Positions 1 through 64,000 of a stretch of DNA of 64,000 nucleotides are shown here, one piece after another. The notes below the pieces were generated by a model. It did no database searches, was not told where the DNA came from, and saw only the letters and a list, made by a program, of their open reading frames with translations. The DNA is from Chlorokybus atmophyticus (taxonomy: Eukaryota; Plantae; Mesostigma and Chlorokybus algae). The position numbers and the translations under genes were made by a program. Position 1 is the first letter of the stretch. Each line of letters opens with the position of its first letter. The stretch is taken from positions 372,001 through 436,000 of the forward strand of contig RHPI01002119.1 in NCBI GenBank assembly GCA_009103225.1, written 5' to 3'.

Positions 1-255
1 AATCAGATCATGTCCCAACCCCAACCCCAACCCCACTCCCCCAACCCCACTGCCAGACCCCCCAAGCCCCTCCCATGACAGAACGGCTGATGATGATGCA
101 GGTGGGGGGACAGGCGGAGGAGTCCATGGGATGGAACCCTCGGCGATGGCATGGTCAGGGAGGGGCTTGGAGGTGGAGGTGGAGGTGGAGGTGGCGGCGA
201 CGCGGCGGGAGCCCTTGCGAAGCTTTTTGCGGAATTTGGCCAGGGAGTTGCCCAT
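1..255 (-). CDS. 5' part of an unknown gene running off the window (MGNSLAKFRKKLRKGSRR..., possible N-myristoylated protein)
   Basis: ATG at 255 on the minus strand with an open frame to position 1. The N-terminus is MGN followed by a basic cluster, in a GC-rich first-exon context. Confidence 0.4.
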   Translation of the reverse strand, partial: MGNSLAKFRKKLRKGSRRVAATSTSTSTSKPLPDHAIAEGSIPWTPPPVPPPASSSAVLSWEGLGGSGSGVGGVGLGLGLGHDLI

Positions 256-409
256 CTCTCACTCAAAGGGGAGCGCAGTGGGCAATCCCCGGATACACTG
301 TTGTAATGGGGTAATGCCGTGATAGCAGGGGGGCTGCGGCCTGCAGCCCAACCGGTTTGACAGCCCCTAGCGGCGCGGCCATATGTATGCCTGGCCTCGC
401 TGCCCCAAC

Positions 410-418
410 AAACCCTAG
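410..418 (+). promoter_or_regulatory. Telo-box-like motif (AAACCCTAG)
   Basis: Lies between the divergent ORFs starting at 255 and 685. Confidence 0.45.
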
Positions 419-684
419 CCTTATGCTCCAGCGCTGGAAGGTATGGGCAGCGAGCTCGTCACCCTCCAAGGTCCTCCTATAAGCTTAGCGCTGTGGTGCC
501 CCCCAAGGCCCAGAAAGCCGAGAGATTGTCCACGTGGCGGTGGTGCCGGCAGAGCTGTGCTGCTAACGGACGGCAGCTGCTCTGCTCTAGGCCTCGACCG
601 GGATCACAACTTCCCATCCGGATCGAGGTCACGTGCGCCTCTGGCAGGCTGCGGGTGTCGCTGTCGCTGGCGGCGGTGGCCACG

Positions 685-1312
685 ATGGCGGCGGCGATGG
701 CGTCATCCGCAGCATGGTGGACGCCGCCGCCGCTGCTACACCCTCCAGCTCTTCGATGTCACGTAGAATCAGCTGGCTGCGGCGCTGCAGCACGGTCAGA
801 CGACGACGCCGACCTCGTCAGGGGTGACATCGCCACCACCAACGATGCTGACGGGCCTTGCAGCCAGCAGCCACCTTACCCAAGTGAGCAAAAACAAGCA
901 GCAACTCCTCCTGGATCAGGTCTGTCTCAGCCAGTCCATGCGCCTGTTGTGTATGTTCACCTAGTGGTTGATCCTGCAGCACTGTCAGCACTGTGTAGAT
1001 CCACACCAGCACGTGATCAGCAGTGCGATCTGTGTGGCGGGATAATTTACTGCTCGTGGCATTGGTACACACTGTCGTGCGTGCGTGCATGTGTAGCGAT
1101 GGTTGTCGTCACCTGCTTAGCACACAGTCGCCTTCTCAGCCTGCACCATCAGCATCGTCCGTACCAGCAGCGTCATGGACTGGACGGCTATGCCAATGGT
1201 GTGTAAGTACTTTACTCGTCTGCTTTCTGGTTAGCTGAGCCTGTATTGAGGGTAAGTGGCGCGCAAGCATTGAACGCACGCTGCTAGCAGTCAGATACAG
1301 AAAAAGCCATAG
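685..1312 (+). CDS. Small hypothetical multi-exon protein with a transit-peptide-like N-terminus
   Basis: ATG at 685 (MAAAMASSAAWWTPPP...). A phase-consistent GT-AG splice path gives ...AVRSVWRDNLLLVALHTVAFSACTISIV...QIQKKP*. No family recognised. Confidence 0.4.
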
Positions 1313-1911
1313 CGTTGGGACACTGCAGGCGACGGGTTTCAGAGTATTCAGCTGTCACGTCCATGCGGCCGCTCTGCCCACGTCGCCCCTGATTGTTTGT
1401 AATTGATATATAGAGTCCACATTCATGTTTATTGGTGCTGTGTTGGCATGTAAAGGAGCCAATAGCAGGTTGTTGGATAGGAGTCGACATCCTTGCAGAG
1501 GATTGGCTTACAAAGGTAGTGCTGGCTGCCTGTTAGGCTATCAACCATAGCCTCTTGCTGCATCCTCAACTACACTCTCTTAGCTACTACCTTGCTCTTC
1601 TCTATCTTACTACTAGTGCTGCTGAGGGCCCCACGCACTACTATTGCTTGTGAATTGCGGTGCTTGCGATTGCTGTACGCTTATCTGGCTTCCCTCAGGT
1701 TCAATCCTCACTGTATATTGATCGTGTTGCATGTGACCAACCAATATATGTCCACATGATGTTTGCATGCCCGATGCATGCGCAGTTGCACCTTGCACTG
1801 TACAGGATATGCTGCCAGTAGTGTATGTACACTTAGGGTGTAGTATTGAGGTGATCACGCGTCCATCAACGTACCACAGGCGCTGTCAGCACATCAGTCT
1901 GTTGCCAAGCG

Positions 1912-4900
1912 CTATCTAAACTTGTGCCAGCCGCTGCTGCTGCTAGTGTGCCTCGATGCATCAGCACCCCCCACTGTGGCGGGGCTTACCGCACTGCTGT
2001 TTGGCACCCCCTCTCTAGTCATTTGTTGCATACAAGCACCAAGGTTTAAAACAGGCTCATCGTTCGCATCCGGGCTTTCGCTGGCGCGTACATGCCCAAC
2101 AGCATGTGCAGCGTGTTCTTCATCTTCACTTTGCGACAGGAGCACGAAGGTCGCACTGTGCAAACGTCTCACAATGCTGTTTGTTGCTGCTTCGGGCGAT
2201 GAACTTGGGCTCCTAATCCGCTTTGCGGGTGTGCGCCGGTTGTTGGTGGCGGTAGCATGCAGAACCGCTCCCCCATGCGCAAGGCTGCTGCCCTTACCAC
2301 CAACAACGTTAGCATCATTCTCATCACCATCATCCGCACCTTCCTCACTAGTCTTTGCTGCTGCAATGTCTTCCGCTGCCAGCTGTTCAATGCACGCCCG
2401 AAAAGCATCCGTGCCTTTTTGGCTGCTTTTGACAGTGCTTGCTTCGTCCTCATCATACAGGCCTTCAAGGTCGAACGCATTGTCGTTGAAAAAATTGCCC
2501 TTTGCGGCGGATGCGCTGCTGCCATCTATGCCTTTCCCCAGTACCTGCACCTTGTCAGACAGCATCTTCCACAACATGTCATCCAACGTGTCTCTCGCCA
2601 CCAGGTACTGAATTTCCACATCAGAAGTCTGCCAACCATGCAACCCGTCAACCAACACGTCGTTCAGCTACACCGCAGCAACTACACCAACCACATGTTA
2701 TACAGCAGAAGCACCCACCTGTCCAATGCGGTGTATGCGATCTTCAGCTTGCAACAGTGTTGCTGGTGTCCAGTACAGTTCGGCAAATACTGCCTTGTTG
2801 GCGGCTGTCAGTGTGACTGCGATGCCGCCGGCTGTCATTCCAATGAGACCCACACGGCATTCTGAGCTCTCCTGTTCACGTGTTGAGTGGTCAGAACAAG
2901 CCATAAGTACCAGGCCATAAGTAACTGTAGCAAATCAGATCCAGGCCTTTCCTGCCTTAAGCCACGAACTCACCTGGAACGTGTTGATGAGCTTTGCACG
3001 TGTGGCAGACGGCGTTGCGCCGTCAATGCGGATAAAAGAAGGTGCGCCCGCTTCCGCCAAAGGGCCATTCTGAATCCCATTCAGTAGCTCCAAGTGATGA
3101 GCAAAAACCAAGAACTTCTCCCCTTGCCGTATCAGGTCCTGCACATGACGCACGACTGCCGGCACCTGTGAGTCATTAATGAGCTCTGATGCATGAGAGA
3201 AACACTATCCCGCGCAGTAGATGTGGTACCTTGGCTTTACCCGTGTCAATATAAAGCTTCACAAGCTGCGTTCTGAACTCATTTCTCTCAAGTGACGGCA
3301 GCTCATCCAGGTCTTCTTTAATCTGCTTTGCCAGAGCCATCGGCTCAGGCTGGATGTTCACCACTGTTCTTGACTTTATGGGTAGTGAGGCCAGCACCTC
3401 GTCCTTCAAGCGCCGGATCATGACGCTCGTACGCAGACACATGTACAGCTCGTTTAAGTGCGAAGCTCCGGAAATGTCAAGCCCGTATCGTGTCCTATGC
3501 GCAGCACAGTACCTGCCACATAGCTGAGTCAGCACTGTGTTAATATTCTGTGCATAAGCTACTTTGCAGACACCATGCAAGGCACATGCTGGTATGTGTC
3601 TGCTATACACACTACATACATACCTATAGTAAAATGTTTTTGCGCAGGGAAATCGCTCTGGGTCAAGGGCAGATACTTGAGTGAACAGTTCAGAAGGCCT
3701 TGATAGGGCTGGTGTGCCCGTCAAAAGAATAGCTCGCTTGGCTGCAGCCAGCAGTGGCAAGACAGCCTGTTACAAGGGCCACTTTACATATGTCCGCTTG
3801 AGGTGGCCAACTACGCACAGACATATTGGACTTGCCTTTGTGCGAAGTGCGTTTGGGGACTTAATGTAGTGCGATTCATCTGCAATAATGACGCCAAACT
3901 TGTGCTTTTTCAATGAGTCGGGCATCTTGCTGATGAGGTCATATGATACAATAACAACGTCCGCATGGACAAAGAGGCGCTGCTTGCTTTCAGTCACCAC
4001 CTAATCAATTCGGTCAGAAGGCTGCAACATTGACCCCGACACAACACCATGCCATGCTGGTCACCTGGATGGCATTTGTGGAGAGGTAAGCATAAGGCAG
4101 CCACTTGACAAGTTCTTGCTGCCAATGAAACCGCGCAGAGCTTGGTGCAATTATCAGCAACGGCCAATCTTGACGGAAGGCAGCTGCTGATGCTATTGCC
4201 TATGTATACCAAACCATGCCGCCGATGTCAGCCTCCACAGAGAGATCCCGTGTTGGGTTGCATTATTGAAAACGCAACAACTTGTACCATACCTGAATGG
4301 TCTTTCCTGAACCTGGCTCATCCGCAATCATGGCACGACCATTGCGTGCAAGCACAAAGGCTGCACCCACCAGTTGAAAGGAGGCTAGGCTGTCAATTAA
4401 ACTGGATGGCACACCCGCCTGCCACAGAGAACCATTGGAACACACGGTCAGAGCCATGTGCTTGGCACACAACATGAAGTTGAGGCATCATGACATGGCG
4501 CAACTGACAAAAAGAATAAACACAGAACCTGTAGCAAAGTCTCCTTAGCAGCTTCTGCACCAGCTGCTGCTGGCTGATGCAAGGCACTTGCTGCAGCTAG
4601 TGCATCACGAGGGATGGGGTTAAACTTGATTTGAATGCGCGACAGAGCCGAGCAGACCTGGAATGCACACATCGCACACATCGTAAGCGTTGACAACCAC
4701 CATTGGGAGCAACCCGGTCATGCATCTGGTGCGAGGCATGGCGCAAGCAGTACCTGACCTCTGCATAACGGGTCAATGGGAACCGCCACAAGTGCTTTGC
4801 AGGCATGTAACGGGCGTCTTTGACGCGTCGCATTGCGTCGTCCACTCGGCTTGACTGGCGTGGCATGTCAACTGCCAATGCACACGCCTGACAACTAGAC

Positions 4901-5290
4901 ACAACATGCACCATGCTATGACTAATGTTAGGGTTCATGAAATGGGCTCACAGCGCAGTGCTGCTGACCAAAAAGGCAGTTGCATACAAACTGCATCATT
5001 TCTGCAAGTAAAGCTTGTTATGACGCACACATGCAGGCACGCATGCACACATGGGGGCGCGCGCAAGGCGCAGCAAGTCATGCGAGCAAATTTTGCATTG
5101 TGACGTATGGCTGAACAATTGGCAAATCACTCACGTATGAACTCGGTGGGTGATGTGAGCGCCAGTGTGCCAATGCGCGAGGAGAATGGGCGCGTTTGGT
5201 CCTCAACACTAGTAGCATTCCTTGTGTTCAATTGTGAACCAAGCTTCTGCTTTTTGCTGTTCCATGGCGAGCACGATGGCAGCGGCGAGC
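1912..5290 (-). CDS. SMARCAL1: SMARCAL1/HARP-like SNF2 annealing helicase (plant CHR18-like), multi-exon; 5' end uncertain
   Basis: HARP-like exon (VKDARYMPAKHLWRFP), Walker A ADEPGSGKTIQ, DESHYIK, LLTGTPALSRPSELF, VMIRRLKDEVL, FLVFAHH, IRIDGATP, AELYWTPATLLQAEDRIHRIGQ. Stop at 1912. Confidence 0.92.
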
Positions 5291-5419
5291 CCTACAAGCA
5301 CATCACAAACATGGTGTCAGCTGGCAAACCTCATTCCAAAGTATTTGTGGAGCTGCTAAAGCAGCGGCTCATGCAAGCAGCATGCCCAGCAACTACCTTC
5401 TGTGCACCAACCTACTACC

Positions 5420-6018
5420 GCAATGGCTGTCACAATATCATGCAACGACCTAAGCGCGGTATGGTGTGGACTCCCCTTCCATATGACGCATAAAGCAGTT
5501 GCAGGTTTCCGTGTGTAATCTTGATATGTGCATTTCATGCTCAAATACATGCTCAACAATAACCTGCAGTGGCGCATAAACAACATGAAGTGATTCCAAC
5601 CTGTCCACTGGTGCTGGGCTGCTCGTCCGCTGGCAGTGCGGTTTCCTCCCGTTCCCCCCTATCGCCTCCTCCAGTGCGCCTGGCGCTGGCATGTTTGTAT
5701 TTAAACTGCGCCCAGATTGGTGGCGCAGACTTCCGTCGAGCCTGTATAACAAGTAGACAAAAACACGCATAAGCAAGCATGCAATTGAGTAACCATGCAT
5801 GCAAGAAAGCAAGCAAGCAAGCAAGCTAGCTAGCTAGCAAACGAGTGACATTCTCTTCCATGTGCGCAAGCCCCGACGATTACCTCACTGGCGCCGTCGT
5901 CGCCTAAGCGCTGCCGTCCCGCAACAGCGTTGTAGGCCCTGCGCCCGCCGCGCCGCATGACGCCAGCGGCACCGCCAAGCATGCCCTGCACGTCAACGCC
6001 ACGGATATGCATAAGCAT
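5420..6018 (-). CDS. Upstream exons (MRRGGRRAY.../ARRKSAPPIWAQFKY...): probable SMARCAL1 N-terminus or a separate short gene
   Basis: Exons 1-2 are phase-consistent with GT/AG sites and a telo-box lies just upstream. I could not splice them cleanly into the 5290 exon. The ORF-track start at 6087 is TTG, not ATG. Confidence 0.4.
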
Positions 6019-6086
6019 AAAGCCTGGATCTAAACTGGGGTCATTCCCGCCAAATAGGAAATCGTCGATATCAAAGCGGGGATCCA

Positions 6087-6095
6087 AAACCCTAA
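6087..6095 (+). promoter_or_regulatory. Telo-box (AAACCCTAA)
   Basis: In the divergent region between the SMARCAL1-side exons and GOS1. Confidence 0.55.
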
Positions 6096-6521
6096 CGGCG
6101 AGGCTGACGGTGCTGTTGTGGACGGCGACGAGGAGAAGGCGGCGGCGGAGGTGGAGGGAGAGGACGGAGTGAACGTGGTCAGTGGCTCTGTGGGTCCTTG
6201 TGGAAGATCAGGAGAGATCTGTTAACCAGGCGGCGGGGCCGATTGTGGAAGGGCTTGGAAGGTTGGGGTGGTGCGCGAGGTGCAGCTGGGTATGGTTGCC
6301 AAGGTCAAGGGTCAGGGGCGGCCGCAGTGAGTGCTGGTTTGCTGGTGGTAGGGGGCCTTGAGGCTGGGAGGGTGGTGGTCGAGTCAGCCGTGGCTACGGC
6401 TACGCCGTCGGCGGGACCGGCGCCCGTCGTCGGCCGCTCCAAGCCAGGCTTGCGCCCAATGGCATCCGCACGCCCACTCAAAACCCTCGCTGGAGGTGGC
6501 GTGACCACTCCCAGCAGGGTC

Positions 6522-7911
6522 ATGAGCTCCACATGGGAAGATCTGCGCAAAGAGGTGAGATTATCAAGCAGCTGTGTGCGGTCTTTTGTTGGCTGTGTAC
6601 ATTTGTCATTCAACACACACGTGTCATAACGGTGGCTTCCAACACGCGACATGTTGAAATTGCTGCAAGGAGTTGCTGCAAATATGCACAAGATGGTTGC
6701 CGTCTGCAGCCGGAGCATGCTGGATTGCATTGGTTAGCAACTCTAAGCAATGCATGGCAAGCTCATTAAATATCGTGTTTACAATGCATTCTGTCAGGCT
6801 CGCATGTGCTATCCATTTTGCATGCAATATTGTATCTGTGGTGGATGACAAATGATGTGCCCTTTAGGCAAGGAAGTTGGAAGGCGAGCTGGATGTAAAG
6901 CTGGTGTCCTTTTCAAAACTCAGCAGCGGGTATGCGGGCTCTTTAACAATGGAGGGAGGCAGTGGAGATACGCCAGAGCTGCTTTCTGCTACTAAAGCTG
7001 CAGAGATCGAGTCGCTGTTACGTCGGCTGGGCGACGTGAATGCCGCCATGGCTGCGTGCATTGGCGCTGGCTCCTCGGAAGTTTTGACACACACTCTTGC
7101 GCGACACCGCGACATCCTACATGAGTTTACACAGGTGTGCAGTCGCATTGTTGTAGGTCTATTGCAGGCCTATCAAGGTTTATAGATTCTGTCAAGGTTT
7201 ATGTACACTATGTATACTCACTACAGTGCGCTGATATGTGCATAACTAGTACAGGATGCAGTTTAGTCATGTATTGACATAACAACAATACCCTCACATA
7301 GTGGGTTATGTGCCATGTTCTCCCATTTGATTGCAGGAGTTTAGGCGTACGCGATCGTCAGTCAATGCAAGCCGTGATCATGCAGAGCTGTTAATGGGTT
7401 TTGATCGAGATAGCAGCAATTTTGCTGGTGCCAATGCGTCAACATCCGCGCAATTGCTGCGCGAGCGAGGCAACATACACAGCTCTACTTCACAGGTACT
7501 GCAAGCTGTTGGCAGTGTCTTTGGTGGAGCAGTGCTGATAGCAGGCATGGCCGCCCCTTGCATCAGTCTCGTAAAGCTGGCATCATAAACAGATGGACGA
7601 AGTGATCGATGTTGCAGAGTCCACTTCGTCAGTCCTGCAACAACAGCGGCTGTTGTTCATGGATGTCAACTCCAAGCTTGGAACTTTGGGCGCCAAGTTT
7701 CCAGTTGTAAGTGTAACTGCCTGATTGGCCACTACCCAAGTCCTGCATCGCATGCACATATTTATCGGTTGGCTGATGAGTTGAGTGCCTTGGGCAGGTA
7801 AACTCGTTGCTGACCATGATTAGGCGAAAGAAATCCAAGGATACGATGATTTTGGCGGCGGTGATTGCCGTGTGTACATTGTTGTTGATATTGTACTGGT
7901 GGAATAAGTGA
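6522..7911 (+). CDS. GOS1: Golgi SNAP receptor complex member 1 (Qb-SNARE)
   Basis: MSSTWEDLRKE|ARKLEGELDVKLVSFSK, LARHRDILHEFTQEFRR, LLRERGNIH, and C-terminal IRRKKSKDTMILAAVIAVCTLLLILYWWNK*. An alternative in-frame ATG lies at 6459. Confidence 0.93.
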
Positions 7912-8911
7912 CCGCTTTTTTTGCGTGCGGCTTTCCCCAACCCTGTTACATTTCGCGCTGTGGCTAGTTCTGCTAAGCGCTGTGGCTAGTCCTGCTAAGC
8001 TGCGTCGTGCACCAGTTAGACTGCATGCTCTGTCAGGCATAATTCTTGACAACTTTGCACAACCTTGTACGCACAGTTCAACATTGTTCAAGCTCCTTGA
8101 GTTCCGTTGTAATATGGCCCATATGGCCTTGTTTCGCATGCATGCTGCATTGCTGGATACCAGAGGGAGAATATGAAAAAAGGATAAAACCAACTGCAAA
8201 GTAAGTTGTGTACTGTAGTGAAGTCACAACAACAGTATGGTAAGCATTTTCCAGCAGTCACCTCTAGTAGCTTTGCCTTGTAACGTTCTGAGGTACCAGA
8301 TCGGCAGCCGCTGCTGGACAATGACAATGCCAATAACAATCATCCCGCAGCGACCATCAGGTCCACTTGGTGATACAACTTGCAGTTCAAACTTGTGAAA
8401 TACGCGTACCCGCCCACATCACACAATCGCCTGCAATGCTGTTTCTTCGTATGTTACTGGCTTGCAAGTGCTGTATCCGGTTACAAGCGTGCGTTAGTGA
8501 TGGCGACTATTCGCACGTAATGACAAGTGCAGGCCAGGCTCGTATCCACGTTCAAACGACTTGTGGTTCAGTTGTTTGGCCCACTGGACATGTTGCGGTG
8601 TCGCACTGGCTCAAACTAGTTGTCTACTGCTTGTCTTATCTATCAGGCCGTCTTCCAGCCTGCTCGTAATGGTTTTCCATTGAGAGGACTGAAGAGACGT
8701 TGCCAGCCCCAGACCTGTGCAGATGGAAGCGTCTAAGCATGCACGAACAGGGGTTAGCTCTCGCCAAGCGAAGGCGACAAGTGCGCATGTACTCTACACG
8801 TGACAGGTGGATATCTGAGCTGAAGTGAGCTTCAACTCTGTACTTTATATGCAAACAAAAGCGTTGGTCAGGCACTGCTTAGCTGAGATGCACACACAAC
8901 GTGCATGACAG

Positions 8912-9387
8912 GTCATTATGGATAAGGCATTGGGACTTCATCATGCTACTGTTTCTTGCGTACACGACGTTTGTCACCCCGAACGAGGCAGGCTAATCAG
9001 AGTAACCACCCGTACGCACGAGTACTGTCTCTGAAGTTCTCAACTCTCTGTAACTACTACTTTTGGCTACATCCACAGGCTTGCTTCTTGGACACGCAAT
9101 GGACTGAACCGCTGTTCTGGATCGTGTTGTGGTCTTTGGCTTCATCATGGACATCTTCAACTTCAACCGAGAATACTTTGATGACGAGCCACGAGCATGA
9201 TTATAAAATCAACGAATGGTTAGGCGTGTTGTACTTGTACACATGCCAAGGACACGAAGACACATCATGCATGCACCAACGCTTTTCTGATGCTGTCTTC
9301 TGCAGGTGACCATGCCTTATCTCAAAGGCGACGTCACTGTGGATTTGTTCACCGTTCGATATTGTCGGAATGCTTGTGGACCAATCG
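8912..9387 (+). pseudogene. Frameshifted relic of a voltage-gated/CNBD-type K+ channel (S1-S3 exons)
   Basis: Three exons: LWIRHWDFIMLLFLAYTTFVTPNE | ACFLDTQWTEPLFW(fs)DRVVVFGFIMDIFNFNREYFDDE | YLKGDVTVDLFT(fs)PFDIVGMLVD. These match recalled S1, S2 and S3 patterns but need at least two frameshifts, and no S4 or pore exons follow. Confidence 0.6.
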
Positions 9388-9992
9388 GTATAGTGTTGGA
9401 GTCATACCACCACAAGATGCTGGACCTGCATGCGTAACCAGCATGAATGCAAGAGTGCATACATTCACATACGTGTGTGCGCGCGTGCACCAAAGGTTGT
9501 TGCGTGTGATTTGGATCTGTACAAAAGTTGAGCATGAGCGCAAGCCAGCGTGCGCATGTCTGTTAAGCTGTTGAGTTGAGTTGCTCGTGTGCTTCCCCTG
9601 TCAAAATCAGCAAAGACAAAGTGTCAAACAATGCTTGGACTTGTATGTGTACTGCGTAGAATTGCAGGCCAGTCGACGCTGCACTGCACGGCAACTATAC
9701 TGCCTGCTGTGCAATTGCGCAACGATTACGCCCATAGCGGTAATTGCTCCCTTGCCAACAGTCGAAGCGAGCGCCAACAACACATATGAACCATACAGCA
9801 CGAAACCATGCAAAGTCGCAACAGAGCAGGCGACAACACTGGCCACCTATGGCAGATTAGCATCACACTGACTTTGCCACACATAGAGACGGTTGCGTCT
9901 GTATTTGCTTTCATGCAAACACAGAGCATGCATTATTATACAGCTGCCAGACAGACTATCACACTAGCAATCCTGAGCACCAGAATCCATGT

Positions 9993-12976
9993 TTAGGGAG
10001 CACGCTGCCGTATCAACTCCAGGGAATCCTTGAATTCTCTAAACAATTGTTCCAATCTGGGCAAGCACACCCAATGTTAAGAAGACCCCATACAACGGGC
10101 CGCAAGAGTTAGACCCAGCTAACAAGCCTGCAACAGCCCACATAGAGTTTCAGCAACCACTTACTGCTGTTCCGTATCTCCACTGGTACCCTCTTTCTGT
10201 TCAGACTCCTGCAGATCATTATCGACAGGTGCTTCCGCCTTTTGTTTGGTCTCCGTTCCACTGCAATTGGCAGGTACACATGCGTTGGTCGCACATTGAG
10301 CAAATGCGATATAACCATATAGGCACCTACCTTCTGAACCGCAACATGACAAAGCCAGATTTGGTATCGCGCACTGCTTTGCCTTTGAGGTCACTCCGAG
10401 AATCGCTCAAGTGCTCCTTGCGCAACCGGTGCAAGATTAGCAAGCGAAAGGCTTCGTGAGCTTCCGTGGACGCTCGCAACCGCACATACAGAAGCAGCTC
10501 CCAAACGCGACGCAGTTGTGGCTGCACGCATCATTTTCATAAGCCACAAAGCATAGCACAGCTGGCAGTCTCGCACTTGTTGACATTGGCATCAGTTTGC
10601 CAACCAGAAGTTGACTAATTACCAGCAAGCACCAAGTACCTTATACAACTTCATTTGGCGGCGCAAATCTTCAGCAAGTGCACCAGGCAGGCACATTGCC
10701 TCCATCACGCGTGCTGTTGCTTCGGCATCAGAGGCGTCACCACGCGTTCGCATAATTTCTGCACCAGTGGCAACAGCAGCATCTGCGGCGGCAGTCAATG
10801 CCGGATGGTCTCGCAAGCGCTTGTAGTCATCAATGTCCCGCAGTTTCTGAAACTCCTATACATATGCATACAGCCATCAGTACCACAGGGGGAAGCAAGC
10901 AAGACACTAGCGACCACAAACGATGAGCACGCAGCGCGTTGACCAGGTCAGGTGTTTTGCTCGCTGGAATATAGCTGCATATTGTGTGTGACAATGCATG
11001 AATGTTACATGCCATCATGCCATTGTGGCTGTCAGACCTACTGGTTGTACCTCGCTGGGATCTTCAACGGTGACATCCACAGCTGCTATCCTATTTGCTT
11101 GTTCGTAGACTGCATGCAACAGCCGCTTGGCGTGACCTTGTCGTTGAAACGGGGGGAGTATGAGCACCTGAGCAAACGCTGATTAGTAAAGGAGTCTTCA
11201 ACATGCTCAGCACTGGCAGAAGGGTAACATGCTTACACACCTGGCTCACTCGCAAACGGGACCTGTCTGGGAATGAATAGAATCTGTGATACGTGCAGAA
11301 ACCAACGACACGGGTGTTGTCGGCGCCATTAGTAACTGTCCGCTCAATGGCCACCACCAGCTCCCAATGTGGATCGGACGAGTCGATAAAGTTGGCACCT
11401 GCATAATTGGAATGTCAAAACAGACACGTAGTACCTCATCATTTGCTGAGGTGCAAGCCACAAAACTGCTGCCTAGCATGTTGGTAGCCGAGTGCACACA
11501 TGTAAACAACGACTGACCATCGATATAGTATAGGATGAGGGGCTGCACTCGGTCGTACCAGTCTCGCACTTTGGCAGCCGATAAAGGAAGCGACCATACC
11601 TATGACACTCAGCAGTCAGCAACTGATTGACTCAAGATGTGATGCATTCACGTGCCACACATACGCACGCCCACGCACGCTACCTCATAGCAGGTGTCAC
11701 TATCTTGGGCCTTGCTGCTTGAGATGACTTTGCCATGATCAAGCACACTGCCAAGAAGATGGCGTTATATGAAAAGCCCAACTAACAATTCCATTGTGGA
11801 CAACTAATGTACCTACCTGCCAGCTTGAGAGTTCTGCAACACTTTTGCAAACTCGGCCTCATCTTGTGTAAAACCTGCTGGCATCATCTCCTGCGCATGC
11901 ACAACACATGAGTCAGCGCTTTCCACAAGTTGATGACTACTGCACGCTTTCTCTCACACCGGGTACCTTTAGCTTGTCCACAATGTCGTCTGGCTTTCTT
12001 AACCCGCCCTGAACGTGTCCACAGTCGGTTAATGCTGCCATTGGTATTTAATGCATTGGTAACAGACCTGACATCAATACAGCGTGCTATGAAGGCAACC
12101 CACCTTGACTTTTGCTTCATACTGTATGTCGACATAGGTCTCAAATGAGACAGCGTGCATGTAGATGTTCACCTGTAAGCACAAGCGCAAGTCATGATCT
12201 GCGAGCTCATGTGAATTCCATAACGGTGTTTATGAGAGCTCAATACAACTCTCAGTTGCTTGCCTGGAGATCCTTGTAACCATATATCACTTCATCCTGG
12301 CCAAAAATCTGGTGCGTCATTTCGGGACTGAACCCATCGCTGTCACGCATATCTTCAACGGTGTTCATTGCCATGAGTGCAAGCGCCAGAGTAAGCTTCT
12401 CAGCAGAGCAACTGTTGTAATGTTTCTCTGGAACAGAGGTACGTTGCAAGCAGCGAAATACAGATGCATGCACGCACCTAGATGAAGCACAACGGCCTCA
12501 TTTGCATCGCACTCCCATTTGTTCTTGACAGCTGGCCCAGCTCCAGCGGTGTCTTCGGCTAGGCAACCTGTTGTGAGCAAGGCCTTGCTTCAACACAGCT
12601 CACAATATAGATAATGTGTGTTGGTTGCACATGGGCATTTGTACTAACATTACAGCTGTCAACTTCGTGCTTACTGATGCTTGCTGTTGCTGGTGTCAGT
12701 TACCCATCAGTGAGAACGGAATACAACAGTGAAGCAAGTAGGATTAAGCTTACACAATACAACAGTGAAGTAAAAGACTTAAAGCAAGTAGGATTGTACG
12801 AGAAGGAAGAAACAGAAAAGATGTAACTGGACTTGTGCCTGGAATCGCTCCTTGGCAGCACACTGGCAAATGTTTGTGTTATGTATTACCAGAGAGCAAA
12901 GGGGCTTACTGCTGAGCGACGAAAGCTTGGGGCGCTTGACTGCTGGCTCAGAAGCGTCCGGATGCTGCCTGGCCAT
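9993..12976 (-). CDS. HAT1: Histone acetyltransferase type B catalytic subunit
   Basis: WECDANEAVVLHL, FSPEMTHQIFGQDEVIYGYKDL, VVGFCTYHRFYSFPDRSRLRVSQ, QLRRVWELLLY, terminal QLEQLFREFKDSLELIRQRAP*. Confidence 0.92.
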
Positions 12977-13314
12977 GCTGCTGGAAGGCATGTGTGATGC
13001 TACTTAAACACACACGCTAAAACCCCGAAGCAGCCACCAGCAAGCAGTGGCGACCTGAGCTTGTTCCTGCGTTCTGCAATCTCGACAAGCAGCGACTCCG
13101 CCCAACCACAGCAGCAGAAAAAGACAGCCTCTCGGAAACCTTGGCAAAGACCACCCCTTACCACTCCTCTGAAGCACCCTACTGCCGCCGCCGCCGCCGC
13201 CGCCGCCGCCTACTATTACACCTTGAACAAGCGAACTGAGCTCACTCTGTGCTCAAGCTTGCAAGAAGCGTTATTTTCTGAATTTTCCCATTGTTTTCCC
13301 GCGCAAAGACTGAC

Positions 13315-13323
13315 AAACCCTAA
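13315..13323 (+). promoter_or_regulatory. Telo-box (AAACCCTAA)
   Basis: About 95 bp upstream of the RBMX2 ATG. Confidence 0.6.
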
Positions 13324-13417
13324 CACAAACGCAGGCGGCGACTGCGGCGGGGAAGGACGACGACGAGGAGGTGGAGGGAGAGGTCAGGGACGTGGAGGGG
13401 TCTGGTTGGGAGCGGGG

Positions 13418-15499
13418 ATGAATCCTCTGACGCAGATCAAGAACACTCAGAAGATCACTGCTCGTGAGGTGGAGGCGGGGCTTGGGGACGACAGCTCTTG
13501 GCACGCCAAGTACAAGGACTCCGCCTACGTCTATGTGGGCGGCCTGCCCTTCTCCCTCACTGAAGGCGACCTCTTGGCCGTCTTCGCTCAGTAAGGATTG
13601 CGTTGAATAGCTCTTGTGCGTAGCGTCGCTGCTTGTTGCTGAGCTGGCACGCAGTTTCACCTTGCTTAGCTAGCATGTTTTATCGACGCTTACTTGGGTT
13701 GAATGATTTTCTGCTTGTTAAGGTACTTTAAAAAGTTGCTGGTGATAACTATCGTATGTAACATGCAATATTTGTTTGTTACGCGAACTTGCTTGGTATG
13801 TGTGGTTGTCTTTTGCCATGATGAAGGTGCTGTCTATGCGTGCATTGGCTGCACCTACACCTAAATTAGCTGACAACCCAAAGTTTTGTTCAGCTCTTTA
13901 TCTGTGGGTGAGCTCCCTTCTTAACAGACGCCAGCGTCAACTCTCGCTCTTACTCGTTATGTCATTATTGTGCCCTACATCACGTGTGCACACGCCCATC
14001 CGAGTACCGTATTATAGTGCTTCCATTAGTCTCAAAGTAACTGATGGTTTTCCTGCTCTAAAATGTACCTGCCTGTGATAATGCGTGCTAAGTCATTGGG
14101 CTGGACATATGTTGCATAAAGGTCGTAGCGAAGCATGGCGGTACTGTGTAGAGTTTGTGCTGTGCACAACAACATTGACTCACCTTGTATGCGCGCAATA
14201 CAGGTATGGCGAGATTATGGACGTCAATTTGGTGAAAGATCCCGACACTGGCAAGAGCAAAGGCTTTGCTTTCCTGGCTTACGAAGACCAGCGATCAACT
14301 GTCCTGTCTGTTGGTAAGCTACCCAAACGCATGCTGCTACATTGTCACAGATTGAGGGAAACATACACAGTCCCAGATCAGTGACAGAAGTTGCATCATG
14401 TGCGCTGCCATATGGATGATGTCCTCAATAGTCAGGTACTGACATGTTCAATTGCGAAATTGCAGACAACTTGAATGGTGCCAAGGTTGCCGGCCGCATT
14501 GTGAAGGTGGACCATGTGGCAAAGTACAAGCGCAAGCTTGAAGAGGACCCCGAAGAGAAGGAGAAGGCGCGAGAAGAGAGGGGAGTGTGCTACGCGTTTC
14601 AGCGTGGCGAGTGCAAGCGCGGCTCAGCTTGCAAGTTCTCGCACGACCTTGAGGTCAGGGCATCAAGTCAACGTGCTGCATGACATGAGCGGTATTATAG
14701 ACTTGTAATTTGGTTAGTTTTAAAGTGGCTACATGAGTGTGGTCATTTCTTGCAGCGCCATGCGAATACTGGCTGGGGACGGCCGGAAGACAAAGACGGA
14801 GAGCGCTGGAAGAATGACCGGTACGATGGCCCTGAGAGGTCGCGTGATCGGGGTGGGCCCTCAGGCGCTAATGCTCAACCAGTTGTGGCACGGCGACCTG
14901 TCTCTAATGACCCACAACCTGTGCCATCTTCTTCAGGTGAGGCTAGGCTAGTGCAATCTCATCCCACTGTTTTAGCAGTGAAAGTATTATGGCATCGCAT
15001 CCACTGGGCGTCTAACAACACATCTTTATCTAAGCAAGCAATCTGCATGCGTCGCACATGTTGCTGACTTCATACATAATTGCATGACCTTAGCAACACG
15101 CCTCTTGCCGCAGGTGCGCTTCCGTGGGAAGGAGGAGTGTTTTCTATCCTCAGCTCAGGTAGCAAAGCCGCAGAAGCGAAGCGAGAGAAGCGCAAGGCCG
15201 GGCACGGTGCTGAGCCGAGCAGCAGCAGATCCAAGAGCGATGATAGGGAAGGCACCAATGGAGTACATAAAAGCAGCAGAGACCAAGACAGAGACAGGGA
15301 AAGAGACAGCAACGGAGACAGAGACAGGGACAGAGACAGGAACGGAGACAGAGACAGAGACAGGGTCAGAGATAGCGGCAGAGGCAGGGATAGGGATAGA
15401 GATAGAAGTAGGGATGATACCAGGCAGGAAGATAGAGAGGGGAGAAGCGATCGGGGACAGTCTGATAGAGGCAGGGACCAGGATAGAAGGAGAACTTGA
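13418..15499 (+). CDS. RBMX2: RBMX2/Snu17 (RES complex) RRM protein with CCCH finger and RD/RE-rich tail
   Basis: MNPLTQIKNTQKI...SWHAKYKDSAYVYVGGLPFSLTEGDLLAVFAQ|YGEIMDVNLVKD..GKSKGFAFLAYEDQRST, CYAFQRGECKRGSACKFSH. Confidence 0.95.
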
Positions 15500-16273
15500 G
15501 AGCCGCAAGTGTTGGATGATGGAAGGTGTTATGGATGCGGCCAATGTAGGTTGTGTACTTGGTCCGACATGTCCTGACAGGATTGCTTCCCTCCTGCACA
15601 ACTGTGTACCGAGGTTAATGTAGCCAACGAGTTTGTATCGTGGATGCCAAACAAACATGTGGTCTCGTGTAATGGCCTGCTCAGGCAACCCTGCCAGCAC
15701 TAAGTAAACAGGAGTTCAAATGTTCAATCCACCTGTTGTGGTCTACATTGCAGCAGTTAAGCAAGCCAGTCTGTCGCTCAACATATGCTGATTCACAGCT
15801 ACAGGCAAGTGACCTGTGTATATAAGGGGTATGGTACGGTGTGTACAAAGCGCTTGCTTCTGAAGCCGAGTCCGTGTGCAAATAGCATTCAACTCTTCTA
15901 AACTATGTCATCCTGCAGCAGAGGCATTGCTCGCAGAGCTGCGTTAACAGCAACTGTTCATGCAATCTCAGTGCAGCCCGCAACTGACCTCATCTGAAGA
16001 CCAAGGCAGCATCTGTGACAAGCGCAAGGCCTGCTAAGAAGGTCAGATCCATATGGCTTGACACAAGTGCTGCAAGCTGCAGCCCGCTCCTAGCAACAAG
16101 TCCGCCCAAACTTGACCAGAATGTAGGGTGGGTGCTAACAAGTGCACCATTGATGCATACAGCTACGACTTGTTGCACATCGTCAGAATACTTGAGTAAC
16201 ATTATACAGCATACCCCTTACCTACGCACGTATGTACAGGCAACTATACTTTGCAATTATACAAAGCATAACT

Positions 16274-18087
16274 TCAATCATGAGACGTTCGCAACAGCTT
16301 AAGGTCATCATCATCAGCATGTATCTGCGGTTTGGCCTCGTCCCACGGCCCGTTTATCTGGTGCTTATACTTCTGTATGCGTATAAGCCAGAAGGGGCAG
16401 ACGAAAGTCACAAACGCGATGACGACCGCGTAAAGAGTAGTCAGCAGCTGACTCAAAGGCAGCAAAAGCACAGCTGTCCCGATGGCCATTACCGAAGATA
16501 TGACCAGATGCAGAGTGGGCGAGACACACTTGATGTGATGGCAAAGAATGGGGAAAAGGATGAACAGCTCCAGCGAAAAGAGTATCAACGCGAACACGTG
16601 GCGGTGAGACGGGAGTCGCGAAGCCATCAGCACCGAAGCAACAATCGCGGCATTGAGGGACACATTGCCAGTGAGGCGTGCAGTGACGGTGTTGGCGTAG
16701 CTGTAGTCATAAAGGAAGAGATGAAGCAGCAGTAAGCAGATGGTTGTGGCCCAGATGGTGTCGGAGCTGATGGTGCTGGTGAGTGTTTGGAGTATAGGTG
16801 ACAACACGTACACCCCGCACACGAAGAGCGTGCACTGAAGGGCGTTACGTTGGAGCGCGTGCGAGGGGAGAGGCCTCTTGGTCAGAGTAAGGCGCAGGAT
16901 GAAGCCAATAGTGAGGAATGCTGCATCCAGCGCGAGGAGAGACTTGGCCAGCACAGACTCCATCAGCGTGTACGTGCACATCACCGCCAGCAGCACCACC
17001 GTGCTGATCTGCTGCGACACGGCCGTGGAGTCCCTGACCTGTGCGTGCAGAGATTGTAGACTTGAAATTGGGTGAATGCACACATGCACACATGCAGCTT
17101 CGCTGTACGTGCTGCTGCTATGCATGGCAGGAAGCAATCCCTCTAAATACCCTGTTTGCGCCATGCCATGCAAAGGGCCCTTCCTAAATGAAAGCAGCTT
17201 GGCTGCTTGCTTGCTGCCAAGTTTGTTAGGGCCATGCATGTGTGTGCATGCATGCATGCAATTATCACTATCACTTAATCACGAGTTCATGGCCATGTAT
17301 GCACTAACCTGCGCAATGTGGCTTTAAGTCCGTTCAGGAGGCAAACACAAGAATAAACGCATATCACCCGCGCGTAATGGTACACACTTCAGCAAGCGTG
17401 TTGCACACAATGCATGCATGCATGTAGCCAAACCTTTGTTATTTGGAAGACGCGAACAAGAGCATAGCTCTGCTGCTTACTGAATGCATACCAACTTGCA
17501 ATGCAATATCCTTCGGAAGCCCCTCTCCTTTGATTGAACACACTTATGACGCACAACACGCACTTCGCAGTCGCACAACCACCTCACACGCACTGAAATC
17601 AACCCACTTATACGTAGTATAGACCAACATCATGTAGCTGCGTGCCCTATCTGTATGTTCAGTAGCTCTTTGATGTATGTACTGCATTGTGTTGTTGATC
17701 AATGTATGCACTTGGGCACCGCAATAAACGCTGCATGCTCACCACAGTCCAGTAGTCGTGGGTCCTCACGTCAGCATTAAACACCATGGAGGCAAGGAAC
17801 GACTCGTCGGTGTGGTTGTCGCCATAAGGCTGCCGGGCCCACAGCACCTTGCGCCATGGCACCGCTGGGGTGGCGGTGGTGGCGCCATCGCCCGACGCCG
17901 ACGCCGAGGAGGACGACGCCGCCGACGTCCCCAAGGACCTTGTCCTGATGGGCCGGAGACGCCTCGGGCTGGGACTCTCGGCGCTCGGGACGGGGGAGGA
18001 CGGTAACGTGGTGTCGGCGGCGGCGGCGGTGGGGGAACCGCTGGCCGCCGCCACCCCTACCGCCGCCGCTGCCGACGCCGTTGGCAT
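16274..18087 (-). CDS. PIGC: Phosphatidylinositol N-acetylglucosaminyltransferase subunit C (GPI2); 2 exons, intron 17039-17742
   Basis: WRKVLWARQPYGDNHTDESFL, LSPILQTLTSTISSDTIWA, SLNAAIVASVLMASRL, KYKHQINGPWDEA. Confidence 0.95.
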
Positions 18088-18555
18088 GAATGTGTGACCG
18101 CTACAAACGCCAAGGCATAAGCAGAAGTATAGCATGCAGTGCACAGCACACGCAGCGTGTGGCAGGCTACAATCAGACATGCACACACGCCACTTGTCAC
18201 ACATGATATGCACGTTGCTAATGCAGTGCAGCCATGCAGTCCAGACTAACGCAAGCTACATACGTATGTGTGCTGTGTGTTTGTGTTCAAGGAGAAGGCT
18301 AGCTGCCTCTTTTATACCGGTCGTCAAGTGCATGAACAGCGCATTGTGTGATACACAGTGTTTGGCGCATGGGATGCATGTGGCAATGGCAGCAACGACA
18401 GGTCGTTATGCAACAATGTCAACAGTTTGATGACGACAGACATGCAGCGAAGGACTGTGTTTTGCTTGTTTAAAGCAGTGTCAACACACGTACTACTCTA
18501 AGACATGCATGGTTGATCACTTTTCAGTGTACACACCAAACTGAAACGATCACAA

Positions 18556-20803
18556 TTAATAGTCTCGCGCTCTACAGGCCACCACAAAGCCATTGCTGTA
18601 AGACGGCAGCGCATTGTCGTGCTGTCTGTGGCTGAACGGTTTGCGAAAAGGGTTCACGCATACCTGCATTATAACATCGAACCAATCAGCATCTTGCACC
18701 GACGCATAATAGCGTGTGTGCATAATGTTCTGTCAGACAGCTTACTGGTTGCGAAACCTGCAAGCCATTGGCCTCAAGTATGCGTTGCGCCATTACCGCA
18801 GCCTCCTCGCAGTAGTCAGTGACGACAAATGGAGCGGATTGTGCAGATATGACTTTCTAAACAAGTAACGAGTTGATTAGGCCATGATAAGCCGCAGGAT
18901 CGCGGTACAGTTGGTAGATATGGTTGCATATCGCACCAGTGCTGGGAGCCAGCTAGTGTACGCAGGGATCCCGGCATTGCACGCGATGATCAAATCTGCA
19001 CGCGTCTGCGGTCACGACAGTCAACCGCGATCATCAGCGTCAGTGATGCAACTCATACATCCTGCTGACTTGCAGCTATGTGTGTGTATGGATGTGTGTG
19101 TATGGATGTGCAACAGGATCCAAGGATGGCAATTGGAAATCGTTGGCACAAACCTGTTGAAGCTGTGGCTGGCTGACAGCGTTTTGGTACAGTCCGTGGT
19201 GGACAGTGATGAGAAGGCAACCGCTAATATTGTCATCGCTGTTACCGACACTTAACACTGTAACACCATTCCTGTAAACCATCGGTTGGTAAGCTTGCAA
19301 GCTCTCAACAAGCATGTATGAAAAGTGCTTACTTCTGTGCCGGTACAGATGGCCCGATCATGTGGATGTGTAGCTTCAGTGCAGGCAGCATGTAGTGCAG
19401 ATCGGAAAATACAGCCCACTGGTCAAGCTCCCGCTCAGGCCCTGCAAGTAGTTACTCAAATCAGTGCAATAAGCTCATGATGAACGCATGCAGGAACGCA
19501 TGCAATGCATCATACCCAAGTAGTGCACGACACAATCCCTGCGTGCGCGAGCAAGATGCACGTCCAAGGCATGGTACACTGTCAATGGCTGACCTGCCAA
19601 AAGGAAAACAACTGTTGGTACAGAAGGAGTGGTTGGCGTGCAATGTGTTGTCACATGCAAACACATCACCAACTGCAGTCAGAGTAGCGGCAAATGTCCT
19701 TACACATGACATGAGTAACGGTATGGCGGAGTTGAGTTGCAAGCCACGCCACGCACAGTAGTCCTGCCAGCTGCTGATTGAAGTAGCTGCTTTGCACTCA
19801 CCAGGACTGGTGCATTCTGTCCACAGTTGCACGAAGCGCAGTGTTTGTTTGGGTTTGACGAGGGTTACATTGCTGTGGTGTGCCAATGACAGCAACTATA
19901 CCTGGCAGCTTTGACCAAGGCTCTTCCTCATCCATATCTGCAAAGCACGAACAGCAACACAGGCTTAGAAGCAAGTTGCACGTTATTTGCTAGTATGCGA
20001 GCAACAACAACGTGCGCAGCGATTGGTTTTGTGGCTATGCACAGCTGGTTTGATCTGCTGTGCTTACCGAGCGTGCCATACGGCATCCATGCGGGTCCAT
20101 GACACACACACTCCCTGCGCCACAAGCCCTTGCCATGGAGCTCACGACGTGATAGAAGAGCACACATGTCTGTCCGCCCCTCATCTACCTGACAAGGACC
20201 AATAGAACAGCTGGAGTCTTGGACTCTGGTAGCTTGTGCTGTCATGCACCATGCCTATACCTCGGTTGTAACTTCAGCTGTGTACGTGAAGGGGAAAGCC
20301 CTCAACTCTTCTGTGCGCAACAGCTGTTGTGCCATCCGTGAGCACTGCGCTTCATCGTGTTCAAGTTGAGCGTGGAGCTTCTGTTGCAAACAACAGCAAG
20401 GCATCAAAGCAGCACAAGCACAGAAATGAAATTATCAGCTTTGGTCACGCTTTGCATGGCAAGCACGAGCAAAGTGACGAATGGAATACAGTTACAGTCA
20501 AAGAGAGTCATTCATGGGTTCAGTAAGTTGCAAGTTGGTCTTGTTCGTAGCTGCTATGCGGCTATGCATATCGAGGCGCCAGATGTGTGGTCATGCAAAG
20601 TGAGGTATGCAACAAACCTGATGCTCGGTGCAGCAGTAGCAGAACGCCTCGCAGCCTTTGCACTTGAGCAACGGCTGGTCGCCGCAAGACTTACCGCAAA
20701 CCTGGCACTCCCACATCACATTGTCATGCATGCCCCTTCCTCCTCCACACCCAAGCACCTCCACCTCCTCCTTCTTCTCCGCCGCTGTCGCCACGGCGGG
20801 CAT
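18556..20803 (-). CDS. MYND zinc finger / MSS51-like C-terminal domain protein (plant ZMYND15-like)
   Basis: CQVCGKSC...CKGCEAFCYCCTEHQ, FPFTYTAE, WQDYCAWRGL, NAGIPAYTSWLP, TDYCEEAA, NPFRKP...SYSNGF. Confidence 0.85.
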
Positions 20804-21145
20804 GTCAACAGGAGCAGCGGATGGTCAAGCAAGTTGCGCTCAGTGCAGGCATGCGCACTGCGGCCTGCCGGAGAGCCGCACAGCCGGGCGACGAAAGCAA
20901 TGCATGAAGTTGTGCTTTCCCGCCAATGCACGCGACTGCGGCGGCGGCGGCGGAGGAGGAGGAGCAGGAGGAGGGGGAGGATTTGGGTGACAAGGAGTCG
21001 TATGGGCGTTGAGTCAGAGAGTATGGGTTTGAGGAAGCGGCGGAGTAGGAGTAGCTCTTTGTCTATGACCGCTGGATCAGGCTGATGTGCCCGCCACCAA
21101 CCTGGCAATCCTTGAGGTGGAAGCTGACGCCTGCTGCTCGCCGCA

Positions 21146-23444
21146 ATGGGCACTCTGCGGCCACTACTCCTGGCTATTCAGGTAGGTGGGCCCGGCATGA
21201 TATGATGACCGGCCGGACGGAAGCTTTGCAGTAACTTGCACATGTGCTGAGGTAGTGGCTCGTTGGAACAGCTGATTTGAGTAGATTGGCGACTCTAGCA
21301 TGCAGTTATAAATTACAAGGACAGCTGCCTGATTTTGGTAGCAACGTCTACATGCCCGTCTATGCCAGCACCACGCGCGCATTTTTGCATACATACGCCC
21401 AAAGAAGTCTGACACGCAGTGATAGCGCTTTTCAGTATCTGCAGAAAGCTTGTCAAGCCGTCAAAGCTCATTCTATGTGCATGCACAGCTGGTGATGTTC
21501 TGTCAATAAAGGTATCTCCTCCTTAGTACTTTGGGGTCGTTTAGTCACGTGCATTACACATGCGCACATGCTTTACTGTTTGCTGCAGAGAAGACACATG
21601 CGGACTTTCTCACAGCTTGCACCAACAGCAATGCAAGCTGAGATTACATCATGAGACTTTATCCGTCACTCATAGTAGGTTTGCGGTCCCAAGGATGCTT
21701 TTCCTGTCGCACAGCCAATGGTCAACCTGCCTTGCTTACTGAGCAACAGAAGTGTGCAGCTTCAGGGTATTGTCATCATGGTGGTGCTGACGCTTGGTTG
21801 GCTATACGCGGCACGCAAGAGAAGAAACCAAGTTGCACTCATTCAGCCTAACAACAGGCACCGACAGTCTGCTGCCTGTCGTTTGGCTTCCTCTCAAGCC
21901 TCGGTATGCCATTATCGCACGTGCAGTTGCCTTTCCATTTTGTGTCAGAATTTTGCAGTAGTAACACCTTTTCATGATGACAGTCATCCTGCAGCAATTG
22001 CTCAATATTGCGGTGGTGGGTACAAGCTTGTACAAACAATGTGTTGATTTGCAAACCGCAGGCAGCTTCTTGTTCCCCATTTGAACAGCTTACGACTCGT
22101 TGCAGGTGACCGTTGTGCTGCCTGTTAAAGGAGTGCGACGGAACTGTTTGTCCAACTGGAGCACACAGCTGTCATCCCGTTACAGCGGTGCATTGCAGTT
22201 CATTTTCGTTACAGAAAGCACTCAAGATGAGGCACACGCCGCCGTGTTGAGCTTGATAAGTTCATTACCAGCACAAAACAGCAGCTTTGCGCGCCCGCGA
22301 GTACAACTTGTGGTTGCCGGCCATGCCACAACATGCAGCCAGAAAATACACAACATGTTGGCGGGAGTGCGTGCCTCAGAGCAGCACAGCTCTGACTACA
22401 CTCTCTTCTTGGATGATGACATCCGACTTCATCCCGACACCGTCCATGTCCTTGTCAATGCATTGCAGAAGGACATTGATGCATTCATAGCCACAGGCTT
22501 CCCTTTTGACATCCCGGGCAACACATTTGCAAGCTATTGCATTATGGCATACCACTTGCCCTTAGTCGTAGGTACAACCACCAACGTTTGTGTCACCAAA
22601 CAGGTGCACTGCACGCCATATGGCAGTGACTAAACTGTAGCCATGTCTGCAGGTTTCTCAACTGATGGGCGCACTCCATTTGTGTGGGGTGGCTGCATGT
22701 TGTTGCGCACATCAGACCTGCTGGAAGACCGGCATGGCTGCGTTAGCGCCTTGCGTGACGGTGGGTACTCAGATGATCTCACGCTAGCTGCAGTGGCCAG
22801 CGCGCACTCCCGCAGTGTAGTGTGTCCCGCGCAGGCCCTATTCCCACAACAGCTGGAGTCTGGCAGCACAATGCATGGGTAAGCAACTCTCGTTGGTAGC
22901 AGGGATAGTGCAAGGGTTCTTGCTGTGCATCAGCACCAATAGATGTGTGTTGCACAGGTACTGGAATTATCTGCGAAGGCAGCTGGTTGTGATGGACACA
23001 TACAGCAGCGCACACAACCGGCACGTGAATCACGCTCTGCTGGCGTCGCATTGCTACCTGTCGTGGGCGCTGGTGCTGGCCATCCTGCTTTCGTGTTACG
23101 TGTTATGCGCACACATTGTTCTTTCGCCATTGCGAAAGGCAGGCGTTGCGTCACAGGCAGAGGTGTCGGCAAGCTGCATGCTGTTTTTGAGTACATATGG
23201 CGCAGCCTGTATGCTGCGATACATGCAGGCCATGATGGCGGAGCTATGCGCGGCATTGTCATCACGGAAGCCTATTGATGTTCAGAGTTATAGCATGCGC
23301 AAGATGCTGCTGGGACTGCTGGTGCACAATCTGGTATTGCCATTATGCGGGGTGTACACGGCCTTGACATCCCATGTGGAGTGGTCTGGTGTGGTGTACA
23401 CGCGCAAGCTTGGTAAAGTTTGTAGCATATGTAGAAAGGAGTAG
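21146..23444 (+). CDS. GCS: Ceramide glucosyltransferase (GT21, plant GCS-like)
   Basis: LAIQ|GIVIMVVLTLGW, VTVVLPVKG, TTCSQKIHNML, LFLDDDIRLHP, WGGCM, GGYSDDLTLA, RYWNYLRRQ, WSGVVY. The first exon at 21146 is inferred across a ~585 bp intron. Confidence 0.9.
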
Positions 23445-23479
23445 CTGACAGACTCAATATGCTTGGCTAACAGAGGTCT

Positions 23480-24260
23480 AGAAGCTGGAAATTGCCAGGT
23501 AAGTCTTGATGTGTGCTCAATGAATTCGTACATGGCGTCACTTTTGCTTGCCAGAGATTCAATTGGCAGTACAAAATCTACGAGTTTGTGTCTGGAGTTG
23601 TTGAGCACAGCAACACCCCTTCCGCCTAAGACTTGTACCTGCGTTGGATCATATTACTGATTGGATTGCAAGCTGAATGCCGCAGTGACAGAATTGTGTG
23701 TTACAAATCTACAATAAGTATATGCTAGAATTCTACCTAAACTACCATCATCTTAGCAGTTCGCTAGATAAGCGATATGAGAATAGATAACAAAATTAAA
23801 AGCCAGAAGGCATTGACATACCGGCATTGACATACCGGCATTGACATACCGGCACATGTACGCGGGCACAGCATACATGTGCTGATATGCCACTGTGGTT
23901 GTCGCACCATGCCTAGTAGATAAATGCACGCGGGCACAGCAGCATACCCCTTTTACAATATGACTGAAGCAGTGCAAAATCATCTGCTGGATCTCACACA
24001 ACGTCGAGTGAGTATAGACACGCAGACGATCGGGCACTCCATCAATGACAATGGGCGTAATAAGCCATCAGCAAAGCACAGTCGCAAGAATTAGGATCAG
24101 TTCCTGGCCCTTTTTACCGCCCCTCCCTAGCTGTCGCTTGCTGAACTGCTTGCTACAGTCAAATGCATCTACTCGTGATGTTGTTTGCTGTTGTTTGGTG
24201 CAGCTGTAGAAGGACTTGGCCAGCTCCAGGTTCAAAGTCTCCCAAAGCATGTGTGCTGCG
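23480..24260 (-). mobile_element. Possible highly decayed hAT transposase fragment
   Basis: Broken frames give LAKSFYSC, TPIVIDGVPDRL and SKSDAMYEF, weakly resembling the N-terminal hAT (DUF659-type) core. This is pattern recognition only. Confidence 0.25.
23809..23850. repeat. 14-bp tandem repeat x3 (GGCATTGACATACC)
   Basis: Three exact adjacent copies read directly. Confidence 0.9.
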
Positions 24261-24394
24261 CCAACATCTTGTCATTTGCACAGTACTGGGTACAAACCAA
24301 CATGCAGCTCATAACATCCACAACGGATGGCCAGGCAGCTGAAGAAGAAAGCTTTGCAAGCCGACCCTTTCAGCTCAGCCCCATCCCAACAAAG

Positions 24395-26323
24395 CTAGAA
24401 CTTCATGGTGAAGTAGTCGGCGTCAAAGTGATGAATGCGCATGTAACCGTCCTCTCCGCCAGAGGCAAACCTGAAAAACAACAAATCAGACACTGGGCAA
24501 CTAAGCAAGAGAGTGAAACTTCAGCGGGTAGCAACAACACTGGAGATGGCTGCTTACCCTCTGCCGTCAGGAGAGAAAGCAACCGTGTTCAGGGGTCCAA
24601 AGTGACCCTTAACACCACCGAATTCTTCCTCAAAGATCTGTCGAAAGGCAAGAACAGTCAACCAACATCATCAGGCCACATAACAACTCAAGCGCAATCT
24701 CGACACGTACCTTGTGGAAGAACTTGGCCTCGAACTTGCCAGCACGCGAGGATGTTGTTGTGACTTGCGACGCTTCTTGGCCACCACCAAGGACAACCTG
24801 AAGACAATAACACACGCGCAAGTAAGTGACAACTGTGTGCCGACCAACAACTGTGTGCGAATGCAAATCTGCTCTTCAATCAAGGATCAAATTACTTACA
24901 TGATCACGAATAGGTGAAATGGCAGCAGAGTTACACGGACGATCCGTCACGTAGGTCTTGAGCACATCAAGTGTCCTGAAGTCCCACAACTGCACACGCA
25001 ACGATGAGTAACCGATATTGATGGCTCAACTGCTGCATGCATGTGTACAGCTCGGCCCAATAAGCATACCTTAGCGGTTTTGTCTTGCGAGGCAGAGATG
25101 AACTGCGTGCCATCCTGTGAAGGCGTGATATTGCTGACAGACTTTGTGTGGTCGTTCCGTACTAGCAGCTCCTTGCCAGTCTGACGCGCAGAAGAGAGGG
25201 TTGAGTTCACTATCAACTGCAACGACACAGGCAATAAGACAATGCGCATACGCGCATACCTGTGCATCCCACATACGCACGGTGCTGTCCTCTCCAGCAC
25301 TAACTATAGTCTTATTCAACGGACCCCACAGCGCTCTGTTCACCCTCGTGACGTGTCCCGACATTGACAAAACTGGAGCGTTCTCTGCGACAAAACGTGA
25401 TAGTAAGCAGCAGCAAACACAAGCTTGGCAACATGACATATATGCTACATGCAGCTCAGGTCAGTTAGCGCGCACACAAGCATACAAGCATGGTGGTTAT
25501 CACTTACTGACAAAGCTGTCATTTTCTATCCTGAAGATGTGAATTGCAGACTGCGTGCCCATAAAGGGATCTGCGGTGATGACAACCTCCTTTCCGCCAA
25601 CGGAGAACTCGACTGATCTTAGTGGCGTATCCATCGTTATGCGCGCGAGCTCCGTGCCTGTCTCTGTGTCCCACAACCTCGCTGTCATGTCCGCGGAGCC
25701 CGTTATCAGCCTGCTGCTATCCCCTGTGAAGAGGGAACAAGAACTCAGTTCATCCTTTGTTGTGCTCAAAAAATCTGATTTAATGTCTCGCCCAAGTTGA
25801 CATGCATGCAAAGAAAAAGTGTTAAACTGGAGAGACGAAGGTAGTGAGCTGTCAACACCACAAATCTCTCTGACACCCCTCCTTCTCCATCTATGTGCCA
25901 TGAGCAAACCCTAATTTCTCGCATGCACGGCCCAAGATATGTACATGACAAACAAACTACTACTGGAACAAAAGTAAGTCGCAACAGTGCTTGCTATGCA
26001 CATAATTAATTGCACTCCAACAAAAGGTAAGCGCTCCGCAAAGCGCTCAAATACCAGGACAAGAAATTTCGCTACTGTGAGAAGCCAACTGAGAAGCTCA
26101 GTGTATGGTAAGTGTGCTCTGCTGCAGCTGTTTGCTTACTTGTAAGGTCGCAGCACCAGACGGCTCCGTTGTGTCCCTTGTACGTGCCGATGCGCTCTCC
26201 AGTGTCGGAGTACCATGCTGTGGGGTTGTGATCCTTGGCGCAGCTGAAGACCAGATCCCCTTCCCTGTTGTACTTGACAAACGTCAGGGGCCGCTCATGC
26301 CCCTTGCATAGAATCGGCCTCAT
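24395..26323 (-). CDS. EIF3I: Eukaryotic translation initiation factor 3 subunit I (WD40)
   Basis: [92 protein letters not shown]. Confidence 0.97.
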
Positions 26324-26500
26324 GCTGGCTGTGTCTCTGCCGCTGTGCTTCAAGCAAGACAATCACCAAATCGCAAACAACTCCTTCTCCTACGATCAAG
26401 AGCACCGTTCAGATGTTGCTGTCGCCGCCGCGCAGGTCACCAACGCCGCTACCGCCACCAACGCCACCGTCCAGCACCTCAACACTCCCGCCGCCTCCAG

Positions 26501-26510
26501 TTTAGGGTTT
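26501..26510 (-). promoter_or_regulatory. Telo-box (AAACCCTAAA)
   Basis: About 180 bp upstream of the eIF3i ATG. A second copy lies at 25906-25914 inside the gene. Confidence 0.6.
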
Positions 26511-26571
26511 GCATGCAGTGACGGCAAATCAAAGTATATGTTACCTACAATTTGCGCATTATCAGCGTCCT

Positions 26572-26653
26572 GCAGTCGTGTCCGAGTGGTTAAGGAGATT
26601 GACTAGAAATCAATTGGGATCTTCCCGCGCAGGTTCGAGTCCTGCCGACTGCG
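26572..26653 (+). tRNA. tRNA-Ser(AGA)
   Basis: Acceptor stem GCAGTCG/CGACTGC, D arm TCCGAGTGGTTAAGGAG, anticodon arm ATTGA-CTAGAAA-TCAAT, long variable arm, T loop GGTTCGAGTCC. Confidence 0.96.
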
Positions 26654-26738
26654 CTTACGATTGCAGACAATTCTTTTGCTCTCTGGAATGTCCTAGACCA
26701 AATGTGCTAACTTAAAAATGCACATGCAAGCTTTGGCC

Positions 26739-27040
26739 GTCACCTCTGCGGCGGGTTGGCGGCGCCAGCTTGGCGCAGCCTACCCATGCATGCAAAAGTG
26801 ACAACTTCTATTACATAGGCATTCCAATATGACAGATGCAGCAATGCACTCAGACAAGCAAGCTTAAAGCACAGCAATCTGTTACCACCAGCGAGGGCCG
26901 GTCACCTCTGCGGCGGGTTGGCGGCATGCATGCAAAAGTGACAACTTCTATTGCATAGGCATTCCAATATGACAGATGCAGCAATGCACTTAGACAAGCA
27001 AGCTTAAAGCACAGCAATCTGTTACCACTAGCGGGGGCCG
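26739..27040. repeat. Tandem duplication (162 bp + 140 bp copies)
   Basis: The block GTCACCTCTGCGGCGGGTTGGCGGC...GTTACCAC-AGCG-GGGCCG occurs at 26739 and 26901. The second copy lacks ~22 bp. Confidence 0.9.
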
Positions 27041-27092
27041 GAATAAGATAGGCTGCGTGCAATCAAGTGCAATACGGATGGGGAAGGAGGTG

Positions 27093-27355
27093 GGTAGAGC
27101 CACACACATGGGTGCCATCTGGCTATTGTGAGTTCAGGTGTTTAACAGGTTCAGAAGTGTGCGTATGCATGCATGCATGGTAGAGCCACACACATGGGTG
27201 CCATCTGGCTATTGTGAGTTCAGATGTTTAACAAGTTCAGAAATGTGCGAATGCGTCTACATGCATGCATGCATGGTAGAGCCGCATGCATGCCATCTGG
27301 CTGTTGTGAGTTCAGATGTCTAATAGGTTCAGAAGTGTGCGAATGCATGCATGCA
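27093..27355. repeat. Three-copy ~80-96 bp tandem repeat
   Basis: Units starting GGTAGAGCC...TGCCATCTGGCT-TTGTGAGTTCAG begin at 27093, 27179 and 27275. Confidence 0.9.
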
Positions 27356-28076
27356 GACGCGTTTTTTTGCAGTGTCTAGCATGTTGCACTCGAATATCAC
27401 TAATAAAAAGCCTCCAAAGTGAACACTATGCAACAGTGACAGCTGCAACGTTTTGCAAGCAGTAAAGCTGTTCGGCGGTGATGACACATCCACATTATAT
27501 AGAGTCAGGGAAAACTCATACATATATTTATATGCGGACGCGCGTTCTTATATGTTCTTATATAGGTAGACATCGTTGCAACCCGCTAGTACATCTGTAG
27601 TATATGGAATTTGTAGCGCACACATAGGCGTATACACATGTCTGCATAACTTGACCATGAGGCACTTATCTGTGTGGACACGTGACATGCATGTGCGCAC
27701 ATGTCACATGGTCACCATGTGACATCGCTGCACATGTGACAAGTGCATTAATATGAGTGTGCAGCCCCAGACACCAACCCTTTCTAAGTTAGCATGCATG
27801 CACACCATGTATATTGTTGTGTACAAAAGATGGAGTGCTGATAAGACCGCATGCAAGGGGTCAAAAGCATGAGACATGCATGTAGTCATGCACACGCCGC
27901 AAGCAAACAGTCAGCAGCAGTCACAGTGCTATGTCACCACCGGGCTGTATGATAAGCACAATGATGACGTTTGCTCCACTTTACGACACAAAAATGCTTG
28001 CTCCTTATATAAACACCCAGCTTTCATAATGACACGATTTGATGAGACCTCAAGCAACTGGTTGTAGCCTATAAAA

Positions 28077-28304
28077 GACATGATTTTAACGGGACAGATA
28101 GCGGCGCTCAGCAACAGCGTCGTTCGGGAGACCTTAAAGCTTGATGGCTTGATCAAGCAAAACTGCAATACACAGCGACCCGACACCGGTCAAGTCCGAT
28201 ATCGGATCGCTGTGGTTGCAATTGCTTGATCAAGCCGTCAAGCTGCAAGGTCATTCGAACGACACTGATGCTGACCGCCGTGCTTTGTCCCGTCAACACA
28301 ATGT
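28077..28304 (+). ncRNA. Long imperfect hairpin, pre-miRNA/hpRNA candidate (strand tentative)
   Basis: Arms 28091-28183 and 28202-28291 are reverse complements at ~80% identity with an 18-nt loop. TATATAAA lies at 28006-28013. Confidence 0.55.
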
Positions 28305-30026
28305 ACAAGTCACTATGACACGAGGCACATGCAGACTCAACACATAGCATTACACAACCCCCCGGGGTCCTAGGCTACTGCTAGACTACGTGCTGCTCTC
28401 TGCATGCATGCTGCACAGACAACAGGACACCATACCTGTACAAGGGGCTTGTTGGCATTTGCAGGGGACGAAGAGCAGCGCACCGCATGCACACGTCTGA
28501 AGCCGAAGCTCAGAGCCGGCATGCTAGGTAAAGGGCGGGCTAGGCTTGGGAAAGCCTAGCCCACGGACCAGCAACAAACCGAACTGATGCCGTTAAGTAT
28601 TGGCGTCACTATGACAGTAAAAAATAAGTTTGCCAAAACAGCAACACTTAAGAGTTGCAGGAAAAGGGGTCAAGTCTCAGCACTTGCATTCTACCTTAGG
28701 TTGCCCTTATGCTCAGTGCTATGTTGGAAGTAACGATGGAGAAAACGACCGATCACATGCAAGCATGCATGCAGGCACAAACACAACCATGCATGCACGC
28801 ATGCACAGTCAGGCATGCCAGCTGCCGACCTTGTCGTTAAGCGCTGCCGTACATGCCAAAGCCAAAGGACGAAGCATTGAACAGAGCGCCGCAATGGCCT
28901 GCACGAAGCCTGGCCACGCCAACAACTCTCTCACCTTTAACACGCGCAAACCACACAAAGGACTAAGGCGAAGCCGCTCTCAACAACCTTGGTCTGTCTA
29001 CAACAGACAGCGCCCCGCGGTGTTGCTGACACCACCGCCGCCACCGCCCACACCCGCCACAACATTGCCGCTGCCTCCACTGACCAGTGGTATGCAAACG
29101 TCAGGCATGCAAGCAGACAGGCAAAGATAACCACTTGCAGTTTGGATCTCTTTCTGATGCGCGGTACTTCACATCAGACATATTGATTATCTTCAAGCCA
29201 CAATGCCCGTTGGAACCAATGAATGTCTGTATGTAGATGCAGTCACAACCTATGGACTCCTAGAAATCATGTACAAGGGCAGCAGGTGGGCACCAATATC
29301 CCCTCTCTGCCGGACGCCATGATGCATAGGGTATAAGTCATATTGCATGCATGCAATACACATAGTGGTCATCTATCCCTCCCCCCCTTTCATCACGAGG
29401 CATACTGGTAGCATATACCCGCCTATTGCGCAGGTGTGCTTGCTGCTCCTTTACCACCGAACCTTGAGTGCCTGCCTGCTTGCCCGCCCCCTGCCACATT
29501 GCACTTAGCTCCGGCACTTGATTAGGTGTGAGGTGTGATCCCCCACTGGAACTGATTACTCTGCCCTGCCCTGCGCTGCTTGTTCCCTGCTTGCTGTGTA
29601 GGCGTGCGCGCATGACTTGCATCTGCCCTATCGGAAAGCCTATACCCACGACCTCATAAGTAACACTCCAGTAACAATCCAATTTCAACACCACCACGCA
29701 CCAGCTTCGTAGTGGCAGACAGCATGTCGTGGCACACTAACAAATGTAGCCAGAAACACACTAGTCATATGCAACGTCACGTCTCAAGTTAAAAGCACTG
29801 ACCACACAATGCTCGCAAACCTATCCACCAAGGTAGCATGCTGCAAAAGCTGTGCCCACGTCGAACAAGTTGCAGTAAAGTAGTAGACACAGATGCAGCA
29901 CACCCCAATGAACCACTGCTTTTTGTCACACATCCTCAAGCAACCAGAACTGATTCTTTGCTTTGCAACCAACACGCACATTGCCCGCGGACAGACTCTC
30001 TCTTGTTCATCCTCAATCAGCTACTA

Positions 30027-31373
30027 CTACTTCTTGGCTCTGAGTTTATCCTTTTTCTTCCTTTTCTTGCTCTTCTTGGACATTTCATTGGACTCGTCAT
30101 CATCAGCACGCTGTCCCTCGGCTTCGGTAACATCTGCATTTGTCAACTCAACATCCACGGGAGCATCCGTGTCCTCAACCTCAGCCTCATCGCCAACAAC
30201 AGGCATGCTATTGGACAACTCTGCAGCGGTTCGGTTCAGAAATTCATCAGCTGTCGCTGCTGCCGAGGGAGTGTCACCTCTCTTCTTTGCCTTTTTCTTG
30301 GAGGACTCCGGTTTTTCCCTATCCTTGCGTGTGGCAACTTTCTGCATCTGCCGCTTTTGATCTGCAAGACAATGTTAAGGCCCTCGCAAGCTGGTGTTGG
30401 TATGGGAGGTATGTGCGTAATTACCAAGCAAGAAGCCAGCATGCAGCTCTGGATGTGCGCCCGACATGCTGCCTTAGGCACGCATGTATGAGTAACCAAG
30501 CACACATAATGATTACCTTCAGTCAGGTCTGGTATCGCGTGCTCGATGAAGCGATTGACGGCCTTCACATCCATAGCGATGCTGCGTTGTTGGGGTCCTG
30601 GCACGAACGAGATCAGTCATGCAAGTCACAACACCACAGAGCAAGGAAGCCACAAGACCACACGATAACGCATGCCATGCTAAGCTAAACACACCTACCT
30701 GTACTCTCGTACACTGCTTTGTCAACCTTCTTCTGGTACACCGCTATGCGCGCCTGATGGGTCGCACTCAATTGTAGGTTTTTCAGGCTGCGCAAGCAAA
30801 CAAACGAACGAAAGAAAGATAATCGGATCACATACCAGCTCTGCTTTGACAGGGTGGCTGTCCACAGCTACGCCTTGAGTCTTCAAGTAAACTGTGAGCA
30901 TGCACACAGCTCTGAAGTTGTAAGCAAGTGAGCCTAAGTTGTGTGCTGTACTGCGAACAAGTATATAGTTATGGTGCTTGAGGCTAAGCGTCTCCCACAA
31001 CGTGATTGAACAAGTTGAGCAAATTGGATGTGCACGACTTCTGCACAGACAAGTGAAAGCAGGGACTTGCATTGTCGAGCACAGTACCCAGCTTGACAGT
31101 TGATGACGACAACCTTTTGTGCACACACGCAGCGTTGTTGTTAGTGCACCCAGCACGAACAATTTTGGACAGACTGAAAGACACCTCCTCACGCTGAAAC
31201 AGGCTGCTGACGGCGGCGGCGACCGCGACATGCAGCTGCGCGCGGTGCAGGGGCGCCGGCAGCTGCGCCTCCAGCTCCTTGGGGGTCGCGGTCAGCACCG
31301 GCTCCAGCGCCGCCTTCATCCTAGCCATGGCAGCCTCGGCCGCTTGCACCGCCGCCGCCACCTCCGCCTCCAT
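30027..31373 (-). CDS. C1D: C1D/Rrp47 (Sas10/Utp3/C1D family) nuclear exosome cofactor
   Basis: LHRAQLHVAVAAAVSSLF|.YLKTQGVAVDSHPVKAEL|ERIAVYQKKV, MDVKAVNRFIEHAIPDL, Lys-rich tail. Confidence 0.85.
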
Positions 31374-31522
31374 GCTGGCCACAGTGAGTCCCGGACACAG
31401 CTCAGCCCTAGCTTGTGTATATTTGGGTGAGGACTTGGCGGCGGCGGCGGCGGCGGTGCTGTGAGAGGTGGCCACGTGGCAGCTCCTCCTTGTCCCCGTC
31501 CCTTCCCTCCTTGACAGCCACA

Positions 31523-33695
31523 ATGCCGGTGGCACTGTCGGCGGTGGACGCCGCATGGGCCAAGTACGCAGCATGCTCCGGCGCTGGTGCGGCGGAGGCA
31601 GAGGCCCCTGTGCAGCAGGTTGCAGAGCAGGTGAGACTGTTGTGTCAAGGCTGGTCTATAACTCTCTCATTTGTTGCTTGATCAATGAGCAGTGGAGACA
31701 TGCATGCAAGAATCCTTGTTGTGGCCGGACTTTTGCCGTACGCTATGCTTGCAGCGCTGCATGTTTGCAAGCAACAATGACGGCATGCGTTTGGCTGTTG
31801 TACCTGTCAAATTTGCGTCCACGCATTGTCGAGTTAAGCCATGAACGACTGCGGGCAATGTGTTATGCGATTGCTATGTAGATTGGCCAGTCTGCTTTGC
31901 AGAGCTGTGCATCAGTGGTGTTGTTGTGTTATAACCGCTCACATCACTGTCCTGCATGCTAAGTATCTACCATATTAATCCAGCACACAATGCTTGTACA
32001 ACAACTGTCTCATGGTGTTCTGAGCATGCCTACGTGTTCGTAGACAAGCTTTGAAACTTGCAATGGGCAGGCGTCCACCGCTCCTTCAGCAGCCATTGAG
32101 GTGACGGAGTTGGAGTTCACATACCCCGGCCTCGATGGGCGTCCCCCGCCCGGAGCATCCCCGCTCATCAAAGAGTTCAACCTGAGGCTGGCTCCAGGAG
32201 AACGGTGCTTGCTTACAGGCGGGAACGGTGCTGGTGCGTCCCCACATACTACACATGTACCATGCATGCAGGCATTGTGTTGACATGCACATGTGTGTGG
32301 CGTTGTGCGTGCGCACCCACACTGATGCATGGTTATGCACGAGTCCGCGAGCACGCACACATACACACACACAGACACTCGTTTCGCTTGTGGCAGAACA
32401 TGGTCTTTGTGGGCGCTGAACATTGTTGTGCAGGCAAGACAACACTGCTGCGGATACTTGCGGGCATGCACATGGTGCACAACGGGTCTGTAAAGGTTCT
32501 CGATCGCTCCGCATTCCACGACACGAACCTCACAGCGTCTGGCGCTATCACATACTTGGGAACTGAGGTCAGCACTGGCAAGCAGCACGCATCTATGGTA
32601 CTATGAGTGTGATGCTTACTGTCTCACGCACTATGCTGCTTGCAGTGGCGGCGTGCGTTGGCATTTGCTGGTGGAGAAGTCCCGTTGCAAGCAGACATTG
32701 CTGCCAAAGACATGCTGCAGAATGCTCCCGGAGCAGATCAAGCGCGCCTTGCTGAGCTCATGAAGGTGTGCTGTTGTAGCATGCGCGGCATGACACGTGT
32801 GCCTGTGCAAACCTCAAGAACCTCTATGCTAATGCATGTCGAGGCTTGTACTCAGGTCATGGACATCAACCCACACTGGAGAATGAATAAGGTGTCCGAC
32901 GGGCAGCGAAGGCGTGTGCAGATATGCATGGGTCTAGCAAAGCCATTCAAGGTTAGAGCTGCGAACAACACTGTGGTGTGAGAACATGGTTATGCTCTTC
33001 GCATGTTGTGTACAGCGTTTGGTAGTAATTGCCATGGCAGGTGCTGTTGTTGGACGAGATCACTGTTGATCTGGACGTTATTGGACGCGCAGACTTGCTG
33101 AATTACCTAAAAAAGGAGTGCGAAGAGCGCGGCGCGTGCGTCATATATGCAACGCATATCTTTGATGGCATCGACACCTGGCCAACACATCTGGTACACA
33201 CTGCGTTACGGTACAGAGTGCTCTGTCAAGCTGACAAATTGTCCTGAGTGCGCATGCTGTGCTCTGTAGTGGGTTCTCAAAAGTGTGGCTTTGTGTGCAG
33301 GCGTATGTTGCAGAGGGCAGGTTGCAAGTGTTTGACAAGCTATCAGCTATCAAAGAATTGCGGCAGCAATCGTTGATGGTGCGTTGGAATCCATACAGCT
33401 ACTGCCATTTTTGATGCTCATGCCTTGTTGCATTGTTGATGTCTATATGTTACTCGGCCGCCCGTTTGTGGTGTGCAACTACGCGGGTTCGCATTTGTTG
33501 AAGAGCATGTCTTCAACCACGCAGGAGACCATTGCTGTGTGGCTAAGGAAGGATAGAGAGGTGCAGAAGGCCAAGCGATTGAGCAAGCTCAGCCAGAAGC
33601 AGGAGGTTGATGGGATTCCTGTAGATGAGCGCACGTCGACGCTGATGAACAACGGCTGGACCTCAGGCAGGTTGACACCGTCAGTGAAGAAATGA
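31523..33695 (+). CDS. ABCI20: Soluble ABC ATPase, ABCI20/CAF16-like
   Basis: [72 protein letters not shown]. Confidence 0.92.
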
Positions 33696-34994
33696 CCATA
33701 GCATAGGTTGGATGGCTATGCTCGGGCGCATACTGCTACTTAGTTAGGTTTAGTTTAATTCATTGCACATCGGACATTCTGCTGTGCTCCTAGCCAGAGG
33801 TAGTGATTATTTGGGAGAGACCAATTGACAAACTCTATATCCATATGCACATGGGTATGTGTAGCGCTATGCTGCTCTATTTCTGAATTGACCACACACA
33901 GAGTTGCATGCAACCATCCTACCATTGAGATCAAGCTGTGCATGTTGATGCTGCAACTGGCTTTGATGTAATGCATGTTTGGGTGGACAGTGTACTTGCT
34001 GAGTGCAAGTTGACCTGCTTGTCATGAACCTTGCACCCATTGATGGCACATGGCGGACACCACTTGCGGCATGTTGTCTACTACTGTCATTCATACAGTA
34101 AATGACCGTGTAGTGCATGCCTTGGCACCACAACCTATGCGCGCTACATACCTATTATCATTCCCTGTCGACAAGGTAACATTCTGCCAGCGAAATACCA
34201 GTACATTCGCACCTCATTAAACGAAAGGTAAACTGTGATTGCAAGAATAAATTGTTCTACACCTGCAACCATAGCACCCACACAACACCTGCCAAGAGCG
34301 GACCTTCTTTTTATCAGCAGTACCCAATCGCTACCCTTACAAAACATGAGCAATGGTAGAACTTTACAGCACACAGTGCGTTCTGAACGACATGCTGTTT
34401 GTGCATTACAGAGCGAGCGGATCATGACTGTCGCAATACAACTCCTCCATCCGTCGACTGCCAGTGCTCCCGGTTGAGGGTACTCAACTTGCCGTAGTCT
34501 CCTACCCATTGCACAAATCCTGTTGCATTTGCGTAAATGCGCCACGACCCCAGTATACACAAAACTACTAAGACAAGAGGAATGCTGATCAGGCATGCTG
34601 TTCAGACACAAACACTTGTTGTAGCCATATGGTCACACCACTTACGGTGTGTCATTTGTGGTTGATCGATGTGGGCACCTGGACACCACTCCTTACTGCT
34701 GTGTCCAACCGAAGGTTGCGCAGCCTGCAATGAGTATATATGTGCAATGCATGAGGGTCAATTGCGTCATCTGCCCGGTGCAAAGTTAGCCCCTGACGAC
34801 ACACTGTCTCCAAACTGCTGAATGGATGTAAGGGACTGGTAAGTATATTAGGTTGAAGTAAGATGGTCATGTATTCTCTATCTCAAACGCTTGCTTAACA
34901 TGAGCCAGGGTCCACATAACGAAGGCGCTATAATGATGACATCGATTCTGGCAATCACTGCTAACTATGCAGTTGCAAGCCTGTGAGGAGGCAG

Positions 34995-37938
34995 TCAATA
35001 AGCGTCTGTGGCATGGCCAAGTTTGTCAATAGTGTGCTCGTGTTGCAATACCTGCGGCGCAGACTCTAAAGGGATGCCAAAGTCGGACAGCGCCGATGTG
35101 TACGCATTTGGCTGGTCTTTGTGCTTGGCTGGCCGTGAATCTGAAGTGGTAGGCGTCAGGTCTTGTCCTTCATGTGGTTCCCATGTCACTTCCGGTTGAT
35201 CTAGGGCAAACCTGCACGAGTCACATGACAAGCCCACTTTAGATTGCAACGTTGCGACATGACCCACACAACAGCAACATCACACACTGGTGCACAACTG
35301 GCACAGCAACCTGTTGACAACAGCACCACTGTCGGGTGAAGCGAAGTTTTTCATCCAGGGATTGGAGAGAAACCTGCCACAAATGCAAATTTGATGTGCT
35401 GCACCTCACAGCTTAGCAAGGATGCCAATAGCCGCTTACTTACGCGTCTGCGATCCTTTCTGGCGGCACCTGATGTGAATAGCCTTGTACTATGTCACGC
35501 ATCAGTGCACCATACGCAAGGGGCGAACTTTGCCGCACGGAGTCCAACAGCGCCCTTTGCTGAGCCTGCCAGTGTGTAAGGCATGTGTCCTCGCAAGTGC
35601 ACACAGCCCTTGCTGAACATATCCTTGTCACAAGTTGGTAGCAAGTTGTTCGTTGTACGGCTTTCGGAGCCTTCTTACCTCAATACGCTGCAAGGCATAC
35701 TTGGTGCGAGCAGCGATATCAGCCTTGACAACAGACTCCACATGCCTGATGAGCCAACATGCGCATGGTGATAACATCGCACTAGCTTGTATCTGTGCAT
35801 ACCCGTTGCAACTAATTGCAAATATGGTCACCTTGAGGCGCGCTTTGCAATGCCTGTTCTGACATTTTCGCTCTTCGCGCGCTTTGTTGATCGCATTATT
35901 GGCACGGAGGCTACGCACGCAGCGGGGCGCTGAGCTGCTACAGGTGGATCCAAGCTACGTTGAGATAAACTGCAGTCTTGCAGTCTGAGGAATAGTGGCA
36001 TTGTTAATTTTGACATAAAGGCACCTACACATGATATATTGTAACAGTACCGATGCAGCAAAGTTGCCAAGCCTGGTTAGTTTATAACCGCGAGTGACCT
36101 GTGCAACTGTCTCATAGTTGTAGATGATTGTACGCTCATGGCTCGTACCTTTTTACAGGCTTCAGTTGATGAGCGTATGCTGCTACAAGCTCAGATTGTC
36201 CTGGCACTGCTACTGCAAAAGCAAACAAGGTCAAGTGCGCATGAACAGCATGTTTACACTGCTACTATAACAGCACGTTATTCTTCTAAGTTGTAGACTG
36301 CCTTGTGCTCATTCCATGTTTCCACATGAAAAACAAAGCGATCGCTAGCTAAACTACACATGCGTGACATGTGATGATGTTGCAAACAACCTGAGTATGC
36401 AAGGCGAGGTTGAGGGCGTGCAGCCTTTGGCCGAAAGCGTCGCCGTTCTTGGCGTATCTCTGCCATGTTGAACCACCATTTTGGGTATATGCGGGCCTAC
36501 ACGCCATCATTCAGCATCGCGGTGAGATGTCCTGCCTTCGCGGTACAAGTCAGCCTTTGACAGATATTGACTGCATGCTGCTCGTGAGCAAGGAAGAAAT
36601 GCATTCATTGAGGGCCATTGCATAATGGAGCACCTACCTGCAGCTTTGAGGCATCGCATTGCAATTGTGACGTAGATGGTGGGTCCGGTTGTCGGTCTGG
36701 ACACGACACGGTGCTTGAGATATCAGTCCGACGGCAATTTTCAGTGTTGTTGGCAAACTCCTCAGCATGTTAGAAAAAGTACCGAGACAAGTCTCTTGCC
36801 ATATGGTGTTAATTAGTCTCCCAGGGCAAGCTGTCAGCTCCAAGAACAAAGAGTCACCTGTCCACTGTCGGCGATTATCACCCGCACGCCATTTGGCCGA
36901 TGGCTTGGGTACAAGGTTAGCTGCGGACGCCACTTGGCGTCGCCTGTAGTGGTAAGTGCTGGGCTCAGAAAACTCCTTGGACATGCATGCCGTGTTCTCT
37001 GGTGCATCAGGGACTTGCGCAACAGCTTCAATACCTCCCTGTGCAAGAGAAGCTTGTTGGAGCTTCACAATGCAACACATGCGCCTAGCTTGGTCAACAC
37101 AAGCTGCGCATCTATCATGACAAGCTGCTGGGCAAACACTGACCACAGTCTGGTAGGAATCGCGTGCAGCTTCTTCGCCTTCTGCGTCAGGGCAACGCCG
37201 CTGTTCACTCCCATTTCCACCATCCCTGCCGATACATACGTAGGCACGCATGCTCATGCTTGTATGTACTGTCCACAGTACAAGCTGCGTTGTTTGCAGT
37301 TGTTGAGTTGTGATGCTCTTTTGTTTGCGGTTACTACCAGGCCAAAGAGTGTGACACAAAGCACACGCTTGACATGCAAGCTAGCTTTTTTGAGTGGCAA
37401 GCATCGCCACATGGAGTGACGTACTGACATTCTCGACCACGTCATATATGAAACTATCACACCACGACATACAAGCGAAGACAAGCCAAGAGGCGATGCG
37501 ATGAGCACCAGAAACAGACCTGCCCAACGATTCCTGGTATGCGTCCAGCTGCTTCTGCAGCTCTACAAGCCTGCCGTCGAGTTTGGGCAGCACAGACTGG
37601 ATGACCTGGGCCGCACTGGCACGCGCTAGCAAGCATAGATTGCAGTGTTAGAGGATTGTTTACAGGAAAAACTCGCCTCAACTGCAGGCCAAATTCGACT
37701 GTGCAAGCGGCGTTTGTCTGCCGCTCAGCTACTTACCCACCAGTTGTCGCAGCTCAGGAAGAGACGGAAAGCAAGCCGCGCCGCCGTCGATCCCCTGTTG
37801 GTGCTGCTGCCTCAATGCAAGGATGCCGTAGCGCAGAGCCAACTGGGCCGCCTCCGCCCTCTCCTCTCCCGCAGGGTAGCTCCGCAGGAACAGGCGGACC
37901 GCCTCCGCCGCAGCCGGCGGCAGCGCCCCCGCGTCCAT
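34995..37938 (-). CDS. Hypothetical multi-exon protein (3' end uncertain)
   Basis: The first four exons splice in phase: MDAGALPP..VRLFLRSYPAGEERAEAAQLALRYGILAL | ARASAAQVIQSVLPKLDGRLVELQKQL | RDGGNG.. | ..PKPSAKWRAGD. Further coding-like segments extend to ~35 kb. Confidence 0.55.
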
Positions 37939-38089
37939 ATAAGATAGCCCCACACAGCGCACTACAAGCTTTTCCACCTCCTCATGCCCACCTACTCCTC
38001 GGATAACCACCGCCTACGCCGCCCACGCCGCCACCGACCAACAGGACAATGCCAGCAATAAGCTCACGACGCAAGCGTTCAAATTTTCA

Positions 38090-38098
38090 AAACCCTAA
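38090..38098 (+). promoter_or_regulatory. Telo-box (AAACCCTAA)
   Basis: In the divergent spacer between the orphan gene and DAT1. Confidence 0.55.
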
Positions 38099-38398
38099 TT
38101 GAGACGTTCAGCATCACGCGTCATGTTGCAGTCAGCGTCATGCACTCACATGACATGATGCGCACAGCATGACATGCCGTGTCCAGCGTCATAACTGGAC
38201 ACGGCATTGACACGGCGGCGGCGGCGGAGGAGGAGGACGACGCGGAGGACGCGGAGACTGACAGCGAATCTGCACTAACATGATGCTGCCTGGCCTGCTT
38301 ATGACCCTCTGCTGATTGAAATGGGTTCAGTGGAGAGCTTGTTGCCCAACTGGTAAGCTTTGACCAGCCTGCTGTAGCGAGCTGGGTCGTCGAGGCGC

Positions 38399-40410
38399 AT
38401 GGCTGCTTGCGCAGCGCTGAATGCGCTGCCAGCTGCAAGCGTGGTCTTCGCCACCTCGTGCTCCCCATTAGAATGTGTCTTGCGCTCCCCGTTAGGGTGT
38501 GCCTTTCCTGACAAGCGCTTCCATAGACTTCGAAAACAAGGTGCCTGAGGCGATGGATCTCATGCATTGCACGCGTAACTCTTGCAATGTGTTTGATCTC
38601 CAGAGTCAGAGCTGCGTGGTGTTGGCAAACCCTTGTGTGGGACAGGCAGGGAACTGGTCAAGAGCGAGCAACGGATTGCAACGAGTGCTTCCGCACAAGT
38701 AAATAATGGTGCCATGTCGATGACAATGGAGCCGTACGCTCAACCGGTGGTTCCAACGCTCTCCCTGCAGCAGGTACTGTGAGTTTATAAAACAGGTTGC
38801 TTTCAAGAAACCTGATACTGCACAGGCTCATCCAGTGGGAGCAAGCATCCTCAGCACCTCTTATATGTGGTGATGTTAGGCGGTTGGTGCTTTGAGCAAA
38901 GCAGTACACGCATCGGCTTCAACATACTTGGCATTCTACTCAAGCGTGCTCAGAGGCATTGTCACAGACCCTGCTGTGATGGTGCTGCCGATTGATGATC
39001 ACATGGTGCACAGGGGACATGCGGTCTTTGACACAGCTGCTGTCTATTATGGGTAATGACAGGCTCATGACTGGTTGAGTGAGTATGTGGTGGGCTACAG
39101 TAAGGTGCATTTGATACTTACGCACAGTGTCATTACAGGAAGCTGTATCAGCTGGACCAGCATTTGGACCGGCTGTTGCTTTCAGCAAGCAATGCAAGGG
39201 TAACACCTGCCTTCTCAAGGTATGTGCGCGCACACCAGCACGCATGCGTGAAGCGGAGAAGGTTGCATCCATACAGGAGCTGCTTTGTGCAGACGTCCAA
39301 GTTGTGTGCAGAGAGAAACTCAGAGACATCATCATTGAGACTGCAACCGTTGCATGTGAACGCGCCGGTCACAACTTCATTGGCCAAGCACGTTTCTGGC
39401 TCTCTGCCGGTCCAGGTGGTTTTGGTCTTGCCACATCAGAGTGAGTGTTGCCACAAGCAAGTACATTACAGATGCTGATGCGCTTGTTGACACACTAGTG
39501 TTTGTTAGGTGTGTGGCGCCAACTTTTTATGTCATAGTTGCTACCAAGTCTGGTTACCCAGATGTGAATAAAGGCCTTCGATGTGTTACTGCTTCGGTGC
39601 CTATCAAGCCGCCAACCTTTGCTACTGTCAAGACCACAAATTACCTGCCGAATGCGCTCGTAGTTGATGAAGCGCTTCAGGTGCCTGATGAACAAAAGCT
39701 TGTCGGTACCTCAACCTCTCTTGAGACATGAACTCTACTCAACCGTGACTCGGTACAGGCTGGTGCTGATCAAGGCGTATGGCTGGACCAAGAAGGCAAC
39801 ATTGGTGAAGGCGCAAGCATGAACATTGCGGTGAGTTGTGCGTGCAACGATAAGGTGTTTGCTGTATGCTTAGACCTGTTGTCTGTGCGCACATCTGACA
39901 AGCAATCTTGTGTGTGGAACAGTTCATGATGAAAGATAGCGAATTCGTTGTTCCGCCTTTTGACAAGGTAACATACTGGTCTAAGTACTCAGCACATACT
40001 CATGTCTCAATTCAAGTGCCTTGCAAGTAAGCACGCCATCACTCTCCAGGTGCTGGCAGGGATTACGGCGTTATGGGCCATGGAGCTAGCATCGACATCC
40101 GCAATGAGTGACCTCATAAGCAAAGTTAGCGTACGTACTGTCACCGTGGATGAGGCCAGGGGCGCCAAAGAGATGATGATGGTGGGCAGCGGCGTGCTCG
40201 TGACCCCAGTGCTCACGTGGGACAACCACCCCATCAATGATGGTATGTAAGCTGCGTGGCTGCAGGGTTGCTTGCATCGTTGTAAACCTTTTTATGGTCT
40301 TGTCAACAGGAACACCAGGACCCGTTGCTTTGCGCTTGCGGCGACTCATTGAGGAGGACATGCAGAGTGGCGAGGGCCAGTGCGTACCACTGCAACGAAG
40401 AACAAGATAG
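38399..40410 (+). CDS. DAT1: D-amino-acid transaminase / 4-amino-4-deoxychorismate lyase (class IV aminotransferase), probably plastid-targeted
   Basis: FYSSVLRGIVTDPAVMVLPIDDHMVHRGHAVFDT, FWLSAGPGGF, PIKPPTFATVKTTNYLPN, IGEGASMNIA, EMMMVGSG. The start is inferred from a transit-peptide-like exon. Confidence 0.92.
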
Positions 40411-41363
40411 ACAGACATTGCAAGCCGGCGCTGATAAATTTTGGGTCCGTTTTACCAAGCAAGCTGTCAGCACGGGTTAGCTGCTAACAGAGGCTAAGGA
40501 CGCCGCTGTTGGGTATCTGTCTTTACAGCTGCATATATGTCATTGAGTAAGGGCTACGCACTCTGTTCTGCATGCACCGTGCTAAGTGCGCGATGTTGCA
40601 GATGCTGCTCTGTCAGATGTGTTGGATTTGGTTGATAGAAACTGGTATACTAGGTTGCACATAAGCTTGTATGCCTATTCCCAACCAATTAGTTGGATAA
40701 TGGGCAATATATTGGTTGGCCAACAATAGTGGTGTATACAAAATGCAGGATACAATTGTGGATGCATAGGATATGCACTAAGGCAGCAGCATATGCACAG
40801 CATGCACATCATGCGCATCATTGATTCAAGTTGACCACCAGGCTACGCAGCTACTCTACTGTGTTCGAGACAGGAGTTGCATCAACACCTCACGCATGGC
40901 ATGGTTAGCTCTGTGATGTTGCCTCATTTGGTTGGTTGCTTTGGGATGATTCTGCTGACGCGCACATTATGTGAGCACATCCCCGTCAAAAGTACGTACA
41001 TGCAGTGCAAAACCGGCGGACCAGGCAACAAGGAGTCTGAGCTGCATCAATGCGTACATCATTGACCATTGACCGCATTGGTAGTTGGCGCACAAAGCAC
41101 ACACGCACAGGACACTACGCCACCATCGGCAGAGCCTCACGTTCTACACAGCAAGCTGCTAAACCGCAGGGTTGGAACAACTATGTACAATGGGTTGGGT
41201 CGCACCTTTCCTGTACATGTACCTTACCACAACCACCATCACAATCCTAAAACAGGTCCATTTACCCCGCTCCAAAAGGAACAAAAGCCACACTACCAGC
41301 ACATCAGCCCGGAGTTTATGGCAGAGAACCCAAGCGCCATCACTCATGCTTCCACTACTGCAC

Positions 41364-41506
41364 TCACTGGGCCCGTCCAGTCTGCTGGGGCTGCTGTGTG
41401 TAGTGAACCTGCTGGGGCCGCTGCTGGGGCTGCTGTGTGTAGTAACCACCCTGCTGAGGCTGCTGCTGGGGCTGCTGTGTCTGCTGCCGCTGCTGAGTGT
41501 AGTAAG

Positions 41507-41541
<35 letters not shown>

Positions 41542-43510
41542 TGCTCGCTGCCAGCTGGCGCCTGGCCCCCAGAGGATCTGTATGGGTCAGTTCTGCCGTG
41601 AGCGAACGGCCCGCGCTGGACCTCCTCACGCCACGCCATGGCGTTCTCCTCGAACGCTCTCGCCACATACTCCATCGCCTGGACGGGGACAGAGTGTGTA
41701 ACCAAAAGCTAAGCACATGCGGCCATACACACATATGTTGCCAACAGTGTCCTTACGCGGGCGATGTTGTCACGAAGGCCGTAGGCAGACTTGAGCAAGT
41801 CCATGACGTCCGAGTGGACGTTCTGCTCCTCGCACTGATACTCCTGCATCACCGACATCGTTTCGTGCTCCAGCCTCCTCGCCTCATCCTGAAACTTGGC
41901 CAGCAGCTCATCTTGCTCCTGATACGCGGATGATGACAACAGTCGGTTGTGTACACATGCACACCCCAACATCATCATCATCTTGCCTGGGGTGAGGCCT
42001 TGGCGAGTGCCTCGCGGTGTCTCTCGTACGCCTTCTCGACGCGGTCGCGTGCGTCGTACTTGCGCGCCTCCTTGTACTCGAGGGCCTCCACGCGCCGCAC
42101 CAGCGCGTCGTACCTGTCAAGCCACTCCTTCACAGGGGCAAGTTGCTCCTCGAGACGCTTCTTCAGACGGTCGGGCATGTCCTTCAGACGAGAGGCATTG
42201 CCCAAAGGCCCTGATCACGAAGTAACAATCAGTGGTGATATGTTGACACACTATACTTCGCACAACACACACGCGTGCTAGTGTGGTGTATCAGTGGCGA
42301 TTTTGATGACACTCTGTTTGCACAACACATGTATAGCGCGCGTTTGCGCATACGCGCATGCTTGTGAGTGCTCTCATGCTCACGCTTACGCTCACACATG
42401 CGCTTGTGCACACAAAAATATTACTCACCGGCGTTTTCCCAGTCTACTTCTTCAAAGCGCAGGATCTTTTTCTCGATGATAGGCTCCTCGATGCGCTCCA
42501 CGTGGGACGGTGCCTGCACCACGACGGGTTCCACCACGCGCTGCTGCTGCGTGACGCCGCCTTCAGGTACCCATCCTGCTGTCGTTCCTGTAGTTGTTGT
42601 TGTGCCTGTTGTTCCCATGGTTGTTGTCGTTGTGCCCGTCATTGGCGTTGTCGTGGTGGCGGTGGTTGGGCTTGTGGTCGATGTGGGTGAGGAGCTCTCG
42701 TGGTGTTTGGAGCCGCTGGTGAGCTTGTCTTTGACTTTGTTCAGGAAGCCCTTCTTGTGGCCTTCACCCTCGCCCGAGCCCTCTTCTGTTGTTGTTCCTC
42801 CGGTGGTCGTGTACGCATGCTGTTGTTGTTGTTGCTGTTGCTGTTGTTGGGTTGTTGTTGTTGTAGTAGTGTAGGGAAAGGCGGTTGTTGTCTGACCCGC
42901 ACCGCCCCCACCCGAAACCACGCCCGTGACGATACCACCCACATCGCGCTCCGCAACATAGCCGCGCTCCACCACCTTCTCCACCGTCTGCATGTAGGTA
43001 AACAGAAACACAATCAAGCCTTTCCAACCACGTCCCACACCCCGACATAACCCCCACATGCGTGCACACAGTCTGCCCCCCGCACGCAGCTTGCGTGTGT
43101 CTCAAACATCAGTCCCAGAGCAGGCAGTACTTTGCACAAAGAGCAGACTGCATGGTGGTGGTGACAGCAACAACAACCACCACTCGCCCCCCTCACCTGC
43201 ACGACGATCTGCGGCTGTATCTCCCTCTCCCTGACCCTGTACCCCATGAGCGTCTCCACCTCCCTCTCTCCTCCCCTCAGCCCCGGCAGTTCCGCCTCCA
43301 GCAGCCGCCTGCTCCCCTCGAAGAAGCGCGTGTCGATGGACGCCAGGTCCGAGTGGGAGGCGCGGGTGCGGACGGCGAAGTCGCGCAACTCCTCCAGGAT
43401 GGCGCGCGTGCGGCGGGCGGGGAAACCGGCGTCGGCGGGGAGGCGAGGGGCCTGTGTGAGAGAGAGTGAGAGAGAGCGAGAGCGAGAGCGAGAGCGAGAG
43501 CGAGAGCGAG

Positions 43511-43548
<38 letters not shown>

Positions 43549-44129
43549 TCATTGTGTGCGCACCTGCACACACACACGCACACAACAGGAGAGGGGGAGA
43601 GGGAGAGGGAGAGGGAGGGAGGGAGGTGTTTCTGCTTGGCTTACTGATAGGGCGAGGAAGCGTCTGCGTTCTATGCGTGGTTGGACGTCCACTGTAGTGA
43701 AGACCTCTTCGTGGATGACAGGGGGCTCCAGCTTCTCCATGTGCTGCGTGTTGGGTACGGGGTGAGTCGAGCGGTACAACACTGTGGGGGGATGTGACGG
43801 CATTGACGTTCACACGCAGCGCGGTCTCATGGCATGCATGCTGGTGTGTACGGAGGTCGTGCATGCACAGGCCTGGCAGGCAGCCATTGCATAGCGCATG
43901 CACACACAAGCAGTAGAGTAACTTACATGCATGCATGCACGGTGCCCAAAAGCAAGGGTAGGTCACAGGTTAGTAACAAACACACACACAATGTCCTATT
44001 GCATAACTCCATGCACACAGAGCGCTGCAGCAACTCAGTGCAACAGCCCCTCCTGACCTCGCCATGGAGGACGCCGGTGATGCCCTTGGTGCCTGGCTCC
44101 ACCTTCACTTCGCACGGGACCCCAGCCAT
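41364..44129 (-). CDS. Paralogue A: unknown helical protein with Thr/Gly-rich insert, dehydrin-like K-segment and Gln-rich tail
   Basis: Spliced exons: MAGVPCEVKVEPGTKGITGVLHGE | HMEKLEPPVIHEEVFTTVDVQPRIERRRFLALS | APRLPADAGFP.. | ..HKKGFLNKVKDKLTSG..EEVDWENA | .. | .. | AMEYVARAFEENAMAWREEV.. Confidence 0.8.
43458..43545. repeat. Compound (GA)n/(GAGAGC)n microsatellite in an intron
   Basis: Read directly. Confidence 0.95.
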
Positions 44130-45694
44130 GGCGCCGGCGACCGCAACAAGGGCGACGATGGCGGCCACAACCTCACCTTGCCACCAGCATTTGTAGCTTG
44201 GTTATGCACGCTCCTTTCCTTTCCAAGCCTCAGCTCTCGCTCCTTTCTCTTGCTGCTGGCAATTGTTGTAACCACGCGTTTGCACCCAAGAGTGATGGCA
44301 CCTCTCAAGCATTGGGTTGCTACGTCAACGCGCTCACTGCAGCCCCTGCTTTACGAGAGATTGACACGAGTTTGAGAGGCTTGTAAGCTAGGAGACCTGC
44401 TGCTTGCAGCAATGACACGTTTGCTCTGGCATTGTCATTCACTTGTCACCGCAGTTGTCATATCTCCTGTGCTGTACTGCACTACAGCAGTACCGCTCTG
44501 TACTGCACTGCTTGCTTGCGCTGTTGTATGCACCATACGGCGTCACCAGTGACTCATGGTGCCGCTGGCGTTCCTTATTGTGGTTGGCACCTCTGTCTCT
44601 CTCTCCGTCACAAGTCCAATGGCTTTGACAAAGAGGAGTCTGTTGCGCTGCGTTAGGGCCATGCATAGAGGACAACAGGTGGTTCTACATGCACGTGATA
44701 AGTGTTGCGACTGCGTGATCAAGGTATTGGCGTACTTCAATCTGGAGTAGGTAAAAGTTCCACGTGCAGTGTGTAAAAAGACTGCAATGCGAACATTACA
44801 GTGTAGCGCTGTGTGCATACCCACAGGGTGTGTTCCTTTGCACCCTGGTTGCATTTATTTGAATTATGAAGCGTAATGCAGGTGCAATTTTCATGTTCAC
44901 TCAGGCCAAAGAGAGTCTACATATTAGTGAACATTAAACATCATGTCATATATCATGTATCACGCATATCCACAACGCGCACAGCATACTCAGCGTACAC
45001 GCACAGCACATGATTCATAGAGCACACAAAAAATGTATACTCGCATCATTAACACACAAGCAACGCATATGTCAGCTGTATCAAGCAAGTTGAAGGGCGC
45101 GCACACATACTGTCAATGTCACAAGTAGACAGTCTGGGTGCAGGTGACAGCCAGGTAGAAGCTACCATCCTTCGCTAGGTCAATCCTCAAGGTTGTTGTT
45201 AGTTCTGTTGGTTGAGGCTCTCAGGCAGCAACATAATATGCCATAATCGGGTATAAGTACACAGTCAGAAAACAAATATCAAGCGCCACACCTGAGTATA
45301 CACAGTATATCATTAATGGCGCAACAGAGAATGTGTGTAACACAACATCCGCAGCTTGCAATATGTCTTACAACATTACATGCTGTGCAGGTGCCAACGC
45401 ATGCATACATTACAGCGCCGGATAGCATGCACGCACACAAACACAATCACCAACACACTGCGAGAATGCGATGGAAAAGGATCTGGAAAAGAAAGAAAAG
45501 ATAGAAAGAAGGAAAGAGGATCTACCTAGCATGCTAGACTTCTGTACAGTTGCGGTTGTACAACAAGCTGCATCTCTAAAACCACTACCGCTTGCATTAA
45601 AAACACCCTCAGCAGCGAGTACCACTTCCATTCAACTATCTCATCTTCGAATACATTTACAGCTACTGATTCTGTACAAGCTCAGTCAGTCCTC

Positions 45695-48166
45695 TCAATA
45701 AGCTGCGGAGGTTGCAGGCTGTCCATATGTGTTGGTGGCAGCCACGGGTGTCTTGGACGGGTATCCGGGTGCGCTGCTGTAGGCAGAGGTAGGCTGCTGC
45801 GACTGCTCCTGCTCCAGGAGGTTATCGTGGACGTAAGGGCCGACGGTACGACCGCCGGAGAAGGGACCGTTGGGAACCTCCTCGCGCCAGGCTAGCGCGT
45901 TCTCCTCGAAGGCCTTGGCAAGGTACTCCATGGCCTGTTGGCAAGAGAGAGATAGTAAGATGCATGACATACTATAAATGCAAGCGCGTATGCAGTCTGT
46001 ATGCGTGCCATAGTACATAGACATTAAGTGGCAATCTCTTACCCTGGCGAGGTTTGCGCGCAGGGAATAGGCGGACTTGAGCAGTGACATAAGCTCAGCG
46101 TGGAGAGCCTCCTCATCGCGCTGGTACTCCTGCATGGCAGCCATGGCCGCACGCTCAAGGGTCTGCGCCTCAGTCTGGTAGGTGGTTGCCAGGGTACCTT
46201 GCTCCTGAGACAACAACCAAACCATGTCACACACTTCACAAACAAAAAAGAGCTGAAAAGTATAGCCTCCAACTCCTCACCTCTACGGATGCGGCGCCCA
46301 AGCTCTCCTTATGCCTTGCATATGCGCGCTCCAGAGACTCGCGCGCCTCATACTTGGCAGACTCCTTGTACTCAAGGGCCTCAATGCGGCCGCGCATGGC
46401 ATCGTAGGTCGCCAGCCATGCACGGATGGGGGCGAGCTGCTCCTGGAGACGCGTGCGGAGACGTGTGTTCATGTCGCGAAGGCGAGAACTGTTGCCAACG
46501 GGACCTGAAAAGGTAATAATATTGTCAGAGTCAAGCAAATGTGGGCTCAAGTAATACAGGTGCCAACATATTTTATAGGTGCAATGTGGATATGCATGTG
46601 CGTGTGTGCAAACGTGCATGTGTGCAAGCGTTGGAAACTCATCTCTCACCTGCTGCTTCCCAGTCGACTTCCTCATAGCGGAGTGCCTGCTTCTGGATGA
46701 TAGGTTCCTCGACCTTCTCCACACGTGCAGGTCCCTGAACAACCACAGGCTCACCAACACGCTGTGCGTTGGCCGCAATAGCTCCAGTTCCAACACTTGT
46801 TGTGACAAAGTCCGACGAGGTTGGTGTGGTCATCCCCATGGTTGGGGTGGACGATCCCAGGATGGGGCTTCCTCCTGTCATCATGTGAGGCTGGCCCGTA
46901 GGCATGCCACCGTGCATGGGTGAGGAAGACTGGAAGCCAGTTGTTGGCGACATGGTTTGGCCAGCAGCGTATGTTGGAGATGTTGTGTCGGAAGATGTGT
47001 CGGTGGAGGACTTGCCAAGGACCTTATCTTTGATCTTGCTGATGATGCCTTGCTTCTTTGGCTGACCCTCGTGATCGTACTCTTCCTGTCCCTCAGTAGG
47101 AGAAGCGTAGCTCATCGGGCTGCTTGACGTTGTATAGGAGGACGTTTGCGTGGTTGTCGCACCGGGAAGACTTGAGCTGAACGCGCCACCCATGGACGAA
47201 GTGGTGATGTTGGTTACAACTCCACCCACCTCTTGCTCAGAGATATACTCCCTCTCGGTAACTTGCTCCACCGTCTGTACGATCGCTTGCGGCTGCACAA
47301 TTCTCTCCCTGACACGGTATCCCAACAGAGTCTCCACCTCAGCTGTCTCCAGTCTCAGGCCGGGCAACTCAGCGCCGAGGAGAGAGGCGGATGCGTCGAA
47401 GATGTTGGTGCCAAAGTTGGTGAGGTACTCGTAGGAAGCGCGGTTGCGCTCGGCAAAGTCACGCAACTCCTCCCAGATGGCGCGGTCGCGCTGGATGGGG
47501 AAACCAGCATCGGCGGGGAGGCGAGGAGCCTAATATGATGAGAGAGCGATGGTTAGTCAATGACTTGGCTGTTAGTTGTGTGCCAACCACTTACTGTGCA
47601 ACACTCCACATTGTGCGTATGTGTGGAACACGGGCAGGTATGGATAGAAAGGGATAGAGAGAGGCTTACCGAGAGGGCGAGGTAGCGGCGGCGTTCAATG
47701 CGGGGTTGGACGTCGACGGTGGTGAAGACCTGTTCCTGCACTATTGTGCGCTCCAGCTTGCCCATGTGCTGCAGATGGTCACACGTCAGGTCAGTAAGGC
47801 AAGACATGGATGCATGTGTGTAGTAAAAGAAATAGCTCGTTTGCATGGGGGAGGTATACTAAGAATCAATGCAAGCCAGATATAACACTTGTCTTGTCAT
47901 CACATTGCGGTCACGGCCCAGGGCATTCACAGTGCATGTGACAGCTGACCACGCACTGAAGACACCAGTCATGCAGACACGTATACACACAGTTGCCTTG
48001 TAGTTGTCACCTCTCCATGGAGCACGCCCTGGAGGCCCCTGTGTCCAGGCTCAAAGGATTGGGCCACTCCAGCAACAGCTGAGCCCAGCCCAGTTCCAGC
48101 CATGCCTTGGGTTATGCCCTGGGTCGTGCCTGTCGTCCCATACGTGGGAGTTGTTGACGTCTGCAT
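45695..48166 (-). CDS. Paralogue B of the same unknown family, with dehydrin-like K-segment
   Basis: MQTSTTPTYGTTG..GLQGVLHGE | HMGKLERTIVQEQVFTTVDVQPRIERRRYLALS | APRLPADAGFP..KKQGIISKIKDKVLG..EEVDWEAA | .. | AMEYLAKAFEENALAWREEV.. Most intron positions are shared with paralogue A. Confidence 0.82.
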
Positions 48167-48789
48167 CCTTTACGAACTCAAGCTCGCACAAAAACAACGA
48201 CACTCTTCCAATGCCACCACAAGCTCACTAGTGCTTGCTTGCTTGCTTGCTCACAAGCTGCTGCTCCGCTGATCAACAAGAGTCCAAAGTCGAAGCTGCA
48301 AGTCGGAAGCTAACGAATACCGACCTATGCAACAAGCAGGCATATATACTGGTGCACTGAACACAGCCCGCTTGCCAGTTACGCTGGACACTGCTCACTT
48401 GCATGCACAGGAGATGGGGCATGCCTCAACAGATACGATTGTCCATGGCCATGGCCATGGCGTATCCGTTGGGATACAGTGTGCTATCCCTCCTCCTTGC
48501 AGAAGCAAGCGTAATCAAGGCGGATTGCCGTATCCGCATCGGACCGAGTGAGGCCAGCTGGCACGCGCTTATGCAGGGGGCGGGTTTGGGACTAGTGTTG
48601 GGGTGTCGTGCTTGCAGTTGTGTGCCCGAGTAGGGCGTGTTTGGGACCGTTATGCGGAGAGTAATCCGGGATCTTGGTTGGGAGAAGGTTTGCTGCTTAC
48701 GTCAGCAGACTGTCGCAATCATGTGCATAGGGAGATCTGTTCTTTGCGTTATGTTTATCCGTTTCGAGATTGTCACATGAAAGAAATGA

Positions 48790-49170
48790 GGCTGCATGAA
48801 TTAGGTCAGTGCCTGTACATTATTGAAGTACGGTTGATGGAAGATCTATTGCATGGCCAAGTCATGGAAGCAAGCATCATGGTAGTGCCATACCCAGATA
48901 TCCACACAAATCAGGGTCACGGTTACACGCCTTTGACCTGATTGTTAACGATCTCTCCAAGCGACTAATGTTTGGACTGGTACAGTGTACTTGCTGGCGC
49001 ATCAAAAGGGCTACTCTAAACACCGCAGCTCGCTCATAGGTACATCTCTTGGACGACAATGCCACCCCCTTCACTCTTGTCAACTTGTCACGCGTCAACA
49101 AGCGCATGCCACTGTGTCGTTTACTTGAAACAGATCTCGAGCGCGCCACGTGTTACCTCTGCTCTGACAC
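48790..49170 (+). mobile_element. Decayed hAT-like transposase fragment
   Basis: RYPHKSGSRLHAFDLIVNDLSK resembles YPH..C.AH.LDL..ED. LLDDNATPFT resembles L.RP.ATRF. An internal stop is present. Confidence 0.35.
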
Positions 49171-49664
49171 CCATCTTCTCAATTGACGTGGCGCGCTACC
49201 CTATGCCGCGTCACATCAAGGCCCGCTGACAGATTCGCCGCGCATAGCAGTCTCAAATTGACTAGCACTCAGTATGCGGCGTCTTGTATGCCGCAGCACC
49301 TGTAGCGGATATCGTCATAAGCTGGCCTATGTTGCGTATATCGACACATGAGGCTTACGTAACGTCAGCTCACGTGACGGTTTGGCTTCCCGATTTACTT
49401 ACTGACCAACCCTTTTTTTGATATCTGCTTTAGCACCATAAAAGACACTGGTAATTTGGTTGGATTTCGACGGGATCCGGTTAACTGTTGAGCAGCAGCC
49501 TGCTATTAGCAGGAGAGTAACTGCGATGTGAGGGGTGGCGTGCAACTGCATGCGGAGTGCGGCGGCGGCGGCGGCGGCGGCGGAGAGACGCTGAAGAAGC
49601 GCCACGTGTTTGAGGAGACAGGCTTCAGAGAGTCTTGTAGGGTAGGGTCCAGTAGCTAGGCACA

Positions 49665-50182
49665 ATGATGGGGGGCTTCAACTCTCAGGAGGACATGGTG
49701 GGTGTACATTTTCTCAGCGACGTGATGCATATGTGTTAGTTACTTGGGTGATTGTTACTCACGCAGTAAGCAACAGGTTACACATGTGTGATTCAAGTCT
49801 CACAACTCCACTTGGCTAGCTTCTTCACATGCATGCAGGTGGCCAGCTTCAAGGCGTTCCTGAAGAGGGAAGAGAACAGAGAGATCGTTGCTGAGCACAC
49901 CCGACAAGGTGCCAACGCATGTGCTTGACTTGTGTTGGAATGATGCTGCACACGTGATGCAAGAGAAGGTCATATCTCCTTGCAGAGGTGGACGAGTGGT
50001 TCAAGTTGGATCGGCAGATCCGCGTGGCGGATTTTGACGAGCGCTTCAAGGCCCTCGACAAACGCACACAAGCGCAACTCATGGTAACGCTCGTGAATGT
50101 GTATAAACGAACGCATGAGCATGCCCCATGAAAACATTGTGTGCACGCACTATCACATGGTTGCCTGCATACACATGCCAGT

Positions 50183-50228
<46 letters not shown>

Positions 50229-52396
50229 TAGACTACACACATGCGTGCACCCACGCACTGGACCACCCACATGCACACATGTTCACACGCACGCCAACGC
50301 GACACAATCTCCGTGCAGCCCTACATGAAGTACAAGTGTCTTCACCCTGTCCTTCTGAGTTTCTGCAACGACAGAGACGCCGACTTCAACAAGTGCGGTT
50401 CCGCATCGCATCGTTGCCCGCGCGGGCCGAGAACGCGACACGTCATTGTTCGTATGTGATGACCACACAGGTGGGCGGAGAACGGGAAGGTGATGGGACT
50501 GCTGGCGACGCTGAAGAGACAGCTGGATGAAGGCAAGGTCACGGTATGAAGGCTGTGCGCACGCGTGTGGGTGGGTGTGGGTGTGGGTGTGGGCACGCAA
50601 ATCTGTGTTGCGCGTGCATGTGTGTATGCTTGCGCGTGTGTCTTGTCCGTCGTATCCATTCTTTCAACTAGACTTGACCTGGCATTGACACACATGCACA
50701 TACGCACAGGAAGAGGAGGTGTTGAGACGGATGCGGGCAATACTGAGCGACCCCACGCAGGAGCACCACCGAGAGTATCTGTTGGTACCCACATGCCAGC
50801 TGCATCTTGGTAGTCATCATCATCGGGACTCCATATCTATGGGTCATGATGTTCACCCCATAGATTGCAGTAGCACGCACTCAACATGAGTTGGTCATGA
50901 TGTTCTCAATAAATCAACTTTGCTGCCAGGAGTCCAGACAGAAGGTGCGCGTGACGACCGAGTACCTCATTCAAGCCCTCAACGAGCAGGTTCTCCGCTT
51001 CATGTGCGCACGTTTGCTTGCGCATGTGCATATATATCGTGTGTGTTCGCTGCTTAGAGTCCCACAAAGTGCATAAAGCACCGCACAGCCTCGTTGCATG
51101 GCTAACCCACTCAAACTGATACATTCTGTCGTACTCTGTTACTGACTCTGATTCCCCCCACCGTTTGTTCACTCGTGACCCGATCGCAGCTTGAGCTGAG
51201 GGCGGCTGGAAACAAGCTGTACGCTGCAAGAAGGTTTGACGAGGCCCTGGAGAAATACATTAAGGTGGGTGGGTGTGAGTTGACATGGCTGGTGAGTGTT
51301 CATGTTGTCGTGCATGCATATGCGTACGTACATGTGTACGTGCAAGCGGGTGTGTATATGCGCATGTGAACGGGCACTAACACTTGCACGTGGATGTGAT
51401 GACCTTCCTGTTGATGCGGGTGGGCGCATACGTTTACTGTTCAATGTGTGTGTGCTTCACCTCAGGCGCTCGTTGTTATGAACTTTGTGGAAGCCGGCAG
51501 CACAATGGAGCAGACAGGTGAGCGTGCGACATCACACCTTGTCATCGTAACAACAACAACAACAACAACGACGACGATGACAACGTGGTCGTATGCTTCC
51601 TGCAGAAGTGGACAACAACAAAGTGATCTGCTTGCTCAACATAGCTGCTGGTACGCACACATGCGAGTATGACACATCTAACTGATCTCTGTCTCATGGT
51701 GTGGTTATGTCCAGTGTCCATATGCATGCACGCTGATATCAGCATGTTCATCACCTTCCCCACCTGCAGTTGGGATCGAGAAGAAAGAGTTTGGCAGCGC
51801 CATATCACACTGCACACAGGTGATGATGACGCAACAACCACAAACATAGTATCACTGTGATGGTAGTATGGAAAAACAACCACACACGGTCAGTCCAAAC
51901 ATAAACAGCCTACTGATGGTTTGAATGCTGGGCTTGTCGTTCAGGCGCTTCAAGTGCAGCCGCACAGCGCGAAGTCTCTCCTGCGCCGGGCCAAAGCGTA
52001 CGTCAGTCGCGGAGACTACAAGGCAAGCAACCACAACAACAATGTTGTGAGTGCATCATGTTGCTGATGAGCGACAGTCACGTGACTGGGGCGTGCTGCA
52101 GGAGGCGCGGGCGGACTTGGAGAAGGTTCTAGAGTTGGACCCTGGCGACTGGACTGCCAAGGAGGAGCTGCAGCGACTGGTATGGTTTTGTTACTGATGG
52201 TTGTTTTCCTGTCGGGTTGGGTTGGGTGATTTTGTGCGTGCATTTGCGTGCATGCGCGTCTGTCCATGCACATGTGCGTGTGCGCGTGTGTGCATATTGT
52301 GATTGCCATGTACTGCAGGGCAAGGCGAGGCAGCAGAGTAAAGGCAGAGACATGCAGCTGTACGCCAACATGCTGCAAGTGTCTTCATCGGAGTAG
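49665..52396 (+). CDS. Three-TPR co-chaperone-like protein (FKBP/Cyp40-type TPR clamp) with an unrecognised N-terminal domain; ~12 exons
   Basis: LRAAGNKLYAARRFDEALEKYIKAL, CLLNIAAVGIEKKEFGSAISHCTQAL, KSLLRRAKAY..DYKEARADLEKVLELDP, MQLYANM. The exon phases I checked are consistent. Confidence 0.82.
50185..50226. repeat. (AC)21 microsatellite in an intron
   Basis: Read directly. Confidence 0.95.
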
Positions 52397-52599
52397 CTGC
52401 GTACATGCATATAGGTGATGGAGTAGTCAATATGACAGTTGCCACTAATACTAGCAGCTGAGACAACCCAAATACGTTGTCATTGTGGTCACATGAATGA
52501 CATTGAGCCGATACAGCTCATGACGTGCTGTTTATTCAAGTAGTGGATGCAGCAACTCAAATGGCCAACTCTTGCACCTGGATGAAATACCTGCGGTGG

Positions 52600-54450
52600 C
52601 TTCGGCATGGGTCAAACTGCACCAGCGCAGCGTGTATCCCGCATATCTTGCTTATCATCAACGGGTTGGCTTTGAGTGGGGCATACATGTTGTTATGGTT
52701 CTGTATCGTGCGTGTGTTATCTCGGGAAAGGGGCGCTCGCAGCCGCGGGATGCAAGCATTTGTGTGAGCTCAGCACAGTGTATCTAGATGAGAACCTACT
52801 ACTCAGCTCTGTCATTAATGTTTTGCGTGTCACACGCAACCATGCTAGGTGCAAGTTCGTGGTGGCTAGTTTGGATCTGATGCAAGTATTGCTTGTACGC
52901 CCTGTACGGCCATGTCGATACTGATGGCTCCGTGGAAAGACGTCATTTGAGACTTCGTTGCGCGCGCCTCGTTCACTTGAAAACACACTCAGATGGCGGA
53001 GAGCTTTGAGCCCCTGCAAAAGCAGTTGCCATTCAATGTGAGGCCAAGAGCATGGCAATGGTGCAAGCACTTTGAGACTTGCCAAGACTTGCCCTCATCA
53101 ACAACTTGTATTGCATCGCAAATGCTTTTGGTGATGGCTCGCGCGATGCTGTGAGGATGATCCGGTACCAGCACCTTTCTAGCCTGCATTATCGGCATCG
53201 TAATGGCTATGGATATTGCAATTGTCTCCACACCGTTTCTAACGACAAAGGCAAGCATGCATAGTGACCCCCTCCTAGACTTTCTCAATGCACCGCTGTA
53301 TACCCTTGCCTTGTCTAATGCCTTGACTCATTATGTAACTACCATTGCTCCCATTTTCACGGTCAACGATCTCTTCCTCTTCAGAACCCTCGTGGCTGCC
53401 TTGGCGGTGCGAAAGGATGTGTCAGCGAGGTTAGTTGATGGGTCCATCCACAGCGCTTTCATACGTTCGGCTCATGTTTCGACGCTGATGGCATTGTTGA
53501 AGATTTTATGTCCACCATCCGTCACAAATCATTGCGAGCGATTCGCTTGACATCTACCGTGCGTTCAACTTCTTTGTTGTCCGCGATAGGGGATATCCCC
53601 AATTTTGTATATACATAAATGGCATTACTCGTTTAGTGCCCTGAAGCGAAAGTGTCTTATTGGGTGTTTACGGTGGACCCCTCCGCTTTTTGTAATTTAC
53701 AGGTATGTGCATTCAACACAGTTATCCAGCAACTTGTTAAAATCCGATTAATGTTTTGGCGACGTTGCGCGTGTGCGAGAGCGGCTATCGTTGCCGGGAT
53801 GATTGCACATGAGGCGTAAGTGCGTGCTGTATCAATTTGGATTGCCTGCCACATTCAATAGGCTAACACTAAAAGCTTTGCTGCTTTAATTGACGCATTT
53901 GATGCACAATGTGGTGATCAACACCTCCGTCTTCAATATGATAAGCAATGCCCCCTTGCTTTGCAACACAAAAGAGTGCAACACGCAATTACATCCGACG
54001 TACTGATGCCTTGATAGTGTTTTGCGCATGTCCAAATGAAGCCACTTTAGCAGCGTTATACATAAGATGGCTTACTTCGTTCAGATTATGAAAATGCAGC
54101 CTTCTGAAGTGAGTTTCAAGTACATGACATTGCTTCGCTACAATTAGCAGCTATCAATGGTGTTAAGCATGCATGGTGGCTTTGCCGTTTCATTTCATCT
54201 TGCACATTCTATATTGTTTTTTTGTGTTGCAAAACGCTTTTACGCCAGTCCTCGTTCCTTGAAATTTTCATTTTACACTGCTCTTCGCAATATGGTAATT
54301 GCAAATGAATTTGGATTCCATGTGTGACGCAATGAGGTGTATTGTATTTCTTGTGAGGTGCGTTACCTTGTTGACCGGGATCATCTCTGCCTCACACCAA
54401 ACATAAGCCACTATCTTCAAGTGCATGCGGCTTTTAGCTCGGCAGGATGG
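52600..54450 (-). mobile_element. Heavily decayed hAT-superfamily transposase
   Basis: Colinear motif remnants across broken frames: RSNVMYLKLTSEGCIF, HIEDGGVDHHIV, DTFAS, LCMLAFVV, SFHGAISIDMA, SRGCERPF (52721-52750, dimerisation-domain GCER motif). No TIRs found. Confidence 0.55.
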
Positions 54451-54517
54451 CAGTACGGGCGCTAAAAATGAGAAGTGTCCAAGAAGTATTAATGATATTG
54501 CAACTTAAGAGACAAGT

Positions 54518-55089
54518 TGTACACCCTACCCCTCAAGACCTTTAACTTAATATTGCCCTTTCATGACTTGCACGATAATTGTGTGAGCGCGTTCTCATCA
54601 TCAAGGGTGGAATGCTCTCCACATCGTGATGTTGGGCTTCATTTCTACGTAATATAGCCTGATGCATTGCAACGTAAGCGGCGCCGTTGCCAAAGGGCAA
54701 CAATGGCCATGTACAGTAAATGCAAATGACATATGTGTGCAATCGCGGGCTTGCACCACAATCGGCTACGGAGGATCCTACAATCACGTTGTTTGAAAGT
54801 ACGATGCTCGTGGCGTGAGGCTTGCATGCTGGGTTCACGCGATAGTGCCAGTAGTTGCTTGGATGACAGTCACTGTTGTATGTACACATATATGTTGCTT
54901 GCAGGCACTGACACTAATGTGGTGTGGAGCTAGGTATTTTCCTAAACTCTAGCTATACTTGGAACAATGTCGCTCTTCCATGTGCTGCTTCATGTTAGTG
55001 TCTAGAGTCGCATGTGGTCGTACTTGCTGTGAGTACCCGCAGGCAAAGCGCCCGAACCCTCACCTCGATTGTCGGAGTATATCAAGCCA
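54518..55089 (+). repeat. Putative 5' LTR of the Gypsy element
   Basis: Ends in CA immediately before the PBS. The TG start at 54518 is a guess because the partner LTR is not in the window. Confidence 0.35.
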
Positions 55090-55101
55090 TGGCGACCACA
55101 G
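55090..55101 (+). promoter_or_regulatory. Putative primer-binding site (tRNA-Arg(UCG) 3' end)
   Basis: TGGCGACCACAG is complementary to the plant tRNA-Arg(UCG) 3' end (...CTGTGGTCGCCA) as I recall it. Confidence 0.55.
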
Positions 55102-56649
55102 CGTCCAATTGCCCAATGGCTTCTGACTCATTGCAATTCCTACTTGCGTAGGTGAGGCGCCGTTGTTGCTGCTCCTTTCTGCTTTATTGTCCAAGCTGCA
55201 GAAGGGCCCAGCTAGCTGTTGTGCATTGCTTGCCTGTTGCTGCTGCTATCCAACGATAATTGCTGCTTGTTGCCCTACGCTACACGCACACATTGCCTTG
55301 GGTCCAATTGTGTGCGGATGAGCCACTTCAACTGACGGTCAGTCCATAAGTCTTACCTATGTATATGTGGTCTGCGATCCCACACTCAGTGCGTGACAGG
55401 CTGTCACGCTCATCTTCTGACAGCTATGCCACACTAACATACAATCTGCTTCAAGTCTCTTGCATACATGGATGCTTATGTATCAGGCATGCCAGCGCAC
55501 ATAGCTGGGTTGCTATGCGTGTGGACATTAATGATATAGTTGGCTTGTGTTGGGTTGTTTTTATGTGTAGCGCTACGGGTTTGGCACTAATCTGATGACC
55601 TGCAACATGTCAAATATAATGCACGTTATGCGTGTTGTGGCATTATGTTTCTGCATGTGCTTATGGTTTGCAGATTGTAGTTACTGGTTTGCAATAGGTG
55701 CCACACTGTTGTTGATAATAGAGAGCGTACAAACTATGCAATGCGGTGCATGTGACCATGCGTACACATGGTCACATGCCGTGGTGTGGACAAGTATCAC
55801 AACAATTGCAGGATATTGTGGGGCTTGTGCATTGTCATGCCTCTCGCCCAAGCATGCCAGTCATCATCGGGCATGCCTACAGCGAGACCCTCGCCCGGCT
55901 TACCAGCATGGCAACCCGCGCGCGTCTCTGACCAGTAGCTAGGTCATGTCTCTAGAGTAGCTCATGACCATAGCCTACATAGGCACCGCGCGTAGCTGTT
56001 CAGTTGTGAGTTCAGTTATAAGTCAGGTTCTATATCGAGTGGTAATGTCCTGTGGAAATTAGCCTCGATATGACCGTTAGCTTATGTTCTGGACAGTCAT
56101 GAGTTGACTTATATAAGTAGGCACAGTGTTCACCAGATCAGCTGGTGACACTGTAAGTGAGAAAGCTAAGAGCTTGTGAAGCGACTTGAACTACGAAACA
56201 CACCGTCCTGGTTCCCAAGAATCCCCTCACCGTGTGAGAGTTTGTGCATGTTCTTGTGCACTGTGCTTGTCCTCGCTGTGAGCTTTGTGTACTTGGTTGC
56301 GGTGTGCTTGTTGGCATCAGTCAGGGCATAGCATCCACGTGTTGCTTGCTCATTCACCTCACTTAACAGTGTGATTTCTCTTCCACTCACGCAAAGAACT
56401 GTGTAAACAGCACTACCTATCATAGTGGCTTGTTGACTTACAGTGTCACCCTCTTTGCTCAAGTGAGTGTAGTTGCAGGCTGTACATCAGCATCGCAATC
56501 TGTAGTTGTACACATCACAGTGCAGTGTTGTCACCGTCATCGCATAGCGCGCACAAGCGCTAGTGTGTTGGGTGATAGCAGCACTGGAGATCCCATTGTA
56601 GAGCACAAACACTCTACCCTTCATCCACTTTCACCATCGCATCAGCTGT

Positions 56650-59343
56650 ATGAGCAGGCCCACCCCTTTCTCGCCAATAGAAGAAGGGGACCTCAACAGC
56701 TGGAGCCCAACCTCCAACCTTACCTACGAGCGCGCAAGTGAAGGGAGCGATTACCGTAGCAGCAGAGGCTCACGCCCCGTCTCCGGCTTCACCTCCTCTC
56801 ACTCCACTCCTCGTCAACGAGCATCTCCACCACCGTCGGACAGTGACGACGAAGAGATGGAGCCTTCCAGCTCAACCAACTCCCTACGCTTCTCCGGACG
56901 CCCTGGCACCACCTCACTTGACGAGTTCATCATCAAGTTCCACTCCAAGATGCGGCAGCAAGCCCTCAAGAGCAAGGACTGGACAGACGAGGTATCGTTT
57001 CATGTGTCCGCCCAATACCTTGATCACGAAGCACATGATGTGTGGAAGTCCGTCGCTGAGTTGCACAAGATTGATGGCTATGGCAAGTTGGCCAGCACAA
57101 TAGCCGCCACGTCACTGCACAGCCCATCGGTTACGGTCCCTGTAGCAGCGGCCCCGCCCGCCTCAGTCACGGGTCTCACTCTAGCTGCAGTCATGGAGAA
57201 GGCAGAGAATGAAGAGGTTGAGGTGGTAGTGGCCGCATTGATTCCTGCAGAGATCGAAAGCAAGAAGGCCGAGCGCCGGATCAGAATACTCAACCGCACC
57301 GCTGCCATCATTAGGGAGCAACAAGAGGAGCAGCAAGCTGCAGCATTGGAGATGGGTACGCCCCTGCTACCAACACCGAACTCGCGTGCTCCAGCGGGAG
57401 CCAGTGTTTTCACCCTCGGCTCAGTGGCATTGCGTGCACCCGCGCTTACAGTGGGCGCGGCCATGTCGGACTCCCCGTTGAAGGACCTCTACGCCGCACT
57501 TCGGCGCACCTTCCCACCTCAAACCAACAGCAAGGTGGAGGAGTTGAGGCGTTTTCGACGGAAGCCCCACGAGGACCCTTCCCGACTGTATTCACGGTTG
57601 GAAGGGTTGCTTAAAGACACTGACTACAAGATCGTTAGTGAGGAGGCGGCAGCAGTGGTGTATGTGGCCGAGTTGGATCCCACCCTGAGAAAGTCAACGC
57701 GCCTGACGCTGAACTACAGCAGGCCCCTCGGCTACACCCTCAAGGAAGCTTTCGAGACTGCACAAGCCATCCTTAAGCGTGCAGTGTATGAGAAAGCGGT
57801 GCTGGACACCAACCGCAGTGCCTCACGGCCTATGGCAGGCACAAGTGCGGAGCCTCTTCGGCGGGACCGCAGCCGCGAGCCGCAAGGCATCCATTACAAG
57901 GATAAACGGTCAGCTCATGCTGCCCTTGTGGCTCCAGTGCTGTGCCACCGGTGTGGTCGACATGGCCACTACTAAAAAGAGTGCACCGAAGATTATGGCA
58001 ACCTTGTGTGCGACCACTGCCACAAGACGGGACTTTTGGAGACAGTATGCTGGCTCAAGTTCCCTGAGCTGCGGCCCTCTATTGGCTACAACAACGACAA
58101 CAACGCTGTTGGCTACCGCGGCAACAACAACAACAACGGGGGCTACAACAACAGCAACCACGCTGGCGGCTACAACAACAGCAACAACGCTGGTGGCCAC
58201 AACCCCAACAACAACAATAACCCTGGCGCCCGCAAGGAAAAAGCTGGCTATAGAGGGAAAAACCGCCCTCCACAGCACAAAGGACTTGAGGGACGTCCTC
58301 GCGCTAGAGCTGCTGCTGTAAAGGCACCAACCAATCCACCGGCTATTGACCAAGTGGCAGCTCTGATGGCGCGCGTGGCACAGCTGGAGGAGAACAAGGA
58401 GCAGGACTATCAAGCCTGCTATGCTGCTAGGTGGGCACTGATGGCACCGAAACGGGATAGGGACACTCCCACGCCGTCACGCGTACAACCATCCAGACGT
58501 GCGCGCAGGGAAGCTGGCGCGTCGTCAACAGCGGCATCGTCGGACGCCACAAGTGGCGCTGCCTCGGCAGCCACAACCATTGCTGGGACGACGCCGTCGA
58601 CGACACCGTCGGCATCCACACCGACCACGACAGCAGGTGTCAGCACTCTTGGCACCACGCTGTCCCCGGTGATAGAGAGCACCCACGCCGCAACAACCAT
58701 GGTCATTGCATTCGTAAGTGGTGAATCCACCACTCCTGCCTCCATCGAAGCGACCACATCAACCGCAACTGCTGCCACCCTCACAGCCGCCACCTCAGTA
58801 ACGACGACTGCTGCAGGTGCCACCACCATCGCCTCCAGTAGTGCTGCCATACCCACTGCACCACTTCCTGAGGGACGAACGGCACCGCCACCAGCGTTGG
58901 ACGTCACACAGCAAGTGCCACGCGGGCCACAAGCAGAGCGCGCTTGGGTGTCGGTTCTACGCAACGTGGAACCCACCACCATTGCGTACGGACCAGAGGG
59001 GCAACGCACCACGCGCGTGGCACGCGATGATCGCATCTTGCCCCTACCACCACCAGAGTACCACACGCTGCCGGAACCCACACAACAACAGCTGGAGGAT
59101 GAAATCCTCGCCGGCACTGCACCAGAGATGAGGGATCGTCTGTTCGGGGTCACCTACCGACGACCTGCGGTATTGGAGCTGGCCATCCAGTTGTTCCTGG
59201 CGTTACACGCACGATTGCAGGGCGCACCCAGTCAAACGCAGCAACCCATGCCCGCTCAACAGATCGACTTCAAGCCCTCACCACTGGACCCACTCGGCCT
59301 CCAGCGGCACAAAAATGCAAGACCTCGTGGTCACCATGTCTGA
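56650..59343 (+). pseudogene. gag with zinc knuckles and an N/G- and T/A-rich extension (premature TAA at 57973)
   Basis: ORFs 56650-57975 and 58006-59343 are in the same frame. Knuckles: CHRCGRHGHY*KEC (CX2CX4HX4C) and CDHCHKTGLLETVC (His replaced by Leu). Confidence 0.8.
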
Positions 59344-59750
59344 CATCGCGCTGGGCGCTGATCCCATCTCCGGGGGCTCACTCCAGGCAGTCGTCAAGAG
59401 CGTTTCTCTGCACTCAAACAAGCCCATCGTTATCGAATGGACCAAGCTGCCCAAGTGGACGCGCGCCGACAAGCGTACGAAGCAGCACACACCGTTATCG
59501 GACCTGAGCGCCAGCAAATGTCGCCAGCGCCTCTACGGCGCTGACCACAGCGTACTCCACGGCAATCGCCATCGAGCAGCCAGGACACGCAACTGTTGCA
59601 GACCAAGCGAGGGCGTTGGCGCAACAATTGAGGGGGGTAATCGCCCCGCTGCTGCCTCCTTTGGTCGAAGACATGCCTTAAGATCAACGCGACGCAGGGC
59701 GAGGGTACTATACCCCGCAAGGGGACACCACACAGCGAGGAGGAGCTGGT

Positions 59751-61145
59751 ATGGTGGGGGAGCAACAACTCCGTACCGCACTCATCCGGCAAGCAGTCAT
59801 GTTGCACAGGCCTGAGGGCAACACATTAAGACAGATGATGGGGATGCAAGAGGGCAGCGCCGCTCGAGCCCGTCTCGTGACATGGCTCGTTGCCAATCAC
59901 CCTGCTGTCCCCCTGTTTGCCTTTGGCAACCGAGCGTCATGGTTGGGGGCATTCGTTCGTTCGCTGCGACAAGCATACGACGAGGCTGCCACCACAGCCC
60001 CGGACACGCTGAAGGGAGTGCAAGAGGCAATGCTGTGGCTGCCAGGGGTGGAAGCCGCACGGCAACGGCGGCGCATCGCCATTGCTCATGAGCTACACGC
60101 ACAGCAGACTGACCTCCAGCGCACCCTACGTGCTCGCGCCATGACCGTGCTTGATGTGGGAGTGGTACAAGGAAGGTGGGATGCCTACATCATGATGGCA
60201 GGGATCTTGCGAGTCCCCACCATCACTCACGACATGCGGCGACAGCTACTACGCGCCGTATACCTGCAGCCCATGCCTCAATATCATCATTGGACCGACA
60301 CGGACACCGAGCCCACGGCCACGTGGGAAGGGACATTGGTCAGAGAAGCGGCTCATGCTGTTCGATGGACGTACGCCGCGGAGCAAGCTGAACACGAGGC
60401 AGGCCCACAAACACCGGGTCCGCCGGGGTTTCCTCCACAGCCATTGGGTACACCCGCGGGCATGATTCCAGCTTCGCAGAGGCGTCATCCACCTGCGCCG
60501 CCACCACAACCAGCGCCGGAACCTCCAGCACCGAGGCCCCCCCGTGTCTACCAACCACCACGACAAGGTCGGTTCGGCAGAGGGAGAGGGCAAGGAGGGG
60601 GTTCTCCGGACCCAGCAGGCACAGGAGCTCTGGCTGCCATGCGCTCAGCACCGCCAGCTGAGACAACTGAGTCAGAGGTACAGACACCTCGTATGAAGAG
60701 GCTGCGTATCGACGCCAATGCTGCCATGGTGGCCAACCGAGGCAAGCACGATACCATCAACGGTCTGGCACCCAAGCGAGTAATGTTGGACACCGGAGCA
60801 CAGCCTGTCATCATCGGGCGCTTCCTTGCGCGGTCCCTAGGCATAACCAGCTCCGACTTGGTGCCGTGCCCGTACGTGTTGGACACTGCCACAGGTAGCC
60901 GAGATAAGGTGATGGGAGTCACCAGGGAGGCCTTTTGCATTCGGTTGACAGGGCTGGACCCAACCCACACAACCGAGATCGTCCAGCAATGTATGGTCAC
61001 CAATGCCGGCTCCTTCGACTTTCTGCTTGGGCAGGACTTCAACTTCCCTGTGGGCATGGGCCTCGACTGCTGGATAGAGCGAGCGTGGTTTCGGCCATAT
61101 TGGGATGAGGATGACGGAGAGGTACAGGGTTTCCTGCCTCTCTAG
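59751..61145 (+). pseudogene. Unknown domain plus retroviral-type aspartic protease
   Basis: RVMLDTGAQPVIIG (DTG at 60789-60797) and FDFLLGQDF. Confidence 0.8.
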
Positions 61146-62465
61146 TTGGTCTCGCGCACGCGCGCCCAACGCAAAATGGTTGCCATGGCCACACGCAGCC
61201 ACGCCCGCACCCGGAAGGCTGTAATGGCCACATACGACGGCACTCGGACGCAAGTCGCTGCTGGTGCCACGGCCCCGTGTCGAACCGGCGACTCCTCTCC
61301 CATCCCGTACAACGAGGAGCAGGAGGATGCCACCGTGAAAGTAGCATTACAAGACCCAGCTGAACGGCGCTGGCGCGCACAGGTGGACGCACACATCTTG
61401 CTCAGCCATCCCCTGATCACCACGCGCTTCCCCAACTACCGAAGCCACGTCAAGGTGCAGGACCGCCATATGGTGGCCACCGGAGTGGTGAAGTTCCACA
61501 CCTTTCGCAGGCAACAGGGCATCACAGTGTTGGAGCTGTTTGGAGGCATTGGCAGTGGTCTTGCTGCGGTCCTCAACACAGGCGTGAAGACTGTCAAATA
61601 CTATTATTGCGACCCAGACCCACACGCGCAAACGATCCTCAAACACCACTTACGCCAACTGCACGCCAGGTATCCACGTCAACTACCCCTCTCGGCGTTG
61701 CAAGGCAGCCTCAAAGCATTGCCACAGGACATCCGGCTGATCACTGAAGATCATCTACTGTCCCTTGGCAACGTCGACCTGTTAATAGCGGGATGGGAAT
61801 GTCAAGGGCACTCCAGGGCAGGCAAGGGGCAAGGCCTCGAAAACCCTCGCTCCGGGCAAATCTGGGAGCTGATGAGAATCATCCACCTCCTTCAACACCA
61901 CCAGATCTCCAGACCCCTGGGGTACGTCATCGAAAATGTGCATTCAGAGGACGACAAGCGTCCGCACGTGGTCTCCAGCTACCGACAAGTTTGCTCCATT
62001 CTGGGGCACCCACTCAAGGTGAACGCAACATGACATGGCTCGCGCGCACATCGTGTACGTGCCAAATGGACAAACTTGGCCACCGTGGAGGAACTCATGA
62101 CCGCCGAATACACACGCAGCGCTCGGCCGCGCAACCTGCTGGTCGACGACATCTTTGACCCCAGCCGCACACCACAACCTGTCCTGCGTCATGACCACAA
62201 CCACTTCTACCCGTGCAATCAGCCCGGTCAGCCCCGTCGCGCACTCCCAACATTGGTGTCCTACCCGGGCTCCTACGCATTTCGAAACGTTGGTGACGGG
62301 ATGGTGTTCGATGCGACCACCAACAGGCTGGAAGAACCCAACACACGCGAACGTGAACGCGCCATGGGATTCTTCCCCAACAGCATCACGGGCTCATCGC
62401 TGACGGACAGTTAGCAATGCCAGCTGCTTGGTCGCGCCATGGACCAAAACAGCATGGTATGGCTG
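61146..62465 (+). pseudogene. C5 cytosine DNA methyltransferase domain (DNMT3-like) in the pol frame, two premature stops
   Basis: Motif I VLELFGGIG (61527-61553), IV DLLIAGWECQGHS (Cys at 61800), VI YVIENV (61932), VIII AHRVRAKWTNL, IX RERERAMGF, X QLLGRAM. Confidence 0.9.
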
Positions 62466-62679
62466 CTGGAGCTGAGCTTCGCGTTGCAGGACCGCCACGT
62501 GTCCTTCGAAGATCTCGAACACTTGGCTGGGGGGTGGGCTGATCGCGTGGTCGACACCAAGGCAGCTCACACAGCCCTAGAGGTGATCCACATGGAGGAG
62601 CAAGCAGCGGTGACAGTGGAGGACATCCCTGTGGTTGCCAATGCAACCTCCTGGGACCATGCCATTGGCCCGTTGGCCA

Positions 62680-63052
62680 CAGAAGACACTCGCGAGAAGC
62701 TGGAGGCTCTCCTCAACAAATGGAGGAGCCAATACAGTTTCAATGTGAGGGAACTGGGTACATGCTCAGTGTAGCAGATGGACATCGAGCTGGTGGACAC
62801 TGAGCCGGTGTTCTGACGACAATGCAGGCTCTCCAAGTTGGAAGAAGACTTGGTGGAACAGAGATGTAAAGCGCTGCTGGATGCAGGCCTTATCGAAGAG
62901 TCCACATCGGACTTCGCAGCAGCAACCGTCATGCCACTGAAGAAGGATTCAGCCGGCAACTGGACAGAGCGACGCATGTGTGGCGACTATCGCCCTCTCA
63001 ACAACAAGACCAAGCAAGACCGGTACCCCATGCCCACAGCAGAGGGTATTTT
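62680..63052 (+). pseudogene. Gypsy reverse transcriptase N-terminus, truncated by an insertion
   Basis: LLDAGLIEESTSDFAAATVMPLKKD..WTERRMCGDYRPLNNKTKQDRYPMP. Confidence 0.92.
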
Positions 63053-63476
63053 TGTTGAGAGTATTCCTACATACGATCAGCATCGACCCTCCACACAGGA
63101 GTAGAAGGTCGTAAGGACGAGCACTAGGTCCGGACTTAGCAAGATGGCATCGTCGGACCAGACTCCGGACTCCAGACTGGAGCCTTACTAACTGCTTCGT
63201 ATCTCCGCGTATACTTACTCATATTGGGCGTGTAAGAGCTTGTAGGAAAGCTCTAGTTGTAAGGAAGACAACGCAGCTTAGAGCGCGTCAAAAGGCTGAG
63301 TATAGCTTACGCAGTGCTTGCAAACGTAGACGTGTGTGTAACTGGCTGGTATAAGAACCAGCGGACAACTTGTAATAGATGAATGTGATGTGACTTGTGT
63401 ATGCTCTGGTGGCGGTAGCTCTGTCTCTGTGCATCTATGCTTGCCTCAACTACATGTGCATGCTAGTCCTTCAACA
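63053..63476 (+). repeat. Copia 5' LTR (424 bp)
   Basis: 6-bp inverted termini TGTTGA/TCAACA, directly followed by the PBS. Confidence 0.88.
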
Positions 63477-63489
63477 GGTTATGGGCCCA
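63477..63489 (+). promoter_or_regulatory. Half-molecule tRNA-iMet primer-binding site
   Basis: GGTTATGGGCCCA is the internal tRNA-iMet PBS type known from Drosophila copia, yeast Ty5 and Volvox Osser. Confidence 0.85.
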
Positions 63490-63603
63490 CACTACGCTTG
63501 AGGAGTGTGAGACTAGCTTGTGTGCATAGTAGTTCTACACTACGGTAGCTTGTTGGTAGCAGAGCCTTGGGTGTCAACTGCAAGAAAGGCAGGCTCGACA
63601 GAA

Positions 63604-64000
63604 ATGGAGGCGACCTACGACAAGGGGCAGATTGCAAAGCTGGACACCGACAACTACAACACATGGTGCGTGGAGATGAAGGCCTTGCTCATCCACAAGA
63701 AGGTGTGGAAGTACGTTGATCCGAAGGCACCACCACCAACACCAGGAGCGAACACTGTGTGGTCAGAGCATTCAGCAGAAGCACACTCTTTGCTTGTGTT
63801 GAACAGCAAACCGCATCACTTTCCCATGCTCACTGCATGTGAAGATGGTAGACAAGCTTGGGAAAAGCTATCAGCCGTTTTCAGAGCCAAGAACAATGCC
63901 AGAAAGTTGCATCTACGCAAGCAGCTAAGCGCACTCAGGAAGGAGGCAACAGAACCCATCACAAAGTATGTTGCGCGCGCGAGAGAGCTGTGGGCGGACC
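63604..64000 (+). CDS. Copia gag (DUF4219/UBN2-like), partial and uninterrupted
   Basis: MEATYDKGQIAKLDTDNYNTWCVEMKALLIHKKVWKYV...AWEKLSAVF...LRKQLSALRK..EPITKYVARARELW. Confidence 0.9.
   Translation, partial: MEATYDKGQIAKLDTDNYNTWCVEMKALLIHKKVWKYVDPKAPPPTPGANTVWSEHSAEAHSLLVLNSKPHHFPMLTACEDGRQAWEKLSAVFRAKNNARKLHLRKQLSALRKEATEPITKYVARARELWAD

Follow-up and report, generated by a model that had tools for sequence, protein, structure and literature searches.

Two tandem Chlorokybus atmophyticus genes with K-segment look-alikes in predicted coiled-coil proteins

Two genes, here called A and B, lie on the minus strand of the analysed window, a continuous 64-kb stretch of Chlorokybus atmophyticus DNA, and fall exactly inside positions 41364-48166. 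The splice model of gene A has seven coding exons and 561 codons (561 aa), that of gene B six coding exons and 586 codons (586 aa); all modelled exon borders show an AG acceptor or a GT donor, with the exception of one GC donor in gene A (41986-41985). The gene B model is identical in sequence to a public, unnamed protein of the same alga, Chrsp56S06720. The first-pass annotation had described two same-strand paralogues with a common exon structure and conserved sequence blocks; the intact models on one strand bear out the paralogues, and every one of the quoted blocks reappears in the exon-wise A/B alignments, which range from 45 to 76% identity. Five introns have identical position and phase in both genes, and the common exon structure is true with one exception, since intron 42988-43196 of gene A has no counterpart in B. 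The coding exons and the two K-segment-like motifs are as follows.

44058..44129, minus strand: gene A exon 1, 24 codons with the ATG at 44129; in frame, with a GT donor; the ends of exon 1 in A and B align with each other (motif GVLHGE)
43645..43743, minus strand: gene A exon 2, 33 codons, a basic conserved block; 76% identical to B exon 2, dN/dS 0.21
43197..43451, minus strand: gene A exon 3, 85 codons, including the stretch that corresponds to predicted helix 1; 66% identity to residues 1-85 of B exon 3
42429..42987, minus strand: gene A exon 4, 559 nt, ending in phase 1; Val/Glu-rich borders, a Thr/Gly/Gln-rich insert (~42541-42909) and the K-like motif
42715..42759, minus strand: gene A K-segment-like 15-mer HKKGFLNKVKDKLTS; BLOSUM62 score 42, reached by 0/5000 shuffles
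41987..42210, minus strand: gene A exon 5, 224 nt, corresponding to hairpin helix 2; 58% identity to B, followed by the GC-AG intron (donor gcaaga)
41757..41918, minus strand: gene A exon 6, 54 codons, corresponding to hairpin helix 3; 52% identity to B
41364..41678, minus strand: gene A exon 7, 104 codons and the stop; end of helix 3, then a repetitive Gln/Tyr-rich tail
48011..48166, minus strand: gene B exon 1, 52 codons, a Gly/Thr-rich N-terminus equal to residues 1-52 of Chrsp56S06720
47670..47768, minus strand: gene B exon 2, 33 codons, matching Chrsp56S06720
46650..47529, minus strand: gene B exon 3, 880 nt, corresponding to A exons 3 and 4 with no intron between them; it encodes predicted helix 1 (47323-47499), a Ser/Thr/Gly insert (46747-47214) and the K-like motif
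47014..47058, minus strand: gene B K-segment-like 15-mer KKQGIISKIKDKVLG, residues 243-257 of Chrsp56S06720; BLOSUM62 score 43, reached by 0/5000 shuffles
46281..46504, minus strand: gene B exon 4, 224 nt; predicted hairpin helix 2 (Chrsp56S06720 380-449), pLDDT 75-89 in both models
46043..46204, minus strand: gene B exon 5, 54 codons, encoding helix 3 of the hairpin, which both predictions contain
45695..45934, minus strand: gene B exon 6, 79 codons and the stop; helix 3 ends here at residue 526, and a tail rich in Pro, Ser, Ala and Tyr follows

Further copies of A or B were not found in the window by tblastn, and Rfam gave no match in its section from 40 to 50 kb. The last exon of gene A contains a 42-nt tandem unit in 2.4-2.9 copies as well as a CAG run. 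Upstream of gene B, ACGTG[GT]C sites are mildly enriched (three sites within 1.5 kb; the window averages 0.36 per kb); since this enrichment is weak at most, stress cis-elements were not counted as evidence.

The duplication is old, and both copies are under purifying selection: A and B have diverged to a dS of ~1.4 with a dN/dS of 0.22 (339 gap-free codons), and the conserved blocks outside the insert have dN/dS values between 0.05 and 0.33. Intact frames and a dN/dS of 0.22 led to the rejection of a pseudogene or an annotation artefact; a secreted mucin-like glycoprotein was rejected because a hydrophobic signal-like stretch is absent at both N-termini. The conserved core had been annotated at first as belonging to an unfamiliar family, and it does lie outside the characterised sequence families covered by Pfam, PDB sequences, protein representatives and word-index searches. 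Among 1.84 billion representative proteins, a HMMER profile of B exon 3 and A exons 3 and 4 found B itself as the only relative; one bacterial match in the low-complexity part was rejected as compositional. Word-index searches returned self-matches and no relative, Pfam yielded nothing at cut-off exon by exon or with full-length B, and the PDB gave no match by sequence; ESM Atlas gave no usable match to B exon 3, and a metagenome scan with a single protein produced 64 pattern matches and 0 relatives. No encoding contigs were recovered by exact look-up, and no mention of the identifier Chrsp56S06720 was found in the papers searched. The family has so far been seen in Chlorokybus alone.

Within the insert, Lys-rich 15-mers had been reported at 42712-42756 (A) and 47014-47058 (B), and both are present there; in canonical register the A segment starts one residue earlier (42715-42759), with His as position 1. 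When scored by BLOSUM62 against the K-segment consensus EKKGIMDKIKEKLPG, neither the 42 of A nor the 43 of B was reached by any of 5000 composition-preserving shuffles, a control that the proposed likeness to K-segments has thus passed, and of the 78,626 15-mers from six-frame translation of the window these two score highest, with the next at 32. Identities to the consensus amount to 7/15 in A and 8/15 in B, including Lys 2, 8, 10 and 12 and Gly 4; both motifs use Lys and not Arg, positions 5, 6, 9 and 13 are hydrophobic, position 11 is acidic, and the consensus Pro14-Gly15 is lost (Thr-Ser in A, Leu-Gly in B). On a helical wheel the hydrophobic residues fall within 56 degrees, the flanking lysines at 76-116 degrees and the Asp at 176 degrees; this is the geometry of the canonical segment, and the motifs of A and B reproduce the class-A amphipathic character of K-segments. 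At the level of sequence, both 15-mers are real K-segment look-alikes.

The surroundings of the motif have behaved differently from the motif itself. The inserts had been called divergent and Thr/Ser/Gly-rich, which fits their composition (18% Ser, 18% Thr and 12% Gly in B, with a GRAVY of -0.55; Thr/Gly/Gln-rich in A) and their alignment, which outside the motif is near-random with several indels; the rest of the insert is scrambled and the motif is kept, between copies with saturated synonymous sites. No other island of the insert is as well conserved as the 15-mer, which is also the only conserved one outside Thr/Ser/Gly/Gln identities. All six lysines of the gene A insert lie in or adjoin the motif; the motif likewise holds every lysine of the gene B insert, and otherwise the protein favours Arg (37 R, 15 K). 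The Gly/Thr-rich hydrophilic surroundings of the motif resemble dehydrin phi-segments in both A and B (for dehydrin GT-motifs, see PMC5415607), His residues flank the motif in A, and a Ser-rich acidic tract comes after the motif. A motif of 15 residues can arise by convergence, and homology over such a length cannot be demonstrated.

For folding, only a clean alignment was used; MAFFT alignments with misaligned gene A exon pieces were discarded. Both predictions contain a confident antiparallel helical hairpin of 145 residues (helices 380/384-449 and 452-526, pLDDT 75-89), in agreement with the helical or coiled-coil protein that had been proposed around the motif. In model 1 (AlphaFold), a three-helix antiparallel bundle superposes on the BAR domain of Bin1 with a Z of 13.6, where values below about 13 are common for helical bundles (rmsd 3.5 A, 195/201 residues), and nearly all of the ~30 top structure matches are BAR, F-BAR or I-BAR domains. 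In model 2 (shallow alignment), helix 1 has a pLDDT of about 42-47, BAR appears at rank 43, and the matches are generic antiparallel hairpins (dynein stalk, YscO, FliJ, PspA, SMC); the BAR-like packing of helix 1, predicted in model 1 only and lost in model 2, is not robust. A language-model feature search with residues 375-535 returned only BAR-type families, at scores of 0.81-0.86, below the guide line of 0.9; Foldseek found nothing at E <= 0.001, and Chrsp56S06720 had no Pfam match at E <= 10 to BAR, BAR_2, BAR_3, arfaptin, Vps5, FCH or Pil1. Helix 1 carries a net charge of -5, helix 2 of +4 (with 11 Arg) and helix 3 of -7; the protein as a whole is at -16. The K-like helix of B is predicted at residues 248-255, with low confidence and in model 1 only.

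The Pfam Dehydrin family (PF00257) is the sole family, out of 24,736, returned for a 35-aa fragment of A, with an E of 0.0023 and 18.8 bits, below the gathering cut-off of 30.6 bits; A exon 4 scored 14.3 bits over an alignment of 97 residues (profile positions 29-131). The Dehydrin score for A is partly compositional, full-length B had no Dehydrin match at E <= 10, and the B motif was likewise without a Pfam match; the dehydrin family search suggested at the outset therefore came out below cut-off for A and empty for B. Dehydrins are disordered throughout, and A and B combine a confident helical hairpin with conserved blocks outside the insert; Y, F or typical S segments were not seen in the exon translations. 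Since a 145-residue helical hairpin is predicted with confidence, the A and B proteins are, on these models, not dehydrins. One motif per protein of 561 or 586 aa, without other dehydrin segments, fits the definition of non-dehydrins with a K-like segment ("pseudo-dehydrins"). K-like segments in non-dehydrins, including plant reticulons, and true K-segments in green algae have already been described (Strimbeck 2025, PMC11763121), and the kind is therefore less new than was first assumed: of the undescribed family initially envisaged, the core without a characterised family stands, whereas the presence of a K-like segment in a non-dehydrin has precedents. The name Chlorokybus was not found in the accessible portion of the supplement text of PMC11763121.

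The reading preferred here, a tentative one with a probability of roughly one in three, is that A and B are coiled-coil scaffolds that bind membranes through the K-like helix. Each gene would encode a cytosolic protein of ~60 kDa with a conserved basic segment, a helix, a loop of ~225 residues, the hairpin and, last, a disordered tail rich in Gln, Tyr and Pro; a disordered Ser/Thr/Gly-rich stretch would occupy the middle of the loop and bear one Lys-rich, class-A amphipathic 15-mer. The hairpin, possibly extended by the N-terminal helix to a BAR-like three-helix bundle, may oligomerise the protein; the tethered K-like segment could turn helical on anionic lipid surfaces, by analogy with dehydrin K-segments, which bind membranes (PMC11763121; PMC5415607). 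Hairpin and K-like segment together would make a multivalent peripheral membrane binder that might stabilise or shape membranes, and the single K-like motif per protein hints at such a membrane-binding role. Chlorokybus is subaerial or terrestrial (PMC7027972), and a membrane stabiliser or shaper of this kind, with a putative role under stress, would be plausible for the drying and rewetting life of a subaerial alga.

A possible, if somewhat doubtful, alternative is that the two proteins are coiled-coil scaffolds of a generic sort, for instance of the cytoskeleton, flagellum or basal body, or else form condensates. The Lys-rich motif would then be a short linear motif that became K-like by convergence and serves a different purpose: it might bind proteins or nucleic acids, act as a phospho-regulated switch beside the Ser/Thr tract, or bind the protein's own acidic helices. 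Model 2 matches only generic hairpins, axonemal doublet proteins and the dynein stalk included, and doublet-microtubule chains also appear in the Foldseek list; the protein is acidic with low-complexity Gln/Tyr tails, its B motif goes unrecognised by Pfam, and Chlorokybus has flagellate zoospores (PMC7027972). A generic scaffold sits less easily with the retention of all K-segment-specific features in both copies despite saturated synonymous divergence, and with motif flanks that are dehydrin-like, Gly/Thr/Ser-rich with His. The pattern of conservation also makes it quite improbable that the motif lacks a function of its own, being a fortuitous group of lysines which both copies inherited from their ancestor. 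The motif is short, and its two occurrences are not independent, since the only two sequences share their ancestry; yet in an insert that is otherwise near-random and broken by indels, it is still the top-scoring island at dS ~1.4, and the only one conserved beyond Thr/Ser/Gly/Gln identities.

The Pfam Dehydrin alignment to A, which with its 97 residues (profile positions 29-131) extends beyond the 15-mer, raises the alternative of a true dehydrin-derived module, homologous to embryophyte K- and phi-segments, and either embedded in an unrelated coiled-coil protein or ancestral to free dehydrins. The local match of the A fragment (E 0.0023), the insert that is Gly/Thr-rich like phi-segments, the His residues that flank the A motif as in most K-segments, and the Ser-rich acidic tract after the motif (compare KS-type arrangements and the KS-like segment of reticulons) are consistent with this origin, which is nevertheless judged improbable: every score is under the Pfam cut-off and partly compositional, B is without a match, and 15 residues are too few to show homology. 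The insert is not flanked by introns, so that nothing points to exon shuffling; the algal dehydrins reported in 2025 are also without alignable similarity to land-plant dehydrins (PMC11763121). There is only a faint chance that A and B are BAR-type membrane-furrow scaffolds in a walled alga, comparable to the fungal eisosome proteins Pil1/Lsp1; eisosome-like furrows have been reported in walled algae (review PMC5753163), and the BAR-like model 1 has Lsp1 among its matches (Z 9.6, 13% identity), but many other BAR classes outscore Lsp1, the BAR fold does not hold up in model 2, and a Pil1 Pfam match is absent.

That the pair is relevant to dehydrin origins, as was first proposed, is a possibility and no more. 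Dehydrins have long been regarded as a land-plant invention, and Chlorokybus represents the earliest-diverging streptophyte branch. The first report of algal K-segments, made on the basis of sequence alone, dates from 2025 (PMC11763121). The gene pair places a selectively retained K-segment look-alike in Chlorokybus, inside a partly folded protein and not a free disordered one. By a speculative extension, which must be considered a long shot, the K-segment would be older than the dehydrins: a portable, lipid-binding amphipathic helix in disordered parts of unrelated, partly folded proteins of the deepest streptophyte branch, with the free embryophyte dehydrins descending from one such module; the coiled-coil or BAR-like pair A and B would be an example of such an early module. 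If the motif binds lipids, the pair would be a concrete system in which to ask whether the K-segment was at first a helix that anchored proteins to membranes in general, and would supply a natural "scaffold plus K-segment" design for comparison with the N-BAR proteins. Should the motif not bind lipids, A and B would serve as a caution that proteins other than dehydrins are also marked by K-like motifs and by antibodies to them.

Among known systems, the dehydrins (group 2 LEA proteins, PF00257), especially those of the Kn and KS/H types, share with A and B the lysines at 2, 8, 10 and 12, Gly 4, the hydrophobic positions 5, 6, 9 and 13 and the acidic position 11, as well as the preference for Lys over Arg, the Gly/Thr/Ser-rich flanks, a nearby His (in A) and a Ser-rich tract after the motif; unlike dehydrins, A and B score below the Pfam cut-off, miss the terminal Pro-Gly, are not wholly disordered, and have only one motif in ~60 kDa. 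Plant reticulons and other "pseudo-dehydrins" (PMC11763121) resemble A and B in that a larger protein with a structured domain bears just one K-like segment, after which come acidic, Ser-rich residues. In reticulons the K-like segment is located near the N-terminus, whereas A and B carry theirs at the centre of a disordered internal loop; A and B have neither a reticulon homology domain nor a Pfam match that reaches cut-off, and their family, in contrast to reticulons and "pseudo-dehydrins", is restricted to Chlorokybus. The N-BAR proteins (Bin1/amphiphysin, endophilin) differ from A and B, which have no sequence match to BAR families, lose the fold in model 2, have mostly acidic helices, and hold the amphipathic motif on long tethers in an internal loop and not as an N-terminal helix. 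In membrane remodelling by BAR proteins, the disordered regions are known to play a part (PMC6363457), and the likeness to N-BAR proteins is one of predicted fold, in the superposition of the model 1 bundle on the Bin1 BAR domain, and of design, in the combination of a scaffold, an amphipathic helix and a bulky disordered region.

Two genes occupy 41364-48166, both on the minus strand, with exon borders set from the sequence and checked by script; gene A has seven coding exons (561 codons) and gene B has six (586 codons).

Coding exons of genes A and B
44129-44058, minus strand, gene A exon 1
43743-43645, minus strand, gene A exon 2
43451-43197, minus strand, gene A exon 3
42987-42429, minus strand, gene A exon 4
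42210-41987, minus strand, gene A exon 5
41918-41757, minus strand, gene A exon 6
41678-41364, minus strand, gene A exon 7
48166-48011, minus strand, gene B exon 1
47768-47670, minus strand, gene B exon 2
47529-46650, minus strand, gene B exon 3
46504-46281, minus strand, gene B exon 4
46204-46043, minus strand, gene B exon 5
45934-45695, minus strand, gene B exon 6

Splice borders are AG/GT throughout, with the sole exception of a GC donor in gene A (41986-41985); this intron, 3' of exon 5, is of the GC-AG type (donor CAG|GCAAGA, no GT before the in-frame stop), and its homologue in gene B has an ordinary GT donor. The gene B model is identical at every residue to a protein returned by the profile search, the EukProt Chlorokybus atmophyticus entry jgi/Chlat1/7054/Chrsp56S06720 (here P0001), which carries no functional name; this identity marks the window as nuclear DNA of Chlorokybus. 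Because no search, including that of a 90%-cluster collection, returned a protein corresponding to gene A (41364-44129) despite the many words it has in common with B, gene A may be unannotated in the public proteome or modelled differently there; it entered the searches and folds exon by exon, and full-length B entered them as P0001. The 1.5 kb upstream of gene B (48167-49666) contain three sites of the ABRE/G-box-like form ACGTG[GT]C, a weak enrichment over the window mean of 0.36 per kb; one such site lies upstream of gene A. Elsewhere, a single 327-aa ORF on the minus strand (16277-17257) strongly matches GPI2 (PIG-C, phosphatidylinositol N-acetylglucosaminyltransferase subunit; E 4e-67), and retroelement ORFs on the plus strand (59751-62030) comprise an aspartyl protease domain (E 9e-8) followed by an ORF matching C-5 cytosine DNA methylase (E 5e-9).

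The first-pass annotation had described same-strand paralogues sharing conserved blocks and exon structure; every quoted block is present, at exon-wise identities of 45-76%. The shared exon structure holds for five introns that coincide in position and phase, but not for the gene A intron 42988-43196, which has no counterpart at the same codon boundary of B (47274/47275) and was lost or gained after the duplication. Near-saturated synonymous divergence (pS 0.63, dS about 1.4) and a dN/dS of 0.22, both over 339 gap-free codons, point to an old duplication with purifying selection acting on both copies; no third copy was found within the window. In gene A, exon 7 (41382-41551) and exon 4 (42821-42864) contain coding runs of CAG/CAA and a tandem unit of 42 nt present in 2.4-2.9 copies, which give the C-terminal tail of A a Gln/Tyr-rich, prion-like composition, in contrast to the Pro/Ser/Ala/Tyr tail of gene B; about 88 nt of intron 2 of gene A (43458-43545) form a (GA)n/(CT)n microsatellite.

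Each protein carries one Lys-rich 15-mer in a disordered Ser/Thr/Gly-rich insert, HKKGFLNKVKDKLTS in A (42715-42759, canonical register) and KKQGIISKIKDKVLG in B (47014-47058). The motif of A matches the K-segment consensus EKKGIMDKIKEKLPG (PMC5415607) at 7 positions with a BLOSUM62 score of 42, and that of B at 8 positions with a score of 43; they exceed shuffled controls (0 of 5000 shuffles of each exon reached these scores), and they rank as the top two among 78,626 six-frame 15-mers of the window (third best, 32). Both keep Lys at positions 2, 8, 10, and 12 and Gly at 4; positions 5, 6, 9, and 13 are hydrophobic and position 11 is acidic. On a helical wheel their residues fall at the same angles as in the canonical K-segment, and their hydrophobic moments are similar. 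All six Lys of the insert (roughly 150 residues in each copy) lie in or adjoin the motif, and B outside the insert favours Arg (protein totals 37 R, 15 K), which fits the reported avoidance of Arg by K-segments (PMC5415607). In the alignment of the two inserts, the motif is the highest-scoring island and the sole one conserved beyond Thr/Ser/Gly/Gln identities. Among 24,736 Pfam families, a 35-residue fragment of A returned Dehydrin alone (E 0.0023, 18.8 bits, below the cut-off of 30.6), and the B fragment with the motif returned no family. The scores, kept positions, and island conservation thus indicate at the sequence level that the resemblance to a dehydrin K-segment is real and selected, but the formal Dehydrin family test failed. 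Conserved Val/Glu/Gln/Pro-rich segments bracket the insert (residues 155-190 and 347-379 of P0001; 47215-47322 and 46648-46746), the latter with the lowest dN/dS in the gene (0.05); their style is reminiscent of Val/Glu/Pro repeats found in cortical proteins of protists, with no Pfam hit.

The suggestion of an undescribed family agrees with the searches, from which no characterised relative emerged, although very distant relatives can escape the profile, word-index, PDB, and metagenome searches used. Pfam gave nothing at its cut-offs for A exons or full-length B; an exhaustive search of 1.84 billion representative proteins with an HMMER profile spanning residues 86-378 found only P0001 itself and one bacterial match, rejected as compositional. 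Word-index searches of 5.8 billion clusters, including a query aimed at the C-terminal helices, likewise returned self only, and the PDB sequence search, metagenome scan, and exact look-up of encoding contigs were blank.

AlphaFold2 on P0001 alone predicted helices at 97-137, 147-154, 248-255, 380-449, and 452-526, the long ones with pLDDT 80-88; the helix at residues 248-255, in the K-like motif, has low confidence. Foldseek listed mostly BAR domains for this model, none at E <= 0.001; an independent aligner ranked the Bin1 BAR domain first (Z 13.6, rmsd 3.5 A, 195/201 residues), with BAR, F-BAR, and I-BAR entries in nearly all top rows (about 30), and a language-model feature search with residues 375-535 returned BAR-type families exclusively (scores 0.81-0.86, under the tool's guide line). 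When, as a robustness test, P0001 was refolded on a shallow, clean alignment built with exon pieces of gene A, the hairpin of the two C-terminal helices remained confident (pLDDT 75-89), whereas the N-terminal long helix dropped to about 42-47 and the structural matches shifted to generic antiparallel hairpins, BAR falling to rank 43. The predicted hairpin is robust, the BAR-like three-helix bundle is not, and BAR membership is unproven on these models.

The proteins of genes A and B are not dehydrins. Their most likely mechanism, to which we assign a probability of roughly one in three, is that the coiled-coil scaffold would carry a tethered amphipathic K-like helix, and that this helix might bind membrane; K-segments bind membranes and gain helicity on them (PMC11763121, PMC5415607). 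Chlorokybus is subaerial (PMC7027972). Malik et al. searched seven green algal genomes and obtained no match (PMC5415607), and the first algal dehydrin sequences were reported from Klebsormidium and some chlorophytes (Strimbeck 2025; PMC11763121). According to the same study, a K-like or KS-like segment also occurs in many "pseudo-dehydrins" and in plant reticulons, which are not dehydrins (PMC11763121); the Chlorokybus pair is best filed as a lineage-restricted new variant within this known class of non-dehydrin proteins bearing K-like segments.

What the first reader, a model, noticed from the sequence alone, without database searches (positions are those of the whole stretch)
61146..62465. 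Gypsy retrotransposon carrying its own DNMT3-like cytosine methyltransferase inside pol
Seen: a C5-MTase domain with motifs I, IV, VI, VIII, IX and X sits in the same frame as the upstream protease and the downstream RT. Motif VIII (AHRVRAKWTNL) and motif X (QLLGRAM) parallel DNMT3A AHRARYFWGNL and RLLGRSW. The catalytic Cys is kept, but in GWECQ rather than the usual PC. Established: retrotransposon-borne DNMTs were reported in dinoflagellates and charophytes (de Mendoza et al. 2018, Nat Commun), so the class is known. Inference: this may be an uncatalogued family or host, and the enzyme would be released by the protease and could methylate the element's own cDNA.
Basis: partly seen in the sequence, partly recalled or inferred. 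Interest (0 to 1): 0.9.

Follow-up and report, generated by a model that had tools for sequence, protein, structure and literature searches.

The report
Dead Gypsy retrotransposon carrying DNMT3-like methyltransferase
This is a broken, truncated copy of an algal Gypsy-type jumping gene that carries its own DNMT3-like DNA-methylating enzyme between its protease and reverse transcriptase; the kind has been known since 2018, but this copy is a very divergent member.

Summary
One reading frame on the + strand runs from an aspartic protease (60753-61040) through a C5 cytosine methyltransferase domain (about 61491-62520) into the first ~10 residues of reverse-transcriptase homology, ending at 63053.

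- **Methyltransferase:** Pfam PF00145 hits above its cut-off. Profile and fold comparisons rank DNMT3A/B/C first, ahead of DRM, bacterial M.HhaI and DNMT2.
- **Part of the element:** Intact 2,000-2,400-residue polyproteins from metagenomes, and shorter Closterium proteins, align collinearly across protease, DNMT and RT. The DNMT is therefore not a captured host gene.
- **This copy is dead:** The pol frame has five stop codons, two of them inside the DNMT domain, and two invariant residues are lost. A stop sits inside the gag zinc knuckle. A nested Copia element cuts off RT, RNase H and integrase at 63053/63054.
- **"GWECQ" is a family trait, not decay:** Among 136 related domains the catalytic Cys is invariant. 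The residue before it is Glu in 88 and Pro in 41.
- **Novelty:** The class (Gypsy-DNMT3, Klebsormidium nitens) was published in 2018. This copy is at most about 50% identical to anything found, and its host is unidentified (not a land plant, apparently not Closterium).

Verdict: new member of a known kind. Self-methylation of the element's cDNA remains an inference.

The parts
56650..57975 (+). gag ORF, first part. It ends inside a CX2CX4HX4C zinc knuckle (57943-57984) that is interrupted by TAA at 57973.
   Evidence: The N-terminal part aligns with gag of relative P0004 (tblastn E 4e-5). No Pfam hit.
58006..59343 (+). Continuation of the gag frame (position mod 3 = 1). It holds a second Cys/His knuckle-like stretch, a Gly/Asn-rich repeat (58084-58221) and a Thr/Ala/Ser-rich low-complexity stretch.
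   Evidence: No Pfam hit. The frame differs from pol, and all frames are closed between 59341 and about 59690.
59751..61142 (+). pol-frame ORF whose C-terminal part is the retroviral-type aspartic protease (60753-61040; LDTGA at 60786-60800).
   Evidence: PF13650 E 9e-8 and PF13975 E 2e-5. It aligns with the protease of P0035, P0275, P0285 and P0012.
61143..61145 (+). In-frame TAG between the protease and the DNMT linker. The relatives read through here in one ORF.
61146..61490 (+). Linker between protease and methyltransferase, with no recognisable domain.
   Evidence: matches to relatives begin at about residue 115 of this piece.
61491..62520 (+). DNMT3-like C5 cytosine methyltransferase domain with motifs I to X in the standard order. 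It is broken by TGA 62031-62033 and TAG 62412-62414.
   Evidence: PF00145 at 36 bits. hhalign of pieces 2 and 3 to A1. 42 of 47 columns conserved at 90% or more are kept. AlphaFold model of 61491-62030 has pLDDT 93.5 and its best PDB matches are DNMT3A/B/C.
62521..63053 (+). Pre-RT linker and the first residues of RT homology (YPMPTAEGIF, 63024-63053). Contains stops TAG 62772 and TGA 62814.
   Evidence: tblastn of P0035, P0275, P0279 and P0285 runs without a frame change to 63053 and stops there..
63054..64000 (+). Nested Copia-type element that truncates the Gypsy copy. It has an LTR-like stretch, a PBS-like TGGTAGCAGAGC at 63554-63565, and a gag starting at ATG 63604 that runs off the window.
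   Evidence: PF14223 E 1e-18 and PF13961 E 4e-8. Sequence read. The PBS resemblance to tRNA-iMet is from memory.

Best explanation
The region is a dead, 3'-truncated copy of a Ty3/Gypsy-type retrotransposon of the 'Gypsy-DNMT3' kind.

In intact relatives, one gag-pol reading frame encodes a CCHC gag, an aspartic protease, a DNMT3-like C5 cytosine methyltransferase, reverse transcriptase, RNase H and integrase. The methyltransferase is therefore an integral pol domain that the element copies along with itself.

The most likely function in live elements is inferred, not shown. The domain would be made as part of Pol and either cut out by the protease or kept attached to RT. It would then methylate the newly made cDNA, or the DNA around the insertion site, so that the new copy enters the host genome already carrying the host's own CG-methyl mark.

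The window's copy can do none of this:
- It has five nonsense codons in pol, two of them inside the methyltransferase.
- It has lost an invariant Asp and an invariant Arg.
- It has a nonsense codon in the gag zinc knuckle.
- A Copia insertion removed RT, RNase H and integrase.

The unusual Glu-Cys in place of Pro-Cys at the catalytic loop is the majority state of the whole family. It is not a lesion of this copy.
For: **Same frame and domains**
-.

**Collinear homology with intact polyproteins**
- The alignment covers protease, DNMT and the start of RT without indels, up to 63053.
- P0285 aligns over 60627-63053 (E 2e-124). P0035 aligns over 61509-63053 (E 3e-85). P0004 aligns over 60771-62522 (E 5e-93). 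All.
- P0035 has zf-CCHC, Asp_protease, DNA_methylase, RVT_1, RT_RNaseH, Integrase_H2C2 and rve in that order.

**DNMT3 affinity**
- Profile of 38 related domains against PDB: DNMT3A 96 bits (E 1e-26), DNMT3B 88, DNMT3C 86, DRM 53, M.HhaI 42, DNMT2 30, and no DNMT1.
- The AlphaFold model of P0035's domain has pLDDT 91.9, and its top 50 PDB matches are all DNMT3A/B/C with target-normalised TM 0.82-0.85.
- The window's own first piece models at pLDDT 93.5 with the same top matches.

**Family size**
- 1411 representative proteins at E<=1e-3 and 419 at E<=1e-10.

**Placement in the family**
- The window's domain falls in a clade (SH-aLRT 96) holding all 24 protease-DNMT(-RT) rows plus four rows with only the DNMT detected. 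The named members of that clade are Closterium spp..

**Catalytic loop**
- Cys is present in 136 of 136 domains. The preceding residue is E in 88 and P in 41, with at least 12 E/P switches on the tree.

**Decay**
-.

**Published class**
- PMC5890265 and bioRxiv 10.64898/2026.05.21.726589.
Against: - No LTRs or other terminal repeats can be shown in the window, because the 3' end lies beyond the Copia insertion and the window edge. There is no second copy in the window.
- The order RT, RNase H, integrase that defines Gypsy is seen only in relatives, not in this copy.
- Enzymatic activity of any Gypsy-borne DNMT3 is unproven. KnitGypsy-Dnmt3 did not methylate DNA in yeast.
- The Pro before the catalytic Cys is described as invariant in active enzymes (PMC2965745).
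- I could not build a tree that includes host DNMT1, CMT, DRM and DNMT3. The 'DNMT3-like' label therefore rests on ranked profile and fold matches.
Confidence: 0.82

Rival explanations
1. The retroelement DNMT domain is not an active DNA methyltransferase. It would be a regulatory or adaptor module, like DNMT3L or plant DRM3, that binds DNA or recruits and stimulates the host's own de novo methyltransferase. The reason is that the Pro of the catalytic Pro-Cys has been replaced by Glu.
For: - Glu replaces Pro in 88 of 136 related domains and in the window.
- PMC2965745 describes the Pro as invariant and predicts that OsDRM3, which has the Cys but lacks the Pro, is inactive.
- The K. nitens Gypsy DNMT gave no methylation in yeast.
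Against: - The catalytic Cys is invariant in 136 of 136 domains. Motif I (FxGxG), motif VI (ENV), motif VIII (RxR) and motifs IX and X are also conserved. DRM3 and DNMT3L have lost several of these.
- Pro and Glu forms interchange at least 12 times within one tree, which suggests they are functionally equivalent.
- The authors called the yeast result inconclusive, because human DNMT3B also failed in that assay.
Confidence: 0.12
2. The copy belongs to the already published KnitGypsy-Dnmt3 family, or the window comes from Klebsormidium itself. In that case nothing about family or host is new.
For: - Same class and same position in Pol of a Gypsy-type element.
- Window G+C is about 52% with CpG depletion, which fits a CG-methylating streptophyte alga.
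- Intact relative L007 shows the DIRS-like split-repeat layout described for KnitGypsy-Dnmt3.
Against: - The window's intronless PIG-C gene has no close named homologue. The best match is 58% identical and comes from a metagenome; the best named match is 44%, from land plants. No K. nitens entry appears in the list.
- No DNMT relative above about 50% identity was found, although NCBI proteins are in the collection.
- The exact window ORFs are not on record.
Confidence: 0.1
3. The DNMT segment is a host DNMT3 gene or pseudogene that merely lies between unrelated retroelement fragments.
For: The copy is fragmentary and sits in a region with nested transposon insertions.
Against: - One frame without indels runs from protease through DNMT into RT.
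- The same order and spacing occur in many intact single-ORF polyproteins.
- The DNMT tree groups the window with the protease-DNMT-RT elements.
- No host-type accessory domains are present.
Confidence: 0.02
4. The domain methylates RNA, single-stranded cDNA or RNA:DNA hybrids inside the particle, rather than double-stranded DNA.
For: - Its position is immediately upstream of RT.
- The yeast DNA assay for the K. nitens domain was negative.
- The authors raise RNA methylation for the LINE-borne DNMTs.
Against: - The best matches are DNA enzymes, DNMT3A/B/C. DNMT2, the tRNA enzyme, scores far lower at 30 bits against 96.
- A full target-recognition region with conserved PTL and SYAFR blocks is present.
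Confidence: 0.04

Closest known systems
KnitGypsy-Dnmt3 of Klebsormidium nitens (de Mendoza et al. 2018, PMC5890265)
   Same: A DNMT3-related, non-rearranged, intronless DNMT domain lies inside the Pol polyprotein of a Gypsy-type element in a green-lineage alga. The copies are silent and methylated. A relative of the window's element (L007) shows the same DIRS-like split repeats.
   Different: Sequence identity to the published copies could not be measured. The window's host gene has no K. nitens match. The window's copy is dead and truncated. The paper's text does not give the domain order, so identity of architecture is unverified.
gag-protease-DNMT(-RT) proteins of Closterium spp. NIES-53/54/65/68 (e.g. 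GJP34393.1, CAI7911866.1), annotated only as hypothetical or unnamed
   Same: Same architecture, same GWECQ catalytic loop and same clade in the DNMT tree.
   Different: About 41% identity over the domain. They form a separate sub-clade from the window. In the papers I searched they are not described as Gypsy-DNMT3 elements.
Mammalian DNMT3A/3B/3C catalytic domains
   Same: They are the best sequence-profile and fold matches. Motifs I-X are in the same order. Motif VIII (AHRxR..W.NL) and motif X (LLGR) are alike.
   Different: About 20% identity. Motif IV is GWECQ rather than GSPCN. The element's region between motifs VIII and IX is longer. There are no PWWP or ADD domains. The domain is embedded in a retroelement polyprotein.
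RT-RNaseH-DNMT-integrase-PHD Gypsy elements (e.g. Monoraphidium neglectum MNEG_11595, many metagenome contigs)
   Same: Homologous DNMT domain (31-38% identity to P0035), mostly with the same Glu-Cys loop.
   Different: The DNMT lies after RNase H and before integrase. The polyprotein ends in a PHD finger and sometimes has a G-patch. These form the remainder of the tree, outside the window's clade.
SymbioDIRS-Dnmt3 of Symbiodinium (PMC5890265)
   Same: A DNMT3-type domain inside Pol of a retroelement. This is the only class with shown de novo CG methylation.
   Different: The backbone is DIRS, with a tyrosine recombinase and no aspartic protease or DDE integrase. The host is a dinoflagellate and the acquisition was independent.
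EpiLTRs of Cymbomonas and Euglena (bioRxiv 10.64898/2026.05.21.726589)
   Same: LTR elements of algae and protists that carry a cytosine DNMT.
   Different: Their DNMT is sister to DNMT4, sits at the 3' end of pol, and is combined with a DAM adenine methylase and a chromodomain.

Membership tests
C5 cytosine DNA methyltransferase (PF00145) | Significant profile match | tested here: met
   36.4 bits against a gathering cut-off of 22, E 5e-9, for 61146-62030. The remaining pieces match the family profile A1 at E 7e-41 and 1e-7.
C5 cytosine DNA methyltransferase (PF00145) | Motif I FxGxG, motif VI ENV, motif VIII RxR, motifs IX and X, in the order I to X | tested here: met
   Coordinates. 42 of 47 family-conserved columns are kept.
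C5 cytosine DNA methyltransferase (PF00145) | Motif IV Pro-Cys catalytic dipeptide | tested here: not met
   The Cys is present, but the residue before it is Glu (GWECQ, 61791-61805). The same holds in 88 of 136 relatives. Pro is described as invariant in PMC2965745.
C5 cytosine DNA methyltransferase (PF00145) | Uninterrupted coding sequence (able to make the enzyme) | tested here: not met
   TGA 62031 and TAG 62412 lie inside the domain. An invariant Asp has become Asn and an invariant Arg has become Gln.
DNMT3 subfamily | Closer to DNMT3 than to DNMT1, DRM, DNMT2 or bacterial enzymes | tested here: met
   Profile against PDB: DNMT3A 96 bits, DRM 53, HhaI 42, DNMT2 30, DNMT1 absent. The Foldseek top 50 are all DNMT3A/B/C.
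DNMT3 subfamily | Placement inside the DNMT3 clade in a tree with reference eukaryotic and bacterial DNMT families | not tested
PDB chains are not retrievable as sequences.
Ty3/Gypsy LTR retrotransposon | gag with CCHC knuckle and pol with aspartic protease | tested here: met
   The knuckle at 57943-57984 is broken by a stop. The protease hits PF13650 at E 9e-8.
Ty3/Gypsy LTR retrotransposon | pol order RT, RNase H, integrase | tested here: inconclusive
   In the window only the first ~10 residues of RT homology survive (up to 63053). The order is met in collinear relatives P0035 and P0285.
Ty3/Gypsy LTR retrotransposon | Terminal repeats and target-site duplication | not testable with these tools
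   The 3' end lies beyond the Copia insertion and the window edge. No repeats were found in 50000-64000.
KnitGypsy-Dnmt3 (published family) | DNMT3-like domain inside Pol of a Gypsy-type element | tested here: met
KnitGypsy-Dnmt3 (published family) | Sequence kinship with the published K. nitens copies | not testable with these tools
   The K. nitens sequences are not in the paper's held supplements. They did not appear in the named searches.

The most novel reading that the evidence does not exclude
The window holds a relic of an undescribed, deeply divergent lineage of Gypsy-DNMT3 elements in a host not yet known to carry them. It belongs to a very large family, hundreds of 50%-identity clusters across streptophyte and chlorophyte algae, that I found undescribed in the papers searched. 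The hallmark of that family is a Glu-Cys rather than Pro-Cys catalytic loop. If Glu-Cys enzymes are active, they would overturn the view that the Pro is indispensable. They might also have altered substrate or sequence-context specificity.
Probability: 0.25. Interest if true: 0.6.

Novelty: new member of a known kind. Interest (0 to 1): 0.4.

Why it matters
Retrotransposons that carry a de novo DNA methyltransferase invert the usual picture, in which methylation is the host's weapon against them. Only one Gypsy example, from Klebsormidium, has been described, and its enzyme has never been shown to work.

This copy is inert and adds little on its own. Chasing it showed three broader things:
- The same DNMT3-like module sits in at least two pol positions, in a family spanning Closterium, Monoraphidium and very many environmental contigs.
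- Most members have Glu where every textbook C5-methyltransferase has Pro.
- Intact natural members are available for a direct activity test.

Tried and rejected
**Searches and tests that led nowhere**
- **Pfam on pieces 2 and 3 of the domain and on gag:** no hits. The DNMT pieces were resolved by profile comparison.
- **phmmer of piece 2 against PDB:** only a chance hit.
- **Second copy or terminal repeats in the window:** none found.
- **Exact look-ups of window ORFs (gag, PIG-C):** not on record in public assemblies.
- **Close relatives in JGI metagenome contigs:** none.
- **Short-protein named search:** six hits, all at 46% identity or less.
- **IMG/VR viral contigs:** only distant phage-type C5-MTases (26-51% identity, mostly over partial stretches), so no sign of a viral source.
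- **Excess CpG decay in the element:** CpG observed/expected is 0.8 in the element against 0.73 in the rest of the window. I dropped the idea. Some of the stops and lost residues are changes that C-to-T or G-to-A transitions could produce, but this is only suggestive.
- **Host identification:** the PIG-C tree places the window outside land plants on a long branch, and nothing more precise. Assembly accessions of some relatives (GCA_006365075.1, GCA_040399485.1) could not be turned into organism names.
- **dN/dS among intact relatives:** not attempted. They are 68-74% identical at the protein level, so synonymous sites would be saturated.

**Handling notes**
- The contig is not human.
- The only read-through of the broken gene used X at each stop, inside a script, for alignment.

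Full report
**1. What is in the sequence**

On the + strand, the frame with position mod 3 = 0 is open in long stretches from 59751 to 63101.
- ORF 59751-61142 contains a retroviral-type aspartic protease: PF13650 E 9e-8 and PF13975 E 2e-5, at 60753-61040, with LDTGA at 60786-60800.
- After TAG 61143, the piece 61146-62030 hits Pfam DNA_methylase (PF00145) at 36.4 bits against a curated cut-off of 22.
- Pfam does not see the next two pieces. Profile-profile comparison with an alignment of 38 related domains (A1) places 62034-62411 on profile columns 190-313 (probability 100%, E 7e-41). It places 62415-62771 on columns 317-346 (94%, E 1e-7).
- Motifs I, IV, VI, VIII, IX and X sit at the coordinates listed.

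The methyltransferase domain proper is about 61491-62520. The first ~115 residues after the stop (61146-61490) are a linker.

**2. It is part of the element, not a captured bystander**

A full HMMER scan of 1.84 billion representative proteins with 61146-62030 gave 1411 hits at E<=1e-3 and 419 at E<=1e-10. Many of these are 1,000-3,600-residue polyproteins.
- P0035 is 2,188 aa, from an ENA metagenome contig. It has zf-CCHC, Asp_protease, DNA_methylase, RVT_1, RT_RNaseH, Integrase_H2C2 and rve in that order in a single ORF.
- tblastn of intact relatives against the window gives collinear, indel-free matches in one frame, from protease through DNMT to the start of RT. P0285 matches 60627-63053 (E 2e-124). 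P0035 matches 60696-61094 and 61509-63053. P0004 matches 60771-62522, and its gag also matches 56842-57075.
- Every alignment that reaches RT ends at 63053 (YPMPTAEGIF).
- From 63054 a Copia-type element follows, with its gag at 63604 (PF14223 E 1e-18).

**3. DNMT3-like**

- The window piece alone finds DNMT3C, 3A and 3B first among PDB sequences, at E 2e-4.
- The family profile A1 separates the classes clearly: DNMT3A 96 bits (E 1e-26), DNMT3B 88, DNMT3C 86, plant DRM 53, M.HhaI 42, DNMT2 30, and no DNMT1 at E<=0.01.
- AlphaFold2 on A1 (target P0035:960-1330) gave pLDDT 91.9. Its 50 best Foldseek matches in the PDB are all DNMT3A/B/C, with TM normalised by target of 0.82-0.85.
- The window's own first piece (61491-62030, with alignment A2) models at pLDDT 93.5. 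Its 48 best matches are all DNMT3A/B/C.
- The motif order is I to X, not rearranged as in DRM.

I could not build a tree with reference DNMT families, because no reference sequences were retrievable. 'DNMT3-like' therefore rests on these rankings.

**4. State of this copy**

- The pol frame carries TAG 61143, TGA 62031, TAG 62412, TAG 62772 and TGA 62814.
- I aligned the copy to A1 with X at the stops. It keeps 42 of 47 columns conserved at 90% or more, but has lost an invariant Asp (now Asn) and an invariant Arg (now Gln). The two internal stops replace a consensus Arg and a consensus Gln.
- gag lies in another frame (56650-59343). Its CX2CX4HX4C knuckle (57943-57984) is interrupted by TAA 57973.
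- All frames are closed between 59341 and about 59690.
- RT, RNase H and integrase are missing from the window.
- No terminal repeats and no second copy are present.

The copy is a relic.

**5. The Glu-Cys loop**

I first suspected decay, but this is the family norm.
- Among 136 near-full-length related domains, the Cys is present in all 136. The preceding residue is Glu in 88, Pro in 41, Ser in 3, Asp in 3 and Cys in 1. The tree needs at least 12 Glu/Pro switches.
- Intact 2,072-2,374-residue polyproteins (P0035, P0275, P0277, P0278, P0279; also P0285 and P0287) carry Glu-Cys.
- The literature treats the Pro as invariant and uses its absence to predict inactivity (PMC2965745).
- The K. nitens Gypsy DNMT gave no methylation in yeast, although the authors called this inconclusive.

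I rate 'active enzyme with a variant loop' as more likely than 'non-catalytic adaptor'. The Cys and the cofactor and catalytic motifs are conserved throughout. The question remains open and is directly testable with natural intact domains.

**6. Family structure and hosts**

I built a quick maximum-likelihood tree of 136 domains.
- All 24 protease-DNMT(-RT) rows fall in one clade (SH-aLRT 96, 29 rows), together with four rows in which only the DNMT was detected and the window. The window sits on a long branch (1.03). Its best identity is 45% (P0285), and its grouping with P0285 and P0287 is weakly supported.
- The named members of this clade are all Closterium spp..
- Nearly all rows outside this clade that retain an RT have the order RT, RNase H, DNMT, integrase, PHD finger. 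Monoraphidium neglectum is a named host.
- An intact relative with flanks (L007) shows the layout A, ORF, B, A, B of split direct repeats plus inverted copies. De Mendoza et al. describe this DIRS-like layout for KnitGypsy-Dnmt3.
- IMG/VR contigs hold only distant phage-type MTases.

**7. Host of the window**

- It is not human.
- An intronless PIG-C/GPI2 gene lies at 16277-17257 on the minus strand (PF06432 E 4e-67). Its best named homologues are land plants at about 44% identity, and its best overall match is 58%, from a metagenome.
- In a tree it lies outside embryophytes on a long branch.
- No Klebsormidium, Closterium or chlorophyte entry is close.
- CpG observed/expected is about 0.7 across the whole window, with TpG and CpA excess. 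This fits a genome with CG methylation.
- I could not name the host.

**8. Comparison with what is known**

The class was published in 2018 for Klebsormidium nitens: a DNMT3-related domain inside Pol of a Gypsy-type element, under purifying selection, with silent and methylated copies (PMC5890265). A 2026 preprint refers to it as streptophyte 'Gypsy-DNMT3'. In the held literature I found no description of the Closterium or chlorophyte elements, of the two architectures, or of the Glu-Cys loop.

The window therefore adds a divergent, dead member, probably in a new host, to a known kind.

**9. Mechanism**

- Shown: the domain order, the homology, the fold class and the decay of this copy.
- Inferred from the published discussion and from the position of the domain just upstream of RT: in live elements the enzyme is made within Pol and methylates the new cDNA or the insertion site.
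- Release by the protease is plausible but untested.

**10. Limits**

- Natural intact relatives can serve for assays instead.

Noticed in passing
63054-64000: A nested Copia-type element was inserted into the RT of the Gypsy copy. It has an LTR-like stretch, a PBS-like TGGTAGCAGAGC at 63554-63565, and a gag from ATG 63604 (PF14223, DUF4219) that runs off the window.
   Followed up: partly
16277-17257 (-): An intronless 327-aa ORF encodes PIG-C/GPI2 (PF06432, E 4e-67). The best named homologues are land plants at about 44% identity. A tree puts it outside embryophytes on a long branch, so the host is probably an alga not represented in the protein collections.
   Followed up: partly
26572-26654 (+): tRNA-Ser (anticodon AGA), the only tRNA in the window.
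   Followed up: no
whole window: CpG observed/expected is about 0.7 and TpG/CpA about 1.5 everywhere, not only in the transposons. This suggests genome-wide CG methylation in the host.
   Followed up: partly
57943-57984: The gag CX2CX4HX4C zinc knuckle is interrupted by a TAA at 57973. A second Cys/His knuckle-like stretch follows, as in relative P0004.
   Followed up: partly
58084-58221: Three imperfect copies of a 54-nt repeat encode Gly/Tyr/Asn-rich gag sequence. A long Thr/Ala/Ser-rich low-complexity stretch follows, up to about 58900.
   Followed up: no
L007:6595-17143: An intact 2,352-aa gag-PR-DNMT-RT-RH-INT relative is flanked by split direct repeats: A 7368-7910, ORF, B 15146-15442, A 15465-16007, B 16038-16334. 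Inverted copies lie at 16798-17143. This is the DIRS-like layout reported for KnitGypsy-Dnmt3.
   Followed up: partly
relatives P0003, P0020, P0022, P0309 and about 90 others: A second, larger group of Gypsy elements carries the homologous DNMT between RNase H and integrase and ends in a PHD finger, sometimes with a G-patch. Monoraphidium neglectum MNEG_11595 is a named example. I found no description of this group in the papers searched.
   Followed up: partly
55748-55779: A 32-nt near-perfect palindrome lies upstream of the element's gag. Its significance is unknown.
   Followed up: no
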